Part shown: positions 1 through 64,000 of the stretch, in pieces
How positions within the stretch are numbered: position 1 is the stretch's first letter
Layout: every line of letters starts with the position of its first letter
Source: an uncultured Heliobacteriaceae bacterium
GTDB taxonomy: Bacteria > Acidobacteriota > Blastocatellia > RBC074
Direction: 5' to 3'
Assembly (NCBI GenBank): GCA_964563495.1
Contig: CAZLYK010000014.1
Coordinates: forward strand, 58 to 64,057
DNA: 64,000 nucleotides
Notes under the pieces: generated by a model
Databases searched by the model: none
What the model was told of the DNA's origin: nothing
Seen by the model: only the letters and a program-made list of their open reading frames with translations
Made by a program: the position numbers and the translations under genes

Positions 1-11
1 CGTACCCGGGC

Positions 12-2516
12 TCACTTCACCTTCCACTCCTGCAAACCCGCTGACCAGTTGGGCTGCATAGTCACTTCCAGGCGCAGACCGCTGGTCGTCACCGGCTTGA
101 AGCCGACCTGGTTGTACTGATCCCTCACGACGCCATAGGCGCGATTATTCTCAACGGGCTTCCACTCGTTGCCGTCTTTGTAGACGATGCGCCAGGATTG
201 CGGCACGCGCACTTCGCCCCGTCCCGTGTCGTCAAACCAGTAGACTTCGACTTCCGAGACGGTTGCCGGTTTCGCAAACGCGTACTCGACCCATTCGGTC
301 GAGCCCTTCCTCGGCCACCAGTCGAAATAAGAAGCCGGATCGTTCGACGCGGGCGGCTCTTCGCCATCGTTGATCATGCGCGGATCGCGTCTGGGCCTGT
401 TCGAGACCGTGACTGTACTGGTGGTGGCAATTGTCGGAAATGGGCGCGGTTTGGCGCTTGCTTCGCTGTTCGGCAGCCAGACCAGCATCTCGCCGCGCCC
501 GCGGTTGGCCCAGGCGAAATACGGGATCGCCGTGAAATCCTGTTCTCGTCTGATCAGCTTGCCCTCCGCGTCCAGCGACAGGCTGAATGCTCTGCCCTTG
601 ATGACCGTGACGCCGGTAAGCAGACCGGGTTTGAATTCAGCCGTCAGTCTCGCGCTGTCGGGCAGCGCGAGGTTGCGCACATGACCTTCCGGATTGTCCG
701 GCCATTCGGCACAATAGACGATCGGGCCGCGCTGCAACGCGACGCGCCCGCGATCCGCACCAACCTGGTCATTAGCGATAATGCGGCGCACCGGCATCGC
801 CATCAGTAATTCAATCACGTCGCCTTTCTTCCAGGCGCGGCTCAAACCAACGTAGCCTTTGTCGAGTTTGAGCGGGACTGACTTGCCGTTGACTTTGAGC
901 GTGACCGAATCGTTGACCGTCTCGGCAAAACGATAAAGATCGCTCGGCACGGCTTCGTTACGCGCCCAGCCCGGGATACGAACGTTGACGGTGAATGGCC
1001 CGGTTTTATCCGGATTGATCGTCACCCTGACCGCGCCATCCCAGGGGTAGCGCGTTGCTTGAGTCAGCCTCACCCTGCGGCCATTGTCCAATTGGATCTC
1101 CGCCTCACTCGCGACAAACAGGTTGAGGTAAAGCTTGTCGCCCTGCTGCGCATAGACGTAGCCGGGCACTGAGGCGATGAAGCGTGTCAAGTTGCCGGGG
1201 CAGCAGGCGACGCCGAACCAGGGGCTGCGCTGGTGCTGGCCATTTGATTCCAGCGGGTTGGGGTAGAAGAACGATTTGCCGTCGAGCGAGACGCCCGAAA
1301 TCAAACCGTTGTAGAGCGTGCGCTCCATGACGTCTATATAATTGGCGTCGGCGTGCAGCAGGAAGAGCCGGTAGTTCCAGTAATCGTTGCCGATGGCGGC
1401 ACAGGTTTCGTTGTAGGCGGTCATGTTCGGCAGCTCGAACGGACGCCCGAAAGCTTCGCCCGATCCCGTCGCGCCGATGCCACCGGTCAGGTAGAGCTTC
1501 CTTCCGACAACGTCTTCCCAAATCCTGTCAATCGCGTTGACGTACGAAACATCGCCTGTCAGCGCCGCCACGTCGGCCATCCCCGAATACATATAAGTTG
1601 CGCGCACCGCGTGGCCGACGGCTTCGGTCTGTTCAACGACTTTCCGGTGCGACTGGTTGTAGGTGCGTCCCGCGCCACGCGAACCGTCCGGTCCGCGTAC
1701 ATCGAGCATGAACTTCGCCAGGTTCAGGTACCGCGGATCGCCCGTCGCGCGGTAGAGTTTGGCCAGCCCCATCTCGGTGATCTGATGTCCGGGCCAGATC
1801 GACTGCTTGCCCGGACCGAAGGTCTGATCGAGCAGCTCCGCCGTCTTCAATGCGATCTCGAGCAGAGTGCGTTTGCCTGTCGCCTGGTAATGCGCAATCG
1901 CGGCTTCGTACAAATGCCCGAGGTTATACAGTTCGTGGCTGTCGACCTTCTCCAGTTCCCATCGCTGTTCGCCGGCCCAGCGGTGCGGGCTGGCCGGGTC
2001 AATCGTCCGCGCCGGATAGAGATAGCCGTCTTTCTCCTGCGCGGCGGCGATCTTTTCGATCAGGGAGTCGATGTAGGCTTCGAGCTTCGAGTCGGGATGA
2101 AGACTGAGCGTGTATGACGCGCCCTCGATCAGCTTGTAGATGTCCGTGTCGTCGAACGGATAGCCGGGGAGCTTTTTGTTTTTGATCTCTTCGCCGCGCA
2201 GCGCCGCAGCGGCCTGGAGGAAGTTGTTGACACGCCCGGTCTCCTCGCATTTTTCAAAGGCAAAGGGAATCGTCACCGTCCGGTTGATCTCGATGCGCGG
2301 AGCCCAAAATCCGTCGTTGAAATGCACGGCAGTGAACGGGACCGGTTTGACCGGATAATCACGCGGCGGCTGCACCGCACTCTCTGTCGACCCGCTCTTT
2401 TGCCCGGGCTTCGGTTGTTGTTGCGCTGCTGCGCTCTGGTCTGAGCGCCAGATGCCATAGGCTGCGAGCAGGGCGATGGCGATGACGACGCCAAAGTTCG
2501 TTGAAGTCCGCTTCAT
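12..2516 (-). CDS. Secreted glycoside hydrolase family 127 (DUF1680, beta-L-arabinofuranosidase-like) with C-terminal F5/8 type C (discoidin-like) module
   Basis: ORF 12..2531. The track start is TTG; the ATG at 2516 is preceded by GAGGA. N-terminal hydrophobic signal/anchor. GH127-like motifs HAVRATYMYSGMADVA, NETCAAIG and GVACCPGNLTRF. C-terminal ~130 aa discoidin-like (STEWVEYAF..VEVYWFDD..). Called from motif recognition only. Confidence 0.85.
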   Translation of the reverse strand: MKRTSTNFGVVIAIALLAAYGIWRSDQSAAAQQQPKPGQKSGSTESAVQPPRDYPVKPVPFTAVHFNDGFWAPRIEINRTVTIPFAFEKCEETGRVNNFLQAAAALRGEEIKNKKLPGYPFDDTDIYKLIEGASYTLSLHPDSKLEAYIDSLIEKIAAAQEKDGYLYPARTIDPASPHRWAGEQRWELEKVDSHELYNLGHLYEAAIAHYQATGKRTLLEIALKTAELLDQTFGPGKQSIWPGHQITEMGLAKLYRATGDPRYLNLAKFMLDVRGPDGSRGAGRTYNQSHRKVVEQTEAVGHAVRATYMYSGMADVAALTGDVSYVNAIDRIWEDVVGRKLYLTGGIGATGSGEAFGRPFELPNMTAYNETCAAIGNDYWNYRLFLLHADANYIDVMERTLYNGLISGVSLDGKSFFYPNPLESNGQHQRSPWFGVACCPGNLTRFIASVPGYVYAQQGDKLYLNLFVASEAEIQLDNGRRVRLTQATRYPWDGAVRVTINPDKTGPFTVNVRIPGWARNEAVPSDLYRFAETVNDSVTLKVNGKSVPLKLDKGYVGLSRAWKKGDVIELLMAMPVRRIIANDQVGADRGRVALQRGPIVYCAEWPDNPEGHVRNLALPDSARLTAEFKPGLLTGVTVIKGRAFSLSLDAEGKLIRREQDFTAIPYFAWANRGRGEMLVWLPNSEASAKPRPFPTIATTSTVTVSNRPRRDPRMINDGEEPPASNDPASYFDWWPRKGSTEWVEYAFAKPATVSEVEVYWFDDTGRGEVRVPQSWRIVYKDGNEWKPVENNRAYGVVRDQYNQVGFKPVTTSGLRLEVTMQPNWSAGLQEWKVK

Positions 2517-2609
2517 AATTGTTTTCCTCAAATAGCCCCTTTCCCAATTTCCAATCCGCCTCTCGCCAAGCCTGCCCGCCGGAGGCGCACGGACTCAGGG
2601 CGCTTTTCA

Positions 2610-4931
2610 TTACTGCTGTGCAGGCAACGCTGCCTGCGAATTCTGTTTCTTCGCCATCGTATTCCAATCGGGCGGCTCGACGCCGAGCAGGTGATGGACA
2701 AAGAAATCATTCCGCTTCTTTTCGCCGTACGAGCCGCCCGGTCCGTGATTCGCGCCGGGGATGACGAGCAGGTCAAACACCTTGTCGGCTTTGATCAGCG
2801 CGTTGACCACTTGCATTGTCGAGGCCGGATCAACGTTGGTGTCCATCTCGCCCAGGATCAGCAGGAGCTTGCCTTGCAGTTTATCTGCATTGTCTACATT
2901 CGAGGCAGCCGCATATTCCGGCCCGACGGGAGAGCCCATCCATTGCTCATTCCACCAAATCTTGTCCATGCGGTTGTCGTGACAGCCACAGGAAGAGACG
3001 CAGACCTTGTAGAACTCCGGGTGAAAGAGCATCCCGCCGAGCGAGTTCTGCCCACCGGCTGAGTTGCCGTAGATACCTACCCGGTTGATGTCGTAGTAGA
3101 GATACTTCGCCGCCACAGCCTTGTGCCACAGGATGCGATCCGGGAAGCCCGCATCTCCCAGGTTCTTCCACGCCACATCGTGAAAGGCCTTCGAGCGGTT
3201 CGACGTACCCATCCCGTCAATCTGAACGACCATAAACCCGAGTTCAGCGAGCGATTGCATCTGGTGATAGGGGCTGAAGGTTTTCGGCACGTGCGAACTG
3301 TGCGGCCCGGCGTAGATGTATTCGATCACCGGGTATTTTTTGAGCGGGTCGAAGTTAGAGGGCCGGAAGATAACGCCCCAGATTTCCGTTTTGCCATCGC
3401 GTCCGAGCGAGGTGAAGACTTCCGGCGCACGCCAGCCCGATCTGGTCAGTTCGCCGATGTCGGTGCGTTCAAGTTCGGCCAGGATTTTTTTGTCCGCCGT
3501 CAGCCGCAACTCAGACACAGTTGGCTGATCCACGCGCGACCACGTGTCCACGTAATACTTCATATCCGGCGAGAAGCTGACCACGTGATTGCCGTCGGCT
3601 TCGGTCAACGCGGTCAGGCCGGCGCCGTCAAAATTGACCCGGTAATAGTGGATCAGGTACGGATCTTTGCCGGGATACATGCCGCCGGCCTGAAACCAGA
3701 TTTGGCGCTTTTCTTCGTCCACCTTTTCTACGCCGCGGACGACCCACTCTCCCTTGGTGATCTGATTCTTGACCGCGCCGGTCACACCGTCGACAAGGTA
3801 CAGATGATTCCAGCCGTCGCGCTCCGACATCCAGATGACCTCTTTGCCATCTTTGACATCATAGCGATACTTCTTGCCCGAATAGCTGAAGAAGGTCTTC
3901 GGCTCTTCGCTGATGACGGCGCGCGGTCTGGCCGTCGCCGCGTCGACTTCGATGATGCGATATACCTCATGCCCGCGCTGATTGTATTCAAAGGTGAAGG
4001 CGCGGCTGTCCTTGCGCCATTCGATTCGCGAGAGTTGATACGGATTCGGGAAGAGCCCATTTTCAATCATGAACTGCTTCTTGCTCTCGACCCGAAAGAG
4101 CACGGGCTGCGGCAGATCCAGCGCATCGCCCGGTTTGGCGTAATCCATCGTATGGTATTTCGGCTGGATCTGATCGGCGGGTGAAGACTCGACATATTGA
4201 ATCTTACGATTGTAGCCGGGGCGCACACGATACGCGGCGATCATCTTTGAATCCGGCGACCAGACCAGTGAAGCGAGCGCGTAATAGTTCCCTTCCGATC
4301 CGTCGAAGCTCAGTGCAACCCCGTCTTTCCTACCTTTCGGCCGTACCCAGATGTTGAAGTTGTTGACCCACGCTTCCCAGTTGCCGTCGGGGGACGTCTT
4401 CGCCTCGGTTTGCGGGAAATTGTAGCGTGGACCCGGAAGCCCCATGCTCAGCGGGATGCCGCCGCCGCGGCGCTGCCCGCTCTCACCCGGCCCGCCCGGA
4501 GGAAGCTTCTTGACCGTGTAATCAGTCAAATCGCATCTCCACCGAGTTTCGCCAACGTTGAATTCGACGGATTTTTCGTTGTCCACAAAATTGATCTGCA
4601 AAAACGGCAGTTTCAGCCCGCTATATTTCTCACCCGTTGCTGTCGAAAGCGCCGCCGCCAGCCTTTCGTGATCGAAGGCGGGACGTTTGGCCGGTGTCTC
4701 GGCATCCACCAGCACAAACTCATTCCCGCCCTTGACGGCTTTGCGGTACCAGAAGCGGCTGGTCTTCCCGATCCATTCGGCTCGTTCAGGTAAATTGAAG
4801 GTCGCTCCCACGTACTTTTCGCGCAGGCTCCCCGCACGTTCGTAATCGGCCAGCGTTCCCTGCGCGTAGCCCGAGATTGTCAACAGCAGACAAACCGCGA
4901 TGATCGAGAAGCAGGTCAGTTTGCATTTCAT
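2610..4931 (-). CDS. Secreted dipeptidyl-peptidase IV / prolyl oligopeptidase family S9B serine peptidase
   Basis: ORF 2610..4970. ATG at 4931 follows GGAG. Signal peptide [26 protein letters not shown]-terminal DPP-IV-type propeller region, and a C-terminal alpha/beta-hydrolase with nucleophile elbow GNSAGG plus downstream Asp/His segments (GEMDTNV, GANHG). Confidence 0.85.
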
Positions 4932-5123
4932 CGAATTTTTCTCCTCTGAAAGTGTCCGACAAGCTGGCAACTTGTCGGACAGCGCGCGCCGCGCTTTTCA
5001 TTGTTTCAGGGCGTCGCATTGCAACACGAGCGATCCCTTAGAAACCTCCAAGGAGCGCAGGCGTCCCCTTGCGCGCTTTGGAGGCCGGCTTGGCAACAAT
5101 CAGCTAGTTTGAAGTTATATCTT

Positions 5124-5160
5124 GTAAAATCCCGGACAAATCCTGTCAATCCTGTCTATT
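5124..5160. repeat. Solo arm of dispersed AATCCTGT-type repeat family (copy E1)
   Basis: gtaaaatcccggacaaatcctgtcaatcctgtctatt is closely related to the arms at 32164..32212, 42222..42247 and 60744..60773. Intergenic. Confidence 0.6.
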
Positions 5161-5381
5161 CATATCATGAATTCCCCGGCATACCTCGGTCTCGTCATGG
5201 TGACGAATGATCGACTCGCCGTCAGCTGATCAGGCGGGAGGAAAAACGAGGAATACTCGAAACCTGAAGCTGGATCCTGTCGTCCATGACGGAGATGACA
5301 GAACCAACAAAAACCAAGACTGAGGTTGGTAATTACTTTGTTGCAAATTATCCACCGTTCTCGCAATGGAGGAAAATAACT

Positions 5382-5792
5382 ATGAGACGCACTCTCCTAT
5401 CGACATTGGTTGTCGTGCTTCTGATTCTGGCGACCCCGGCCGCCGCTCAAAGGAACAAAAGTGAAAAAGAAAAATCACCGACCCCGGTGAAAACCCAGAA
5501 AGCGCCGGAAGGGGCGATGATTCAGAGTAACAATAAAGCTACTCTGAAGTCCGGGTATAAGTTCGTCAAGCAGTCCGACAATTCAGTAGCCGTGCAGCGT
5601 GCCAACAACAATATCACCGGGTCCTTCAGTTGTACCTGTCAGGGCCAGGGTGGAGGCACATGCTCGGTCTCGATCGAAAAAGAAGTGCTGGCTTGCATCG
5701 GCACATGCTCGGATTGCAGGTTCACTGTCGTTATCAATCCAGTGAAAGTCATGAAGGCCGAAAAGGCTGGAGGAAAAAAGACCAAGAACTGA
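5382..5792 (+). CDS. Small secreted Cys-rich hypothetical protein
   Basis: Internal ATG at 5382 with GGAGG 8 nt upstream. Signal peptide MRRTLLSTLVVVLLILATPAAAQ. C-terminal CTCQGQGGGTCS..ACIGTCSDC pattern. No recognisable family. Confidence 0.55.
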   Translation: MRRTLLSTLVVVLLILATPAAAQRNKSEKEKSPTPVKTQKAPEGAMIQSNNKATLKSGYKFVKQSDNSVAVQRANNNITGSFSCTCQGQGGGTCSVSIEKEVLACIGTCSDCRFTVVINPVKVMKAEKAGGKKTKN

Positions 5793-5814
5793 CGCGATTA
5801 GCGGAAATGGATGT

Positions 5815-5853
5815 GAGAGGCGGTGATGCACGATCGCATCCTGCCTCTCTTTC
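5815..5853 (+). terminator. Possible intrinsic terminator after the small secreted protein gene
   Basis: gagaggc(5815-5821)/gcctctc(5843-5849) 7-bp stem with an inner gatgc/gcatc stem, followed by only a short T tract (ttt). Lies 23 nt after the stop at 5790-5792. Confidence 0.4.
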
Positions 5854-6127
5854 CGTATCAACCGGCCCTTTTGTCGATAAAGCGCCGGGCCTTCAACTCA
5901 AAACGCGGGAGAGAATTCGGTGCGACCGTCTTGACCGGCACTCTGATACCGAATGCGCCGGACAACTCACGCCAAAGCTTAGGGACAATTGCATCTGAAT
6001 TGACCTCCACTGTCACCACCATCTCGTCCCACTCCCGATTTCGTGCGATTATCAGTCACGCGATCCAAATTATGGAAGGCACCGGCGCTCGTGGTTAAGG
6101 TATATTTCCAGCCCAAGGAGTTAAGGA

Positions 6128-7186
<1,059 letters not shown>

Positions 7187-7198
7187 GTACCTTATCGA

Positions 7199-7756
7199 TT
7201 AAGTTTTGTGGTGTTCGATCCATTTGACTTGGTAACGTCCGCCGCCAAACAAACTATAGTCAAAACATGCCCAGCCCGTCTGTCTTTTTCCCCACTGGTC
7301 ACCGACCACAAATTTAAAATACATCTCGCCTCGGCCGTGAAAACCGCCGAAAGGGCCGGTATCGAACCGGTGTTCGAAATCCAAAAGCTGGCACCCATTT
7401 TCCGCAGCCCAGAGGGAGAGGCGTTGTTGTGACTTTGCCAGATTCCTTTTCGCCCAGATCGCGTTCACAAATAAGCCTGCCAGAATGAAAATTGTGCCGG
7501 GAATAACCATCCATAATGGTGTTTTGAAGAAGTACCAGACAAAGGCGAAGAATGCTGCGCTTGTCAGACACGTCAGGATCATGGCTCTTGGAATGGAGTG
7601 TTTCACCCAGAAGACCTGCAGCAATAAGACGGACAACATGAAACCCGCACCGAGAATTATCATCCTGTCGGGAACCCCTATGTAATGACAGATGATGGCG
7701 GCGACAACAATCATGATTGCCATGACCACAGGAATTATTCGTTGTATCAAGTTCAC
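7199..7756 (-). CDS. Hypothetical integral membrane protein (4 predicted TM helices plus soluble C-terminal domain)
   Basis: GTG start at 7754-7756 with GGAG upstream. Strongly hydrophobic N-terminal 110 aa. No recognised family. Confidence 0.5.
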   Translation of the reverse strand: MNLIQRIIPVVMAIMIVVAAIICHYIGVPDRMIILGAGFMLSVLLLQVFWVKHSIPRAMILTCLTSAAFFAFVWYFFKTPLWMVIPGTIFILAGLFVNAIWAKRNLAKSQQRLSLWAAENGCQLLDFEHRFDTGPFGGFHGRGEMYFKFVVGDQWGKRQTGWACFDYSLFGGGRYQVKWIEHHKT

Positions 7757-7977
7757 GGTTTAGCTCCGAGTAAGCCCGCCGGCGGGATCGAAATTCAAGG
7801 CCTCACGGTCAAAGAATTTGCGATTATCATGCTGGATAGACTACATCAAGTTTTGTTTCAAGTTTGTCAGGTCGAACCCGGTGACCCTCCTCAATTCAAC
7901 AGCAAGAATCGGGGTGTCGGGGACAAAAATCGCTGTTATATTTCTTTCTGTAACGCGAATTGTTGAAAGGAACTGAG

Positions 7978-9057
7978 ATGAACAAGTCAGCAAAAACCAC
8001 GCGGCTCGCGGCCGCAACGGAGAACGATAGCCGCTGGACATCGATTGTCAACCGCGACCCTGAGGCAGACGGCAAATTCTTTTATTCGGTCAAAACCACC
8101 GGTGTCTACTGCCGCCCCTCTTGTGCCGCGCGTCTGGCGCGACCGGAAAACGTGCAATTCCATGCGACCTGCAAAGACGCCGAGAAGGCGGGGTTCCGTC
8201 CCTGCAAGCGTTGCAAGCCAAACGAGATTTCGCCGCCCGGACAACACGCCGCGAAAATTGCGGCCGCCTGCCGGTTGATCGAGGAGTCGGAGGAGGAGCC
8301 CAGTCTCGAAGAGCTGGCGAACCATGCGGGATTGAGCATTTATCATTTCCACCGCCTCTTCAAGGCAATGACGGGGCTGACGCCAAAAAAATACGCTGCC
8401 GCGCATCGCGCGAAGCTCGTGCGGAGCAAGCTCGGCAGGAGTAGTACGGTGACGGAAGCTATCTACGACGCCGGGTATAATTCGAGCGGACGATTTTACG
8501 CGACATCAAACGAGGTATTGGGTATGACACCTTCAAATTATCGTGGAGGCGGTGCTCGGACAGAGATCCGCTTTGCCGTCGGCGAATGCTCCCTGGGGTC
8601 GATTCTTGTCGCGCAGAGCGAGCGCGGGATTTGCGCCATTCTCCTCGGCGATGACCCGGACGCGCTGGCGCGCGATTTACAGGATCAGTTCCCAGAGGCC
8701 AATCTGATCGGCGGGGACGCCGAATTCGAACAGCTCGTCTCGAAAGTCGTTGGTTTTGTCGATGCTCCGGCGCTCGGATTGGATCTGCCTCTCGACGTGC
8801 AGGGGACAGCCTTTCAGCAGCGTGTCTGGCAAGCGCTGCGCAAAATTCCAGCCGGCTCGACCGCGAGCTATACCGAGATTGCTCGTCAAATCGGTTCGCC
8901 GCATGCGGTCAGGGCAGTCGCCCAGGCCTGCGGCGCAAATGTCTTGGCGGTGGCGATCCCTTGCCATCGTGTCGTGCGGAATGACGGCGCATTGTCGGGG
9001 TATCGCTGGGGCGTCGAGCGCAAGCGCACATTGCTTGAACGGGAGGGACAGGCATGA
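7978..9057 (+). CDS. ada: Bifunctional Ada: methylphosphotriester-DNA methyltransferase / AraC-type activator / O6-methylguanine-DNA methyltransferase
   Basis: ATG at 7978 after AAGGA. N-terminal Ada zinc domain (FFYSVKTTGVYCRPSCAAR..CKRCKP), AraC HTH (YHFHRLFKAMTGLTPKKY), and C-terminal MGMT active site IPCHRVV. Length (359 aa) is close to E. coli Ada. Confidence 0.9.
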   Translation: MNKSAKTTRLAAATENDSRWTSIVNRDPEADGKFFYSVKTTGVYCRPSCAARLARPENVQFHATCKDAEKAGFRPCKRCKPNEISPPGQHAAKIAAACRLIEESEEEPSLEELANHAGLSIYHFHRLFKAMTGLTPKKYAAAHRAKLVRSKLGRSSTVTEAIYDAGYNSSGRFYATSNEVLGMTPSNYRGGGARTEIRFAVGECSLGSILVAQSERGICAILLGDDPDALARDLQDQFPEANLIGGDAEFEQLVSKVVGFVDAPALGLDLPLDVQGTAFQQRVWQALRKIPAGSTASYTEIARQIGSPHAVRAVAQACGANVLAVAIPCHRVVRNDGALSGYRWGVERKRTLLEREGQA

Positions 9058-9080
9058 GAAGAAAATAGATCGGATTTCGA

Positions 9081-9620
9081 CTATCGCTGCATGATAATCT
9101 CCTGCGTGCAACGCCAGACGCCCTGCCGATCGCGCGTGAGCGGGCGGATGGAGAATGCGCTGCCTTCTTTGGCAGCGGCGCGAATGCGGTCGTCTAATGA
9201 CGGATCGCCTTCGAATACAATTTCAAAAACTCTCTCCTTGTAGCCCGGCGCGGTGACTACGTAATGGATGTGCGCCGGGATGCGATTGTTTGGATACGGC
9301 GCGGGTTTGATCGTGTTGTACTCGTAATAACCTTGGGCATCGGTGCGCATATAACCGCGCAGGCGCGGGTTGCGGTTGTCGTTGGTGTCGGGCGTGTAGA
9401 GCCCTTTCGCGTCGGTATGATAGACATAAACCGACGCACCGGCCAGAGGTGTCCTCCTCTCCGGTCCAAAAACCTTGCCCGAAACGATCAAACGCTCGCC
9501 GGGTTCATCTCTTGAAGTGATCGTGATTTTCGATGGCGCGTTCTTTTCAGCGACTTGCGGAGCCTGGATCGGGACGATCCATGACAGCGCAATCATGATC
9601 AGCAGGCAGATGTTTTTCAT
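9081..9620 (-). CDS. Secreted intradiol ring-cleavage dioxygenase-like protein
   Basis: ATG at 9620 after GAGGAG. Signal peptide [20 protein letters not shown]. Dioxygenase_C-type motifs ([45 protein letters not shown]). Confidence 0.7.
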
Positions 9621-9713
9621 CTGTGACTCCTCAATTGCCTGGTGCAGTTGAGCACTCAGGGGAAAATCGGGGCTTTGATCATAATTTCGAGAAGAGCCCC
9701 AGCATCGCATTGG

Positions 9714-11111
9714 TCAGCCGGCGCCATGGCGAGCGAGTCTCTTGACCCGCTCGATGTAAGCCTGGACATCGAACTTCCGCGCACAACCCTGCGCTGACAT
9801 ATAGCGGATCAAGCCGAAGACGGGGCGCTGCGGACCCCAGGGGCGGTCGTGCTTGCCGCCGATGGCCCAGGCGATGCCGGTGTAGCCATTCGGGTCGCGC
9901 CCATCCAGTTCGTACCGGTCATTGAGTCTGACGGCAATCCCGAAGGCGTCTTCTGGCCCGGCGGTCCATTCGAGAATCTTCTTCGCCCAGTACATCCGCA
10001 GGTAGCCGTGCATTCGACCTGTGACCACCATTTCGAGCTGCGCCGCATTCCAGAGCGGGTCGTGCGTCTCGGCGGCTTCCAATTGCGCCTCTCGGTAGCG
10101 GTACGGACGCAGGTCTGCTGCGTGCTCGGCCAATGTTTTCCGCCCCCAATCAGGGCAGCCTGCCAGGCAATCGTACCGCGGGTTGCGCGCGACGTAGTTA
10201 ATCGCTAATTCGCGCCGGACGATCAACTCTTCCAGGAATGCGGCCTTTGCCGTCTCCGGCGCGTCCGCCTCACGCACAGCCAAGGCGATCGTTAAAGGAC
10301 CGAGCTGGCCGAAGTGCAGATATGCCGAAAGCTCGCTGGTCCCGGCGGCCTGGGGTTGATTGCGCGCCGTCTCGTAATCCGCCAGCCGTTGGTTGATGAA
10401 TCGCCTTAATTGGCGCAGACCTTCTGCCGTTCCACTTTTGAACTGGCTCACTGGCGCGGCGCTCCGATCCAGTGGTAGTTGATCAAGCAATCTTGCCGGA
10501 ACGATTTCTCGACTTCCCGGCCGGTCGTGCTCCGACCAGCGATATCGTGCCCTGGGATTGTCCGGCGGATGTAAGAAGATCGGTAGCAGTTTATCAAGTT
10601 TCGGGCGGATCGTCCGCGCTGCATACTCTTCTTTTGGAAAAAGTTTGCTCGGCACGACGACATCAGCATCCACTGTCCAGAACGGAACGACCAGTTTTTC
10701 GGCCGCGCTCCGCCGCCAACCTTCCGGCTCGCGCATTGGGTTTTCATCTCCGACGACCAGACATGGTTTGACCTCGTCGCAAAAGCGCAGCAGGTCGTGC
10801 TCAGGGTAGGGTCGAAAGACGAAAGCTGCTCCCCGCCCTTCGATCCTTCGCTTCGTCTCTTCCAGCCCCTCGACTAAAAAAGCGTAATGGCGCAGGTTGG
10901 CGTTGGGATACTTCGGATGCAGGCCGAAGAAGACCGCGATCGGGCGCTGCAACTCGTTGGCAGCCGCAATCGCCACGTCTAAGGCAGGGTTATCAACTCC
11001 CCGCTGGGCGCGCTGCATCCAGTAGACCACGCAGTCGCCGCCAGCCCCCGGCCTCCCGTCACGGCGCACAGTGACGCGGGGATTAGCCAGCAATTGCTCG
11101 ATTCCGTTCAA
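9714..11111 (-). CDS. phr: Deoxyribodipyrimidine photolyase, class II (CPD photolyase)
   Basis: 465 aa. TTG start preceded by GAGGGGG. Class II signatures VVYWMQRAQRGVDNPALD near the N-terminus and a C-terminal FAD-binding region (GRMHGYLRMYWAKKILEW..RYELDGRDPNGYTGIAWAIGGKHDRPW). Confidence 0.9.
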   Translation of the reverse strand: MNGIEQLLANPRVTVRRDGRPGAGGDCVVYWMQRAQRGVDNPALDVAIAAANELQRPIAVFFGLHPKYPNANLRHYAFLVEGLEETKRRIEGRGAAFVFRPYPEHDLLRFCDEVKPCLVVGDENPMREPEGWRRSAAEKLVVPFWTVDADVVVPSKLFPKEEYAARTIRPKLDKLLPIFLHPPDNPRARYRWSEHDRPGSREIVPARLLDQLPLDRSAAPVSQFKSGTAEGLRQLRRFINQRLADYETARNQPQAAGTSELSAYLHFGQLGPLTIALAVREADAPETAKAAFLEELIVRRELAINYVARNPRYDCLAGCPDWGRKTLAEHAADLRPYRYREAQLEAAETHDPLWNAAQLEMVVTGRMHGYLRMYWAKKILEWTAGPEDAFGIAVRLNDRYELDGRDPNGYTGIAWAIGGKHDRPWGPQRPVFGLIRYMSAQGCARKFDVQAYIERVKRLARHGAG

Positions 11112-11272
11112 TCGGTTCCCCCTCTTTGTCTTCCGCTCCCAGCAAATGCGCCGTCATGGCTGCCCGGTAGCGGTGTGATCCGCTCCAGATTGAAGGCATG
11201 ACTGAAGAAGGCAAAGGTCTCGCTCTGCAAGCGTGGGATCATTTGTCTATGTTCGAGCAAGTAGGTTCTCAT
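11108..11272 (-). pseudogene. 54-codon ORF resembling only the N-terminus of an SRPBCC (COG4276-like) protein; remnant or leader ORF overlapping the photolyase start
   Basis: ATG 11270-11272 to TGA 11108-11110 (below the track cut-off). It encodes MRTYLLEHRQMIPRLQSETFAFFSHAFNLERITPLPGSHDGAFAGSGRQRGGTD. The core xxFxFFSxxxNLERITP matches the N-terminal motif I recall for SRPBCC ligand-binding proteins, and homology ends after about 35 aa. Its stop overlaps the photolyase TTG start (TTGA). Confidence 0.35.
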
Positions 11273-11284
11273 CGTCTTCAATTC

Positions 11285-12784
11285 TTACCGGCCAGCTGCC
11301 CTGGCCTTGATCCGGCGCAGCATCCCGGCAAAGACCAATTGATGGAGCGGGTAGAGGGTATACCAGTAGATCAGTCCGGCCAGTCCGACCGGATCGAAGC
11401 TCGCAGTCTGGCGAATGGTCGAGCCGGACGGCCCGGCCTCCACTTCAAACTCTAACCAGGCTCTGCCGGGTAACTTCATTTCGGCTGCCAATCGCAGCAA
11501 CCGGTCTGGCTCGAACGCCTCGACGCGCCAGAAATCGAGCGTCTCGCCGGGATGCAGCCAGTCAGGGTCGCGGCGTCCACGTCGCAGCCCGACGCCGCCA
11601 GCCAGCAAATCCAGGAACCCCCTGATCCGCCAGAGCCAGTCGCCGTAATACCAGCCGGTCTGGCCCCCAATGCGCCGAATCGGTTCGAACGCCAGAGCCG
11701 GAGCGCACCTGACCTGCGCGACGCGCGAATCCACCAGCCGCGAGCCAAACCTGACGCCGCCCCAACTCGCCGGCCGGCTGCCCGAAGAGAGCGCGTCAGA
11801 CCAGCGCGTCTCGGCGTACTCCCGATCCTCGTTGTGCAACGCCCTGGCCATCGCCTCTCGAATCCCGCGCGGGCGAACGCTGAAGACCTCCAGCGCCGAC
11901 CGGTCTTTCATCACGGTCGGATGGCGCAGACTCTCAACCAGCTTGCGCCCGATCCGCGCATAGACGGGAGTAATCAAACCTAGCCAGAGACTGGATAGGC
12001 GCGGGGTCAACACAGGTACTGGGATGATCGTGCGCCGCAAGCCGCGTTGCCGGGCATACTCCTGCATTATCTCTCCGTAGGAAGCCTGGTCCGTCCCGCC
12101 GATCTCGAATATCCGGCTCTGACCGGGCGGCAACTCGAGGGCTTCGATCAGATATGCCAGGACATCTTCAACCGCGATCGGCTGCGCGGGCGTCGTCACC
12201 CAGCGTGGAGCGACCATCACCGGCAGCCGTTCGGTTAAAGCCCGGATCATCTCGAACGAGAGAGAGCCGGAGCCGATGATGATCGAAGCCCGGAATTCGA
12301 TGACCGGGACTCCGGCTTCCCGCAAGATCCGGCCGACTTCGTGTCGGCTGCGGAGGTGCGGCGAAAGAGCTTCATCGCTTTCGCCCAGCCCACCTGGCCC
12401 ACCTGGCCCACCTAGCCCACCTAGATAGATGATTTGCTTCACTCCGGCCGCGCGAGCGGCCTCGCTGAAGTTACGCGCCGCCAGGCGATCTTCGTCCTCG
12501 AAGTCTCCGCCCGTCCCCATCGAATGCACCAGATAGTAAGCGGTATGCACACCTTGCAAAGCCGCTTCTAGACTGGCCGGATCGAGTAGATCACCCGCAA
12601 CGACCTCAGTCTCCGCCACAACTCTGGCGCGGAGCGCATCGGGACGGCGAGCCAGGCATCGCAGCCGATGACCGGCGCTCTCCAGATTCTTGAGTAGCCG
12701 CCCGCCAACGTAGCCGGTGGTTCCTGTTAGCAAAATCAATGGTCTTTGTTCAATCGATTCGATTGTCGGGGCTTTCTCGGGCAT
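11285..12784 (-). CDS. NAD(P)H-binding SDR/NmrA-like protein fused to a C-terminal DUF2867 domain
   Basis: Rossmann motif ILLTGTTGYVGGRLL. Atypical-SDR body, then a ~150-aa C-terminal region typical of DUF2867 (WYYGDWLWRIRGFLD..FWRVE..). Lies upstream of the photolyase in the same orientation. Confidence 0.75.
   Translation of the reverse strand: MPEKAPTIESIEQRPLILLTGTTGYVGGRLLKNLESAGHRLRCLARRPDALRARVVAETEVVAGDLLDPASLEAALQGVHTAYYLVHSMGTGGDFEDEDRLAARNFSEAARAAGVKQIIYLGGLGGPGGPGGLGESDEALSPHLRSRHEVGRILREAGVPVIEFRASIIIGSGSLSFEMIRALTERLPVMVAPRWVTTPAQPIAVEDVLAYLIEALELPPGQSRIFEIGGTDQASYGEIMQEYARQRGLRRTIIPVPVLTPRLSSLWLGLITPVYARIGRKLVESLRHPTVMKDRSALEVFSVRPRGIREAMARALHNEDREYAETRWSDALSSGSRPASWGGVRFGSRLVDSRVAQVRCAPALAFEPIRRIGGQTGWYYGDWLWRIRGFLDLLAGGVGLRRGRRDPDWLHPGETLDFWRVEAFEPDRLLRLAAEMKLPGRAWLEFEVEAGPSGSTIRQTASFDPVGLAGLIYWYTLYPLHQLVFAGMLRRIKARAAGR
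12389..12424. repeat. Four tandem 9-nt units inside the SDR-DUF2867 gene
   Basis: cccacctgg cccacctgg cccacctag cccacctag. In frame on the minus strand, encoding the Gly-rich stretch GGLGGPGGPGGLG. Confidence 0.9.
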
Positions 12785-12901
12785 CTTCTATTGTCTAGTC
12801 GAATCTCTTTCAATTCTCAACTGTCTTTGAAGGATCAGGCGGCTGGAACCCGTCCCTACACCCAATCCCAGCCGCCTGTCCAGATCATCCTCCTTGTTTT
12901 G

Positions 12902-13402
12902 TTACTGAGGAATGATGACCGTGTCGATCACGTGGATCACACCATTGGACGCCGCGATGTCGGTCTTAACCACATTCGCGTTGTCAACCATCACCTTGCC
13001 ACCGCCGGCCCGGATCTTGACTGAAGAACCCTGGACAGTCTGCGCCGACTTGAGCTTGACAACGTCCTTAGCCATGACTTTGCCCGAGACGACGTGGTAG
13101 AGCAGGATTTTGGTCAGCTTCTCCTTGTCCTTGAGCAGCGACTCGACCGTGCCAGCCGGCAACTTGGCGAAGGCTTCATCGGTCGGGGCGAAGACGGTGA
13201 ACGGCCCTTTGCCCTTCAAAGTCTCAACCAACCCAGCCGCTGCCAACGCGGTCGCCAATGTCTTGAAGCTGCCCGCTGCTACCGCCGTGTCAACGATGTC
13301 CTTCTTCTCATGGGAGTCAGCCGCTCCGACCGGCGTCGCGGTCAAACCCGTAGCGACAAGGCCAACAAACATCCATCTAACGATTGTCGATTTGAGATTC
13401 AT
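12902..13402 (-). CDS. Secreted fasciclin (FAS1) domain protein
   Basis: AGGAG RBS and a signal peptide. FAS1 motifs [18 protein letters not shown] and [13 protein letters not shown]. Confidence 0.9.
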
Positions 13403-13612
13403 CTCGTTCCTTTCTCCTATTTGTTATTCAGATTGATATTTCCGGCCAGGAAGAAAATCCCTGATCGGTAACGTCTTCCGCCAGGCAGGCGGCAATCACC
13501 AGGATGATTGCCGCTTGCCACCCCATCCACCTCCCTCCCTCAACGGTGGACACGATAGCCGTTCTCAGAGAGTCTGTCAAGCCTTTTTCTAGGATAAATG
13601 CAGGAATTTGAC

Positions 13613-13656
13613 TAGACAGTACAAACTTGATCCTTGACAGTCGCTAGACATATAAT
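13613..13656 (+). promoter_or_regulatory. Candidate sigma70-type promoter overlapped by three T(A/T)GACA hexamers (possible CarH/LitR-type operator)
   Basis: TTGATC (13627-13632), an 18-nt spacer, then TATAAT (13651-13656). tagaca 13613-13618, ttgaca 13634-13639 and tagaca 13645-13650 are spaced 21 and 11 bp apart. Lies 134 nt upstream of the ATG at 13790. Confidence 0.3.
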
Positions 13657-13789
13657 TAAGATGCATTTATCAACCACTGTCCTGGGGGGCACGATTCGAG
13701 CGAGAGTGGGTCAGCGATGCGCCGATTGGCAAAGAACGAGCACGAGGGGGGCGTGGCCTCCGAGGGCAAATGAGGTTGAAGGAGGTTTT

Positions 13790-13960
13790 ATGATATTGAG
13801 TAAATTGTTTGCGCTGGTTGTTATCCTGACGAACACATCGGTGCTGGCGGGAGCGGATCGTCCGCAGGCGTTGGAGGTTGTTCCCTCGGTTGATCTTTTT
13901 CGTTACGCTGGAAAGTGGTATGAGATAATGAAAGGAAAGCAGTTGCCTGAATCGCCATGA
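13790..13960 (+). pseudogene. Truncated bacterial lipocalin (Blc-like) N-terminal fragment / leader ORF coupled to the MerR-B12 regulator
   Basis: GGAGG RBS. 56 aa: signal peptide MILSKLFALVVILTNTSVLAG, then VDLFRYAGKWYEI, which matches the first lipocalin signature (E. coli Blc FDAKRYLGTWYEIAR). It stops 12 codons later, whereas full-length Blc is about 170 aa. The stop overlaps the next gene's ATG (ATGA, 13957-13960). Confidence 0.55.
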
Positions 13961-14886
13961 ACAAGATGGTCTATCCAATCCGCGCCGTTTCCAAGCTGAC
14001 CGGGATCAGCATTGATACGCTCCGCGCCTGGGAGCGGCGCTATCAGGTCGTTGCCCCACACCGCGACGAGCGCGGGCGGCTCTACACGGAAGCCGATGTG
14101 CAGCGCCTGCGCCTGCTCAACGCGGCGGTGGAGAAAGGGCACGCGATTGGCCGGTTGGCGGGACTCAGCGATGAAGAACTAAACGCTCTGGTTGCCCGCC
14201 CGGCGATTGTGGAGGATGCCGCCGGTATCATGAAGCCGCCTCTCCGGGAAGAGCCTGCCCTGGCGCTGAGTTCAGTCATGGCCGCCATCAAACGGCTGGA
14301 CTATGCAGAGGCAGAGCATGAACTGGCCTTGCTGGCGGCTGTCCTCGCTCCGCGCGACCTGGTTTACCGAGTTGCTCTCCCCTTGATGCAAAAGGTCGGC
14401 GAGTCCTGGCACGAGGGGAAGCTCAGCATCGCGCAGGAACATATGACTTCTGCGCTCTTGCGCAACCTGGTGGGGGGTCTCGTCCCACACTACCGGCGAA
14501 CTTCGCCGGCCGGCAAGCTCTTGTTTGCCACACCCAGCGGAGAGCACCACGAATTCGGCATTCTGCTCTCGGCCATGCTGGCAGCGGGCGGCGGACTGAG
14601 CATCGTCTATCTGGGAGCCGATCTACCCGCCGCAGAGATTGTCGTCGCCGCTCAGAAGACCGCGCCGCAGGCGGTCGTCCTTGGATTCATCGGGGCCAAC
14701 GGCGCCAAAGCGGGGATTTTGGAAATACAAAAGATCGCCGATAAGCTGCCGTCACAAATTGAACTCTGGGTCGGCGGGCCGCAAGGAGAGGCTTTAGTCG
14801 CAGAGATCCGGAAGACGCGGGCGCTGATGATCGAAGATTTTCAGATGCTGGAACAGCACCTGGTCAGATTGGGAGCGCGGTTTTAA
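13957..14886 (+). CDS. MerR-family transcriptional regulator with C-terminal cobalamin-binding domain (CarH/LitR-like light-responsive regulator)
   Basis: N-terminal MerR HTH (YPIRAVSKLTGISIDTLRAWERRY..YTEADVQRLRLL). C-terminal B12-binding-like Rossmann with ExHxxG (GEHHEFG) and a later VGG. Divergent from the fasciclin-SDR-photolyase string. Confidence 0.75.
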   Translation: MNKMVYPIRAVSKLTGISIDTLRAWERRYQVVAPHRDERGRLYTEADVQRLRLLNAAVEKGHAIGRLAGLSDEELNALVARPAIVEDAAGIMKPPLREEPALALSSVMAAIKRLDYAEAEHELALLAAVLAPRDLVYRVALPLMQKVGESWHEGKLSIAQEHMTSALLRNLVGGLVPHYRRTSPAGKLLFATPSGEHHEFGILLSAMLAAGGGLSIVYLGADLPAAEIVVAAQKTAPQAVVLGFIGANGAKAGILEIQKIADKLPSQIELWVGGPQGEALVAEIRKTRALMIEDFQMLEQHLVRLGARF

Positions 14887-15186
14887 GTCAGTTTGGCGGC
14901 GGGTAATTTCGGGTACAGCCGCGGGTAGATCGTCCTGGGCGAGCGTCGTCATCACGCATCGCGGATCGGGCAAGGCCACACTCAGTCGAACTCCCTCGCC
15001 GATCGCGAGATCATGGCCAATCCAGTCATGATGATGTCTGTTTCGATCTAGTCAAAACTTGATGTCTTGACGCAGAATAGTGACATCGATTGCCTGGGGG
15101 GCTGAACTTCCCGCAATCTTACTGCCCGCTCGACATATGTTGACGGGCGGTTCGCAGTGATCAACATTTGAAAGAGAGTGTGCTCC

Positions 15187-18129
15187 ATGCCATCCAAGTT
15201 CTGCAGTCGCTTGTGTTTCCTGGCTTTGAGCCTGAGCCTGATCAGTTCCGCCCTGGCGCAGTCGCCGCCATCGCCTGTGGTCCCCCCTTCAATCCCATCA
15301 TCGGCGGTCAAGGATCTGGCGCTGGCGCTGGCACAGGCTGCGTCAGAGGAAGAACAGGAGCGATTGCTGGCGCAGCAGAAAGACCTGGTCAACAGCTCGC
15401 TATTAGCCGCGCTCAAGGGCCTGATCCAGCCCCTCACCCGTAAAGGCGATAACGCTCAGGCTCTGAGAATCGCCCAGCTCGCAGTCCGGATTGGAGAGAG
15501 GATCGGAGACCGTCCGGGGCTGGGCGAGGCGATGACTTCTCTTGGAGCGAGCTACCTTAACCTGTACCGTTATGCGGAGGCTTTGAATTACCTTGAGAAG
15601 AGTCTCGTTATTTATCAAGAATCCGGCGATAAGCGAGGGATGGCGGGTGCGCTGCGATACCTCGGCAATCTCCACAGTAGACAAACACGTTTCGATCAGG
15701 CCTTCGAGTACTACAATCGAAGTCTGGCGCTGAGCAAAGAGAGCGGGGATAGAAGCCTGACCGCCTCGATTCTCAATGACATGGGCAGAGTATACGATTC
15801 GCAGGGACGTTATGAACTCGGTCTGGAGCATTTGGAGAAAAGCCGGGCGCTCAGTCAAGAACTGAACGACAAGGAGATGCAATCGACAGCCTTGAACAAC
15901 ATTGGCATTCATTATATTGATCAGGGCCGGTACGCGGACGCACTCGAATACCTTCAGCGGAGCGTCAAAGTTAACCAAGAGATGTGGAGCACAAATCAGC
16001 AGGGGTTGGCCGTTCGCCTGAATAATATCGGCATTATCTACAAACGCCAGGGCCGTTATGATCAGGCCCTGGAGTACTATCGCAAAAGCCTGGAGATCCA
16101 TGAAAAGGGTGGGGACAAAGGCAGAATCGCCGAGGCACAGAACAATATCGGAGTTATCTATAAAACGCAGGGACTTTTTGAGCAGTCGCTGGAGTGGTTG
16201 GGGAAAAGCCTGAAGAATTTTCGGGAGGTCAGCGCCAATGGCGGCATCGCCGCGAGTTTGAACAACATTGGCGACGTTCATCGCCGGGAGGGACGCTATG
16301 ATCTTGCGCTGGCAGCCTTCCGGGAGAGCCTCCGGATACGTGAAGAGATAGGGGACGGATTATCAATCGCCCTGACGCTGAATAATCTCGGCCGGCTGTA
16401 CCAGGACCAGGGCCGTTATTCCGAGATGCTCGAGGTCAGTCTCCGCGCCGCCAGACTGGCTGAGGAAAGCAATGATCCCGAAGGGCTCTGGAATGCCCAG
16501 AATAGCCTCGGCATAGCGCAGCGCGCACTAGGGCAGCCGGCGGCTGCTCGCCAGAGCTTTCTCGATGCCATCGCCACTCTCGAATTGCTGCGTCATCAAG
16601 TCGCCGGAGGCGCGCAGCAACAGCAAACTTTTCTGGAAAACAAACTCTCGCCCTGGATTGGCATGATCGACCTCCTCATCTCACAAGCTCATGAGGCTGA
16701 GGCCCTGACCTTTGCCGAACAGTCGAAGGCGCGAGTGCTGATCGACGTGCTTCAGGCCGGCCGCGACAGCCTCTATAAATCGCTTTCGCCGGAGGAACGG
16801 CAGGCAGAGGAGCAGAAGCGACTTGAGCTGGTTGCGCTCAACTCGCAGCTCACCGGCGAGTTGCGACGCAAACGGCCTGACCCCGCGCGCGCGGCCGGGC
16901 TGAAAGCCGAGGTCGCGCAGACCCGGCTCGAGTTCGAGGCGCTCGAAACCAGCCTCTACGTGGCCCATCCCGAACTGAAAGTGCACCGCGGTGAGTCCTC
17001 GATCATCAAAGCCGATGAACTCGCGGCCTTGTTGCCCGATGCAACGAGCGCGGCGCTTGAATACGTCGTGGCGGATGACAGGGCATTTCTGTTTGTCATG
17101 ACGAAGGCGGTTGGGAAAAAAGAAGCTGAGGTTCGGGTCTACACGTTGCCGATCAAACGAGATGAGCTAACAAGTCAGATCGAAGCTTTCCGGCAACAGC
17201 TTGCCGAACGCGACCTCGGCTTTCGCCCCTCGGCGGCAAAGCTCTATCAATTGTTGCTCAAACCAGCCGAGGCGCAGATTAAGGGGAAGACCAATCTGAT
17301 CATCGTGCCGGACAACAAGTTGTGGGACTTGCCATTTCAGGCGTTGCCGGCTATCGGGGGAAGGTTCCTGATCGAGAATGCCGCTATCTCTTATGCGCCG
17401 TCGCTCACCGTCCTAAGAGAGATGACCAGGCGACGAGAGAGTCAACAGACGGATACAGCCGGATTGGCCTTGCTGGCTCTGGGCAATCCGCTGCTGGGTA
17501 AAAAGACCTTTGAGCGCGTGACGCTGGCGCAGAGTAATGAAAGGCTCGCTCCGCTGCCGGAAGCCGAACAGGAAGTGAAGGCGCTGGGGCGGATGTATGG
17601 TGCGGCACGAAGCAAAGTCTACATTGGCCCGCAGGCCCGCGAAGATCGCGTCAAGAACGAAGCCGGCCAGGCCGGAATTCTTCACTTCGCCACGCACGGA
17701 AGCATGAACAATGCTTCGCCGATGTACTCGCATCTGGCCCTGGCGGAAGGCGACACCAACGAAGACGGGCTGCTCGAAGCCTGGGAGCTGATGCGGCTCG
17801 ATTTGAAAGCCGACCTGGCAGTGCTCTCCGCCTGCGAAACGGCGCGTGGCCGTTCCGGCGCAGGCGAAGGCATGATCGGATTGACCTGGGCGCTCTTCGT
17901 CGCGGGCGCGCCGACAACTGTCGTCAGCCAGTGGAAAGTCGAATCGGCCAGCACGCGTGATTTGATGCTCAGTTTTCATCATCAATTGCAAGCGCAGCCG
18001 GCGGCTGCAAAGATGAAACTATCGAAGGCCGAAGCCTTGCGGCAAGCGGCGTTGAAGCTCATGAAAAACCCGGAAACCAATCATCCGTTTTACTGGGCGG
18101 GATTCGTGCTGGTGGGCGACGGCAGGTGA
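15187..18129 (+). CDS. Secreted TPR-repeat CHAT-domain (caspase-like) protease, module 1
   Basis: ORF from GTG 15178, first ATG at 15187. Signal peptide ..CFLALSLSLISSALAQ. More than 10 TPR units (repeated LNNIG..Y..QGRYDQALEYY pattern). C-terminal CHAT domain with a putative His/Cys dyad (ILHFATHG ; LAVLSACETARG). Confidence 0.85.
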   Translation: MPSKFCSRLCFLALSLSLISSALAQSPPSPVVPPSIPSSAVKDLALALAQAASEEEQERLLAQQKDLVNSSLLAALKGLIQPLTRKGDNAQALRIAQLAVRIGERIGDRPGLGEAMTSLGASYLNLYRYAEALNYLEKSLVIYQESGDKRGMAGALRYLGNLHSRQTRFDQAFEYYNRSLALSKESGDRSLTASILNDMGRVYDSQGRYELGLEHLEKSRALSQELNDKEMQSTALNNIGIHYIDQGRYADALEYLQRSVKVNQEMWSTNQQGLAVRLNNIGIIYKRQGRYDQALEYYRKSLEIHEKGGDKGRIAEAQNNIGVIYKTQGLFEQSLEWLGKSLKNFREVSANGGIAASLNNIGDVHRREGRYDLALAAFRESLRIREEIGDGLSIALTLNNLGRLYQDQGRYSEMLEVSLRAARLAEESNDPEGLWNAQNSLGIAQRALGQPAAARQSFLDAIATLELLRHQVAGGAQQQQTFLENKLSPWIGMIDLLISQAHEAEALTFAEQSKARVLIDVLQAGRDSLYKSLSPEERQAEEQKRLELVALNSQLTGELRRKRPDPARAAGLKAEVAQTRLEFEALETSLYVAHPELKVHRGESSIIKADELAALLPDATSAALEYVVADDRAFLFVMTKAVGKKEAEVRVYTLPIKRDELTSQIEAFRQQLAERDLGFRPSAAKLYQLLLKPAEAQIKGKTNLIIVPDNKLWDLPFQALPAIGGRFLIENAAISYAPSLTVLREMTRRRESQQTDTAGLALLALGNPLLGKKTFERVTLAQSNERLAPLPEAEQEVKALGRMYGAARSKVYIGPQAREDRVKNEAGQAGILHFATHGSMNNASPMYSHLALAEGDTNEDGLLEAWELMRLDLKADLAVLSACETARGRSGAGEGMIGLTWALFVAGAPTTVVSQWKVESASTRDLMLSFHHQLQAQPAAAKMKLSKAEALRQAALKLMKNPETNHPFYWAGFVLVGDGR

Positions 18130-18170
18130 CGATAAGAGACAGGATAAACAAGTTGATTTCAGCTGGATCG

Positions 18171-19487
18171 TTAGCTGCGCGATGCCCGCAGATTGGACAG
18201 CAGGCGGCTGACAATCTCTGAATTCGGATTAGCTTTTTGCAAAACGCGTAATTCCCGTTCGGCTTCGTCCAGCATCCCGGCCTTGAGATAGAGAAGAGCC
18301 AGCGTCAGGTGAGATGACGCATAGGCGCGCCGAGCCCGCATGAGTTCATTCGCCTTCGCCTGATCGAGAATGCGGAATTTCGCCTGCGGCGCCGGCGGAC
18401 GCGGGGCGATCAATTCCTGCCCGTCTTTGATGGCTTTCACCTGCCAGGAATAGATTCCGCCGCGTCTGAGGGACTGCGGCGGCGTCCACGAACCATCGGA
18501 GAGTTGTGGGCTGGTTGCCACCAGGGTGAACGTGTCATCGTAAATCTCTACCAGATAGCCGGTCGCGCCATCCAGCCGGGACCAGCGGAAAGCCGGGCGA
18601 TCCGTCAGTATTACTTTTCCGACCGGCTCGATCGGTGAAAACTTGCCATCCTGGCTGTCTCCACCTCTGATCGTGCCACTCCCTGGCCGGACCAATCCCG
18701 CCAGAAGTGGTGATTTTTCAAATCGCTGATCGGTGAGTGCTCCCTTGACCATTTGCTGGTAAGCCGGAGGTAAGTTGTCAGTCCCTGAAAGTTTGCCTTC
18801 CCGATCCAGTATCACCTGGCCTCCACCATCATTGAGTTGGGCGATCAACATCCCTCCTGCGTCCTCGATAGGCGGGGTCGGAGATACGATCGGAGTTACT
18901 ATCGGTGAGGGTATAGTTTTGGCTATCTCCGGCTTCATCTCTTTCTGTTGCAGCGCCTGCCAAATCAGCACACCGGCTGCGATCAACAAAAACGCCGCCA
19001 ACGCCGAGCTGAAAACGAGCGCGGGAGATCCGGGTACGACTGAAAAGATCGTTCTCACAAGCCGACGCCATCGATTTTCAGTCACGACGCCAATCATGGA
19101 AGGCTGATATTCACGGTTCAGTTCGGAGGCGACCTCGGCTCTGAAAACGAGCAGGTCATTCACTGTCATGTCGCACTGCCCGCAATTGGACAGATGATCT
19201 TTGACAAGCTGCAGCTCCCCGCCGGCCAGGGCGCCGTCAACATATTCAGCCGTTTGTTCATAAGTCAGATGCGCCCGCCCCGCCGGCGAAGAGACCGTCT
19301 CTGCCGCTTCACCGAAGACATCGGATTGCAGCGCAAAGAAAGCCATATCGCCATTCATCGCCCTATCGACCTGCCGGCGGCACGTTTCGCAAACGCCCAG
19401 GTGATCGGATGCAGACAGCAATTCGGCTGCTGAGAGCGCACGACGGCCGTAGTCATCTATCTGGTTGTTCGTAAGATGTTCGGACAA
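18171..19487 (-). CDS. Membrane-spanning anti-sigma factor with two zf-HC2-like motifs and an extracytoplasmic domain ending in a TPR
   Basis: TTG start. DHLGVCETCRRQV and DHLSNCGQCDMTV (Hx3Cx2C twice). One TM helix (LVFSSALAAFLLIAAGVLIW). C-terminal ~230 aa are predicted outside, with a TPR-like end. Lies immediately downstream of a sigma-factor gene. Confidence 0.65.
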   Translation of the reverse strand: MSEHLTNNQIDDYGRRALSAAELLSASDHLGVCETCRRQVDRAMNGDMAFFALQSDVFGEAAETVSSPAGRAHLTYEQTAEYVDGALAGGELQLVKDHLSNCGQCDMTVNDLLVFRAEVASELNREYQPSMIGVVTENRWRRLVRTIFSVVPGSPALVFSSALAAFLLIAAGVLIWQALQQKEMKPEIAKTIPSPIVTPIVSPTPPIEDAGGMLIAQLNDGGGQVILDREGKLSGTDNLPPAYQQMVKGALTDQRFEKSPLLAGLVRPGSGTIRGGDSQDGKFSPIEPVGKVILTDRPAFRWSRLDGATGYLVEIYDDTFTLVATSPQLSDGSWTPPQSLRRGGIYSWQVKAIKDGQELIAPRPPAPQAKFRILDQAKANELMRARRAYASSHLTLALLYLKAGMLDEAERELRVLQKANPNSEIVSRLLSNLRASRS

Positions 19488-19570
19488 TGATTTTATACCT
19501 CACAGCCGGGGACCCGACTGCCTTCCTACTCGCATAAGTTGCCAAAATGCGCCGGATATTACCACCGGGT

Positions 19571-20626
19571 TCAAATAAATCCTTTCAACCGCCGCGCCAA
19601 TCGTTCACGCGCCGATTTGCGCGCATTGATGACCTGCTGCCGCGTCATTTGCAGCAAGTCGGCAACCTTCGCATCTTCAAGCGGCAATTCGTGCCAGATC
19701 TCCGCCAGCTTTTCGGCGCCCATCTCCAGCGCCTCCGCGAGTTGGCGAAATGTCGCGATCCCGACGGCCGGAAATAGCGCGAGGCAGCCCCTTCCTTCAG
19801 CGTCTCTCAGGTTAAGCAACAACGCCACACGCTGATTCAATGGGAGTTGCCGTACCTCCTCCCAGAGCCTCTCTAAAAAGATCCGTTTCTCGACTTGCCA
19901 CGCGGCATCCGGTTTTCCGTCGGGGATTTCAAACTGGGCATCATTTCCCGGTTGGTCATTAAATTCAACCGGTTGATCCTTGATCTGCAAAAGCGAAACC
20001 AGCGTGGCGATTAGTTTATCGAATTCGATCGGGCCGCCGAGACAATCGAAAATCACCGCCAGCGCACCACTCCAATCCGCCTGGTTGCCGGTTTTGAGTA
20101 ACCTCATTCGGGCCAGCAGGGTCTCATCGTCTGACAGTTGTCTGAGCCGTTCCTCGGTTGCGGGATTCTTCCGTCTCTGCCAGACCGCAAAGCCGGCCAT
20201 CTGTTTTCTATTTTCATTTTGCCAGATCGCAAAACCGGCCTGGCGCGTGAGCAGGTAATAAAGACGATTTTTAAATGCGTGCCGCTCCGGAGACTGCCGG
20301 CGCATCCAGCGAGAACAAGCGCGATGCGCGATCACCGCCGCCAACCCGCGCAGATCACTGATCGGGCGGGCGTCGGGTCGTTCACGAAACTGCTGTATGG
20401 CAGCCAGTAATTGCACGATGGCTTCCTGCTGGAGGTCATTTGCATCAGCTTGCCTGGTCGCATGATAAGAATTTAGATGAAGCTTATAGGCGATGACCCC
20501 CTTGATCACCGGCTCGGCGTGTTGAGTAATAAGGTGTGAGACAAGATCGCCGACCTGTTCGTCGTCAGTCAGCAGCAATAATGGTTTGAGCAAGGGATCG
20601 ATCTCTGCTGAGTGAGTTCTCGCCAT
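19571..20626 (-). CDS. Sigma-70 family (ECF-like) sigma factor with a long insertion between regions 2 and 4
   Basis: 351 aa. Region-2-like segment (DLQQEAIVQLL..LRGLAAVIAHRACSRWMRR) and region-4 HTH (LPLNQRVALLLNL..VADLLQMTRQQVINARKSARERLARRL) are separated by about 130 aa. Confidence 0.65.
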   Translation of the reverse strand: MARTHSAEIDPLLKPLLLLTDDEQVGDLVSHLITQHAEPVIKGVIAYKLHLNSYHATRQADANDLQQEAIVQLLAAIQQFRERPDARPISDLRGLAAVIAHRACSRWMRRQSPERHAFKNRLYYLLTRQAGFAIWQNENRKQMAGFAVWQRRKNPATEERLRQLSDDETLLARMRLLKTGNQADWSGALAVIFDCLGGPIEFDKLIATLVSLLQIKDQPVEFNDQPGNDAQFEIPDGKPDAAWQVEKRIFLERLWEEVRQLPLNQRVALLLNLRDAEGRGCLALFPAVGIATFRQLAEALEMGAEKLAEIWHELPLEDAKVADLLQMTRQQVINARKSARERLARRLKGFI

Positions 20627-20827
20627 TCATTTCAGTCCAGTAGTTTGGTCCGGCTGTTTTTTTTCATTTGCCGGGGGTTTGGTTGTGGCATGCCCTCTCC
20701 AGAACGTATCTACGACGCACTCAGATAAATCTTCCGGCGTGGTGGTATCGATCCACCCCCAGGACGTGATACATGATCGGCCCGATCAGCAAGGCTATCG
20801 CGCGTGTACTACCTGGGCGAGCCATAG

Positions 20828-21574
20828 TCAGATCTGTATCTTTGAGAAGAGGTGCCCACCGAGGGCAAGAAAAATTGCCGCGATCAGACAGAGCACCAAG
20901 ATATCCACCGGCGCGCCAAAATGAGAGATCCCGATCAATGCGCCGCGGAGACCGTCGATCCCGTAGGAAAGCGGATCGATTTTGGTTGCGGCGCCGAGAA
21001 GCTTCGGGATGTTGGTCAGAGGAAACAACGCTCCGGAGAGAAAAAAGATGGGCATGACCAAAAAGTTCATGACAAGCTGAAAACCTTGCATATCCTGAAG
21101 CGCGGAGCCGATCGCCGTACCCAGCCCGGCGAAAACGATCGCAATCAAGAACATAAAGAGAAAGGCGAGCGGAATCGACGCCAGGCTAACAGGTCGAAAA
21201 CCCGCGATCAGGCAGACGGTGAAAACGAGAGTCCCCTGCAACATCGCGACGGTCGCCCCGCCCAGTGTCCGGCCAATCATGATGGTCACGCGTGGAACGG
21301 GAGCGACCAGCGTCTCTTTTAAAAACCCGAACTGCCGATCCCACAACAATCCGATCCCGGAAAAGATGGAAGTGAAGAGAATCGTCATGCCGACGACTCC
21401 GGGAGCAATAAACTGCAAGTAACTGCCATGGCCTGACTGTTGAAAAACCGGGCCCAGCCCGAAACCGAGCACGAGCAGATAGAGTAATGGCTGTCCTAAA
21501 GATGCCACGATCTGGGCTCGCGATCGGACATACCGCTTGAGCTCACGAAGCCAAAGGATATAGACGGCGCTCAT
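20828..21574 (-). CDS. ABC-2 type transporter permease
   Basis: ATG at 21574 with GGAGGAG upstream, 4 nt after the ATPase stop. Six hydrophobic segments, ABC-2 (DrrB/NodJ-like) architecture. Confidence 0.8.
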   Translation of the reverse strand: MSAVYILWLRELKRYVRSRAQIVASLGQPLLYLLVLGFGLGPVFQQSGHGSYLQFIAPGVVGMTILFTSIFSGIGLLWDRQFGFLKETLVAPVPRVTIMIGRTLGGATVAMLQGTLVFTVCLIAGFRPVSLASIPLAFLFMFLIAIVFAGLGTAIGSALQDMQGFQLVMNFLVMPIFFLSGALFPLTNIPKLLGAATKIDPLSYGIDGLRGALIGISHFGAPVDILVLCLIAAIFLALGGHLFSKIQI

Positions 21575-21578
21575 TGCC

Positions 21579-22364
21579 TCATCTCCTCCACATTTTTGCG
21601 ATTTGACGCATTTGATCGATCGAGCCCGCTTTCTCATCGCGAATCGACGAGCCGGTCAGCGCCAGGAATGCATCTTCGAGCGATTCACTTGACGTCTGTT
21701 CCTTCAATTCCGCAGGCGAGCCCTGAGCCACGATTCTGCCGTGATCGATGACGGCGATGCGATGCGCCACCCGATCTGCCTCGTCCATGTAGTGAGTGGT
21801 CAGGAAGACTGTGACACTTTCCGTCTCGTTGAGGTGTTTGACGTGTGTCCAGAGTTGGTTGCGGCTCTGTGGATCGAGTCCCAGCGTCGGCTCATCGAGA
21901 AAGAGAATTTTGGGCGTGTGGAGCAGACCTCGGGCAATCTCGAGGCGTCGCTTCATGCCTCCCGAAAACTCCTTGACGGGTTTATCGCGCCTCTCCCAGA
22001 GCTCGAATAACCTGAGCAACCTCTCGGTTTGCTCGAGGCGGATCCTCCGTGGGACATGATAGAGCACCCCATGCAACTCCATGTTTTCAGATGCGGTCAG
22101 TTCACCATCGAGACTCGGGTCTTGAAAGACAATCCCGAATTGACGTCGCGCCTCGTTCGGCTTAACCACCGGATTGAGGCCATCCAACTCGATCTCCCCG
22201 CTCGTCGGTTTCAAGAGCGTGGTCAGCATTTTGATCGTCGTCGTCTTGCCTGCCCCATTCGGTCCCAGGAATGCGAAGATCTCGCCTTTCCGGACTTCGA
22301 AGGAGATCTCGTTGACAGCGGTGAATTCACCAAAGTTTTTAACCAGCTTCTCAACTCGAATCAT
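21579..22364 (-). CDS. ABC transporter ATP-binding protein (DrrA/ABC-2 subfamily)
   Basis: Start at MIRVEKL (ATG 22364). Walker A GPNGAGKTT, signature FSGGMKRRLEIA, Walker B ILFLDEPTLGLD. Confidence 0.9.
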   Translation of the reverse strand: MIRVEKLVKNFGEFTAVNEISFEVRKGEIFAFLGPNGAGKTTTIKMLTTLLKPTSGEIELDGLNPVVKPNEARRQFGIVFQDPSLDGELTASENMELHGVLYHVPRRIRLEQTERLLRLFELWERRDKPVKEFSGGMKRRLEIARGLLHTPKILFLDEPTLGLDPQSRNQLWTHVKHLNETESVTVFLTTHYMDEADRVAHRIAVIDHGRIVAQGSPAELKEQTSSESLEDAFLALTGSSIRDEKAGSIDQMRQIAKMWRR

Positions 22365-22470
22365 AATTACCTGCCATGACATGATGATGATGATAAACAG
22401 GATATCTTGAACTTGAATGAATGAGAAGGAGATGGATAGGCTCAGGGCGGGAACATTAGGATTACCTGGT

Positions 22471-23754
22471 TCAAGATTTTGGTTGGAGCAGCCGCTCGCC
22501 AAGCGTGTAGGCTCTTGTCTCGGGATGATAGATCTTCCAATCGAACCAGTAATCTTTCAGCACGATGAGTTTCTTCAGTTGTTTTCCGGCGAGTGGGCCG
22601 CTCACTGCTTTGCCGGTGAAATCCCACGTGGTTGCGGTCTCAGCATCGGTTAGCTGGATCGGCGAGGTTTTAGGGATCACGAAAAATTCGAGCGTGCGCC
22701 CGTCAACTGTCCGCTCAAAGGCCCTGACGGATTTGTTGTCATCACCCAAGACAATAAACAGAGGCGTTGCGCGATTGCCAACGCCAAGACTGTCGATGAT
22801 CAGCCGTTGTTTTTCCAGGTCAGCCAGCGGATAGGCGATCGCCTTGCCGTTGATCACCAGCCCCGCTATCAGCGTGCGCGGCGGCAGTTTGTCATTGGGA
22901 TTGACGGGAGTAACCACCGGCAGCTTGGCGTATTCCTTCTCCCAATCAGCGTCCTCATATTTCTGCTTTACCCGCTCATCCGGCTTGAGCACGCGCCCTT
23001 GACGGTTTTCACGTTTCCATAGAGCAAAGCTAAGCTCATCGTTATAAACCCGGGTCAGCCTTTTTCCCTTGAACGGCCCGTGAATCGCTTCGCCCGACAC
23101 CTGCTGCCACCAGGTGCCCGTCTCCTCATCGCGCATGATGAAGTTTTGGTTGTTGATGCCCGCCAGGTGGAACGTCAGCTTCTTCCCGTCAACTTCGGAT
23201 TCCCACACCAGACCGGTGTGACAGAGCGTTCAGTAAGTCGCCGTGATCGGCTTGCCCCCGACGACATCATTAATCACGTGGTGATAGCCCATCTGGCGCA
23301 CGGGATAGGCCACTGCCTCGCCATTGACTTCGACCGCCATGACCATATCGCTGTCGGCGACAAAGCCGGCTTCGCCGATGCCGGCATAATCAGCGTTCGG
23401 CAACGGATTGAACATCCACTCGAAATGGTTCTGCCGCGCAAACCAGGTAACGACGAGCAATGGCGCAAACAGCACCGGCATTGCCAATCGGCTCCACCAG
23501 CGCAGATCACGCCACAGCCGTATGGAGAGGGCGAGAAACAAGACCATCGACGCAACTGTCACTATCGGCGACAGGCGGCGCAGCCGGTAAGACCATTCAA
23601 CGCCCGCTGCGGTCTGCGCTTTGAATGGCATGATGACGAATACCGGGATTGCCACCATCGCCACAGTTGCAACGACAATCAGTAGAAGCAACAGCCATAA
23701 CCTCCAACGTCCCGGTTTGCCCGTCTTGCTCGCCTCGTTTGATCTAGTGTTCAT
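22471..23754 (-). CDS. DUF3179 family membrane-anchored protein with one in-frame TGA (23230-23232): candidate selenoprotein (UxxC), alternatively a nonsense pseudogene
   Basis: ORFs 23230..23754 and 22471..23208 share a frame and are separated by one TGA plus 7 sense codons. The joined 427-aa product is a complete DUF3179 architecture (..VAYPVRQMGYHHVINDVVGGKPITATY-TGA-TLCHTGLVW..TGTWWQQVSGEAI..YWFDWKIYHPETRAY). The TGA aligns with the first Cys of the family's TYCPLC motif as I recall it. Confidence 0.6.
23204..23220 (-). promoter_or_regulatory. SECIS-like mRNA hairpin downstream of the in-frame UGA
   Basis: mRNA CACACC-GGUCU-GGUGUG has a perfect 6-bp stem and a 5-nt loop. The stem starts 9 nt after the UGA and the loop 15 nt after it. 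The GGUCU loop resembles the apical loop of the E. coli fdhF SECIS (from memory). Confidence 0.5.
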
Positions 23755-23755
23755 T

Positions 23756-23977
23756 TCACGACGTTAACAGCGCCACGATTTCCGCTTGTCTGGCCAGCAT
23801 CTCTGCCTGATTCGCCAGCATAGCTTCGAGCTTGTTTTGATTGGACTGAATGACCCCCTGATAGGTCAGAATAATCCTCTGATTTTCCTGGATAAGCTTC
23901 TGGTAGTCTATGGTCGGTTCCTGGTTGGCCGGAATGCACTCCTGATCTTTGATCACATCATTCTCAGTCATCGTCAT
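23756..23977 (-). CDS. Small Gln/Asn-rich coiled-coil hypothetical protein (first gene of the DUF3179 operon)
   Basis: 73 aa (or 71 from the ATG at 23971, which has better AGAGG spacing). Heptad-like QENQRIILTYQGVIQSNQNKLEAMLANQAEMLARQAEIV. Its stop lies 1 nt before the DUF3179 ATG. Confidence 0.45.
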   Translation of the reverse strand: MTMTENDVIKDQECIPANQEPTIDYQKLIQENQRIILTYQGVIQSNQNKLEAMLANQAEMLARQAEIVALLTS

Positions 23978-24401
23978 ACCTCTTTGAAAAATATGTTTAT
24001 CCTCCCGCCTGAAGACGGGACTATAAACATCTTATTTGTACGGATCGTGATACGACCGGCTAAAGCAGCAAAAATTGCCCAGGCAGCTGCCCACGACGAG
24101 CGCAGGCAGGACTGCCTGAGACTCAACATCCAGCAAAGCAACCACCCCTTGTCGGGGTTTGGATTTATGCTTGGTGTTTTAGCCAAAACTGCTGGTTTGA
24201 GTTGTTCGCAATTACTCAGCCATGATTGGTATCGGGGGCTCACTATCCTGGCAACTCATTCAATCGACAAAAAATAAGTTTTTTTGGCTATCAATCATCA
24301 GGTAAGAGGATATGAATATTAGTGGCGATATATAACGATTATGACGATATCTCGCCAGCGCCGGCGACCGGTCGCGAGCGCTATCTAAAATAAAGGCAGC
24401 G

Positions 24402-27400
24402 CTACTTCGGTTCGCCCATGAGCACAAATGACGCCCAGTAATACGGTGCTTGCCATTGCGGCTGCCTGGACAGCTCCGACTGCGCCGCCTGCAGCGCCGC
24501 CGCCGGTCGCAGGCCTTTGCTCAACATCCCGCGGTAGAACTTCGTCATCAACTCCGCCGTCGCCCGGTCATTGACATCCCACAAACTGACGAGTACGCGC
24601 GCCGCCCCCGCGTGGATAAACCCGCGCGTCAACCCGACCAGCCCCTCGCCCCGAATTTCTTTGCCAAGCCCAGTCTTGCATCCGCTCAGCACCACCAATT
24701 CTGCGGGCAGGTTGAGGTTGAACACTTCGACCATACGCAGGAAGCCATCCTGCGTACGGCCTTCGCGGTCAAGCAGCGAGAGGACCAGCCCCGAAAGTTC
24801 GGGATGCCTGTCGTTGAGCAAACCGTGCGTGGCGAAATGGACATAACGGTATTGGCCGAGCGACGGATCGAGCGCCGCCGCTTGATTGGCCGCAAAATCG
24901 AACGCGCCGAAGCTTTCGGTTTTGGGCGCGAGGGCGAGAATCGCCCGGGCTTCCACCCGCGTGTAAGGCAGACGCGTGAGGCTGCCACGTTCACCTTCCA
25001 ACCCGGCAGATTGCACGGCGCGCGTCAGATCGTCGGTTGCTATCGTCGCCGTCAAATTCTCTTTAGGCGCTTGGCGTTCACGGGCGATCCGTTGACGGAC
25101 CTCCTTGGGCAGACGTTCATCCTCCGCTTCAAAGACGGGATCGGCCAGTACGGCCAGCAGTTTGGGCGCGGGCTCTCGGTCTCTCAACTCGCGCCGCAAC
25201 ACGGCCAGCGCTGAAGCCGACGGCAAGTGGACGACTTCGTGATTGGCGATAAGAGGGACGGGGCGAGCGGTTCTTTTTCCCCTGGTCTCCCCGACGCCCA
25301 TTCCCCCGCTCACAGGCAGCGCCGCAAAGGGAATCAATTGCAATGTGCCATCGGCCACGATCAGCAATCGGTGTTGTCGTAGTTCCGCCGCGACCGGTCG
25401 GAGGATCATCCGGCTGAGCTCGACGCCCGCGGCGCTCAAATCTTTGTCGGCTTGCTGAAGGCGTTGCGAACGCTGCGCCGGTTCCTCGAATTTGACCGGG
25501 CGGTTGCGCGCCGTCAGCAGTTCATAGTAGCGCCTCGCCGCCTTCTCGATCACTTCGCGTCTGGGCAGTTGATAGCTGTTGAAGGCCTTGCCGGTGATGG
25601 CGAAGAGGAAACTCTTCTCTTCGCCCAGCGCGTATTCGAGCAGAATCGTATTGGCGTCAACTACGACCTCTTTTTGGATTTCCACCAGCCCAAGTGGCTG
25701 CGGTTGCGTGAGGGCTGCGTAGCGAGGGCTGCGCTCGCGGATTTCGGCTTGCACCCGTTCGTAGTCGGAGGTCAATTCCGAGATGGATCTGGCGAGGGTG
25801 GCGGACTGCGTTTCGGTATGCTTGCCGGAAAGCAGGCGCGTCTGTTCGGCGGCTTTGGCCTCTAGCTGGCTTTGCAATCGCTTTTCCTGCGCGAGCAGCG
25901 CCGGCTCTACCCCCTCACGAATATCGACGCGGGCTTCGATCAGCGATTCAAGCAGGCTGCGGGCGCGGGCGCGCTCGCTGGTTTGGAACGCCAGGCGGTC
26001 GTGCCCGGCGGCGGGTTGACGGCGGTTCAGCTCCATGAGCAATTCCATGTAGTCGGAGTAAAACCGCTGCCTTTTGCTCAACAGTGTGGCGCGCTGCGCT
26101 GATAGCGCGGCTTTGCTACGCAGGCTTTCAACCAACTTGATCGCCGTCTCGAAATGCGCGCGCGCGCCGGTCAGGTCGCCACGCTTCCAGGCAATGGTCC
26201 CGAGCAGCCATTGCGTGATGCTGCCAAAATTCAGGAAGGCGGCTTTTTCACTCAGACCCTGGGACTCGCGGCAAGCTTCAATGGCCCGGTCATACTCACC
26301 CAGCCTGGCGTGGGCCTCGCAAAGGTAATTGAAATCGGCGATCACCTCATAAGGATCGAGAGGTCGTAGGCTGTTGATAGCAATGGCTTGGCGGAGCGCC
26401 TCAACCGCTTTCGGGTTTTCTCCCAACGCCAGGTAAGCCCGCCCCAGTCCGGAGAATGCGAGAAACTGGATGCGGGTATCACCTTGATTCTGCAGGAGCG
26501 GGATAGCCTCCAGGTATTTGTCGCGGGCGAGCTGGTAATCGCCGAGGAGAAGGTGGATTTCTCCAATTTGTGCGAGCGTAACGGCGTCGCCTTGCGCGGC
26601 TCCCGCGACCGACCGCAGCGACATCGATTCTTCGTAGTAAGCGATGGCCCGGCGCTGATCGCCCAGGTTGAAGGAGGTTGTGCCAAGATTCTGCAGCGCT
26701 GTCGCCAAATTATAACGGTCGGCGGTGGCCCGATAGATTTGCGCTGCCTGGTGGAATAACTCGAGAGCCTTAGTTAGTTCACCCATCGTCCCATAGAGTT
26801 TGCCCAAAGCAATGCAGGTGTAGGCCACGGCCCGTGGATGATCGAGTCGGCGGCGGAGCGCCAACGATTGTTCGAAGTAATCCACCGCCGTTCGAGGGTC
26901 ATTCAGATTGCGATGGAGGCGGGCCAACTCGTACAAGACTGTCGCTTCGTCCTTACGCGCCTCGACCTCACGGAAAAGGGTGAGCGCCTCTTTTAAGTAG
27001 CGCACTGCTTGCTCTGGCTCGACCCCAAAATGGAGTTCCCCCAGAAAGAACAGGCCGTCGGCCTCTCCCCACCGGTCGCCGCTCGCTTGCCAGATGGGTA
27101 GCGCGGCCGCCACTTTCGGAATGCTCTGCCGGCGGACTTCGCGTGGTTGGAGGAAAAGATCGAGGGCCTCGACGCCGTCCATGATCCGGCGGGCTTGTAA
27201 GCGCAGGGAATCTTTTTCGAGGGCTGGTCTGAGTTCTTCCAGCTTGAGCGCGTAACTCCCATCAACCTTGCTGGAGACCTGACTAAGTTCAACTAGATAG
27301 TGGCCGCTCGTTTCCGCAATCAGGTCAACCCTGCTCTGACTACTGAAGAGATGGGTTCCGTTCTTCTCCACCAGCTTCTGACCGGCGGGAGATATGATTC

Positions 27401-27683
27401 TGAGAATGACGCTGCCCGTTTCGATCGTCAGGCGGCAGTATTGCCCCGCCGTCAGCGGCAGCAGATAAACGTATTTTTGCCCGTCCCGCAACTGCTGCTC
27501 GTAGCTGACCCCGAGGTTCAGTGACGGCGGGTTTTGCGTCAGCTTTGCCGCCGGTTGCTGGGCCGCGAGCGCCGGAATTGGATTGGCCGATAACGCCGCC
27601 ACCAAATACAAGCCGGCAAGAAGGCTGGCCACACGGAAAATTGGATTTGGCAATGTCGAAGGCGAGCAAGAGCTTCTGGTCAT
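24402..27683 (-). CDS. Secreted TPR-repeat CHAT-domain (caspase-like) protease, module 2
   Basis: 1093 aa. Signal/anchor (FRVASLLAGLYLVAALSANPIPALAAQ), an N-terminal beta-sandwich-like module, about 10 TPRs, a coiled-coil linker, and a C-terminal CHAT domain with a putative dyad (YVHFATHG ; LVVLSGCKTGLG). Lies 33 nt downstream of the anti-sigma gene. Confidence 0.85.
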   Translation of the reverse strand: MTRSSCSPSTLPNPIFRVASLLAGLYLVAALSANPIPALAAQQPAAKLTQNPPSLNLGVSYEQQLRDGQKYVYLLPLTAGQYCRLTIETGSVILRIISPAGQKLVEKNGTHLFSSQSRVDLIAETSGHYLVELSQVSSKVDGSYALKLEELRPALEKDSLRLQARRIMDGVEALDLFLQPREVRRQSIPKVAAALPIWQASGDRWGEADGLFFLGELHFGVEPEQAVRYLKEALTLFREVEARKDEATVLYELARLHRNLNDPRTAVDYFEQSLALRRRLDHPRAVAYTCIALGKLYGTMGELTKALELFHQAAQIYRATADRYNLATALQNLGTTSFNLGDQRRAIAYYEESMSLRSVAGAAQGDAVTLAQIGEIHLLLGDYQLARDKYLEAIPLLQNQGDTRIQFLAFSGLGRAYLALGENPKAVEALRQAIAINSLRPLDPYEVIADFNYLCEAHARLGEYDRAIEACRESQGLSEKAAFLNFGSITQWLLGTIAWKRGDLTGARAHFETAIKLVESLRSKAALSAQRATLLSKRQRFYSDYMELLMELNRRQPAAGHDRLAFQTSERARARSLLESLIEARVDIREGVEPALLAQEKRLQSQLEAKAAEQTRLLSGKHTETQSATLARSISELTSDYERVQAEIRERSPRYAALTQPQPLGLVEIQKEVVVDANTILLEYALGEEKSFLFAITGKAFNSYQLPRREVIEKAARRYYELLTARNRPVKFEEPAQRSQRLQQADKDLSAAGVELSRMILRPVAAELRQHRLLIVADGTLQLIPFAALPVSGGMGVGETRGKRTARPVPLIANHEVVHLPSASALAVLRRELRDREPAPKLLAVLADPVFEAEDERLPKEVRQRIARERQAPKENLTATIATDDLTRAVQSAGLEGERGSLTRLPYTRVEARAILALAPKTESFGAFDFAANQAAALDPSLGQYRYVHFATHGLLNDRHPELSGLVLSLLDREGRTQDGFLRMVEVFNLNLPAELVVLSGCKTGLGKEIRGEGLVGLTRGFIHAGAARVLVSLWDVNDRATAELMTKFYRGMLSKGLRPAAALQAAQSELSRQPQWQAPYYWASFVLMGEPK

Positions 27684-27715
27684 TGTCGTGCGCTCCTTTC
27701 CGTAGCGGCTGAGGG

Positions 27716-28705
27716 TTATTTCCGTTGACGTTCCAAATGGCGAATTTCATCGAGCAAGTCGTGGCTGAGCCGATCCGCGAGCTTGTCCGCATCGCCAGTG
27801 TATTGACGCCCGTTCGTGCGGGGTGTCAACGGCCAGATGACCTGTCCGCCGGCGTTGACTATACGCGCGAAGGCCGAGATACGCCGGGAAGGCACCGGCG
27901 GCGCTTCCCGCACGGTCAGCTTGAGGGCGATCTCGGCGGCTTCGCGGTCTTCGGTCAGCATGAATTGCCCGCTCGACTGCAAACGCTGTTTGAGCGATTC
28001 TGCAAATTGACGGCGCTGTGGATGTGAACCGCTGAGTTCGAGGTAAAGCCGCTGTCCGGCGAGCAGCGCATTGACAGCCTCTTCCCGCTCGCTTCTGACT
28101 AGATCCCGGTCCGGGGCAGCCCCCCGGCCGCGGACATCAATCGCGATCACCTCGTCGCTTGCCGGCTCTGGGGCGGGCGCACCGATCATGGGAGAGGGCG
28201 AAGGTGCAAGACTGGCTGTCACGCTCGGCGCGGGAGCCGGCGACGTTTGCGCGACGTCCGCCGGTTTCGGCCGCGATTGCCTGAAAAGAAGATAACCAAG
28301 CCCTCCGAGAATCACCACCAGCAGCGCAAAGGCGAGTGCAGGCTTGAACGAAACTTGAAATGGCCAGAGCGCGCTCAGCCAAGATGTCTGGTCAGGCGCC
28401 GGCGCGGGCTTTGACAATTTCACCAAATGAGGTCGCAGCCTTTGCCACGAGCTTTCGATCTCATTCGGCGTAACCTCGGCCCGGCCGGATTTTTGAAGCT
28501 CGATGAATTCGTTCGCTTCGCGATAGATTTCGAGACAGGCCGCGCATTGCGAGATATGCTCGCGCGCAAACGGTAGTTCACCGGGCGCAATCTCTCCCCG
28601 GCAGTAATCGTAAATCTCCTCCACCCCCAAATGGCGACCGGGCGGATGATTGAATTGCTCGCCTGCGCGCTTCATATAGCGCCGAAACTCTCCGATCTGA
28701 TCCAT
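27716..28705 (-). CDS. Membrane-spanning anti-sigma factor (zf-HC2), module 2
   Basis: N-terminal HISQCAACLEIY (Hx3Cx2C). One TM helix (ALAFALLVVILGGLGYLLF), a Pro/Ala/Ser-rich linker, and a ~130-aa extracytoplasmic C-terminal domain. Starts 21 nt after the ECF sigma stop. Confidence 0.7.
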   Translation of the reverse strand: MDQIGEFRRYMKRAGEQFNHPPGRHLGVEEIYDYCRGEIAPGELPFAREHISQCAACLEIYREANEFIELQKSGRAEVTPNEIESSWQRLRPHLVKLSKPAPAPDQTSWLSALWPFQVSFKPALAFALLVVILGGLGYLLFRQSRPKPADVAQTSPAPAPSVTASLAPSPSPMIGAPAPEPASDEVIAIDVRGRGAAPDRDLVRSEREEAVNALLAGQRLYLELSGSHPQRRQFAESLKQRLQSSGQFMLTEDREAAEIALKLTVREAPPVPSRRISAFARIVNAGGQVIWPLTPRTNGRQYTGDADKLADRLSHDLLDEIRHLERQRK

Positions 28706-28725
28706 AGACAGCTTCCGAGGTTTTT

Positions 28726-29346
28726 TCAGAAATCTATCTTGCCGAAATATCGTCCCAGTTTATTTCGCAAATCGCCTTTCGCCTTGTGCAGGTGCGCTTT
28801 AACCGTGTTGAGCGAAATGCCCAGCAAATCAGCGATCTCATGATATTTCAGTTCACTGTTGACGTAGAGCAATGTGCAGCGGCGACACTGTTCGGGCAAT
28901 TCGAGCAGCGCGTCACGGAGCAGTGCCAGCTTCTCCTTCTCCAGGACCACCTCCTGCGGATCGGGGCCTTGCGCCGCAAGGCCGGTAATGCTCCCGCTCT
29001 CTACCGGTTCACTTCCCGCTCTTTCCCCGACGATGTCGAGATGCAGCCCTTTGCGTTTCCCGGCATTGGCGTGTTCCCTGTCCCGGCGCCAGACGTTGAG
29101 GGCAATCTTGAAGAGCCATCCCTCAAACTTCGACCCGTCGTGCAGGTCCTCGATAGAAGTAAAGACAGAAAAAAACGTGTTCTGGGTTAGGTCGCGCGCA
29201 TCTTCGGGCTTCATCCCTTTGTAAAGAAAGAAGCGGTGGATCGAGGAATAGTAGCGGGAATGAACCTCCCCATAGTTCGCTTCGACCTCCTCTCCGCGCC
29301 GGATTGCGCTGATGATCTCTTCGGTTGTCCGGTGAGAGGTGTTCAC
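28726..29346 (-). CDS. ECF-type RNA polymerase sigma factor, module 2
   Basis: 206 aa, GTG start. Region 2 (YYSSIHRFFLYKGMKPEDARDLTQNTFFSVF..WLFKIALNVWRR) and region 4 (LPEQCRRCTLLYVNSELKYHEIADLLGISLNTVKAHLHKAKGDLR). Confidence 0.85.
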   Translation of the reverse strand: MNTSHRTTEEIISAIRRGEEVEANYGEVHSRYYSSIHRFFLYKGMKPEDARDLTQNTFFSVFTSIEDLHDGSKFEGWLFKIALNVWRRDREHANAGKRKGLHLDIVGERAGSEPVESGSITGLAAQGPDPQEVVLEKEKLALLRDALLELPEQCRRCTLLYVNSELKYHEIADLLGISLNTVKAHLHKAKGDLRNKLGRYFGKIDF

Positions 29347-29504
29347 GGCGCGCGATTATCGTTAGCCTTCGGATTTTTCAGAAGCCAGGTAAACCATTTC
29401 CTCGACAACCTTCCATGCTTCCTGAATGGACGATTTGCTCCGGCCGATCCGGATCGCGGCAGTCGTGGAAGCCAAAGTGCATTCAGCCGAAATGGAGGAA
29501 AAGT

Positions 29505-29987
29505 ATGGGAACGATATTGACGTCATCCTTGCTGGCGTTCATCGCCGTCCAGACGGCGGGGATTTCATCCTGTCATGCGGTTGGCAACACCGGATGTTTG
29601 GGTGCAGATCTGAGGGCCGACCGCATTGAATTTACCGTCGTCTCCACGGAAGCGGGACGCTCGGTAGTGCGGATTTCGGGCGTAGTCAGAAACGACGGCC
29701 CCTCGGACTTCGAATCGAAGCCCGGAAAGCAGAGCATCGCGTTGTTCGAAGGGCGGCGGTTTCTGGCTGACCGGAGCTTCCAAACGCTCAAAGCCGGGCA
29801 GGAAGCGCGAGTGGACTTCGCCTTGGAATTCGATCCGAATCAACTCGATCCGCCGGCCATCTACGAACTGGCCATCATCTACGACCCGGGCATTTTCCAG
29901 GACGGCAATCCCGCCAACGACGATTGCGACCACAACAACAACCGGATCCGGCGGAGCGGAAGCCGGATCGTCGAGTTGTTACGATGA
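29505..29987 (+). CDS. Small secreted hypothetical protein (possible CARDB-like beta-sandwich)
   Basis: ATG at 29505 after GGAGGA. Signal peptide MGTILTSSLLAFIAVQTAGISSCHA. The pattern ADLRADRIEF..ISGVVRNDGPSDF..AGQEARVDF is reminiscent of CARDB. Divergent from the ECF sigma gene. Confidence 0.45.
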   Translation: MGTILTSSLLAFIAVQTAGISSCHAVGNTGCLGADLRADRIEFTVVSTEAGRSVVRISGVVRNDGPSDFESKPGKQSIALFEGRRFLADRSFQTLKAGQEARVDFALEFDPNQLDPPAIYELAIIYDPGIFQDGNPANDDCDHNNNRIRRSGSRIVELLR

Positions 29988-30011
29988 CCGACGAAGTGCG
30001 TCATCGGCCTT

Positions 30012-30971
30012 TTATCTCTTCAGATTTTGACCGCTCGGCTGCTCTTCCCCGGTCTCGAATCGCAATGCCGAACTCACGTGGCGCGAAATTCGATCCTGTA
30101 GCGTGAAGCCATCTTCGGTCCTCTTGTCGAACACCTGCGACCAGACCTGCGAACCGTCATTGGCTCGAATGATTTGAACGTTGACCCGCGCCCGGTTCTC
30201 GGAATACTGCACGCTTCCGTCCACGAGCAAGTCCACTTGCAAGTCGCGGCCAATGGCGATGGGGTCGCGAGAGGAAGAATCATTAGCCAGTCCATTGGGT
30301 GCGGGTCGCACGGTCAGGCCCTTGATGCCGTTCAATTGCACGATCAACGTTTCGGTCAGGCCCGAAACCGCGTGCTCGTCTTGTGAGGGCGCGTTGAGTT
30401 GTCGGAACGGCAGCACCGCAATGCTCATCGGACGGCTCTTGATTGAATCGCCTTGAATCGGTTTCAGATAGAATTGGAGGGCCAGGATAGTAATGACAAC
30501 CAGCGCTGATACATAGACAGCTTGTTTGATTCGGCCGGGGCGCAGTACGGCGATCTGTGATTGCGGCGCGGTCTCGCGCTCGGAGGTTACGATCGCGGGT
30601 TGGACGGAAAGTGCAATCGCAACGGTTTCCGGGACTGGCTCGTTAACCTCGCGAACCTCGGCCGCGAACCGGTAGCCGCGTTTCGGAATCGTCTGGATAA
30701 ACTCGGTTGACGGCTCGGTCTCAGCCAGCAGTTTTCTAAGGGTCGAAATGTTCTTGGCCAGATTGACATCTTCGACAAAGGCGTCGGGCCAGACGAGCCG
30801 CATCAAATCTTCCTTTTCGACAATGTGTCCATGGCGTTCAACCAGCGCCAGCAGCGTATCGAAAGTCTTGGGTTGAAGCGGGATATGTTTCCCGTCGCGC
30901 AGCAGGATGCGTTCCGTCAAGTCCAAACGGTACTGGCCAAAGTCATAAAAGTGCTTTATTTGCTTGAGCAT
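30012..30971 (-). CDS. CadC/OmpR-type winged-helix transcriptional regulator with TM segment and periplasmic C-terminal domain
   Basis: ATG at 30971. Trans_reg_C motifs (YDFGQYRLDLTERILLRDGKHIPLQPKTFDTLLALVERHGHIVEKEDLMRLVWPD..NLAKNISTLRKLL, IQTIPKRGYRF). TM helix VYVSALVVITILALQFYL. Confidence 0.7.
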   Translation of the reverse strand: MLKQIKHFYDFGQYRLDLTERILLRDGKHIPLQPKTFDTLLALVERHGHIVEKEDLMRLVWPDAFVEDVNLAKNISTLRKLLAETEPSTEFIQTIPKRGYRFAAEVREVNEPVPETVAIALSVQPAIVTSERETAPQSQIAVLRPGRIKQAVYVSALVVITILALQFYLKPIQGDSIKSRPMSIAVLPFRQLNAPSQDEHAVSGLTETLIVQLNGIKGLTVRPAPNGLANDSSSRDPIAIGRDLQVDLLVDGSVQYSENRARVNVQIIRANDGSQVWSQVFDKRTEDGFTLQDRISRHVSSALRFETGEEQPSGQNLKR

Positions 30972-31277
30972 GGCTGAGTAAACTTTTCCCCAAAACTTTC
31001 CCAAGACTTCTACAGGACTTTATTCGAACATTATCATAAGTTCGACTTCCGCTCCGGGGATCGAAAGTCTTCTGCTTTCGGAAAGGTATCATATTATTAA
31101 TAATGATGCCGAGATAACCCGGTGTTATTATAGCCCTTCCCGGGAATCTGAAAACAGAAAAATCCGCTTTCCGGTCCTGGGCCGGTTCTTCACTGGGACT
31201 AAGGAGAAACCTGTTGGAGCGGATCAAGGCGATGTCTCAATAACCATCAGACAGCAATTCAATGAAAGGAACAGATT

Positions 31278-31451
31278 ATGAAAACGTTACGATGCCGCGA
31301 CGCCGGTTTTGATTGCGAAGGCGTAATTCAAGCCGCCAGCGAAGAAGAGGTCCTCAGCCAGGCCGCCGAACACGCGCAGGCTGCCCACAATATCCAGGTG
31401 ACACCCGAAATGGCCGAGCAGTTAAAGACGCTGATCGAAGACGAAGAATAA
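31278..31451 (+). CDS. DUF1059 family small protein
   Basis: 57-aa ORF below the track cut-off: MKTLRCRDAGFDCEGVIQAASEEEVLSQAAEHAQAAHNIQVTPEMAEQLKTLIEDEE. The C-x-D-x-G-x-x-C ... H pattern is typical of DUF1059. Confidence 0.7.
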   Translation: MKTLRCRDAGFDCEGVIQAASEEEVLSQAAEHAQAAHNIQVTPEMAEQLKTLIEDEE

Positions 31452-31515
31452 TCAAAACTGCACCTAACCGACGGCTCGCCACCCGTTTTGATTATTCATC
31501 TCGGAGGATCAAGTA

Positions 31516-31902
31516 ATGTCAAAAATCAGTGACGCAATTCAATCGGGCAACAGCAACTTCATGGCGGCCTTCAAGCGCGGCGACGCTGCGGGCGTGGCCG
31601 CTTGTTACACCGCCGACGCCCGGCTGCTGCCTCCGGGCGGAGCACCAATGGCCGGGATCCCGGACATCACCGCTTTCTGGCAGGGTGCCATGAACATGGG
31701 CATCAAGGACGCCAGGCTCGAGACCAAACACATTGAGGAGCGCGGCGATCTGGCCGTCGAAGTCGGCCAGTACACACTCAAGATTCAGCCCGAAGGCGGC
31801 GCAACCGTGACCGATGTCGGTAAATACGTCGTGGTCTGGAAAGACGACGGCGGCGTGTGGAAGCTGCACATTGATATCTGGAACTCGAACGGCGCGGCTT
31901 AA
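31516..31902 (+). CDS. NTF2-like / DUF4440 (SnoaL_3, YybH-like) protein
   Basis: GGAGGA RBS. 128 aa with DAAGVAACYTADARLLPPG..ITAFWQ..VGKYVVVWKDDGGVWKLHIDIWNSN, typical of DUF4440. Confidence 0.75.
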   Translation: MSKISDAIQSGNSNFMAAFKRGDAAGVAACYTADARLLPPGGAPMAGIPDITAFWQGAMNMGIKDARLETKHIEERGDLAVEVGQYTLKIQPEGGATVTDVGKYVVVWKDDGGVWKLHIDIWNSNGAA

Positions 31903-32092
31903 CCAACAGCGCAAGGAGTCAACCGATGAAAGAAGAAATCGTCGCCGGGCGATCTGATGAGCACTGCCCCCACCGGCAAATACGAGAGCCGACCGATCGT
32001 CCGATGCTTCAGCGTATCAGCCGCGCGAACATATAGCCGAAATGCTCCGAATCGACAACCTACCGCGGTTTTCACTCGAATAAACAGATCAA

Positions 32093-32212
32093 GAGAAGAA
32101 AATAGACAGGATTAACAGGATTTCAACCGGATTAAACAGGACCAAAGACAAGGCAGAAAAAGATCCTGTTTAATCCGGTTGAAATCCTGTTAATCCTGTC
32201 TATTTTCTTCTC
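32093..32212. repeat. Perfect 49-bp-arm inverted repeat (120-bp palindromic, MITE/REP-like element; copy E2)
   Basis: Arm 32093..32141 (gagaagaaaatagacaggattaacaggatttcaaccggattaaacagga) is the exact reverse complement of 32164..32212. The 22-nt spacer is ccaaagacaaggcagaaaaaga. Intergenic. Confidence 0.95.
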
Positions 32213-32361
32213 ACTCAAATGAACATGGCTGTAATCAACGACGCGAAGTACTAGAGTCTGTTATTAGCCATTGACTTTCGAAATGTTTAAGTTTAAATGG
32301 GTCTTATATTCACCAACCCTCCTCATTTTGATTAGTCAGGTGGCTGTTCCTTTAAAAGGAG

Positions 32362-33768
32362 ATGCTCGTGCAAAACTTGATCCAGCCTCTACCAAAACTA
32401 CTTCTAATTTCACTAATGCTATCTCTAGTGGCCAGTCATGGTATGGCGCAGACCTGTGTCCCGCCTCCTGCCGGGGTTATCGCCTGGTGGCCTCTGGATG
32501 AGACCAGCGGGACAATTGCAATGGATGTAGTGGGGAGCAAACCAGGGGTGCATTTCGATGGGCCAACACACGTAGCCGGAAAGGTACGAGGCGTTCTGCA
32601 GTTTGATGGTGTAGACGATTTTGTAGGTGTGGGGGACAGCGATCTCTGGGCTTTTGGAAATCGCGACTTCACTGTCGAGCTATGGGCATACTTCAATTCG
32701 CCAGGTGGAGGCACCACTGCTCATCCCAGCCATATTTTTATCGGTAATGACGAAGGACCATTTATCGTAAATAAATGGTTTTTTGCCTTGGGTGGCGGGG
32801 TTCTTGAATTTGTTTTCAGCAGTCCTTCGATAGGAGATCACTTTCTGATCTTTGGTCCTTTTTCGCCAAGCTTGAATCAATGGTATCACTTGGCTGTTGT
32901 TAGGAATGGCAATACCTTTACGGCTTTTGCCAATGGAACTCCGGTCGGTTCAGTAGCAGATACAGCAGCTATTCCCAATCCTAATGCATCACTTACGATT
33001 GGGCAGGCTGAGAGCTTAGGGTTCGTGAATGGTCGACTCGATGAAGTGACTATTTATAACCGCGCCCTGACCCAGGTGGAGCTTCAAAGTATCGTAGATG
33101 CCGGCACAGTGGGTAAATGCAAGCCCCTTCCAGCCGTCACAGAGTTCGTCTCACCCTCAAGGGGTGGGGACACAGGCACTGTAACGGTAAGGATCACTGG
33201 CAATGGGTTTACGGAAGGCGCATCGGCGAAACTGAGGCGAGCCGGAAATCCCGAAATCATGGGCAACCCTGTAGCGTTGAGTGAAGACGGTGCGACACTG
33301 ATCGCAAGTTTTAATCTGGCGGGCAAGGCCCGTGGGCTTTGGGATGTGATGGTGACGAACCCCGACGGAACCACAATTACTCTACCCGGCACCTTCACCA
33401 TCGAAGAGGGTCGGGCGGCCCAAGTGTGGGTGGACGTTGTCGGGAGAGGGGCAATCCGCTCCAACTCCCCCCAGCGGTTCAATCTGCTATACGGCAATAG
33501 TGGGAATGTCGATGTTTCGCACGCGACAGTGTGGGTTGACGTGCTCGCAGCAAATGCAATTTTGACTTCGCACTTTCCTGCCTTTATCGACTCTACGTCC
33601 ACGGCTTCGACTGTCCGGCTGGCCCCAGTGTTTACTGGCCCAGGAGTTTCCAGCGTTCCGGTGACACTGATGAACATTGCCCCCGGTTTCGTCGGCTCCT
33701 TGGGCTTCGACATTACGCTCCAGACTACGGGTGAATTCCAAATCGCTCTACAGGTATTTGCGCCATGA
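32362..33768 (+). CDS. Secreted LamG (Laminin_G_3 / concanavalin A-like lectin) domain protein with IPT/TIG-like Ig domain
   Basis: AAAGGAG RBS and a signal peptide. LamG-type segment ending GRLDEVTIYNRALTQVELQ, followed by a TIG-like segment (PSRGGDTGTVTVRITGNGF..). Confidence 0.7.
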   Translation: MLVQNLIQPLPKLLLISLMLSLVASHGMAQTCVPPPAGVIAWWPLDETSGTIAMDVVGSKPGVHFDGPTHVAGKVRGVLQFDGVDDFVGVGDSDLWAFGNRDFTVELWAYFNSPGGGTTAHPSHIFIGNDEGPFIVNKWFFALGGGVLEFVFSSPSIGDHFLIFGPFSPSLNQWYHLAVVRNGNTFTAFANGTPVGSVADTAAIPNPNASLTIGQAESLGFVNGRLDEVTIYNRALTQVELQSIVDAGTVGKCKPLPAVTEFVSPSRGGDTGTVTVRITGNGFTEGASAKLRRAGNPEIMGNPVALSEDGATLIASFNLAGKARGLWDVMVTNPDGTTITLPGTFTIEEGRAAQVWVDVVGRGAIRSNSPQRFNLLYGNSGNVDVSHATVWVDVLAANAILTSHFPAFIDSTSTASTVRLAPVFTGPGVSSVPVTLMNIAPGFVGSLGFDITLQTTGEFQIALQVFAP

Positions 33769-36272
33769 GACACATACTAAGCTCTTCTATCCCAATCGCG
33801 ATTTCCGGTTTGCTTGGAACCGTCATCCTGATGCAATCGCCAGCGAGTGGTCAACCGCCACAAACCATCGAAGAGGTAGATTGCGGCAGGTTCGTGTGCC
33901 GAAATGTCGATAGAACAGATGTAAGCGCCTTACAAGCGGCCACGAAGATATTGACGGAGAAGATGGAACAGCAAATCCTCCGCTATCGCCTCCGACCCTT
34001 GGTCACGAGGCCAAGCAATTGCGCAGACTCTTCCGCTGAAGTTGCAGCGGACCTGCTGAGCGAAGCTTGTAAGGATCCAGACCAGAGCCTCAACGACTGG
34101 AGCGTCGACAACATTGTCAGCGACCTGGAGATCACTGGTGCTCCGTCGGGGAAGACCTATCATCTCTATTGTGAGAACGCGACTATGTTGACCTCTCCGG
34201 ATGGAGCACGATCGTATGGAATCGATATATGGGGAGCTCGGGAGCAAGGAGTTTTCCGGTTGAACAAGGTTGGAGACGGACAATATACTGCGACAGTACC
34301 AATCACCGTCAAATGCAGTAGAGAAATGGATGCGGCTTTGAACGACCCGAGGATTTCGTCGGCGGACAAGTCTTTTCTTCGTCAAGATCGATTCAGAGTA
34401 TACTCGGATCCGACATTCAGAAAAGTCAACACCGAGGACAAGCTAATCCCTGAAGGGCTTCCGCCTCGCGTTCATGGGCGCATCAACTGCGGCAGCGGAA
34501 CATTGCACCAGGTTGGCACAATGAGTCTCGCACCTGCAGTAAGTACCGCGAACGCTAGCTCTGATTCCATCCCTATACCAGGAATCTGCGCTACTGGAGA
34601 AAGCTCGCTGCCGGTTCGCGGAACATCCGTATCCTCTTTTGATCCCAACGACAAAGTTGGATCGCAAGGAAGTGGAAACGGCCAATATCTCGCCAGCGAC
34701 AATCCACTGCGGTACAGCATATTTTTTGAGAATGTCGAGACCGCTACAGCTCCCGCGCAAGAAGTCGTCATCACCGATCAGCTTGACACGTCCAAGATAG
34801 ATCTCAATACCCTCAGTCTCGGACCAGTTAGCTTTGGAAACAAACAAATCGTCCCGCCTCCGAGCCTCACCGAATACACAACCATCGTTGATCTTCGTCC
34901 TGCAAAGCAGTTACTTGTAATTGTAGGGGGTCGCCTCAACAAAACCACTGGCCTGCTTACTTGGCGCTTTACATCAGTTGATCCAGTGACAGGTCAATTC
35001 CCTGATGATCCTCTTGCTGGATTCCTGCCCCCAAACAAAGTCCCACCAGAAGGGGACGGGAGTGTCCTGTTCACCGTGATGCCGCAAAAAGGGCTGTCGA
35101 CAGGGACTGAGATCCGAAATCGGGCGCAGATCATTTTTGATACGAATGCACCGATCGACACACCGGAGTGGCTCAACACACTCGATAATACAAAGCCGGC
35201 GAGTAATATCCTCTCACTTCCTGCTGTGCAGAACACCGCCAGTTTCCAGGTTCAGTGGCAGGGAACAGATGTCGGCTCAGGCGTGCTTGATTACACCATC
35301 TATGTTTCAGAGAATGGCGGCCCCTTTACACCATGGTTGCTCAACAGTGCCGCCACATCTGGAACATTTACCGGGCAACCGGGAATAACCTATGGGTTCT
35401 ACAGCCTCGCCCGAGATCGGACAGGTAACCTCGAAGACGCTCCCGCTCTTGCCGATGTCGCTACTCAAATAGCCGTAGGCTACGAGGGGGATGTGGCTCC
35501 ACGCCCGAATGGCAGCGGAACATTAGTTGTCTCCGACTGGGTGCAGGTCGGGCGCTTCTCGGTCGGGCTGGATACGCCTGCTTCCGGAAGCGAGTTCCAA
35601 CGCGCCGATTGTGCGCCGCGGGCGGCTCTGGGTGACGGACAGATCACAATCGCCGATTGGGTACAGGCGGGACGGTATTCCGTTGGACTTGATCCTCTCA
35701 CCGATGCCGGCGGTCCGGTGCTGTCCGCCAACTCGCCCTTATTGCTCAGCCAACGTCAGAACGCGCCATCCGGGAAAGGGACTCGATGGCTACGCGTAAA
35801 CAACCAAAGACTTGCCCCAGAGCAGGAATGGGTGAGCGTGCCGGTTGAATTGGTTGCGCTGGGCGGAGAGAACGGGGCCAGTTTCACCATCGAGTACGAT
35901 CCGATGGTCTTGCGCTACGACGGTCATGAGTTGGGTCATGATTCCCGTGGTCGGGCGCAGGTACTGGTCCAAACGAAGCAGGTCGGCCAGGGGCGTCTGG
36001 GTCTCGGCATAGTCTTGCAGCCGGGCGGGCAGTATGCGGCCGGCGTGAGAGAATTGATACGGCTTCGATTCAAGGTCGTCGAACCTGCTGCGTGGTTTGC
36101 GAAAGTGAAGATTGGCGAAGGGCTAACCCCTCTGAGCCTGGTCAACGATCGCGCGCAGAATCTGCCGGTCAAGGCAATTCGAAATACGTTACAAGGTGGA
36201 GAGTTAACCCCTTCCCTCAGGCTCAAAGATCGTCCGGACGCGAGTGACCGGGATAAACGTCTATTGAAGTAG
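33765..36272 (+). CDS. Large secreted surface protein with two dockerin-like repeats and a C-terminal cohesin-like module
   Basis: Start overlaps the previous stop (ATGA). Central conserved-repeat region (NPLRYSIFFENVETATAPAQEVVITDQLD). Paired repeats LVVSDWVQVGRFSVGLD / ITIADWVQAGRYSVGLD. Cohesin-like VSVPVELVALGGENGASFTIEYDPMVLRY. Confidence 0.6.
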   Translation: MRHILSSSIPIAISGLLGTVILMQSPASGQPPQTIEEVDCGRFVCRNVDRTDVSALQAATKILTEKMEQQILRYRLRPLVTRPSNCADSSAEVAADLLSEACKDPDQSLNDWSVDNIVSDLEITGAPSGKTYHLYCENATMLTSPDGARSYGIDIWGAREQGVFRLNKVGDGQYTATVPITVKCSREMDAALNDPRISSADKSFLRQDRFRVYSDPTFRKVNTEDKLIPEGLPPRVHGRINCGSGTLHQVGTMSLAPAVSTANASSDSIPIPGICATGESSLPVRGTSVSSFDPNDKVGSQGSGNGQYLASDNPLRYSIFFENVETATAPAQEVVITDQLDTSKIDLNTLSLGPVSFGNKQIVPPPSLTEYTTIVDLRPAKQLLVIVGGRLNKTTGLLTWRFTSVDPVTGQFPDDPLAGFLPPNKVPPEGDGSVLFTVMPQKGLSTGTEIRNRAQIIFDTNAPIDTPEWLNTLDNTKPASNILSLPAVQNTASFQVQWQGTDVGSGVLDYTIYVSENGGPFTPWLLNSAATSGTFTGQPGITYGFYSLARDRTGNLEDAPALADVATQIAVGYEGDVAPRPNGSGTLVVSDWVQVGRFSVGLDTPASGSEFQRADCAPRAALGDGQITIADWVQAGRYSVGLDPLTDAGGPVLSANSPLLLSQRQNAPSGKGTRWLRVNNQRLAPEQEWVSVPVELVALGGENGASFTIEYDPMVLRYDGHELGHDSRGRAQVLVQTKQVGQGRLGLGIVLQPGGQYAAGVRELIRLRFKVVEPAAWFAKVKIGEGLTPLSLVNDRAQNLPVKAIRNTLQGGELTPSLRLKDRPDASDRDKRLLK

Positions 36273-36330
36273 GGAGGCATAGAATGCGACGGCCTGTCCT
36301 GTCACGTTTGTTCCTGACCTGGTGGAGAAT

Positions 36331-36720
36331 CTATCCTTCTAGTGCTCGGTGAACGAGCAGCGTATCCGCATACTGGACAAACCGGATGGCTTTTCCATCT
36401 CGAATCTTCCAGACATGGGCAAAGTCGGCCTGAAAACTTTTGCCCGTGGCTTTGTATCTGCCGCTGTATCGGCCCAGCACGACGATGGTATCTCCGCCAT
36501 CGATGAATTCAGCGGGTATGGCGGCAAACCCGTCCCACTCCGTGCCGAGCCGCATGAAAACGCCTTCCAGCACGGCGTTGGGGCCGTTATAGGTTCCGCC
36601 GTAGGGAAATCCTTCGGCTTCCGTCCAGGCAATGTTGGCGTCTAAAAACCCGATGACCGTCGGAACGTCCCCTCTGGCAAAGGCTTGATACAGACCCTGT
36701 ACTGCATTGAGGTTGCCCAT
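36331..36720 (-). CDS. SnoaL-like / NTF2 family protein
   Basis: 129 aa: VQGLYQAFARGDVPTVIGFLDANIAWTEAEGFPYGGTY..FAHVWKIRDGKAIRFVQYADT, a typical SnoaL_2 pattern. Confidence 0.8.
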   Translation of the reverse strand: MGNLNAVQGLYQAFARGDVPTVIGFLDANIAWTEAEGFPYGGTYNGPNAVLEGVFMRLGTEWDGFAAIPAEFIDGGDTIVVLGRYSGRYKATGKSFQADFAHVWKIRDGKAIRFVQYADTLLVHRALEG

Positions 36721-36757
36721 CTGTCTTTCCTTTCGTCGTTGGTGGTTTCAATTAATC

Positions 36758-36808
36758 GGAAGAAAATAGCTAGGAATAACAGGATTTTGTTCTGCCTTGT
36801 CTTTGATC
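36758..36808. repeat. Degenerate copy (E3) of the AATCCTGT-type repeat: arm plus spacer
   Basis: ggaagaaaatagctaggaataacaggattttgttctgccttgtctttgatc matches the arm start gaagaaaatagacagg plus the inverted spacer gttctgccttgtctttgatc (compare 42204..42219). It directly abuts hairpin D1. Confidence 0.6.
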
Positions 36809-36813
36809 CCGTT

Positions 36814-36877
36814 TATAGCAAGTTTCACGTTTGTGCGACCGCGAGGACGCGGTCGCACAAACGTGAAACTTGCTATA
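36814..36877. repeat. Perfect 30-bp-arm palindromic hairpin element (copy D1)
   Basis: tatagcaagtttcacgtttgtgcgaccgcg-agga-cgcggtcgcacaaacgtgaaacttgctata. Lies between the radical SAM stop (36894) and the SnoaL start (36720). Confidence 0.95.
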
Positions 36878-36893
36878 TTCGAGATTGAACACC

Positions 36894-38186
36894 TCAAGAT
36901 AGCGCCCGCTGAGGTTTGGTCTGGTAGAGCCGCCACAGGTGCAGATTCATGCCCAAGTAGTAGAATGGGTGAGAGCGATTTGCCCAGAGGCGCCTGGCAA
37001 TCGACGACCAGGAGTAGAACTTGCGCCGAAAACGGTCGTAACGCGCCTCGACCTCCGCCTTGCTCATGGTGGGATGCCGCCAGACCAGGTTGGTTCCCGT
37101 ATACTGGCCCCAGCGAAAATCGAGAATCTTGCCGTCTCGCACGGCCTTGTCGTAGGTGACCGACCCGGGAAAGGGCGTCAAGATGCCGCAATTGACCATG
37201 TAGAGGTGGTTCTCGATCGCGAAGTCCAGAACCTTCTCGAAACTTTCGGGAGTATCCTCCTCGAAACCGAAGATGAACGATCCCACAATCATAATCCCCG
37301 AGCGGTGCAGCTTGCGGATGTTTTCCTCGTAGTTGTGGACTTTGTTGAACTGTTTGTGGGCCGCGTTCAGTGTTTCCTGTTCCACCGACTCGATACCCAC
37401 GAAGAGGCTGACGCAGCCCGAACGGGCCGCCAGCTTGAGCAGTTCCTCATCGCGGCAGATCAACTCCAGTGAGCCCTGGCTGGCCCACCGGACCTTGAGG
37501 GGAATGAGCGCCTCGCACAACTCGTAGGCGTAGGGCCTGGAGAGAAAGATATTGTCATCGACGAATAAGAGGCGTTTGGACTTGAAGCGTTTGATCTCCT
37601 CGACGATGTGCTCGACCGGTCGGGTGCGGAACTTTTTGCCGTACATCTGCGTGACCGTGCAAAATTCGCAACCCAGCGGGCAGCCGCGGCCGGCCTGGAT
37701 AACATCCAGGTGGGTGCCCTTCCCGTTATTGTGGAAGAGCTCCTTGCGAGGCATGGGCAGGTCCCGCAGGTCTATCAGCCGGTCAGACTTGTAGACCGGC
37801 TTGAGCCGGTCGGCCAGGAAATCGGCCATGAGTTCATCCCAGACCATTTCGGCCTCATTGACCACGACTGCATCGAAATGTTCGCTGCATTCCGCCGCCA
37901 TAAAGGTCGCGTGGCTGCCGCCGCAGATCGTCCGAATGCCCCGCTTGCGAAAATGGTCGGCCAGATAATAGCCCCGTTCGGCCTGGCAAGTCATCATGGT
38001 GATCCCGACCAGATCCGCAGACTCGTCGAGGTCGAGCGGTTCGAACTCTTCTTCGACAATCTTGATCTCATTGAAGTAGGGTGTGGCAAGCGCGGCAACC
38101 ACGGCCAGGTTGAGGAGATGGACGTGCTTATGCCCCTTGAACCCTTGAACCCACAGGCCACTCGGCCCAATCAGCAATAATTTCAC
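36894..38186 (-). CDS. B12-binding-domain radical SAM protein (class B radical SAM)
   Basis: GTG start after GGAG. N-terminal cobalamin-binding-like Rossmann (LVGITMMTCQAERGYYLADHFRKRGIRTICGGSHAT) and the radical SAM cluster motif GRGCPLGCEFC (Cx3Cx2C). No C-terminal Cys-rich SPASM region. Confidence 0.8.
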   Translation of the reverse strand: MKLLLIGPSGLWVQGFKGHKHVHLLNLAVVAALATPYFNEIKIVEEEFEPLDLDESADLVGITMMTCQAERGYYLADHFRKRGIRTICGGSHATFMAAECSEHFDAVVVNEAEMVWDELMADFLADRLKPVYKSDRLIDLRDLPMPRKELFHNNGKGTHLDVIQAGRGCPLGCEFCTVTQMYGKKFRTRPVEHIVEEIKRFKSKRLLFVDDNIFLSRPYAYELCEALIPLKVRWASQGSLELICRDEELLKLAARSGCVSLFVGIESVEQETLNAAHKQFNKVHNYEENIRKLHRSGIMIVGSFIFGFEEDTPESFEKVLDFAIENHLYMVNCGILTPFPGSVTYDKAVRDGKILDFRWGQYTGTNLVWRHPTMSKAEVEARYDRFRRKFYSWSSIARRLWANRSHPFYYLGMNLHLWRLYQTKPQRALS

Positions 38187-38249
38187 GATAGGCTCCTCTC
38201 TGAAAAAGATGAAAACTGCAACAACGAGCGCTACTGGCAGCTCTCTGGC

Positions 38250-39710
38250 TTATCGCGCCGATGCTGACGTTTCTTTCAGCAAGCGTTTCATCTCCTGCTT
38301 CATCTCAGCGAGCGCCTGAGTCGCGCCGGGCTGATGAATCAGGTTCTTCATCTCGTAAGGATCAGTTTTGAGATCGTAAAGTTCATCCATCCCGTCCAGT
38401 TCCAGATAGTCAATATATTTCCAGCGCTCATTGCGTACCGCCTTGTAGCCCATTTGTAAAATGCGCGGGAAGACTTTGTCGGAGTAATATTCGATCATCA
38501 ATGAATTGCGCCACGCAGGTCGTTTGCCATTGAGCAGCGGCACCAGCGAACGCCCCTGAATCGTGTTCGGGACGCTCACGCCCGCCAGTTCCAGCAGCGT
38601 CGGAGCCAGATCAATGTTCAGCGCAAACTCGTCGCGCACCGTGCCCGCCCTGATGGCTTTGGGATAGCGCACCAGCAGCGGCATGCGAATGGATTCCTCA
38701 TAAGCCAGCCGCCGTTCGACGCTCAGGCCGTGTTCTCCATAAAAGTAACCGTTGTCGCTGGTGAAGACGATAATCGTCTGGTCGAGCTGCCCGGTCTCTT
38801 TCAGCGATTTAATAATTTCGCCGACGCCTTCTTCAATCGCCATGAGCGAACGCTGCCGTCCGAGAATGGCTTCGTCGCGCGTGGCGGTCGCGGCTCCGAG
38901 CGGCGGCAGGTTGCCGATCTGTCGTTGCAAGGCCGGCTTCCCTTCCGGCGCGCGGCCATAGTTCGGTCTGTGCGGAATCGCTTTGCCCGCATAGAGATTT
39001 TTGTGGCGCTCGGCGGGAATGAAGCGCTCGGAGTCAGCCAGGTTGACGCTACCATCGTTATTCTGCGTCACTTCGGGATGGATCGCTTTGTGCGCCAGAT
39101 AGACCAGGAACGGTTTGTCGTGTCGCCGCTTGATGAACTCCACCGCATAGCCGGTCAGAATATCCGTGATGTAGCCGGAGGGTTTGACCGACTTTCCGTC
39201 TTCGTTGATGTCGGGATCGCGGTATGTACCTTGTCCCTTGAAACTCACCCAGCGATCAAACCCCGGACGCGGCTTGTCATCGTTCCCCATGTGCCATTTG
39301 CCGATAAAGGCAGTTTCGTAGCCCGATTGATGCAGCAACAGCGGAAAGGTGACAAGCCGATGACTGGCGGCAGAACGATCAACATTGTCGGTGATCCCGT
39401 GCGTGTGCGCATATTGCCCGGTCAGGAAGCCGGCACGCGAAGGCGAACACAACGGCGTCGTCATAAACGCGTTGCGGAACAGCGCGCCTTCTTTGCCGAT
39501 GCGATCAATCTGAGGCGTTTTGATGAACGGATGCCCGGCAATGCCCAGTTCGTCCCAGCGCAGATCGTCAATCAGGATGAAAACGATGTTGGGCCGGGCT
39601 GGTTTGCTCTGGTCAGTCTGGGCCGGACCGGGAGAACCGAGGACCAGCAGGATAATCGCGGCGGCAATAGGTAGATGTTTGGTTTTGAATGAGAGAAAAA
39701 TGGTTTGCAT
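38250..39710 (-). CDS. Secreted sulfatase (formylglycine-dependent, Cys-type; N-acetylglucosamine-6-sulfatase-like)
   Basis: Signal peptide. Metal-site motif IDDLRWDE. FGly motif LCSPSRAGFLTG (CxPxR). GKWHMG and SDNGY motifs. Confidence 0.88.
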   Translation of the reverse strand: MQTIFLSFKTKHLPIAAAIILLVLGSPGPAQTDQSKPARPNIVFILIDDLRWDELGIAGHPFIKTPQIDRIGKEGALFRNAFMTTPLCSPSRAGFLTGQYAHTHGITDNVDRSAASHRLVTFPLLLHQSGYETAFIGKWHMGNDDKPRPGFDRWVSFKGQGTYRDPDINEDGKSVKPSGYITDILTGYAVEFIKRRHDKPFLVYLAHKAIHPEVTQNNDGSVNLADSERFIPAERHKNLYAGKAIPHRPNYGRAPEGKPALQRQIGNLPPLGAATATRDEAILGRQRSLMAIEEGVGEIIKSLKETGQLDQTIIVFTSDNGYFYGEHGLSVERRLAYEESIRMPLLVRYPKAIRAGTVRDEFALNIDLAPTLLELAGVSVPNTIQGRSLVPLLNGKRPAWRNSLMIEYYSDKVFPRILQMGYKAVRNERWKYIDYLELDGMDELYDLKTDPYEMKNLIHQPGATQALAEMKQEMKRLLKETSASAR

Positions 39711-39845
39711 TGTTATCTCGACTCGCCCTGCAAGACGAACGCCGCCTTACGCTCATGCCGGGGCACTGTTCATGGCGCCGGGGAAATTAACCAGATTGGG
39801 GGCAGTTTTGGCTGCTCCGAAATGTTGCTGTTGCCGCGGCCTTGA

Positions 39846-41084
39846 TTATGGCTTCTCGAAAATCATGAAGTACATCTTCTTGCCGTATTCCCGGTCGTAG
39901 AATCCTGGCCGGGTTTCTTTGAAGACTAAGCCGTGGCGGGCGACTTCTTCGCGCACCAATTCAGCCGGGATGCTGTGCAACCTATGGTATTCGGTGCGGG
40001 GCCGGCCGGAAGGCGCTTCGCCGTCGATGATCACCAACCGCCCGCCGGGTTTCAACGCAGTAAACACGGCTTGCAGCATTTGGTCGTACTCGCGGAATTC
40101 ATGGTACGAGTCAACGATCAAGACCGCGTCAAGCTCGCTCGGCAGATGCGGGTCGGCGCTCTCGCTCAGGATCGCTTCGACCTGGCCGAGCTTTTCGCGC
40201 TCTTTGCGCTGCCGTACTTGATTAATCGCCTCTTCGTCAATGTCTACAGCGTAGACCTTGCCGGCCGCGCCGACCCGCGTGGCCAGACGAAAGGTGAAAT
40301 AACCGAAGCCGCTGCCAATGTCCGCCACGCGCTGCCCTGGCTTGACCGCCATGGCGTCAAACACTTCGGCAGGTCTTTGCCACTCGTCACGCTTGCGGCT
40401 ACGGTCTGATTCCGGTGACGGAGCGCCTACACTCGTTTGATCAATGCTCTTGAGCGCCGGTCTACTTCCGCCCACCCGGCGCTTTAAGATGAAGCTACTG
40501 GGAGGCGGCGCATGCGGGATGCCGACGGGTTCTGTCGTTCCCTGAAGTGTGTTTTCATCGACGAGTTTGGCGGTGTAGAGAATAATGCCCGTACTCGGAT
40601 TGCGCAGCCCCCATTGTAGCGTTTGTCCATCGAGCACTCGGATGAACTGAAACTCCAGTTGAAATGGCTCTACGCCGGCGGGCGTCACCCGATGTCGCGC
40701 GTAAACCCCGCCATCCCTGGCCTCGAAGGTCGTAACGCTGCCTACCAGGCCGTCACTTTTTCTGGTTGATTCCCAGGCGCCGAGAAAAGGCTTCATCTTC
40801 TCAATATCGGGCCGCGGCAACTTCGCCCATTCCGCCAGCCTGGGGTCAGCCTTTTCCTGTTCTTGACTGGCATCGGTCAAAGAGCGGCTCCAGCCTGCGG
40901 CAAGGCCGACTGCTTCAGCGAAGTTATTGGATGGTGATTTCTTCTCGCTGACTCTTCGCTGATAGGTAGAGGTATCGGCAGTCGGCAGCTTCTCTCCCGC
41001 CGGCGCGAACAAGGCAAAACCAATTAGCGCGCTGGATGTCAATAGACACACCACGACCGGCGCCCAGATTTTCCGAGGCTTCAT
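39846..41084 (-). CDS. Two-domain protein: N-terminal signal/anchor plus unknown ~220-aa domain, C-terminal class I SAM-dependent methyltransferase
   Basis: N-terminal MKPRKIWAPVVVCLLTSSALIGFALFA. Methyltransferase motif I VADIGSGFGYFTFRLA and post-I/II segments (VYAVDIDE, LKPGGRLVIID). Confidence 0.7.
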   Translation of the reverse strand: MKPRKIWAPVVVCLLTSSALIGFALFAPAGEKLPTADTSTYQRRVSEKKSPSNNFAEAVGLAAGWSRSLTDASQEQEKADPRLAEWAKLPRPDIEKMKPFLGAWESTRKSDGLVGSVTTFEARDGGVYARHRVTPAGVEPFQLEFQFIRVLDGQTLQWGLRNPSTGIILYTAKLVDENTLQGTTEPVGIPHAPPPSSFILKRRVGGSRPALKSIDQTSVGAPSPESDRSRKRDEWQRPAEVFDAMAVKPGQRVADIGSGFGYFTFRLATRVGAAGKVYAVDIDEEAINQVRQRKEREKLGQVEAILSESADPHLPSELDAVLIVDSYHEFREYDQMLQAVFTALKPGGRLVIIDGEAPSGRPRTEYHRLHSIPAELVREEVARHGLVFKETRPGFYDREYGKKMYFMIFEKP

Positions 41085-41215
41085 CGTTTACCCCCTTTCG
41101 CGATTTGATGATTTGACCTGGCCGGAGCGGCTCCAGCCGTTTACTCAGCCCGCACCCGCTCCGAGCCATTGCTCCAGCCACTCCCTTTTGCGTGTTTCGC
41201 GACCCCAGTTTCTGC

Positions 41216-41932
41216 TTAGACGTACTCGATCTTGCCTCCGCATTCCTTGCAGAATTTCGGTTTGCCATCCATCTCGGTCCCGCAAGCTTTGCAACGCAGC
41301 TTGGCGTTCATCGGCTGGCCGCATTCCGGGCAGAACTTGCTGTTGGAGACCGTCCCGCAGTTCGCACAAGAAACGCCGACAAAAGATTGCGCGTTGGCAG
41401 CTTCGACCACCGGATTGACGGACTGACGGCTCGGAGCGGTTTCGACCGACTCCGCGCTCATATCGGTTTGAGAGACGTAATCGGTTTGCAGCGCCCGATC
41501 GTAGAGCTGGACCCGCGCTATGTCGGCTTTGGCCTGTGCGTGGTGGGCGGTGAATTCTTCCTGATAATTCGGAGCGCATCCTTCGCACAAACCCGCGCCC
41601 GCATTCCAGCAGACATCCGGGCAGACCCAGCGACCGCAGCGTGTGCATTGATGGAAATGTTGTTTGGCCTCCTCGACCGCGACGGCAAAAGCGTCATCGT
41701 GGGCTTTGCCGCCGACAGCGCGTTGAATGTCATAGGCGCTGTTGCCGGCGCTGGAGAGAATTCCACCGAAAATGTTGCCGGCGGCGCGAAGCAGGTCACC
41801 CGCAACGCCGGTCATCGACGTTTGAAAGCGCGACATAAAACCATTGCCGCACTTGTCGCAATGGAAGCGAAATTGGTATCCACGATCGGTTGAAAGATCG
41901 TCGAAGTTTGCCGTGAATTTAATGAGCGCCAT
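41216..41932 (-). CDS. Multi zinc-ribbon domain protein
   Basis: ATG at 41932 (MALIKF..). CxxC pairs throughout (HCDKCGNGF; CTRCGRWVCPDVC..CEGC). C-terminal double zinc ribbon CANCG..CPECG..CKACG..CKECG. Confidence 0.6.
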   Translation of the reverse strand: MALIKFTANFDDLSTDRGYQFRFHCDKCGNGFMSRFQTSMTGVAGDLLRAAGNIFGGILSSAGNSAYDIQRAVGGKAHDDAFAVAVEEAKQHFHQCTRCGRWVCPDVCWNAGAGLCEGCAPNYQEEFTAHHAQAKADIARVQLYDRALQTDYVSQTDMSAESVETAPSRQSVNPVVEAANAQSFVGVSCANCGTVSNSKFCPECGQPMNAKLRCKACGTEMDGKPKFCKECGGKIEYV

Positions 41933-42158
41933 GGCCTGAATCCTCTTTTCAAGTTTGGTGGGGGTCGATGGAGATGCGACCGGCATCATAGAATAAGATC
42001 GAGCGGCATGAAAGTAGATAAATTAAAAAGCCATTTTCATTGAGCAGATCTTTCACTGATCAAAACAGCTTGCCTGCTTCCTTTAGGGCAATAGTTGAAC
42101 GGGCTTCGAAATGAAGTAGTTGCTTCATTTCAATTTCGACGCCCATTCGCTGGTCAAA

Positions 42159-42247
42159 GGAAATAGACAGGATTAACAGGATTTCCACAGGATTAAACAG
42201 GATCAAAGACAAGGCAGAACAAAATCCTGTTAATCCTGTCTATTTCC
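42159..42247. repeat. Palindromic AATCCTGT-type element, shorter version (copy E4; 26-bp arms)
   Basis: ggaaatagacaggattaacaggattt (42159..42184) is the reverse complement of 42222..42247. The interior retains ccacaggattaaacaggatcaaagacaaggcagaac but lacks the second inner arm present in E2. Confidence 0.9.
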
Positions 42248-42380
42248 TTAAAAAAACTCAGCCCTCCACCTTAAACTCAAGATATAATTCCTCTTGGACC
42301 TTGGCATCGATCAATGCATCGAGGCGCAGACCTGCCAGGGCTCATTCGTTTTAATTTTGCAAAGGAGATAAGTTAAACAA

Positions 42381-44093
42381 ATGAATTCGTTGGATTCTGG
42401 CTCCAGCGCACAGCCAGTCGAAGCGACAACCCGGTCTAATTTTATTCGTGACATCATCATTGAGGACATCAAACTCGGCAAAAACGGCGGGCAGGTGCAG
42501 ACGCGCTTTCCGCCTGAACCCAATGGCTACCTGCACATTGGCCATGCCAAAGCGATTTGTCTGGATTTCGGGCTGGCGGCGGAATTTGGCGGCAAATGTA
42601 ATCTGCGTTTCGACGATACAAACCCGTCAAAGGAAGAGACCGAATACGTGGAAGCGATCATGCAGGATGTCGAATGGCTGGGCTTCCAATGGGACGGCTT
42701 GTATTACGCATCCGACTATTTTGGACGACTTTATCAGTGGGCGATTCAGTTGATCAAAGCGGGGAAAGCTTATGTCTGCGACCTGAATGCTGACGAAATT
42801 CGCGAATATCGCGGCACCCTGACCGAGCCAGGCAAGGAGAGCCCCTACCGGAATCGTTCGATCGAAGAGAACCTGGATCTATTCGAACGCATGAAAGCCG
42901 GAGAGTTTCCGGATGGTTCGCGCACACTGCGCGCGAAGATCGATATGTCTTCACCGAACCTGAACCTCCGCGATCCGGTCATGTATCGCATTCTGCATAT
43001 GGCGCACCATCGCACCGGCGATCAGTGGTGCATCTACCCGATGTACGATTACGCTCACGGGCAATCGGATTCAATCGAGCATGTGACCCACTCGATCTGC
43101 ACGCTCGAATTCGATAACAATCGCCCGTTATATAATTGGTTTATCGAGCAGCTGGGCATATTTCCATCTCAGCAGTATGAATTCGACCGTCTCAGCATTA
43201 CCTACACGCTGCTGAGTAAGCGTAAGCTGCTCAAGCTGGTCGAAGACGGCCATGTCAACGGATGGGACGACCCACGCATGCCCACGTTGTCGGGAATGCG
43301 CCGGCGCGGCTATACGCCCGAAGCCATCCGCAACTTTTGCGCGAATATCGGCGTCTCCAAGACCAACGGCGTCACGCAACTGTCGCATCTGGAATATTTC
43401 CTGCGGGAGGATTTGAACAGGCATGCCCTGCGCGTCATGGCAGTACTAAATCCATTGCGCGTCGTCATCGATAATTATCCCGATGATCTGGTCGAAGAAA
43501 TGGAGGCGGTCAATAACCCTGAAGACGCGAGCGCGGGAACGCGTAAAGTCCCTTTTTCGAAAGTGCTCTATATCGAACGAGAAGATTTTCGTGAGGATCC
43601 GCCGAAGCAATTCTACCGGCTGGCGCCGGGCCGCGAAGTACGCCTGCGCTACGGTTATCTGATCACCTGCCAAAGCGTAGTCAAAGACGCCAACGGCAAC
43701 ATGATTGAGCTGCGTTGCACCTATGATCCTGAGACGCGCGGCGGCAACACGCCGGATGGGCGCAAGGTCAAATCCACAATCCACTGGGTCTCGGCGGCTC
43801 ACGCTGTCGACGCCGGGGTGCGCCTCTACGAGACCCTCTTTACGAAAGAAGATCCGAATGATTTTGAAGAAGGCCAGGACTTCACCGTCAATTTGAATCC
43901 GCATTCGCTTGAGACGCTGACCGGCTGCAAGGTTGAACCGGGCCTTCGTCACGCAACACCGGGCGCGAGATATCAGTTCGAACGGATGGGATACTTCTGT
44001 GTGGACCCGGCATCGGAATTGGGAAAGCCGGTCTTCAACCGGACGATCGGTTTGCGAGATACCTGGGCCAAGATCGAGCAGCGCTCCAAATAA
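42381..44093 (+). CDS. glnS: Glutamine--tRNA ligase
   Basis: AAAGGAG RBS. 570 aa. HIGH motif ([14 protein letters not shown]), KMSKS-type LLSKRKL, and end-to-end GlnRS-like sequence including the C-terminal anticodon-binding beta-barrels. Confidence 0.92.
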
Positions 44094-44102
44094 TCATAAG
44101 CG

Positions 44103-44150
44103 GCAGCAATTTTCAGGTTTGTGCGACCGCGAGGACGCGGTCGCACAGGG
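44103..44150. repeat. Palindromic hairpin element, partly eroded copy (D2)
   Basis: gcagcaattttcaggtttgtgcgaccgcg-agga-cgcggtcgcacaggg. The core gtgcgaccgcg/cgcggtcgcac is perfect and the right outer arm has diverged. Lies between the glnS stop (44093) and the gltX ATG (44160). Confidence 0.85.
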
Positions 44151-44159
44151 GAACAATTC

Positions 44160-45839
44160 ATGCAAGCTGAATGGCGCGCCATAGCTGAGTTGCTCTTTCC
44201 GCAATCGAGGGACCTCCCTTCCCTTGAGCAACTCAGAGAGAGATACCCTGTCAGAGCACTGCCTGAGGGCGCGATGGTCACCCGGGTTGGGCCAAGTCCG
44301 ACTGGAATGATGCATATCGGAGGACTGTACGTCGCTCTCCTCAACTACAAGCTTGCACGCCAGACGGGCGGCTTATTCTTTCTGCGGATTGAAGACACCG
44401 ATACCAAGCGGAGAGTCGAGGGGGCTTATGAGACAATCGTAAACTCCTTGATCGATTATCAGCTAATCCCGGACGAAGGCCCGATTCGAACTGAGGGAGA
44501 TCAGTATATAGAGCGAGGGCATTATGGCCCTTATCTGCAAACCAACCGCAAGAGTATTTATCATGCTTGCGCTTTTGATCTCGTTCGCCGGGGAATCCTC
44601 TATCCCTGCTTTATCTCGGAGACCGAGCTTGAGCAGATCAGGGAAGAGCAGCGGGCGAAAGGGTTACGGCCGGGTATTTATGGAGCCTGGGCCAGGTGTC
44701 GCAACCTTACTTCCTCAAAAGTAGAGGCCCAACTAAAAGCAAACGACTCATTCGTTCTACGATTGCATTCAACGGGCGATGCCGACAAGTCGGTTAGTTG
44801 GAACGATGGGGTGCGTGGAAGACTGACCTTGCCGGAATATAGCATTGATGCGGTCATGATCAAATCAGACGGCATTCCAACCTATCACTTCGCCCATCTG
44901 GTTGATGATCACTTTATGGGCACGACACATGTAATTCGTGCCGAAGAATGGATATCTTCGGTCCCTCTGCACTTGCAACTATTTGAACGCATGGGATGGC
45001 AGGCGCCCGATTATGCGCATGTCAGTGCCATTCAGAAGCTCGGTGAGAAGGGCGGAAAGCGAAAGCTTTCCAAGAGCAAAGACCCCGAGGCCGATGTGCA
45101 GTTTTACTGGCGCAGTGGTTTCCCCAGGGAATCCGTGATCGAATACCTGCTGAACCTGGCAAATCCGGACTTTGAGGATTGGCGGCGCGCAAACCCCGAC
45201 GCGCCGCATTCTTCTTTTCAGCTCTCATTGGAGAAGGTGGGGCAAGCCGGTCCCCTGGCCGATATGGTTAAGCTGGAGAGCATCAGCCGCGAAGTCCTAA
45301 ACCGAATGCCCGCCAAAAGGTTATATGAGTACTCTGCCAATTGGGCAGCGGATTACGCCCCGGAACTGGCCGCGGAAATGGCGAAGGACCCTGATTATAC
45401 AAGCCGGGCTCTCGACGTAGAGCGTGACCCGCTCGATTCGGCCAAGCGGCTGATCACACTCAAAGATATAGATACACTATTAGCGCCGTTTTTCGATCGA
45501 TTCCTGCCCGAAGTTGATCAACTCCCGTTCCCGCCGAATGTCGGCAGCGAGGATCGGAATGCCGTTTTGACGCTCGTCAAGGAGCGCTATCAAGAGGAAG
45601 ATTCATCGCCGCAGTTTTTCGAGCGGCTTAAAGAAATCGCCGCTGAGTTAGGATTCGCCCCAACGGTCAAGGACTACAAAAAACATCCGGAAGAGTATAA
45701 AGGTCATGTCGGTGATGTTGCCATGATCGTTAGAGTAGCAATATTCGGCAGCACCCGCTCGCCGGATCTTGGTCTGGTCATGCAGGTATTAGGAAGGGAA
45801 AGAGTCGTGCGGCGATGCGACCGGGCGATGAGAGCTTAG
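44160..45839 (+). CDS. gltX: Glutamate--tRNA ligase (GluRS family, long form)
   Basis: ATG at 44160 (the track ORF start lies inside the hairpin repeat). Motifs VTRVGPSPTGMMHIGG, FFLRIEDTDTKR, GPYLQTNRKSIY and KLSKSK. 559 aa. Confidence 0.85.
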   Translation: MQAEWRAIAELLFPQSRDLPSLEQLRERYPVRALPEGAMVTRVGPSPTGMMHIGGLYVALLNYKLARQTGGLFFLRIEDTDTKRRVEGAYETIVNSLIDYQLIPDEGPIRTEGDQYIERGHYGPYLQTNRKSIYHACAFDLVRRGILYPCFISETELEQIREEQRAKGLRPGIYGAWARCRNLTSSKVEAQLKANDSFVLRLHSTGDADKSVSWNDGVRGRLTLPEYSIDAVMIKSDGIPTYHFAHLVDDHFMGTTHVIRAEEWISSVPLHLQLFERMGWQAPDYAHVSAIQKLGEKGGKRKLSKSKDPEADVQFYWRSGFPRESVIEYLLNLANPDFEDWRRANPDAPHSSFQLSLEKVGQAGPLADMVKLESISREVLNRMPAKRLYEYSANWAADYAPELAAEMAKDPDYTSRALDVERDPLDSAKRLITLKDIDTLLAPFFDRFLPEVDQLPFPPNVGSEDRNAVLTLVKERYQEEDSSPQFFERLKEIAAELGFAPTVKDYKKHPEEYKGHVGDVAMIVRVAIFGSTRSPDLGLVMQVLGRERVVRRCDRAMRA

Positions 45840-45859
45840 CCCGTTCGGCCTGCGCGGCA

Positions 45860-46429
45860 TCAGGAGACGCCGTGTTCGGCTGGAATGGGTGACATCGTTC
45901 CTGCCGGCATGACCAGCAGTTGCTCCACCGGAACGCCGCTGCGGTACTGAGCCAACAAAGCCTCTGGGTCAATCGTCACGCCGATGGGATTCACGGCAAA
46001 GGCCTCGCTGAGCATGTAGGCGTTGGCCTCTTCGACGGTACAGGTGTCCACTTGAAATTCCATGCGATTGCCGTCCGGGTCCTGGTAATACAGCGAAAGC
46101 GTCATCCCGTGATGAACCGGCCAATACGGCGCGATGCCCGCTTGTTTGAGGCGCTCGTAGGTGTGGAGTAAGTCTCCCAGATGCGCGTAAGTGTAAGCCG
46201 TGTGGTTCACCCCGACATCACTGCGCTCTCGAGTGTCAGCGCCATCCGGCTTGAAGGCGGACATATTGATAAACGCGAACCGGTGATGTTCATCATCGTA
46301 GGTGAGAAAGGCCAGCGCAGGATTTTGATAGACGACTTTTGCCTCGAAAACCTGCTGATACCAATCAACCATTTCCTCAAAGCGTCTGGTCTGATAAACG
46401 ACGTGCGCGAATTTTGCCGGTTTGGCCAT
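45860..46429 (-). CDS. VOC-family one-domain extradiol dioxygenase-like protein (biphenyl-2,3-diol 1,2-dioxygenase III-like)
   Basis: 189 aa. N-terminus AKFAHVVYQTRRFEEMVDWYQQVFEAKVVYQN..LAFLTYDDEHHRFAFI and HTAYTY..L resemble the small BphC3-type VOC enzymes. Confidence 0.65.
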   Translation of the reverse strand: MAKPAKFAHVVYQTRRFEEMVDWYQQVFEAKVVYQNPALAFLTYDDEHHRFAFINMSAFKPDGADTRERSDVGVNHTAYTYAHLGDLLHTYERLKQAGIAPYWPVHHGMTLSLYYQDPDGNRMEFQVDTCTVEEANAYMLSEAFAVNPIGVTIDPEALLAQYRSGVPVEQLLVMPAGTMSPIPAEHGVS

Positions 46430-46476
46430 GTTTTTTCTCCTTTGCCGTGAGATTGGTTAATGCAAAAGCGGCTGCC

Positions 46477-47955
46477 TCAATGCTTAACCGACCCTGGATT
46501 TGAACTTGGCAATTGCGGGCCGCTCAGCTTCTGGTGGATCGAGTACAGTCGCTGTTCCGTCCGTATCAACAATCGCTCGCCCACTATCGCGGGCGACGCC
46601 AGCGCCATTTCGCCCAGATCATTGACGTGCAACAACTGGAACTTCTCGCCCGTCGCAATCACAAACGTCTGGCCCTCCTCGCTCAGGCAGAACAGCTTGC
46701 CGTTGTAGACCCAGGGCGAGGTCGTGAAAGCTGTTGCCGCCGGGTCAATCCGCGTCCGGTAAGTCATCTTTCCAGTTTTGGCGTCATAGCGACTCAAGAT
46801 GCCCGTCTCGGTCAGTACGTACACGGCACCCTCGTAAGCCACGGGCGACGGCAGATATGTCCCGCCGCGCGCTTGTGACCAAACGACATACTCGTTCGAG
46901 GCCTCGTCTTTTCCGAGCGAGATGTCTCCCGCCGCGCCGGGCCGGAGCGCGAGCAACGGCCCGCCCCGCCCGCCGTCGAGATAGAGCAGTCCGTCGTAAG
47001 CGAAGGGCATTGGAATCGCCATCGCCGACATTCCCGAGAGGCGCCACAATTCTTTCCCCGTCAGGTCATAACTAATCGCCTCTCCCGGCCCGATTGTCAC
47101 GACCTCGGTGCGCAGCGCGTGCCGCCAAATAAACGGCGTTGCCCACCCCGACCGCCGCCCCGGTTGCGCCTTGGCGCCCACATCCCGATTCGTGCGCCAG
47201 ACCTGCTTGCCCATCTGCTTGTCGAACGCCGCGATGTATTGCTGCTTCTCGTTGTCGCTCATGATGACCAGCAGGTTCCCCACCAGCGCCGGCGAACTCC
47301 CCGTCCCGAAGTCGAGGTAGATTGGATTCGCTTCGAGCGGCATCGCCCACGCCGGCTTCCCCTTCAAGTCAAACGCCCACAACCCCAAATTCGCCACATA
47401 CACGTAAACGAATTTCCCATCGCTCACCGGAGTCTCCGAGACAAAGCTGTTCTTGCGGTGACGCCCGCCCGGCGGTCGCCCCGCGTAAAACTCCTTCTGC
47501 CACTCAACCTTGCCGCTCTTCAGGTCCAGGCAATAGAGGAAGTAATGCAGCTTCACCTCATTTGGCAGTTCAATGTCGCGCGTTGTCACACGTTCCAGCA
47601 CCTGCGCCTGCGAAAGCCCCTGTTTTTGTAGCTCCGCGACGTACTCGTTGCTGTACTCCGTCCCGATCTGCGGCGGCTTCGACTTGCCTTCCGTCGTGAC
47701 GGTGGTGACGAACACCTTGCCGCCCGTCACAATCGGCGACGACCACCCGCGCCCCGGAATCTCCTGCGACCACTCCACGTTCTCGGTCTTCGACCAGCGT
47801 TCGGCCAGCCGCGCATGCGCTCCCACGGGATTCGCGTCCGGCCCACGGAACTGCGGCCAGGCAAGGTCCTGGCCGTGAACTGTGGGCGACGCCAGAAACA
47901 GCAAGCACGCCAGACCGGCCAGCCGCAAGAGAAGGTATGAGAGTTTCTGCTTCAT
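46477..47955 (-). CDS. Secreted PQQ-like (BamB-type) beta-propeller repeat protein
   Basis: Signal peptide, WPQFRGPDANPV start, and repeated G.VYV / W-containing blades. Paralogous in style to 58731..60146. Confidence 0.7.
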   Translation of the reverse strand: MKQKLSYLLLRLAGLACLLFLASPTVHGQDLAWPQFRGPDANPVGAHARLAERWSKTENVEWSQEIPGRGWSSPIVTGGKVFVTTVTTEGKSKPPQIGTEYSNEYVAELQKQGLSQAQVLERVTTRDIELPNEVKLHYFLYCLDLKSGKVEWQKEFYAGRPPGGRHRKNSFVSETPVSDGKFVYVYVANLGLWAFDLKGKPAWAMPLEANPIYLDFGTGSSPALVGNLLVIMSDNEKQQYIAAFDKQMGKQVWRTNRDVGAKAQPGRRSGWATPFIWRHALRTEVVTIGPGEAISYDLTGKELWRLSGMSAMAIPMPFAYDGLLYLDGGRGGPLLALRPGAAGDISLGKDEASNEYVVWSQARGGTYLPSPVAYEGAVYVLTETGILSRYDAKTGKMTYRTRIDPAATAFTTSPWVYNGKLFCLSEEGQTFVIATGEKFQLLHVNDLGEMALASPAIVGERLLIRTEQRLYSIHQKLSGPQLPSSNPGSVKH

Positions 47956-48226
47956 CTATCCCCAATCTTTATCCTCAAACTTGTCTGTGATCAATGCTGG
48001 TTGGTTTTTGATGTTTCAGGATAGTACAGATTCAGGACTTGTGCGAGTCAACCTGTAGCAGTTTGATTGGTCGCAGGCTGGTTCGCGTGGGCCTGCAACG
48101 CCAGTGCGCTTATTTGCGCTGAAAACGGTCTATTCCCATTTATAGAAAAAGAGCGGGTAGCGCAGACCGTTTGCCTTGATTGCCCCTGCGGCCGCGATTT
48201 CAGGTGCAAGCTGGTTTTCCCTGGCC

Positions 48227-49462
<1,236 letters not shown>

Positions 49463-49592
49463 TGCTGTAATCCAAATAGCCGGATCGCATTTTCCTTGAG
49501 AATATTAGTTGCCTTTCTCCTTGTCCCAAGCGGCGAACGTGCTGTCGCGCGCAGGGCGAAGCCCGCTTCCAGAATCTTTGCGCCTTCGACGA

Positions 49593-50897
49593 TTAGGACT
49601 GATGCATTTGCGCGTAGTGCCTGCGATAAGGACGGCGTGTGACATAAAACAAGAGCGCCGACAGCAGCGACGCTGTCCCGACCGTGAGGGCCAACGACCA
49701 GCCGACCAGTTGCGGATTCCTGAAAACATAGTCGTTGAAAAAGCCCGGCAGGAACGGTCCCAGCATCAATCCAAACAGATTGAGCGTGAACACCTGCAGC
49801 GCGCCGATCTGCCCGCGCACTTGATTGGGCAGGATCAGTTGCAGCGAAGCGTAAGAGCTGCCGATCGGCATGGCCAGAAAGAAAAAGGCCGCAACCAGCA
49901 AGGCGAGTTGGAAATTCAAGGCTGGCATCGCCAGCGCCAGACTAAAAAAGATTCCGGCGCAGGCCGTGGCCAGCACGCCGACGCGTAGCGGCGCATCAGC
50001 TTTGCTGCCGCGTTGCCAGCGGTCACAAAGCGCGCCGCCGAGATATGCGCCCAGCAATCCAGTCGCGAGCGAAATGACGCCGAGCGTTAGCCCGGCCTGC
50101 TTCGGCTGCCAGCCGTGCGCGCGCACAAAATACGTCGGCAACCAGGCCTGCTGCGCGTAATTGCACAGCGCCTGAAACGCAAAGGCTAAACAAATTCCCG
50201 CGACCGATTGCCAACGCAATTTCACCTGCTCGAAAACTTCACCCAAACTCAGATGCCTGGCTTTGCCGCCCAACAGGTTTTTGCGCACCGGCTCTTTGAT
50301 CGTGAACATGAGCAACGCGGCGAGCAATCCCGGCAAGCCGACAATCAGAAAAGTCAGCCGCCACGATCCGACCGCGCCAATCACCAGCCCGCCGACAATC
50401 AACGCCGATCCCGAACCGAAGAACACGCCCATCGAAAAAATGCTCAGCGCCGTCCCCAGGCGCTCTCTGGGGAAGTAATCAGACAGCAGTGAAAAAGCCG
50501 ACGGCGACAGCGTTGCTTCACCTACGCCCACGCCCATCCGCGCCAGAAACAGCGTCCAGAAGCCGCGCGCCGCCGCGCACGACGCCGTCATCAATGTCCA
50601 GCAAAAAATGCCCGCCGCCACCAGATTGCGCCGGTTGCCACGGTCCACGATTCGCCCCATCGGCATGCCGAGCAGCGTGTAAAAGATGCCGAAGGCCAGC
50701 CCTTGCAACAGCCCGATTTTCGTATCGCTGAGGCCCAATTCCTGTTTGATCGGCGTCACCAGCAAGCCCAGTATCTGCCGGTCAATGAACGACAGCGTAT
50801 TGCACAGCATCAACACGATGGCGACGTACCAGGCGTAGCGCAAAGACTGCGCAGGGCGCTCTTCCGCCACGATTGCTTCGGAGATGGGTTGATTCAT
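49593..50897 (-). CDS. MFS transporter
   Basis: 12-TM pattern. The motif GRIVDRGNRR sits between TM2 and TM3. ATG at 50897 (the track start at 50927 is TTG). Confidence 0.8.
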   Translation of the reverse strand: MNQPISEAIVAEERPAQSLRYAWYVAIVLMLCNTLSFIDRQILGLLVTPIKQELGLSDTKIGLLQGLAFGIFYTLLGMPMGRIVDRGNRRNLVAAGIFCWTLMTASCAAARGFWTLFLARMGVGVGEATLSPSAFSLLSDYFPRERLGTALSIFSMGVFFGSGSALIVGGLVIGAVGSWRLTFLIVGLPGLLAALLMFTIKEPVRKNLLGGKARHLSLGEVFEQVKLRWQSVAGICLAFAFQALCNYAQQAWLPTYFVRAHGWQPKQAGLTLGVISLATGLLGAYLGGALCDRWQRGSKADAPLRVGVLATACAGIFFSLALAMPALNFQLALLVAAFFFLAMPIGSSYASLQLILPNQVRGQIGALQVFTLNLFGLMLGPFLPGFFNDYVFRNPQLVGWSLALTVGTASLLSALLFYVTRRPYRRHYAQMHQS

Positions 50898-51039
50898 GAC
50901 GGGGTTTTCCAGTTCTTCACCGCTCAATCGGCGAGTGATTTGGGCGTTGCAATCGTCCTACTTGCCGGGGCAATCCGGGAACATGATCTGCGCCGTTTGG
51001 AATAGCATGCGCCGCCGAAAAATCCGGCTTGATTCCTGC

Positions 51040-52914
51040 TCAATCAGAGTTCTTTTCAGCCGCCGCGCTATCGGTCAAACCGATGACTAACGCGGACGGC
51101 GAAAGCGCGTAAAGTAAGTTGATTAAATCGGCGCGACGTTCCAGGACGACGCGCTGGTTGACGTAGCCCTTGTCGGTAATCTCACCTGAATCCAGCGAAG
51201 GTGAATCAGTCAAAAACAGCGCGTGTGTGGCATAAGTCGAACTGCCGCCGCCATCCGCTTTGAGGCGCAAAAGACCTTGTCGGACACAGGCGCGAACGCG
51301 CGCGTCCGCCAGCAATTCCACCAGCGGGGTTTGTTCGTTGTACTCAGGGCAAAGGCTGCGGCAACCGGCGAAATTGGGGAATATCAAAAATCGTATGTCT
51401 TCGCGGTCGTGTCCGGCGATGACGATGTCCTGTGCGACGGGGGCAAGCGCGGCAAGAGCTTTGACGCGCAGGGCTCCGGTATGCACCCAGGCGCCGCTCG
51501 TCAGCTTAAACTCTTCGGCCAAGCGCCCGGCGAATTCGATGCCTTTGGCCGGATCATGAGCATCCGCAAATCGTCCGGCGTCGCCAATCTTGTAAAAACC
51601 TTCTTCGTCAAATGCCGCCGCCGTCAGATCGCCGCGCCGCCAATAACCGGGCGTAACGTTAGGCCCGTTGACGCGCAATTCGTACTTGCCCCCCACCGCC
51701 GTCGGAACCAGCTTGAGTTCGTTGCCCGGCGTAGGCAGGCCGATCACGTTGGAGCGCAGCGGTTCAAAATGCACGAGCGTGACTTGCGGCGCGGTCTCGG
51801 TCGCGCCCCAGCCCGAGGTCAAATGCACGCGCCTGCCCATCGCCAGCGCCGATACCCGTTCGAGCTTTTCCCACAAATGCACAGGCAACGCCGCGCCCGC
51901 GTACTGTATGACTTTCAAGCGCGAGAAAAAATTCGTCCGCAATCGCACATCGCTTTCAAGGAAAGGCAGCAAGGCTTGATAACCGCGCGGCACGTTGAAA
52001 TAAAGCGTCGGCGCGATCTCGCGCAAATTCCGGACGGTCTTTTCGATCAAGCCCGGCACGGGCTTTCCTTCGTCAATGTAAAACGCGCCGCCGTTGACGA
52101 GGGCGACGCCGAAGTTGTTGTTGCTGCCTGCCGTATGATTCCACGGCAGCCAGTCCACCAGTACGGGCGGCTCTTCCTGCAAAAACGGCCACGCCTGCCG
52201 CAGCGTTTGCTGATTCGAGCAAAGCATCCGTTGCGTATTGATGACCGCTTTTGGCTCTCCCGTCGAACCCGAGGTCAGCAAAAATTTCGCAATGGTATCG
52301 GGCGTGACCGCACGAAATGCTCGCTCGACCTCCGCTGTCTCTTCAAGCTCTAACAACGAGGCGAATGAACTTGCCTGTCCGTCGCCGTTGCGCACCGCGA
52401 CAAGTTCAAAATCAAAATCGCTCAACGCCGCCAACGCGGGCGCAAAGCGCTGCGCATCATCTACCATCACCAACCCCGGCGTCAGCAACGCGAAGACTGC
52501 GCGCAGCTTTTGATAATCGCGTGACATCAGCGAATAAGCCGCCGATACCGGCGCAACCGGTACGCCTGCGTGCATCGCCGCGAGCGCCAGCAAGGCATGT
52601 TCGAGCGAATTTTCTGAGAGGATAACCACCGGACGTTCGGCTGAAAGCTCACGTTGCAACAACGCCGTCGCCAACGCGCGCGTCTGCCGCAAGGCTTCGC
52701 GATAAGTCAACGTCCGCCAGGCCTCGTCGTCGCGTTGCGCGAGAAAAAGCTGCGTGGGGCGCTCGACCGCCCAACGTTCCAGATGCTCGCCGAGGCAGCG
52801 CGCATAAGACTGCAAAGGTTCCGGCGAGCGCAACACCAGCGTGCCCTCGGCGCGGTGTTCGACGGCGACGCGGGCGGGCAGAAAATTGACCGGAACAAAT
52901 TCAGCCTTCTGCAT
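51040..52914 (-). CDS. AMP-dependent acyl-CoA synthetase, feruloyl-CoA synthase-like
   Basis: 624 aa. AMP-binding motif LLTSGSTGEPKAV, GWGATE, and YKIGDAGRF. The overall length and N-terminus resemble long Fcs-type ligases; substrate specificity is an inference. Confidence 0.7.
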   Translation of the reverse strand: MQKAEFVPVNFLPARVAVEHRAEGTLVLRSPEPLQSYARCLGEHLERWAVERPTQLFLAQRDDEAWRTLTYREALRQTRALATALLQRELSAERPVVILSENSLEHALLALAAMHAGVPVAPVSAAYSLMSRDYQKLRAVFALLTPGLVMVDDAQRFAPALAALSDFDFELVAVRNGDGQASSFASLLELEETAEVERAFRAVTPDTIAKFLLTSGSTGEPKAVINTQRMLCSNQQTLRQAWPFLQEEPPVLVDWLPWNHTAGSNNNFGVALVNGGAFYIDEGKPVPGLIEKTVRNLREIAPTLYFNVPRGYQALLPFLESDVRLRTNFFSRLKVIQYAGAALPVHLWEKLERVSALAMGRRVHLTSGWGATETAPQVTLVHFEPLRSNVIGLPTPGNELKLVPTAVGGKYELRVNGPNVTPGYWRRGDLTAAAFDEEGFYKIGDAGRFADAHDPAKGIEFAGRLAEEFKLTSGAWVHTGALRVKALAALAPVAQDIVIAGHDREDIRFLIFPNFAGCRSLCPEYNEQTPLVELLADARVRACVRQGLLRLKADGGGSSTYATHALFLTDSPSLDSGEITDKGYVNQRVVLERRADLINLLYALSPSALVIGLTDSAAAEKNSD

Positions 52915-53310
52915 TATTTCACCAGACTGGCCGGAATCGTCGCGGCCATGCGATTGATTTCACTACGGTGAAACCGGCGTTCAGCAGGCGTTGTCGGAAA
53001 GTCGAAGACATGGCTGCCGCCCTAGACCTGTCTCGGAGCGAGCTTTATACCGCCGCACTCGCCGAATTTATCTGGGAAGATCGTGATCTAAGCATGACCG
53101 ACCGGAAGAAATTACCGTAGTTGCATAAAATAAGTAAGGCGCCATGGCAGTGTCTGGAGGAAGGGTAATTTGGATACGTCTCAAATTTTACCGCATCATT
53201 ACAATTGACGCGGGTCAACAATGAAATATGATACGCTTTGTCTCGCAGAAATTCATCTCCGAAATGCGTTTGCAGGTTTTCGATCAGACGGGCGATTTGA
53301 TCTACGACTA

Positions 53311-53380
53311 TTCAGTTTCGTGCGTCCTGTCAGTCGCCCTCCCTGACGGTCGTGCGTCTGACAGGACACACGAAACTGAA
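53311..53380 (+). promoter_or_regulatory. 23-bp-arm inverted repeat (one mismatch) in the desaturase upstream/leader region
   Basis: ttcagtttcgtgcgtcctgtcag (53311..53333) pairs with ctgacaggacacacgaaactgaa (53358..53380) at 22/23 positions, with a 24-nt spacer. It ends 45 nt before the ATG at 53425. Confidence 0.6.
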
Positions 53381-53424
53381 AGCCGCTGTAAGCTGCAAAA
53401 GAAATCAACTCAGACGGAGGAAAA

Positions 53425-54291
53425 ATGCAAGAGAAGACAATGCTCGATCGTCGCAAAAACCCGATCAATTGGCCGATCAGTCTTTTCATCATTTCGATTC
53501 ACGCCGGTGCGGTGGTCGCCCTTTTCAATTTCAGTTGGCCGGCGCTCGGCGTCGCCGGTCTGCTATCCTGGATTGGCGGTGGTCTCGGCATCGCCGTCGG
53601 CTATCATCGCCTGCTCACCCACCGTTCGTTCGAAGCCCCCAAATATGTCGAGTACTTTCTGACGATCTGTGGCGCAATCGGTCTCCAGGGAGGCTCGATC
53701 GCCTGGGTGGCTAAACATCGTCTTCATCACGCGCATACGGACAGCGACGGCGATCCTCATTCGCCACGTCGCGGGCTCTGGTGGTCTCACTGGGGATGGA
53801 TCATGACGGGCAGATCGGACACTCGTGAAGTTGAAACCCTGGCGCGTTACGCGCCCGATTTGGCGAAAGATCGCTTTCATCTCTGGATATCAAAGTGGTT
53901 TTTCGTACCGCAGTTGGTTTTGGTCGCGATCCTGTACTTGACCGGCGGCTGGCAATTCGTCCTGTGGGGTGTCTGCGCGCCGTCCGTCTTTACGTGGAAC
54001 TCTGCATTTCTTACCAACTCGTACGGACACACGCGGGGCAAGCGCCGCTTCGAAACCTGCGACAATTCGCGCAACAGCTGGTGGCTGGGGTTGATTAGCG
54101 GCGGAGAGGGATGGCACAACAACCATCACGCACATCCGGGTTCGGCTCGGCTCGGTCTGGCTTGGTACGAGATCGATCTCAACTGGTATGCCATTTGGAC
54201 GCTCGAAAAGCTCGGACTCGTCAAGAAAGTCCGCCTCGCTGATCTGTCGAAGAGACAACCTGCGCCTCGTCGATCGTTTACTCGCGTTTAA
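53425..54291 (+). CDS. Membrane fatty-acid (acyl-CoA/acyl-lipid delta-9 type) desaturase
   Basis: GGAGG RBS. Three His boxes: HRLLTHRSF, HRLHHAHTD and HNNHHAHP. Two TM hairpins. Confidence 0.9.
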   Translation: MQEKTMLDRRKNPINWPISLFIISIHAGAVVALFNFSWPALGVAGLLSWIGGGLGIAVGYHRLLTHRSFEAPKYVEYFLTICGAIGLQGGSIAWVAKHRLHHAHTDSDGDPHSPRRGLWWSHWGWIMTGRSDTREVETLARYAPDLAKDRFHLWISKWFFVPQLVLVAILYLTGGWQFVLWGVCAPSVFTWNSAFLTNSYGHTRGKRRFETCDNSRNSWWLGLISGGEGWHNNHHAHPGSARLGLAWYEIDLNWYAIWTLEKLGLVKKVRLADLSKRQPAPRRSFTRV

Positions 54292-54345
54292 CCGGTCCGA
54301 GTGTTGAGGTCCGGGAAGAAGGAAGCGGCAGATTCTGCCTGCGGC

Positions 54346-56366
<2,021 letters not shown>

Positions 56367-56370
<4 letters not shown>

Positions 56371-57125
56371 CTTTTATCCTTTAAAGGTTTTCTCTCCAGC
56401 ATGTTTTGCATGATCCGGATTTCGGCGCGCTGGCCGCTGTCTACATCGGTTGCGAAGTTGAACAATTCCGCGTCCTGTCCTGCGCCTGCAGTCTCGAACA
56501 AATCTTTCACCATGGTCAAAGCGCCACCGTGGTGCTGAATCATCCCTGTCAGAAACAGACGGTCGAACTCCTCGCCCTCTGCTTTCCTGAGCGCCTCCAT
56601 CTGCTCCGAGGTAAGCATCCCAGGCATAAGCGCCATCGACTCGTGCGACATATTCATGTTCATGTGGTGTTTGTCATGCATCGCCTGCGAAACTGGATGT
56701 CCGCGGGACGCCAGCCACCGTTTCATGAACTTTATCTCGTCGGACTGCGAACTGCTGATACGCGCACCCAGTGACCTCAGATCCTGGTTCTCAGTATGCG
56801 ATTCGATCAGCGCAGTCATCTCAACCGCCTGCGCATGATGCATAATCATACCTTGCATGAACTGGACATCCGCCGGGGAGGCTGGCGGTAGCTTGCCTTT
56901 CATGGTCGGTGGAAGAACCCGCGTCGGTTTCCCCGGCGCACCAGGTTGCACCACGACCGGTGTCGCTGGCGCAGGCTGCTGGGCGCAAACACGCCAGGAG
57001 GGCAAACTGGCGAGAGTACTCGCTGCAGCAAGCACGCATGAACACGCCGCGACGCCTAGGACAACCCGAATCTCCCAAGTCCATCTCAGACAGAGAGGGC
57101 TCACGTGCCGTATGTATCTAATCAT
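56367..57125 (-). CDS. DUF305 domain protein (secreted, four-helix-bundle metal-related family)
   Basis: Duplicated DUF305 motifs FMQGMIMHHAQAVEM and FLTGMIQHHGGALTM. Start uncertain (ATG 57125 or TTG 57149). Confidence 0.85.
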
Positions 57126-57342
57126 TGTGGGGCTCACATTATCGAGCAATAGTGTAGCAAAGCGGTCACCAAAGTCGCGAACAGCGCCAAGCCGGCTTTC
57201 TAACCGGTGGACAGTAAAACAAATCCTGTCCCTTTGTCATTATACACTTTCAACTTCAGAGATACAGCCGACAGCTCATGTCATCTGCCAGTCGGTTACT
57301 TTGGGAAGTAACATTTTCAGTTCTCCGATTCTTTCAATGATT

Positions 57343-58635
57343 TTATTGCAAATGCATTCGCATGAATTTTAAAAACAGCTCCCAATCGGACGGAATCGTT
57401 CCGTGTCCGCCGGTGTGCATGACATAGCCGAGCGTATGAAAAATCGGTTGTCCCGCAGCGGGCATTTGATCGACGTCGAGCGCCTGTTTGCCAAGCAGCT
57501 TGAAAACAGGCCCCGCCGCGACTGACGCCAGAAATTCGCCTTTTGGATCAGACCACACATCAGTATCGCCGGTTTGCAGCAACACGGGTCGCGGCGCAAT
57601 CAATGACACCAGCATGTGCGCATCGACCGGAAATTCATTCACGCGGTCTCCGTACTTTCCATAATTGGCGCAGAACTGATATGGGTAGCGAGTCGGCTCG
57701 GTCAGATGTTTGATCGTCTCGCCGTAATTGCGGCGGCTAATCGCAGCGCCACCTTCGCCCGAACAACTTGCAATCACCATGGCAAAGCGCTGGTCTTGGG
57801 CGCCCGCCCACAGGACGGTTTTGCCGAGGCGCGACACGCCCACAATCGCGACGCGTTTGGCGTCCACACCTTTGTCGGTTTCCAGGTAATCCAGTGCACG
57901 GCTCAACCCCCAGGCCCACGCGCCAATCGCTCCCCATTCATTCGGCGCAGGCTCGGTTTGCCCGGGCTTGAGATAGAACGCGCGCACGCCGTGCGGAACG
58001 CCGCCGAGGAAATCAGGATCTATGTCGCCGTAATAGACCGTCGCGACGCCGAAGCCCTGCTCAAGAAAGGGCAGAACTTTCAGGTTGCCGAACCTTCCGT
58101 CCTTTGACGCAGGCACACGCTTCTTTTCGCGGTTCCAGATTTCGCCCGGCTTGATCCCCGGATCATCCACAGCATTGGAGTTGGCGGTGAAACTGATATT
58201 TAGCAAGAGCGGCGCGGGCTTGTTCGCATTGATCGGCAAGTAAAGAAGCAAATCCATCTTCGGCCCGTTTTTATTGGGCGAAAAATAGATTGTCACCTGG
58301 CGGCGCAACGCTTTGCCGTCGAGCGCCGGCGTGCCTTGATCAAACACATCGAAGCTCATTCCAGTCGGACGACCCGGGCTGCGGCCAAACTGGTTTTCCT
58401 CAAACAAGCGGACGATCTCAGGCCGTCTTTTTTGCACCCACGTTTTTGCATCACGCACGGGCTTGCCGTTGGCAAGCGTCAGCGGGTCGGGAAGCGTGTA
58501 CGTTCCAACCCGGGCTTCATCATAATTGACGGTAATGCCTGCGACTTCGGAACGTGGCGCGTTTTGCGTTTGGCTATGGACCACGCCCGCGAACAGCAAA
58601 ATAACGCAGAGTGGGGTTCGAATTTTGAATGACAT
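57343..58635 (-). CDS. Secreted carbohydrate esterase family 15 (glucuronoyl esterase)
   Basis: ATG at 58635 after AAGGAG, with a signal peptide. CE15 nucleophile motif GVSRLGK (GxSRxG) and the downstream H in TGGHG. Confidence 0.8.
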   Translation of the reverse strand: MSFKIRTPLCVILLFAGVVHSQTQNAPRSEVAGITVNYDEARVGTYTLPDPLTLANGKPVRDAKTWVQKRRPEIVRLFEENQFGRSPGRPTGMSFDVFDQGTPALDGKALRRQVTIYFSPNKNGPKMDLLLYLPINANKPAPLLLNISFTANSNAVDDPGIKPGEIWNREKKRVPASKDGRFGNLKVLPFLEQGFGVATVYYGDIDPDFLGGVPHGVRAFYLKPGQTEPAPNEWGAIGAWAWGLSRALDYLETDKGVDAKRVAIVGVSRLGKTVLWAGAQDQRFAMVIASCSGEGGAAISRRNYGETIKHLTEPTRYPYQFCANYGKYGDRVNEFPVDAHMLVSLIAPRPVLLQTGDTDVWSDPKGEFLASVAAGPVFKLLGKQALDVDQMPAAGQPIFHTLGYVMHTGGHGTIPSDWELFLKFMRMHLQ

Positions 58636-58666
58636 CAATCTTCGCTCCTTAAGAAACGGAAGCCCT

Positions 58667-58713
58667 CTACAGCAATTTTCATTTGAATCAGAAGAAAATA
58701 GCCAGGATTGACC
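58667..58713. repeat. Solo arm plus tail of the AATCCTGT-type repeat (copy E5, inverted orientation)
   Basis: ctacagcaattttcatttgaatcagaagaaaatagccaggattgacc is the reverse complement of the 60760..60801-type sequence. Lies between the CE15 start and the PQQ2 stop. Confidence 0.75.
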
Positions 58714-58730
58714 GCCGTCCACGGCATGGG

Positions 58731-60146
58731 CTACCGAGAGGTGCTGAAGCAGTACAGCGCGCCGCGCGTCCGCACGAAAACCCGTCCGTCACTCAGGGCG
58801 GGCGTTGCACTGACCTCGTCGTTGATTTCGTTGACGGCGAGCACCTCCCACTCCGCACCAGCTTTGAGAACCGTGATCTTGCCTTCGGTATTAGCGATGT
58901 AGACCTTACCGTCGGCGGCAACCGGTGATGCATAGTATTCGCCCAGCGCGCCGGGGCTCCGGCCCTCCTTCAGAATCCGGCCGGTCGCGGGATCAAGTGA
59001 CGTGATGATGCCGCCGGTTTTCACCATGTAGCACACGCCCTGGTACAGCAGCGGCGCCGGAATGTACGGGATGTTCTTCTGAAGGCGCCAGCGAATCACG
59101 CCCGGCTCGAGTTGGCCCCGCGCGTTGCCCGGGCGAACAGCGATCGCCCCCCACTGGCCCACGCCCAACGCCCGCGCCGTGTTCCATTCCTGGGTGACGA
59201 TGAACTTGTCGTCGTTTTCATCGATCCAGCCGAAGTGCTCTCCAAGGTCCGGATCACCGCGAAACTCCTGCAATGACAGGCGCCCGTCCTTGTCCTTGTC
59301 GTATTGCGACAGCACCGAGGCGAAGGTCGGCATAAACGGCTCATTGCTGCCAAGCGTGGAGATAATCAGGGTGTCAGCTTGAGCCAACGGGGTGCCGAGT
59401 GCGCCGCCGGATGCCACCGGCAGCCACCAGCGCTGGACGCCGGACGCGAGGTCGTAAGCGTCGAGACGCGTCGTGCCGAGCACAATCAGGTCCGCGCGCG
59501 TCGCGTCCGGTCGAAAGACCATGGGCGTCGACCACCCGATCGAAATACCCGGTCGGCCGGCCTTCCATCGCAGACGCCCGGTCGAGCGGTCGAGCGCAAT
59601 GACAAAGGACCCCGTCTGCTGGTCGCAGACCAGCACGACCGTGCCCCTGTCGATAATTGGCGACCCTGCCATTCCATAGAAGTTCTTGAATGGACCGAGT
59701 CGGGATTTCCAACGCATTTGCCCGTCGTTGTTGTATGAGACCAATCCGAATTCAGGGAAGAAGGCCACGACGCCGCTCTCGTCAGCCGCAGGGGTTGGCG
59801 ATGCCGGATCGTTGGCTTTGTATGCTTCCTGCACCCGCAGGCGCCGGACTTCCCGGCGCCATAATTCCCGGCCCGTCCGCGTGTCCAGGCAGAACGTGAT
59901 CAATCGGTCGCCTTCGCTGGCGGTGCCGTAGAGCCGGGTGCCCACCACGACCGGTGATGATTGCCCGTAGGGCGTCGACACCTTCCACGCCACGTTCTTG
60001 GTAGGCGAAAATTCGACGGGATACCCCACGGACAAATCGACGCCAGATCCGTTGGGCCCGCGAAACCGCGCCCACTGCGCGTCGGCGCGGCCAACAGTAA
60101 CGATCAGCAGAAGACAGGATGCAACGAAAACGAATGAGCGGTTCAT
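58731..60146 (-). CDS. Secreted PQQ-like beta-propeller protein with an inserted EF-hand calcium-binding loop
   Basis: ATG at 60146 after GGAGG, with a signal peptide. [11 protein letters not shown] start and propeller blades. Canonical EF-hand loop [12 protein letters not shown]. Confidence 0.7.
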
Positions 60147-60699
60147 AGAGATTGAGGCCTCCTTATGCATCAAGCGGATAGAACTCCACGAGCGCCGGCT
60201 TCCTTCCTTCAACCGGCTGGCTGCACGTCCGATGTCGCCGTGGCTGCGACACTAAACGCAAACGCGCCGACATCGCAGACCGCGTCTCAGACTGATCGCT
60301 GCGATTCTGGCCCGCGGCGATGAACGGGAAGACCAGGTTACGATCCAGAGGCAAGGCTTCGGAAAAAGTTCTCCCCTAACAAAAGCGGGGAGGCGACGCG
60401 GTAGCTCTGCGTTAGCTCGCAAGTCACGGCAACGGAATCAGTCGACTCTGTCGCACGACTGCCTTGAGCTGATGAATTCACGATTGACCTCCTGGTTTGC
60501 GATTGATTTGTGGGGTATGCAGACGACGTTTCAGTTAGATGTAGCTCGCCTGAATCCGACACGCGAAGCGGAGATTGCCGAGCAGCGACAACACGATAGA
60601 CCGTAGGTAGTTTAGTCTGTTGGATAGCGAGAATGGATTATAAGCGAAACAAACCTTGGATCAAGCTGCGCAAGATGATCTTCGTAAAATTTTAAAAGT

Positions 60700-60801
60700 T
60701 TTGTCCGATTTTGGTCTGCCTTGTCTTTGATCATGTTTAATCCTGTGAAAATCCTGTTAATCCTGTCTATTTTCTTCTCATTCAAATGAAAATTGCTGTA
60801 G
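60700..60801. repeat. Half element (spacer, one arm and tail) of the AATCCTGT-type repeat (copy E6)
   Basis: ..tctgccttgtctttgatcatgtttaatcctgtgaaaatcctgttaatcctgtctattttcttctcattcaaatgaaaattgctgtag. It shares the arm with E2/E4 and the tail gaaaattgctgta with hairpin D3. Confidence 0.85.
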
Positions 60802-61064
60802 GAAGGCGAATCTTGGCAATCTTTTCCTTGCCGTCTCGAAGCAATTGGCTCTCAGCAAGGCCGTCGCCAAAGAATTCAATATCATTTCACATCTCTAGCG
60901 TTGTCTCGATTTAATGCCCTGGCAATATGGCCAGGCCATTCATTAGTCGCGTTCTCCGCTTCTTGCCTTGAGCGTGCAGCCCCGCCGCTTTGTATCTGCC
61001 GCCACTTCGTGGTAATAACTGTCCGAATCCTCCTAGTTCTTATTTTGCCTGGGGAGACAGAGTA

Positions 61065-62240
61065 ATGAAGCTCAACATAGTGGGCGGCGGGCCGGCCGGC
61101 TTGTACTTGGCCATTCTCATGAAACTGCAAAATCCCGCACGCGAAATTACTGTCGTCGAACGCGACGGACCGCAGGATACTTTCGGCTGGGGGATCGTTT
61201 TCTCCGACCAGACCTTCGCTTATCTGGCGGAAGGCGACCGGGCTTCGTTCGAGCGGATCACAAGCAATTGCGTGATCTGGGACAACGTGGACATCGTCCA
61301 CAAAAACCAGCGGATCACGATTCGCGGCAACAAGTTTTCCGGCATCGGGCGGCTGCGTTTTCTCGACGTCCTGCGCGCGCGCTGCCGCGAATTGCAGGTT
61401 GACCTGCGCTTTCATTCGCCGGTCACGGACCCGGAGGCGTACCGCGATTGCGACTTGCTGGTCGGCGCGGACGGCGCCAACAGCCAGGTGCGGCGGACCT
61501 GGCAGGATGCGTTCAAACCAACAGTGGACGTGCGCCGCAACAAATACATCTGGCTCGGCACTCCGCAGTTGTTTCACGGGCTGACGCTGACCTTCCGCGA
61601 AAACGACGCCGGCAAATTCATCGCGCACTCGTACAAATTCGACCAAGCCGCCAGCACCTTCATCGTCGAATGCAGCGAGGCGACCTGGCGCAACGCCGGA
61701 TTTGCTGAAAAGACCGAAGCGGAAACCTGCGCGTACCTGCAAACGGTTTTTGCCGACGACCTCAACGGACAACCGTTGCTGGCGAACAATTTCGTGCGCT
61801 GGCTCAACTTTACGTTGATACGCAACCGGCATTGGTGGCACGAAAACGTCGTACTGCTGGGCGACGCGCTGCACACGGCGCATTTTTCGATTGGATCGGG
61901 CACCAAGCTCGCGCTCGAAGACGCCGTCGCGCTGGCAAAGTGCTTCGCCGAACAGGCGGATGTGCGCGCGGCGCTGTCCGCCTTCGAGAGCATCCGCAAA
62001 CCGGTGGTCGAACAGTTGCAGGACGCGGCGTTTTCCAGCTTGCTGGCGCTCGAAAACATAGAAGCAGACTGGCCGCTCGAACCGCTGCCTTTCGCGCACC
62101 GGATGATGACGCGCAGCGGGCGGCTCACCCACGAAAAACTGAAACGCCGCGATCCCGACTTCGCCGCCGCTTATGAACGTTGGTGCGCTGACAACCCGCA
62201 ACCATCAATCCACAACCCGCAAGCGCATGTGGCATCCTGA
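61065..62240 (+). CDS. FAD-dependent aromatic-ring monooxygenase (N-terminal-half homologue of anthraniloyl/salicylyl-CoA monooxygenase-reductase)
   Basis: ATG at 61065. MKLNIVGGGPAGLYLAILM..VVERDGPQDTFGWGIVFSDQT.., DLLVGADGANS, and GDALHTAHFSIGSGTKLALEDA. Confidence 0.75.
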   Translation: MKLNIVGGGPAGLYLAILMKLQNPAREITVVERDGPQDTFGWGIVFSDQTFAYLAEGDRASFERITSNCVIWDNVDIVHKNQRITIRGNKFSGIGRLRFLDVLRARCRELQVDLRFHSPVTDPEAYRDCDLLVGADGANSQVRRTWQDAFKPTVDVRRNKYIWLGTPQLFHGLTLTFRENDAGKFIAHSYKFDQAASTFIVECSEATWRNAGFAEKTEAETCAYLQTVFADDLNGQPLLANNFVRWLNFTLIRNRHWWHENVVLLGDALHTAHFSIGSGTKLALEDAVALAKCFAEQADVRAALSAFESIRKPVVEQLQDAAFSSLLALENIEADWPLEPLPFAHRMMTRSGRLTHEKLKRRDPDFAAAYERWCADNPQPSIHNPQAHVAS

Positions 62241-63708
62241 GAACTCCATTCGGCACCAATTGCCTGAAACCTGCTGGCCGACGGCGGCGGAAGCCGCACG
62301 GTCAAAACTGTTTTCTCCGGTCGACGTAGGCCCGCTCAGCCTGACCAGCCGGACGTGGGTTCCGGCAATGGTTCCCTGGCGAGCGACCGAAGACGGTTTC
62401 GTGACGCGCAACGTGCTCGACTGGTACAGGCGCTTTGCCCGGGGGCGGCCCGGCGCAATCGTTGTTGAAGCGACCGGCGTGCGCGACATCCCTAGCGGGC
62501 CGTTGTTGCGCATCGGGCACGACCGGTTTATTCCAGGGCTGCGCCAACTGGTCGAAACCGTGCGCGAGGTGAGCGGCGGCCGGACGCGCCTGTTCATCCA
62601 GATCATTGATTTCCTGGCCGTCCGCCGCCGACCCGAAAAGGAAAAATACTTCGCGCGATTTTTGCAGATCGAAACGCGGCATCGGGAGCGGCTGGCAGCG
62701 GCGGCGCAAGACGAGCATTGGCTGACGGCTGAGGAAACGGAACTGCGCGCGCGGCTCGCCGCCGCGCCGGATGAATTGCACGACCAGGTTTTGAGCGAAC
62801 GCGAACTGGAAGCCCTGCGTTTCGGTTACCGCGAGCGCGTGACCGACACCCACCTGCCGCAGGTCACTGAATTGCCGCGCGTCTTGCCGGGCATCTTTGC
62901 CGACGCGGCGGCGCGCGCGAAAGAAGCGGGCTTTGACGGCGTCGAATTGCATTACGCGCATGCTTACACGATGGCGTCGTTCCTGAGCGCGACGAACACC
63001 CGCGCGGACGGTTACGGCGGCGCGCGCGAAAACCGCGTGCGGCTGCCGCTGGAAGTTTACGCGGCAGTGCGCCGGCGCGTCGGCGCTGATTACGTAGTCG
63101 GCGCGCGTTTCCTCGGCGATGAAGTGATCACGGGCGGCAACCGCATCGAAGACGCCGCCTGGTTCGGCGTCGAATTTGCGCGCGCCGGGCTGGATTTTCT
63201 TTCGGTCTCGAAAGGCGGCAAATTCGAAGACGCCAAACAGCCTAAAGTCGGCCACGCCGTTTACCCATACACCGGCCAGAGTGGGTTTGAATGCATGCCG
63301 CCAATCACATCCGACGCGCGCGGCCCCTTCGGGCGCAACCTCCCGCTATCGGCGGCGATCAAACGCGCGGTCAATGCGGCGGGGTTCGCCACGCCGGTTG
63401 TCGCGGCAGGCGGCATCGGCACGTTTGAACTGGCGGAAGCGACGTTACAGCGCAGCGAAGCGGACATCATTGCGGCGGCGCGCGCGGCACTGGCCGATCC
63501 GGACTGGTTCCTGAAAACCCGGCTGGGGCGCGGTGACGAAGTGCGGCGCTGCAATTTCACCAATTACTGCGAAGGGCTGGATCAGATGCACAAACAGGTG
63601 ACCTGCAAGCTGTGGGATCGTGCGCAACTCGACGAACCGGGCATCGCCAAAAGCGACGACGGCAAACGGCGGCTGATCGCGCCGAACTGGGAGGCAATAG
63701 AAGCATGA
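62227..63708 (+). CDS. Old Yellow Enzyme family NADH:flavin oxidoreductase (C-terminal-half homologue of the same bifunctional enzymes)
   Basis: ATG at 62227, overlapping the previous gene by 14 nt in another frame. OYE-like TIM-barrel motifs (GAIVVEATGV, FDGVELHYAHAYTMASFLS, GADYVVGARF, ADIIAAARAALADPDW). Confidence 0.7.
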   Translation: MWHPENSIRHQLPETCWPTAAEAARSKLFSPVDVGPLSLTSRTWVPAMVPWRATEDGFVTRNVLDWYRRFARGRPGAIVVEATGVRDIPSGPLLRIGHDRFIPGLRQLVETVREVSGGRTRLFIQIIDFLAVRRRPEKEKYFARFLQIETRHRERLAAAAQDEHWLTAEETELRARLAAAPDELHDQVLSERELEALRFGYRERVTDTHLPQVTELPRVLPGIFADAAARAKEAGFDGVELHYAHAYTMASFLSATNTRADGYGGARENRVRLPLEVYAAVRRRVGADYVVGARFLGDEVITGGNRIEDAAWFGVEFARAGLDFLSVSKGGKFEDAKQPKVGHAVYPYTGQSGFECMPPITSDARGPFGRNLPLSAAIKRAVNAAGFATPVVAAGGIGTFELAEATLQRSEADIIAAARAALADPDWFLKTRLGRGDEVRRCNFTNYCEGLDQMHKQVTCKLWDRAQLDEPGIAKSDDGKRRLIAPNWEAIEA

Positions 63709-64000
63709 GTTCGTTGGCCGGAAAAATTGCGCTGGTCACTGGCGGCGGGCGCGGCATAGGAGCGGCGAGCGCGCTGGCGCTGGCCGAAGCGGGCGCGGAT
63801 GTGGTTGTTTGCTCGCGCTCGGCAAATGAAATCAATTCAATCGCGGACAGAATTCGCGCCGGCGGACGGCGGGCGCTGGCGCTGACCTGCGACGTGACCG
63901 ACGCGGCGCAGGTGCGGCAACTGGCCGGCGATGTGGCGCGCGAACTTGGCGCGGTCGAAATCCTGGTCAACAACGCCGGGCTGGGTCGCAGCCATCGCTT
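63705..64000 (+). CDS. Short-chain dehydrogenase/reductase (FabG-like), 5' partial at window end
   Basis: ATGA overlap with the previous stop. KIALVTGGGRGIGAA (TGxxxGxG) and NNAG motifs. Truncated by the window edge. Confidence 0.85.
   Translation, partial: MSSLAGKIALVTGGGRGIGAASALALAEAGADVVVCSRSANEINSIADRIRAGGRRALALTCDVTDAAQVRQLAGDVARELGAVEILVNNAGLGRSHR

Follow-up and report, generated by a model that had tools for sequence, protein, structure and literature searches.

In the classical systems of regulated intramembrane proteolysis, RseA-DegS-RseP and RsiW-PrsW-RasP, a dedicated site-1 protease inactivates a single-pass anti-sigma factor from outside the membrane. These site-1 proteases are serine proteases or metalloproteases and seldom form a conserved trio with TPR sensors, and we know of no caspase-fold enzyme described as acting in trans in the periplasm. 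The closest characterised system to the locus reported here is DdvS/DdvA of Myxococcus, in which a TPR-CHAT protein is fused through a flexible linker to a zinc-binding anti-sigma (ZAS) factor and for which the authors propose a CHAT site-1 step followed by RseP cleavage (PMC11506125). The structure of DdvA has been solved; self-cleavage is proposed and was not demonstrated, since the triggering signal is unknown, and such fused TPR-CHAT anti-sigma factors are reported only from Myxococcota and one Comamonas (PMC11506125). Csx29, the CRISPR-associated TPR-CHAT protease of the type III-E craspase, cleaves Csx30, the inhibitor of the ECF-like CASP-sigma, and thereby changes transcription (PMC10028731). 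A protease is likewise tied to a sigma/anti-sigma output in the SAVED-CHAT/PCaspase cascade and in CalpL-CalpT-CalpS of type III-B CRISPR signalling (bioRxiv 10.1101/2023.06.23.546230). A first-pass annotation of the locus had held that TPR-CHAT proteins were functionally characterised neither as site-1 proteases or sensors nor as outputs of sigma factors, which needs qualifying in view of DdvA and Csx29.

The window analysed here, 64,000 nucleotides long, carries two modules, SIG1-AS1-CHAT1 (module 1) and SIG2-AS2-CHAT2 (module 2), which represent a split form of the DdvS/DdvA arrangement in a different phylum, Acidobacteriota as against Myxococcota. In both systems the anti-sigma factor has a zinc-finger domain in the cytoplasm, a single TM helix and, in the periplasm, a flexible linker, and in both a periplasmic TPR-CHAT part carrying a His/Cys dyad stands on the sensing side of the sigma/anti-sigma pair; the single-pass anti-sigma factor is also shared with the classical systems. 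In contrast to DdvA, the TPR-CHAT gene is separate and either convergent or collinear with the anti-sigma gene, so that assignment to the fused DdvA type was rejected, while the anti-sigma factor has an unrelated ectodomain of its own, SIG1 is probably not a canonical ECF sigma factor and AS1 has tandem ZAS motifs. The craspase resembles the modules in pairing a TPR-CHAT protease with a sigma-factor inhibitor, but it works in the cytoplasm, is activated by RNA through Cas7-11 and is linked to CRISPR, whereas the proteins described here have predicted signal peptides. The SAVED-CHAT/PCaspase and CalpL-CalpT-CalpS systems differ in being cytoplasmic, activated by cyclic oligonucleotides and located in defence loci (bioRxiv 10.1101/2023.06.23.546230).

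Organization of the two modules

The two sigma, two anti-sigma and two TPR-CHAT genes were all found where the first-pass annotation had placed them (Table 1). The intergenic gaps measure 20, 32 and 41 nt, the earlier values of 21, 33 and 42 being off by one. CHAT1 is convergent with AS1, and SIG2, AS2 and CHAT2 are collinear. The host is a soil acidobacterium, in which each trio comprises a sigma factor, a membrane-bound inhibitor and a separately encoded exported caspase-like protease.

Table 1. Genes, protein parts and promoter-like elements of the two modules (positions in the window)
Feature	Position	Strand	Description	Evidence
Element upstream of CHAT1	15096..15122	+	Degenerate promoter-like motif GGGGGGCTGAAC-N9-ATCTTAC, 64 nt upstream of CHAT1 ATG	
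CHAT1	15187..18129	+	TPR-CHAT caspase-like protease, 980 aa	Pfam CHAT/TPR, dyad, predicted signal peptide
CHAT1 parts			Signal peptide 1-24; TPR array about 90-470; CHAT domain 684-981; dyad H837/C883	
AS1	18171..19487	-	Single-pass anti-sigma, 438 aa	
Element in SIG1-AS1 spacer	19536..19562	+	Motif AAGTTGCCAAAATGCGCCGGATATTAC in the 83-nt spacer, antisense to both genes	
SIG1	19571..20626	-	Divergent sigma-70-family protein, 351 aa	
CHAT2	24402..27683	-	Predicted exported TPR-CHAT protein, 1093 aa	Pfam CHAT, dyad H953/C1002
CHAT2 parts			N-terminal beta-rich domain of about 110 aa, TPR array, CHAT domain	
AS2	27716..28705	-	Single-pass anti-sigma, 329 aa	
SIG2	28726..29346	-	Canonical ECF sigma, 206 aa	
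Element upstream of SIG2	29390..29415	-	Conserved element TGGAAGGTTGTCGAGGAAATGGTTTA, about 45 nt upstream of SIG2, unique in the window	

The description of the modules as paralogous holds for the CHAT proteins (26% identity, E 1e-58) and for the N-terminal/TM part of the anti-sigma factors (29% over 164 aa, E 5e-13), and fails for the sigma factors (E 5.8, no detectable similarity) and for the anti-sigma ectodomains. Neither module is a simple duplicate of the other.

CHAT proteins

The Pfam CHAT profile (PF12770, caspase fold; threshold 24) matched CHAT1 with 251 bits (E 1.8e-74) and CHAT2 with 224 bits (E 3.5e-66), and many TPR matches were found in each protein. Both N-termini contain one hydrophobic stretch ending in AxA, from which cleavage is predicted at MPSKFCSRLCFLALSLSLISSALA|Q in CHAT1 and at ...ALSANPIPALA|A in CHAT2; the predicted signal peptide is conserved in CHAT1 orthologues. 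As had been proposed, both TPR-CHAT proteins are predicted to be exported, and each has an intact His/Cys dyad. Alignment of 37 sequences, comprising 36 of the CHAT1 family (CHAT1 of the window and 35 from related loci) and CHAT2, revealed that the dyad and its flanking motifs HFATHG and LSACETARG are invariant in 37/37, which argues that catalysis has probably been retained. Among CHAT1 orthologues the CHAT domain shows 59-83% identity and the TPR part about 30-64%, a difference that fits a constant protease carrying a variable sensor. Genes of the CHAT1 family also occur as tandem paralogues, and on contigs where neither a sigma nor an anti-sigma gene was seen.

Among solved proteins, the CHAT domains matched the sequence of Csx29 best (E 0.0014-0.007), and its dyad aligned with theirs; DdvA was not found with the CHAT profile at E <= 1. 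Identity with the type III-E craspase was ruled out by the score against NF041237 (18.7 bits, cut-off 300) and by the signal peptides. No cas genes were found in the window and no defence island near the locus, where PADLOC returned only a generic TPR match and a negligible CARF3 match to SIG2 (15.2 bits, E 0.003); the neighbouring genes code for an ABC transporter, a DUF3179 protein, a photolyase, a sulfatase and similar proteins.

Anti-sigma factors

Both anti-sigma factors carry HxxxCxxC, adjoin their sigma genes and cross the membrane once, as the first-pass annotation had indicated, with the TM helix at about residues 157-181 in AS1 and 123-141 in AS2. In AS1 the motif occurs twice in tandem (H29, H98), each copy being invariant in 23 orthologues; the protein matches zf-HC2 (PF13490) with 27.7 bits (Pfam threshold 22.2) as well as NF052375 and RseA-type profiles. 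With an N-terminal HxxxCxxC domain and an adjoining sigma gene, AS1 is by its sequence features a ZAS factor. The AS1 profile matched the N-terminal domain of DdvA with E 0.19. AS2 has a single HxxxCxxC (H50), its zf-HC2 score of 18.1 bits lies below the threshold of 22.2, it is related to AS1 residues 61-205 (E 5e-13), and PF13490 is precomputed in one AS2 homologue.

On the periplasmic side AS1 is predicted to have a disordered, Pro-rich juxtamembrane linker (181-212) and an ectodomain made of an FN3-like sandwich (about 285-373) followed by a TPR-like helical domain at the C-terminus (376-437). In AS2 the TM helix is followed by a Pro/Ala-rich linker and then by an ectodomain of about 150 aa that shows no relationship to the AS1 ectodomain. 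The topology alone, a single TM helix with a predicted disordered juxtamembrane linker, would fit regulated intramembrane proteolysis. About 1400 relatives of the AS1 family are detectable, with 870 clusters for its ectodomain at E <= 1e-30; in the 150 best ectodomain relatives no fusion to TPR-CHAT was seen, the ectodomain being the last part of these proteins.

Sigma factors

The label of ECF type suits SIG2 and is doubtful for SIG1. SIG2 scored 31.2 bits with Sigma70_r2, 47.3 bits with r4_2 and 74.3 with TIGR02937 (cut-off 42.9), and with sigma2 and sigma4 domains only and a length of about 200 aa it is, as judged from its domains, an ECF (group 4) sigma factor. SIG1 fell just below threshold with Sigma70_r2 (23.1, threshold 24) and TIGR02937 (42.6, cut-off 42.9), gave no r4 match in the Pfam profile search, and contains an additional middle domain as well as an insertion within region 4. 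A SIG1 profile gave no match among PDB sequences; the AF2 model of SIG1 matched sigma-70-family chains only, weakly (E >= 0.012), and its best matches were the three-domain sigmas 32, 28 and B over about 340 columns. SIG1 is best read as a divergent member of the sigma-70 family and is probably not a canonical two-domain ECF sigma factor. The family comprises about 2000 detectable relatives; SIG1 is annotated as hypothetical in NCBI-derived records, and none of the 120 relatives listed carries a precomputed Pfam domain. The main text of the ECF classification paper contains no mention of CHAT.

Conservation of the linkage

A related set of 53 genome loci with an AS1 homologue was assembled, 47 of which could be evaluated for a CHAT gene in the 6 kb on the downstream side of the anti-sigma gene, and a region of equal size upstream, evaluable at 36 loci, served as control. 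A CHAT gene was present downstream in 32/47 loci and upstream in 2/36 (Fisher p 3.8e-9), counts that are phylogenetically non-independent since almost all of these loci belong to a single class (Blastocatellia/Pyrinomonadaceae MAGs). CHAT fragments were found downstream in three further loci, and a SIG1 homologue directly upstream of the AS1 homologue in 42 of the 47.

The linkage persists down to 35% anti-sigma identity, and in a locus from Thermoanaerobaculia (L054) it is retained in another gene order and orientation. At two loci (L039, L044) the sigma factor and the cytoplasmic anti-sigma domain have been swapped for a canonical ECF pair while CHAT1 still adjoins, tracking the anti-sigma ectodomain; at three others (L004-L006) a CHAT2-type protein stands in place of the CHAT1 type behind SIG1-AS1. 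Module 2 is rare among relatives: the trio, with CHAT confirmed by Pfam, occurs in 3/4 related contigs with differing flanking genes, and the fourth (L059), in which the contig end cuts the downstream ORF, probably retains it as well. The earlier proposal of a functional module instead of chance adjacency is strengthened by these co-occurrence counts and by the survival of the linkage through swaps of sigma and of CHAT subtype. In about a third of the AS1-family loci (L011, L014, L017-L020, L043, L049) a CHAT gene is absent within 6-10 kb, which indicates that the anti-sigma factor can exist without an adjacent protease.

Promoter-like elements

CHAT1 orthologues are preceded, at 13-350 nt (crude ORF starts), by a conserved promoter-like element of ECF-like geometry with the consensus GGAAGTTGCYGAAC-N9-TATTAC; the degenerate copy in the window was missed by a scan allowing <=2 mismatches. 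The motif is found where the sigma factor is of the SIG1 type and is absent at the two loci with a canonical ECF pair, a co-occurrence that makes it probable that the protease is also induced by the sigma factor, as a feedback; the SIG1-type sigma may be the one that reads the motif. Across metagenomes it also precedes other genes for exported proteins (8 beta-lactamase-like, TolC-like, VWA and others). The antisense placement in the SIG1-AS1 spacer is repeated in 32 related loci, and at L011 one copy in sense orientation is found 392 nt upstream of SIG1. The element upstream of SIG2 is a candidate for the autoregulated promoter of a collinear SIG2-AS2-CHAT2 operon.

Discussion

The two trios combine a defined gene architecture, export signals, an intact, invariant dyad and a strong, modular conservation of adjacency. 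Tentatively, and with slightly more doubt than confidence, we propose a role for the exported protease as a sensor or as the site-1 protease, with the ectodomain or linker of the anti-sigma factor as its target; the sigma factor may induce the protease as well. Each trio would form a single envelope-signalling unit analogous to DdvS/DdvA but "split", in which the sigma factor would be held by the cytoplasmic zinc-finger domain of the anti-sigma factor. The periplasmic part of the latter, a predicted disordered Pro-rich linker with a protein-binding ectodomain (FN3-like and TPR-like in AS1), would pair with the separate Sec-exported TPR-CHAT protein and probably serve as its substrate. On binding a signal, the variable TPR/N-terminal part of this protein would activate the conserved caspase-like domain, which would clip the anti-sigma factor outside the membrane (site-1), and subsequent intramembrane and cytoplasmic proteolysis would free the sigma factor. 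We infer the physical interaction, the cleavage and this direction of signal flow. The protease of module 2 would be co-transcribed with sigma and anti-sigma, and that of module 1 would be under its own promoter-like element, probably sigma-induced. Counting against this proposal are the AS1-family loci that lack a neighbouring CHAT gene, the CHAT1-family genes in tandem or on contigs showing neither a sigma nor an anti-sigma gene, the motif that CHAT1 shares with other genes, the absence of ectodomain fusions to TPR-CHAT among the 150 best relatives and the distance in sequence from the CHAT domain of DdvA.

The suggestion of the first-pass annotation that the TPR-CHAT protein is the output of the sigma factor gains support from the motif of the CHAT1 orthologues and its co-occurrence with the SIG1 type. 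The proteases would then be exported members of the sigma regulon, active for example in periplasmic protein turnover, in attacking foreign proteins or in defending against them, and the anti-sigma factor would sense something else. The sharing of the motif with beta-lactamase-like, TolC-like and VWA genes has the appearance of a regulon output, its absence at the canonical-ECF loci agrees with this, CHAT2 would lie in a co-transcribed, probably autoregulated operon, and CHAT1 genes occur in tandem copies. However, CHAT1 adjacency follows the anti-sigma ectodomain despite an exchanged sigma factor and hence an exchanged promoter specificity, the DdvA fusion puts TPR-CHAT on the sensing side of the anti-sigma factor, and the spacer copies of the motif are antisense, with the one sense copy 392 nt upstream of SIG1 at L011. 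We regard this reading as somewhat unlikely, and an output role would be compatible with an input role through feedback.

A non-proteolytic role as a periplasmic partner, either a co-anti-sigma factor or a ligand receptor resembling RseB, in which TPR contacts shield or expose the ectodomain to another site-1 protease, appears decidedly improbable. TPR arrays and an FN3-like/TPR-like ectodomain are protein-binding modules, and in DdvA the resting CHAT site is inactive, dyad mutants have no phenotype in unperturbed cells and the bulky TPR-CHAT domain blocks RseP (PMC11506125); the invariance of His, Cys and both flanking motifs in all 37 sequences speaks against it. That the adjacency is meaningless, a gene order inherited within one bacterial class with a coincidental second module, fits the narrow origin of the loci and the missing CHAT gene in a third of them, but is already disfavoured and very improbable given the linkage at 35% identity, its rearranged form in Thermoanaerobaculia, its survival of both kinds of swap, the different flanks of the unrelated second module and the upstream control.

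Returning to the site-1 protease reading, the fullest version, which we consider unlikely in its entirety, would be an undescribed, widespread system of Blastocatellia. In it a secreted TPR-CHAT protein would be the in-trans site-1 protease of a tandem-zinc-finger anti-sigma factor controlling a new three-domain sigma-70 family (SIG1), and SIG1 would read a new promoter, GGAAGTTGCYGAAC-N9-TATTAC, driving the protease and other exported-protein genes as well as antisense transcription into the sigma factor's own operon from the spacer copy.

DdvA is the sole studied link of a periplasmic TPR-CHAT with an anti-sigma factor. The split version keeps protease and substrate separate, so that cleavage can be tested directly, and it is common, with large SIG1 and AS1 families in soil Acidobacteriota, which are abundant but little studied. 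Should the mechanism hold, a caspase-fold enzyme would join the site-1 proteases of envelope signalling, and SIG1 with its candidate promoter would extend the catalogue of sigma-factor types.

Organization of the two modules

Analysis of the window showed that the six ORFs named in the first-pass annotation, forming two modules each of a sigma factor (SIG1, SIG2), an anti-sigma factor (AS1, AS2) and a TPR-CHAT protein (CHAT1, CHAT2), are all present and that each translates without interruption. The gaps between the module genes are 20, 32 and 41 nt, and no terminator-like hairpin was found in the 41-nt gap between CHAT1 and AS1. Both CHAT proteins carry a putative signal peptide, a lone N-terminal hydrophobic stretch with an AxA end and no further membrane segment, and both have an intact putative catalytic His/Cys dyad (H837/C883 in CHAT1 and H953/C1002 in CHAT2), as had been proposed; the single transmembrane helix and the HxxxCxxC motif were likewise recovered in both anti-sigma factors. 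Residues ~45-160 of CHAT2 make up a beta-rich N-terminal domain of ~110 aa without a Pfam match, which is also found in the CHAT2-type protein of locus L005, one of the related genome and metagenome loci (L numbers) used for comparison.

Genes of the two sigma/anti-sigma/TPR-CHAT modules in the window
Gene	Position	Strand	Features
CHAT1	15187-18129	+	980 aa from ATG; strong TPR_12 matches; full CHAT domain, E 1.8e-74
AS1	18171-19487	-	one TM helix; two HxxxCxxC; above zf-HC2 threshold
SIG1	19571-20626	-	351 aa; putative divergent sigma-70-family protein
CHAT2	24402-27683	-	1093 aa; TPR repeats; full CHAT domain, E 3.5e-66
AS2	27716-28705	-	one TM helix; one HxxxCxxC; below zf-HC2 threshold
SIG2	28726-29346	-	clear ECF sigma

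The modules had been described as paralogous and their sigma factors as ECF-type. The first description holds for the CHAT proteins, which share 26% identity end to end (E 1e-58), and among the anti-sigma factors for the second zinc-finger region and TM helix only (29% over 164 aa), while the ectodomains are unrelated and no similarity could be detected between the sigma factors (E 5.8). The second description suits SIG2 and is doubtful for SIG1, which scores slightly under threshold for Sigma70_r2 and TIGR02937. On these alignments the two modules are not simple paralogues; the original observation was largely right, and both labels need correcting for module 1.

The neighbours in the window are ordinary chromosomal genes, among them those for an ABC-2 transporter, DUF3179, glycosidases, a sulfatase, a photolyase and a CarH-like regulator, and the names carried by its relatives place the source among the Blastocatellia/Pyrinomonadaceae acidobacteria. 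The modules have no defence genes around them and PADLOC was negative, so membership in a defence system was dropped. Just upstream of CHAT1, positions 9714-14886 code for photolyase, an NmrA-like/DUF2867 protein, a fasciclin-domain protein and a MerR + B12-binding (CarH-like) regulator, a cluster that looks light-related. DUF3179 is present as two adjoining minus-strand ORFs (22471-23208 and 23230-23754; profile positions 12-64 and 74-292), which probably reflects disruption of the gene or a frameshift in sequencing, and the identical split occurs in the independent Logan contig L001. Directly upstream of the module-2 operon lies a gene (30012-31004, minus strand) for a 330-aa protein whose N-terminus is an OmpR/ToxR-type winged helix (Trans_reg_C, residues 38-113) and whose C-terminal part is uncharacterised.

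Association of TPR-CHAT genes with the anti-sigma factor

One genome was scanned for each species, which gave 53 loci. A SIG1 homologue was directly upstream of the AS1 homologue in 42 of the 47 evaluable loci, and a CHAT-domain gene was found within 6 kb downstream of AS1 in 32 of the 47, with CHAT fragments in three more, while an upstream control region of equal size held a CHAT gene in only 2 of 36 loci (Fisher p 3.8e-9, uncorrected for phylogeny). CHAT1 orthologues make up most of the linked genes; they converge on the anti-sigma gene, end 14-100 nt from its stop and have a conserved signal peptide.

Three loci (L038, L039 and L044) carry instead a canonical ECF sigma of ~190 aa and an overlapping single-zinc-finger anti-sigma factor with an AS1-type ectodomain; in L039 and L044 this pair is followed by a CHAT1 orthologue, and the L038 contig stops earlier. 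In L004-L006 a collinear CHAT2-type protein, with the N-terminal beta domain of CHAT2, lies behind SIG1-AS1, and in L054 (Thermoanaerobaculia) the CHAT gene is upstream of the sigma gene. Because of the sigma swap in L039 and L044, the CHAT2-type swap and the order in L054, vertical inheritance alone is unlikely. The suggestion that the trio is a functional module is supported by the co-occurrence of its genes, and we consider it very probable that the three genes work as a unit.

Module 2 is rare, and 5.8 billion proteins contained just eight homologues of AS2. Of four contigs inspected, three carried the trio of sigma, AS2 and Pfam-confirmed TPR-CHAT genes, with different flanking genes in L058; the fourth (L059) carried sigma, AS2 and a downstream 788-aa ORF cut by the contig end, which had no Pfam call. 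Beside the module-2 orthologues of L055 and L056 there is a second, divergent unit (6.9-9.1 kb and 13.8-15.8 kb) of ECF sigma, zf-HC2 anti-sigma, DUF4097 and PDZ/Wzy_C genes that is absent from the window.

Many CHAT1 orthologues have an additional N-terminal NTF2/SnoaL-like segment, which CHAT1 of the window does not. Tandem CHAT1 paralogues, two downstream of one SIG1-AS1 pair, occur in L007, L029, L036 and L046. The CHAT2 orthologue of L056 (9033-12216) is broken into two ORFs and only CHAT1 fragments remain downstream of AS1 in L032, L051 and L053, which we read as signs of protease gene decay in some relatives.

Sequence and predicted structure of SIG1 and AS1

The SIG1 family comprises ~2000 proteins, mostly near 351 aa in length. 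Among the 120 relatives listed, none had a precomputed Pfam domain; where a name was given, the NCBI-derived ones were called hypothetical protein and most of those from JGI sigma-70 or sigma-24 family. A SIG1 profile built from 23 orthologues gave zero matches to PDB sequences and hhalign was also negative, so that neither tied SIG1 by sequence to SIG2 or to a solved sigma factor. Among these searches the pointer to sigmas came from the fold search alone; with the AF2 model of SIG1 (pLDDT 74.8) it returned sigma-70-family chains only, the best being three-domain sigmas (sigma 32, SigD, sigma 28 and SigB) over ~340 columns with weak E-values (>= 0.012). The model suggests that residues ~130-215 form a middle domain and that region 4 is interrupted by ~40 inserted aa. 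From the sequence profiles, the length and the model, we regard SIG1 as a divergent member of the sigma-70 family, with a predicted extra middle domain and region 4 insertion, and not as a canonical ECF sigma.

The AF2 model of AS1 (pLDDT 70.7) shows two N-terminal helical bundles, each with an invariant HxxxCxxC, a TM helix (residues 160-181), a Pro-rich linker that is disordered (181-212), an FN3-like sandwich and a C-terminal TPR-like helical domain. Residues 1-126 form tandem zinc-finger anti-sigma-like bundles, and the relatives paired with canonical ECF sigmas have one only. The top structural match was the C-terminal domain of MtxA, followed by FN3 domains; such modules bind proteins and are not enzymatic.

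There are 1423 detectable AS1 homologues, the best 120 of which have 98-100% query coverage and 57-73% identity, leaving out the window's own protein (100%). The ectodomain family comprises 870 clusters at E <= 1e-30, and in its best 150 relatives the ectodomain ends the protein, which is ~170-810 aa long, typically 400-480, with multi-repeat exceptions of 2220 and 3113 aa. No Rosetta-stone fusion of the ectodomain to TPR-CHAT was present among these 150.

A conserved DNA motif in the module-1 loci

Most CHAT1 orthologues are preceded, in gene orientation and at 13-350 nt from crude ORF starts, by GGAAGTTGCYGAAC-N9-TATTAC (also written GGAAGTTGCTGAAC-N9-TATTAC). A strict pattern, AAGTTG-NN-GAA-N11-ATTAC with no more than a single mismatch tolerated in the first block, was found in 84 copies in the 53 loci and in none of ten Markov randomisations. 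With any spacing of 9-13 nt allowed, 85 of 87 copies had the identical 11-nt spacing. Of the fixed-spacing copies, 83 of 84 lie on the strand opposite AS1. Full-length CHAT1 genes stand immediately behind 21 copies; in L029 and L036 each tandem CHAT1 gene has its own copy. The copy upstream of CHAT1 in the window (15096-15122) is degenerate.

The SIG1-AS1 spacer (~90 nt) also holds the motif, in 32 loci (~9925-9955, minus strand, in loci L002-L051) and in the window (19536-19562, plus strand), pointing antisense into SIG1; this copy, if active, would send transcripts into the sigma gene. Loci that lack a convergent CHAT1 (L017-L021, L043 and L005, just past AS1; L014, 14600-16580) have one to three copies opposite the AS1 strand, some aimed at the AS1 3' end with no intervening ORF. 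In L039 and L044, the canonical-ECF loci, the motif is missing, and in distant relatives it is missing or a variant. Looking for a promoter shared by sigma and CHAT1 in L039 and L044 gives no information, as the sigma gene there lies directly against its upstream neighbour.

A metagenome scan gave at least 120 further sites. The downstream ORFs belonged to the CHAT1 family in 20 cases by clustering and in 14 of 121 by BLAST to CHAT1; other genes follow most of these sites, which rules out that the motif is confined to this locus. A class-A beta-lactamase-like gene (~320 aa, PF13354) stands behind it in eight loci (L063, L091, L096, L116, L150, L159, L161 and L173), and it also precedes genes for TolC-like (L077, L145), DUF6624-VWA (L105, L130) and DUF2278 (L142, L167) proteins, which suggests that the motif marks a wider regulon, mostly of exported proteins. 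Crude gene calling of 88 intergenic metagenome copies put 52 in a promoter-compatible position and 36 opposite the 3' end of a gene, which weakens a reading of the motif as a promoter and nothing else.

Rfam gave nothing at gathering thresholds in the whole window and chance-level matches only at 14800-20900. RNAalifold predicted no structure from 186 motif instances, column covariation was negligible, and the real sequences folded no better than chimeras (z -0.05 to -0.25). These results lend no support to a hairpin, in RNA or DNA, or to a REP element or riboswitch, and the motif is therefore treated as a DNA sequence motif. Its geometry is GGAAGTT, 16 nt, TATTAC, and the promoter of E. coli sigma-E, an ECF example, is GGAACTT-N16-TCAAA; we take the motif to resemble ECF promoters. 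It is probably a SIG1-dependent element, a candidate promoter or operator type.

No common ECF-type element was found upstream of SIG1 that could be an autoregulatory promoter, and some loci have there a sigma-70-like TTGCCG-17-TAGATT. Upstream of SIG2, the element TGGAAGGTTGTCGAGGAAATGGTTTA (29390-29415, minus strand) is common to all five orthologous loci, unique in the window and unlike the motif; it could plausibly serve the collinear module-2 operon as an autoregulatory promoter.

Possible role of the TPR-CHAT protease

DdvA of Myxococcus xanthus is a zinc-binding anti-sigma factor (ZAS) whose periplasmic TPR-CHAT part, with a His/Cys dyad, follows the TM helix after a flexible linker; the authors of that study proposed TPR-CHAT as the site-1 protease ahead of RseP cleavage, which they were unable to demonstrate, and reported the fused type in Myxococcota and one Comamonas only (PMC11506125). 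In type III-E craspase, the TPR-CHAT protease Csx29 cuts Csx30, an inhibitor of an ECF-like sigma (PMC10028731). Further CRISPR-linked proteases also target sigma or anti-sigma pairs. Csx29 was the closest by sequence to the CHAT domains of CHAT1 and CHAT2 (E 0.0014), followed by separase (E 0.026), and DdvA was not found in the CHAT-domain profile search. The AS1 profile reached RslA, the N-terminal domain of DdvA and ChrR at non-significant E-values only. TPR-CHAT is fused to the anti-sigma factor in DdvA, whereas here the genes are separate; since the fusion is the defining feature of the DdvA family, the locus is not a member. By analogy, it would operate as a DdvA system in split form. 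CHAT goes unmentioned in the main text of the ECF re-classification paper, and we found no description in the literature of a separately encoded exported TPR-CHAT protein with a sigma/anti-sigma pair.

That the TPR-CHAT protein acts, with or without feedback, as sensor or site-1 protease of the anti-sigma factor is our preferred reading, held tentatively at somewhat below even chances. A protease acting on the anti-sigma factor is favoured because adjacency tracks the ectodomain and not the sigma factor, because the CHAT domain is far better conserved than the TPR part, and because of the DdvA fusion precedent. That the protease is a pure output of the sigma factor could be argued from the promoter-like element that CHAT1 has of its own and shares with other exported-protein genes, from the tandem paralogues and from loci whose anti-sigma factor has no adjacent protease; we regard this as rather unlikely. 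Input and output roles may both be true, as a feedback loop. A non-catalytic partner role, for proteins whose dyad is invariant in all 37 CHAT sequences aligned, CHAT2 among them, is improbable, and adjacency without meaning is highly improbable beside the downstream enrichment of CHAT genes.

With the trio split, the DdvA-type hypothesis can be tested in trans, and the locus brings with it a new conserved DNA motif and a sigma family, that of SIG1, whose members are labelled hypothetical in NCBI-derived records.

Follow-up and report, generated by a model that had tools for sequence, protein, structure and literature searches.

A DUF3179 gene in the window, meaning here the whole 64-kb stretch of DNA that was analysed, very probably encodes one 427-residue protein in which an in-frame UGA (23232..23230) would be decoded as selenocysteine (Sec), a reading to which a probability of nearly 0.9 is given on the strength of sequence comparisons. 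The gene confirms known biology. DUF3179 (pfam11376) has been tabulated as a selenoprotein family with the motif UxxC/T (PMC9312934, 2022), and it appears with the same Sec motif in the selenoprotein table of a 2026 review (PMC13188914). PMC9312934 credits the DUF3179 selenoprotein to Zhang & Gladyshev 2007 (PMC1976440), and the example accessions of the two reviews (PMC9312934, PMC13188914) are MBW1804167.1 and MDJ0986319.1. The NCBI product name of a homologue, MET0556717.1, is "DUF3179 domain-containing (seleno)protein"; no NCBIfam model matches the DUF3179 protein, and the name therefore has no source among the models of the NCBIfam copy that was searched. An earlier note on this DNA had proposed an unreported selenoprotein, with Sec in place of the first Cys of a conserved pair and a well-placed SECIS element. 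The selenoprotein gene, the exchange of Sec for Cys and the position of the hairpin withstand comparison with other loci, but the word "unreported" does not, given that two reviews and an NCBI name already record the family. Because DUF3179 is already on published lists of prokaryotic selenoproteins, the gene has small weight as a discovery.

An interrupted DUF3179 reading frame

The features discussed below all lie on the minus strand:

22471..23754 (-), the complete predicted DUF3179 selenoprotein gene, with 427 sense codons including one Sec-UGA, and the stop codon TGA at 22473..22471
23437..23706 (-), the N-terminal membrane anchor, approximately residues 17-106, with three predicted transmembrane (TM) helices (from the AF2 model of a homologue and hydrophobic stretches)
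23278..23283 (-), the codons for His158-His159, within the family motif [YW]-H-[HE], which ends 15 residues before Sec (from the family alignment)
23230..23232 (-), the putative Sec-UGA, residue 175 and first position of UxxC (from the alignment with Cys forms and the retention of TGA among loci)
23221..23232 (-), the UxxC codons TGA ACG CTC TGT, read as U-T-L-C (from the sequence and the homologue alignment)
23203..23221 (-), the candidate SECIS hairpin, a 7-bp stem with the 5-nt loop GGUCU (from fold energy and pair counts)
23200..23232 (-), a block conserved at the nucleotide level, synonymous sites included, consisting of the UGA and the next 30 nt (from codon entropy)

From 23754 to 22471, the minus strand reads as a single frame of 427 codons whose sole interruption is the TGA at 23232..23230. 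As the earlier note had described, two ORFs share this frame, 23754..23233 (174 aa) and 23208..22471 (245 aa), and the gap between them consists of the TGA and seven sense codons (ACG CTC TGT CAC ACC GGT CTG). Around the UGA, the 427-aa read-through product is ...GGKPITATY-[UGA]-TLCHTGLVWESEV... The contention that the joined halves form one DUF3179 protein is borne out by a single PF11376 match that crosses the TGA in one piece (residues 123-413, E 1.3e-63) and covers profile positions 12-292 of 292; its score of 215.6 bits, where the cut-off is 27, lies above the gathering threshold over the full domain, which is the Pfam criterion for membership in DUF3179. Orthologues can be aligned to residues 1-426 without a change of frame, the two protein halves are similarly conserved (mean identity to the window protein 61 % and 65 %), and both are under purifying selection. 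Elsewhere in the window, TGA is the normal stop codon in 15 of the 34 Pfam-supported genes, and the genetic code is therefore not reassigned. The sequence is identical in an independent assembly (Logan SRR14932511). Public gene calls routinely split the gene into "proteins" of 174 aa and 245 aa, and approximately 100 of the best 120 clusters at 90 % identity are such fragments, NCBI records included.

The TGA occupies a column that is otherwise strongly conserved as Cys. In 12/12 full-length homologues the residue opposite it is the first Cys of TYCTLCHTG, and among 109 diverse representatives of the DUF3179 family Cys is found at this column (C175) in 100 and at C178 in 99, so that the claim that UGA replaces the first Cys of a conserved CxxC agrees with both samples; this is also the only conserved CxxC of the family. 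The TGA is kept in all 80 related genomic loci, which come from 80 GTDB species representatives, for the most part MAGs of Blastocatellia and Pyrinomonadaceae, and are 56-80 % identical. It is also present in three loci that belong to other 50 %-identity clusters (L087-L089). Upstream of the TGA, at least 133 codons are open in all 81 sequences and at least 150 in 80 of them. The scattered stops and frameshifts in relatives that would have marked a decaying gene, and that the earlier note had told readers to look for, are absent: the genes of the 80 TGA-bearing species contain no further stops or frameshifts. One relative, L083, is a Cys revertant (TGC) that retains the hairpin sequence.

A conserved hairpin downstream of the UGA

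The hairpin, whose positions are as first claimed, begins 9 nt past the UGA and pairs CACACC (23220..23215) with GGUGUG (23209..23204) across the loop GGUCU (23214..23210), which starts 15 nt past the UGA. A U-G pair (23221/23203) lengthens the 6-bp stem to 7 bp, and the fold energy is -9.0 to -10.7 kcal/mol. As a single-sequence fold the element is ordinary (z-score 0.16 for a 76-nt region), and its significance derives instead from the comparison of loci. The 30 nt after the TGA are nearly invariant among the 80 loci, folding as CACACC-GGUCU-GGUGUG, and in 80/80 loci ACGCTCTGTCACACCGGTCTGGTGTGG comes after the TGA, in contrast to the freely varying codons on either side; the search for TGA-containing orthologues with the same hairpin thus returned both features at each of the 80 loci. 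Codons +1 to +9 average 0.24 bits of codon entropy and 96 conserved degenerate codons elsewhere 1.31 bits, a drop after the UGA with a Mann-Whitney p of 1.5e-6. Across 19 distinct variants, 88.8 % of pair cells are paired, versus 25-56 % once the partners are shifted against each other. At pair 15-27, C-G is replaced by U-A in three variants, and at pair 12-30 U-G by C-G in four; a compensatory CAU...GUA is present in L049, L069 and L071, and L049 and L082 share a remodelled 7-nt loop with an extra G-C pair at the base of the stem. Double changes affect only 2 of the 8 pairs counted (the 7-bp stem and one lower pair), there being little covariation because conservation is too high. In L049, seven codons differ between the TGA and the GTG, six of them synonymously and one by a change from Leu to Ile; since the changes are nearly all synonymous, this stretch is translated. 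Different codons are used for the same peptide, CTLCHTGLVW, in the distant Cys homologues L084 and L085, which lack the conserved hairpin and have only weak alternative folds (-6.6 and -5.2 kcal/mol, versus -10.2 kcal/mol for the window). On these comparative grounds, conservation of the UGA and its hairpin acts at the RNA level and extends to at least 80 species.

The element also agrees in most respects with what is described for bacterial SECIS (bSECIS) elements. The consensus in Fig. 2A of PMC13188914 has a loop of 3-9 nt with G at its first two positions, an upper stem of 4-16 bp and an energy of at most -7.5 kcal/mol, and the hairpin, with its 5-nt loop, 6-7 bp stem, GG at loop positions 1-2 and fold energy, lies within it. 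The spacing between UGA and loop is 15 intervening nt, 1 nt short of the 16-37 quoted for most bSECIS elements, or 18 nt when counted from the U, and the counting convention behind the quoted range is unstated. The covariance-model search that had been suggested did not recover the element: Rfam gave no match in the window at gathering score and, over 22900..23500 at E <= 10, no SECIS but only an unrelated ALIL. Scans of the window and all loci found no second candidate combining a TGA with a GGUNN-loop hairpin, and in the window no other TGA-split ORF qualified as a selenoprotein candidate; a candidate at 62207 was rejected, as there is no coding frame there.

Protein architecture and the role of residue 175

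The AF2 model of P0001, a Cys homologue with 61 % identity (pLDDT 90.3), contains helices at residues 6-31, 40-74 and 78-99. Three N-terminal TM helices would thus anchor the product and place the DUF3179 domain outside the cytoplasm, a topology suggested by the positive N-terminus and the positive loop between TM2 and TM3. The same model has a Rieske-like beta subdomain in which two predicted beta strands are joined by a turn, and the motif is located in this turn. Within a UxxC redox motif, Sec175 would be the nucleophile that attacks, forming a selenenylsulfide with Cys178. The wider family includes CxxT and CxxS variants, which, as sequences, fit a motif made up of a nucleophile and a resolving residue. 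Neither of two other lines of enquiry pointed to a partner or relative: PDB sequence searches with the profile and with the subdomain returned nothing meaningful, and the gene neighbourhood has no conserved partner, its commonest member being a TonB-dependent receptor at only 24 of the 80 loci.

An unlikely alternative is that Sec serves as a metal ligand and not as a redox nucleophile, with H158, H/E159, U175 and C178 forming a Rieske-derived metal or cluster site; that Sec175 would ligate, together with His158, His/Glu159 and Cys178, an extracytoplasmic metal centre, possibly one for Cu or Fe handling, is a shade more doubtful still. The starting point is structural, as the Sec-bearing subdomain matches almost only Rieske-fold proteins in Foldseek, the full model behaving similarly. 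Rieske ferredoxins (3dqy, 3gce, 5bok) and NirD-like small subunits (3c0d, 4aiv) lead a list that contains hardly anything else (3c0d_B with probability 0.99 and TMt 0.58, 3gce with 0.98, 5bok with 0.96 and 3dqy with 0.90). Furthermore, the spacing of 17 residues from H158 to U175 equals that between the ligands His45 and Cys62 in toluene dioxygenase ferredoxin; among the 109 diverse family representatives, 101 have H158 and 96 have H or E at position 159 (H in 61, E in 35); and some loci have CcoG-like, YtkA-like or TonB-receptor neighbours. Against this, the Foldseek E-values are all >= 0.006 and the query-normalised TM-scores only 0.40-0.45, an hhalign comparison of the subdomain with Rieske ferredoxins gave a non-significant probability of 0.4 %, and no Rieske (PF00355) Pfam match was found at E <= 10. 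The likeness to Rieske proteins is therefore one of fold only, with no sequence or profile similarity, and the Rieske pattern CxH...CxxH is absent, the DUF3179 pattern being HH-x15-UxxC. The CxxT and CxxS variants, together with members that keep the His but lack both Cys, suit a redox motif better than a metal site, and an Fe-S cluster would be poorly placed in an extracytoplasmic domain that follows ordinary membrane anchors. No Sec-metal site is known outside hydrogenases and Mo/W enzymes, and a metal centre at Sec175, if true, would be a new kind of such site. Whichever role applies, the Rieske-like fold and the conserved HH...U/CxxC offer a testable start toward the function of DUF3179.

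Decoding of the UGA and relation to known systems

For the selenoprotein reading, the proposed mechanism is the bacterial one. The gene would be translated as a single DUF3179 protein with the UGA at 23232..23230 specifying Sec175; the mRNA hairpin 9 nt downstream would act as a bacterial SECIS, its apical loop being bound by SelB carrying Sec-tRNA(Sec), and SelB would deliver Sec as the UGA enters the ribosomal A site. Such SelB-dependent decoding is suggested by analogy, and Sec users do exist in this phylum (PMC1794560). ARAGORN found no tRNA in the 64-kb window, which is essentially the whole 64.6 kb contig, and no tRNA-Sec in the approximately 1.3 Mb of related loci. A Pfam scan recognized no sel gene among the 44 ORFs of the window, and tblastn with approximate queries for E. 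coli SelA, SelB and SelD found nothing in the window and, in the related loci, only LepA (in L061 and L075).

The lack of Sec machinery within the 64-kb window is one of the points in favour of an improbable alternative, namely read-through of the UGA with Cys, Ser or Trp as the inserted residue, supplied by a suppressor tRNA or by a tRNA(Cys) that resembles tRNA(Sec); in that case the role of the hairpin would be to promote read-through or to bring in a SelB-like factor loaded with another amino acid. tRNA(Sec)-like allo-tRNAs that are perhaps nonsense suppressors occur in Acidobacteria, and selC*-type tRNA(Cys) in other phyla may decode UGA (PMC5389517). However, the function of the allo-tRNAs is itself hypothetical, the hairpin has the defining loop features of bSECIS elements (a GG start and small size) and resembles the fdhF loop, DUF3179 is catalogued as Sec-containing, and TGA serves as an ordinary stop among the window's genes. 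Even less probable is a truly split gene, in which ribosomes terminate at the TGA and begin again at the GTG at 23208, producing a membrane fragment of 174 aa and a soluble one of 245 aa, with the conserved RNA coupling termination to reinitiation. Although gene callers give exactly these two ORFs in approximately 100 database clusters and the GTG lies 21 nt past the stop, the seven intervening codons spell TLCHTGL, as in the Cys homologues, and in L049 and L082 they vary almost only synonymously and hence are translated. Moreover, the GTG encodes the Val of the LVW conserved in Cys forms, it has no Shine-Dalgarno sequence ahead of it, and a split would break both the conserved CxxC motif and the predicted beta hairpin. 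A pseudogene or a sequencing or assembly error, with TGA in place of TGC or TGT, would need only one A-to-C or A-to-T change to be undone and might draw on the TGC of L083, but it is refuted by the comparative data, namely the same TGA in 80/80 species without other stops or frameshifts, halves that are 61-65 % identical to the window protein, an identical independent assembly and a downstream RNA element under selection.

Among known SECIS elements, that of E. coli fdhF is the natural comparison, its sequence (TGACACGGCCCATCGGTTGCAGGTCTGCACC...) being present in 5419 of 5426 genomes under fdhF. Like it, the DUF3179 element is a hairpin within the coding sequence just past the UGA, with a small apical loop starting GGUC. 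The loop likeness noted at the outset is real, as the hexamer GGUCUG is common to the loop regions of both, although the loop starts 15 nt past the UGA here and 18 nt past it in fdhF. Unlike fdhF, the stem is a short perfect helix of 6-7 bp with no long lower helix, and it matches no Rfam model; the fdhF SECIS also has a bulged U that the DUF3179 stem does not. In the Moorella SelB-SECIS structure the RNA reportedly has a GGUCU loop too.

As a protein, the product would resemble the thioredoxin-, DsbA-, Prx- and AhpD-like UxxC/CxxU selenoproteins, whose CxxC pair has one Cys replaced by Sec and which have Cys counterparts in related organisms; a nucleophile with a resolving residue would suit both the predicted location and the CxxT/S variants. 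Unlike thioredoxin-type redox selenoproteins, the DUF3179 model is all-beta with two repeated subdomains. Compared with the catalogued DUF3179 selenoproteins, nothing essential differs, for the gene has the same Pfam domain, Sec would come first in the only conserved CxxC, and Cys homologues exist as well. What is particular to the window copy is its own clade of Blastocatellia and Pyrinomonadaceae with a three-helix membrane anchor, the members of which are publicly annotated as two ORFs and not as selenoproteins. The consensus UGA-N9-CACACC-GGUCU-GGUGUG could be used for re-annotating such split genes, and the gene provides a clean, well-supported soil Acidobacteriota example of a DUF3179 selenoprotein with an unusually invariant SECIS.

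Reading frame, family membership and annotation of the DUF3179 gene

On the minus strand of the window, positions 23754..22471 form one frame of 427 sense codons, whose sole interruption is a TGA at 23232..23230 (residue 175). As an earlier reading of the sequence alone had described, the mechanical ORF list divides this frame in two, with seven sense codons between the TGA and the GTG of the downstream piece; a hairpin follows the TGA.

23230..23754, minus strand: first ORF piece, 174 aa
22471..23208, minus strand: second ORF piece, 245 aa, GTG start
23220..23204, minus strand: hairpin CACACC-GGUCU-GGUGUG, extended to 7 bp by a U-G pair, -9.0 to -10.7 kcal/mol

With the TGA translated as Cys, the protein gives a single unbroken Pfam match to PF11376 (DUF3179; residues 123-413, profile positions 12-292 of 292, E 1.3e-63), which bears out the proposal that the halves belong to one 427-aa DUF3179 protein. 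A protein search returned 3658 relatives, and in all 12 full-length homologues (41-61% identical) TYCTLCHTG stands opposite TY-UGA-TLCHTG of the window; the TGA column is indeed the first Cys of the conserved CxxC. Exhaustive searching yields 11,100 representatives at 50% identity with E <= 0.001; across an alignment of 109 representatives of the wider family, only two cysteines are conserved, C175 (100/109) and C178 (99/109). Just upstream, a 73-aa ORF (23756-23977, minus strand) without a Pfam match stops 1 nt short of the DUF3179 start codon; gene calls on an independent Logan contig include it, and it is not conserved as a neighbour in other loci.

The suggestion in the earlier note that DUF3179 is an unreported selenoprotein family did not survive, as the family is tabulated with a UxxC/T motif and credit to Zhang & Gladyshev 2007 (PMC9312934, 2022) and again in PMC13188914 (2026). 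Zhang & Gladyshev 2007 (PMC1976440) uses names such as OS_HP1, the term DUF3179 being absent, and the NCBI product name of one homologue is "DUF3179 domain-containing (seleno)protein". The window gene adds one more member to an already known selenoprotein family, its Sec in the established position, and the probability that it is genuine and rightly interpreted as a selenoprotein gene is put at about 0.88. Its value lies in an annotation problem, a highly conserved SECIS and a structural hint on an uncharacterised family. The window also carries (7960-9057, plus strand) a full-length, uninterrupted Ada-type methylated-DNA-protein-cysteine methyltransferase gene without in-frame TGA, from a family that has Sec-containing members elsewhere (PMC9312934, PMC13188914).

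Public gene calls cut the DUF3179 gene (22471-23754) into 174-aa and 245-aa products. About 100 of the best 120 clusters at 90% identity (P0003-P0120) are C-terminal fragments of 234-249 aa, including NCBI MBO0724803.1; 27 of the best 150 representatives at 50% identity start directly after the CxxC; and no full-length Sec-annotated version of the window's clade is among the matches listed. Five MAGs (loci L009, L023, L028, L031 and L032; copies 61-77% identical) are labelled 'Heliomicrobium sp.', a Bacillota genus in NCBI taxonomy, and one (L034) is labelled Planctomycetota. Since all other close relatives are Acidobacteriota, these labels probably reflect mislabelling or mis-binning, not gene transfer.

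Conservation of the TGA and hairpin, and alternatives to Sec decoding

Folded by itself, the 76-nt region is unremarkable against shuffles (z-score 0.16), so the whole case depends on what related sequences show. With each GTDB species represented by one genome, a scan gave 80 loci, almost all from Blastocatellia, Pyrinomonadaceae or Chloracidobacterium MAGs (protein identity 56-80%). The TGA, together with its hairpin, is present in 80/80, and all have the near-invariant ACGCTCTGTCACACCGGTCTGGTGTGG after it, while adjoining codons on both sides vary freely. Synonymous variation, taken as codon entropy among sequences having the consensus amino acid, amounts to 0.10-0.45 bits at codons +1 to +8 after the TGA (codon +9 is Trp, single-codon), with a mean of 0.24 bits vs 1.31 bits at 96 other conserved degenerate codons of the gene (Mann-Whitney p = 1.5e-6). 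The rare variants preserve the helix: three species have CAU...GUA in place of CAC...GUG, four distinct sequence variants have C-G in place of U-G, and two loci (L049 and L082) have a remodelled 7-nt loop that retains the GG start, with a G-C pair added at the stem base. Over the 19 distinct variants, pairing holds in 88.8% of pair cells vs 25-56% with the partners slid. Three loci from other 50%-identity clusters (L087-L089) likewise combine the TGA with this element, which in two of them hardly differs from the window's and in L089 shows a few substitutions. The protein does not force this conservation, since two more distant Cys forms (L084 and L085) use other codons for the very same peptide, CTLCHTGLVW, and fold only weakly at the hairpin position (-6.6 and -5.2 kcal/mol vs -10.2 for the window). 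At locus L083 (1661-2899; JGI Ga0683568_0021510), which encodes the closest full-length homologue (P0001, 61% identical), the Sec codon is TGC (Cys) and the next 30 nt are identical to the SECIS of Sec forms; either the switch from Sec to Cys is very recent and the SECIS persists as a fossil, or the TGC, seen on only one 4.7-kb contig, is a base-call variant.

Among the alternatives, suppression of the UGA by a tRNA(Sec)-like allo-tRNA, rather than Sec decoding, is a minor one; Acidobacteria carry such "allo-tRNAs", possible stop-codon suppressors (PMC5389517), and Sec users also exist among them (PMC1794560). The window, approximately the whole of a 64.6-kb contig, contains no tRNA, and selA, selB and selD are absent from the 44 ORFs scanned. 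Across the window and 1.3 Mb of related loci, tblastn with approximate E. coli SelA, SelB and SelD queries matched only LepA, and ARAGORN found no tRNA-Sec. A split gene restarting at the GTG is rejected, as the seven codons from TGA to GTG specify TLCHTGL, a peptide that the Cys forms share; L049 departs from the consensus at seven codons across this stretch and the following Val codon (six synonymous, one Leu to Ile), changes so nearly all synonymous that they indicate translation. A reassigned code is rejected because TGA is the stop of 15/34 Pfam-supported window genes. Pseudogenisation or sequencing error is dismissed: 80 species keep the TGA without other stops, the two halves are similarly conserved (mean identity to the window protein 61% and 65%), and the sequence recurs unchanged in an independent assembly from the same organism.

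Protein architecture and gene neighbourhood

No solved structure is related by sequence to the DUF3179 protein. The AlphaFold2 model of P0001 is confident (pLDDT 90.3, pTM 0.86). In it, three transmembrane helices at the N-terminus lead into an all-beta domain of two similar subdomains, and the CxxC falls in a turn between two predicted strands. Charge distribution suggests an N-in, C-out topology, and lipoprotein-like signal peptides in other family members also point to an extracytoplasmic domain.

Foldseek gave no global match for the model; for the Sec-bearing subdomain it returned almost exclusively Rieske-fold proteins (probability up to 0.99, E-values 0.006 to 1; TM-score 0.5-0.6 normalised to target, 0.40-0.45 to query). 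A conserved [YW]-H-[HE] ends 15 residues before the Cys/Sec in the 109-representative alignment, and the H158-U175 distance equals that between ligands His45 and Cys62 of toluene dioxygenase ferredoxin (sequence verified). Both observations speak for Sec as a metal ligand on a Rieske-like fold. That role is nevertheless unlikely, as profile comparison with Rieske was null, there is no Pfam Rieske match, and the family includes members with CxxT or CxxS, and others in which the His remains while both Cys are lost. Such variation is more typical of a redox motif of nucleophile and resolving residue. On these grounds the favoured reading is that the UxxC would be redox-active, using selenenylsulfide chemistry and seated on a Rieske-like scaffold.

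The gene neighbourhoods do not decide the matter. Counted over the 80 loci, the commonest neighbours are a TonB-dependent receptor (24), an FG-GAP/UnbV_ASPIC protein (20) and an esterase (11), followed by a CcoG-like polyferredoxin (10), an AhpD/CMD-like CxxC protein (9) and a YtkA-like protein (7). The AhpD/CMD-like gene (430 aa at about 8157-9449 in L002/L003), which encodes a CxxC of its own (ANGCRYCTLHQ), sits immediately upstream of the DUF3179 gene, stop and start overlapping, and its product may be a redox partner in some of the genomes. The window's DUF3179 gene has as neighbours the 73-aa ORF, an ABC transporter pair and a CHAT-TPR protein. Two similar modules (15178-20626 and 24402-29346) flank the gene. 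Each combines a large TPR-CHAT protein (983 and 1093 aa) with an ECF-type sigma factor and a probable anti-sigma protein, which is zf-HC2 in one module and matches no family in the other. Farther away lies a tandem pair of class I Glu/Gln-type aminoacyl-tRNA synthetase genes (42381-45839, plus strand), one GlnRS-like with both anticodon-binding domains and the other GluRS-like. At 60882-63708 the longest ORFs of both strands overlap; the plus-strand ORF matches only Oxidored_FMN profile positions 154-272, the minus-strand one has no family match and looks non-coding, and an old-yellow-enzyme-like gene may be affected here by a frameshift or an assembly problem.

The hairpin compared with known SECIS elements

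The hairpin has the place and sequence that the earlier note assigned to it, and a check against Rfam covariance models gave no match. The bSECIS consensus of PMC13188914 comprises an apical loop of 3-9 nt, an upper stem of 4-16 bp, G in the first two loop positions, a UGA-to-loop spacing of 16-37 nt and an energy of -7.5 kcal/mol or lower. The window hairpin agrees with it in loop size, stem, loop G and energy; its spacing is 15 intervening nt, or 18 nt from the U. The supposed likeness to the E. coli fdhF SECIS holds up in comparison with the fdhF sequence verified in 5419 genomes: the fdhF loop GGUC begins 18 nt after the UGA, whereas 15 nt intervene in the window, but GGUCUG is common to both elements.
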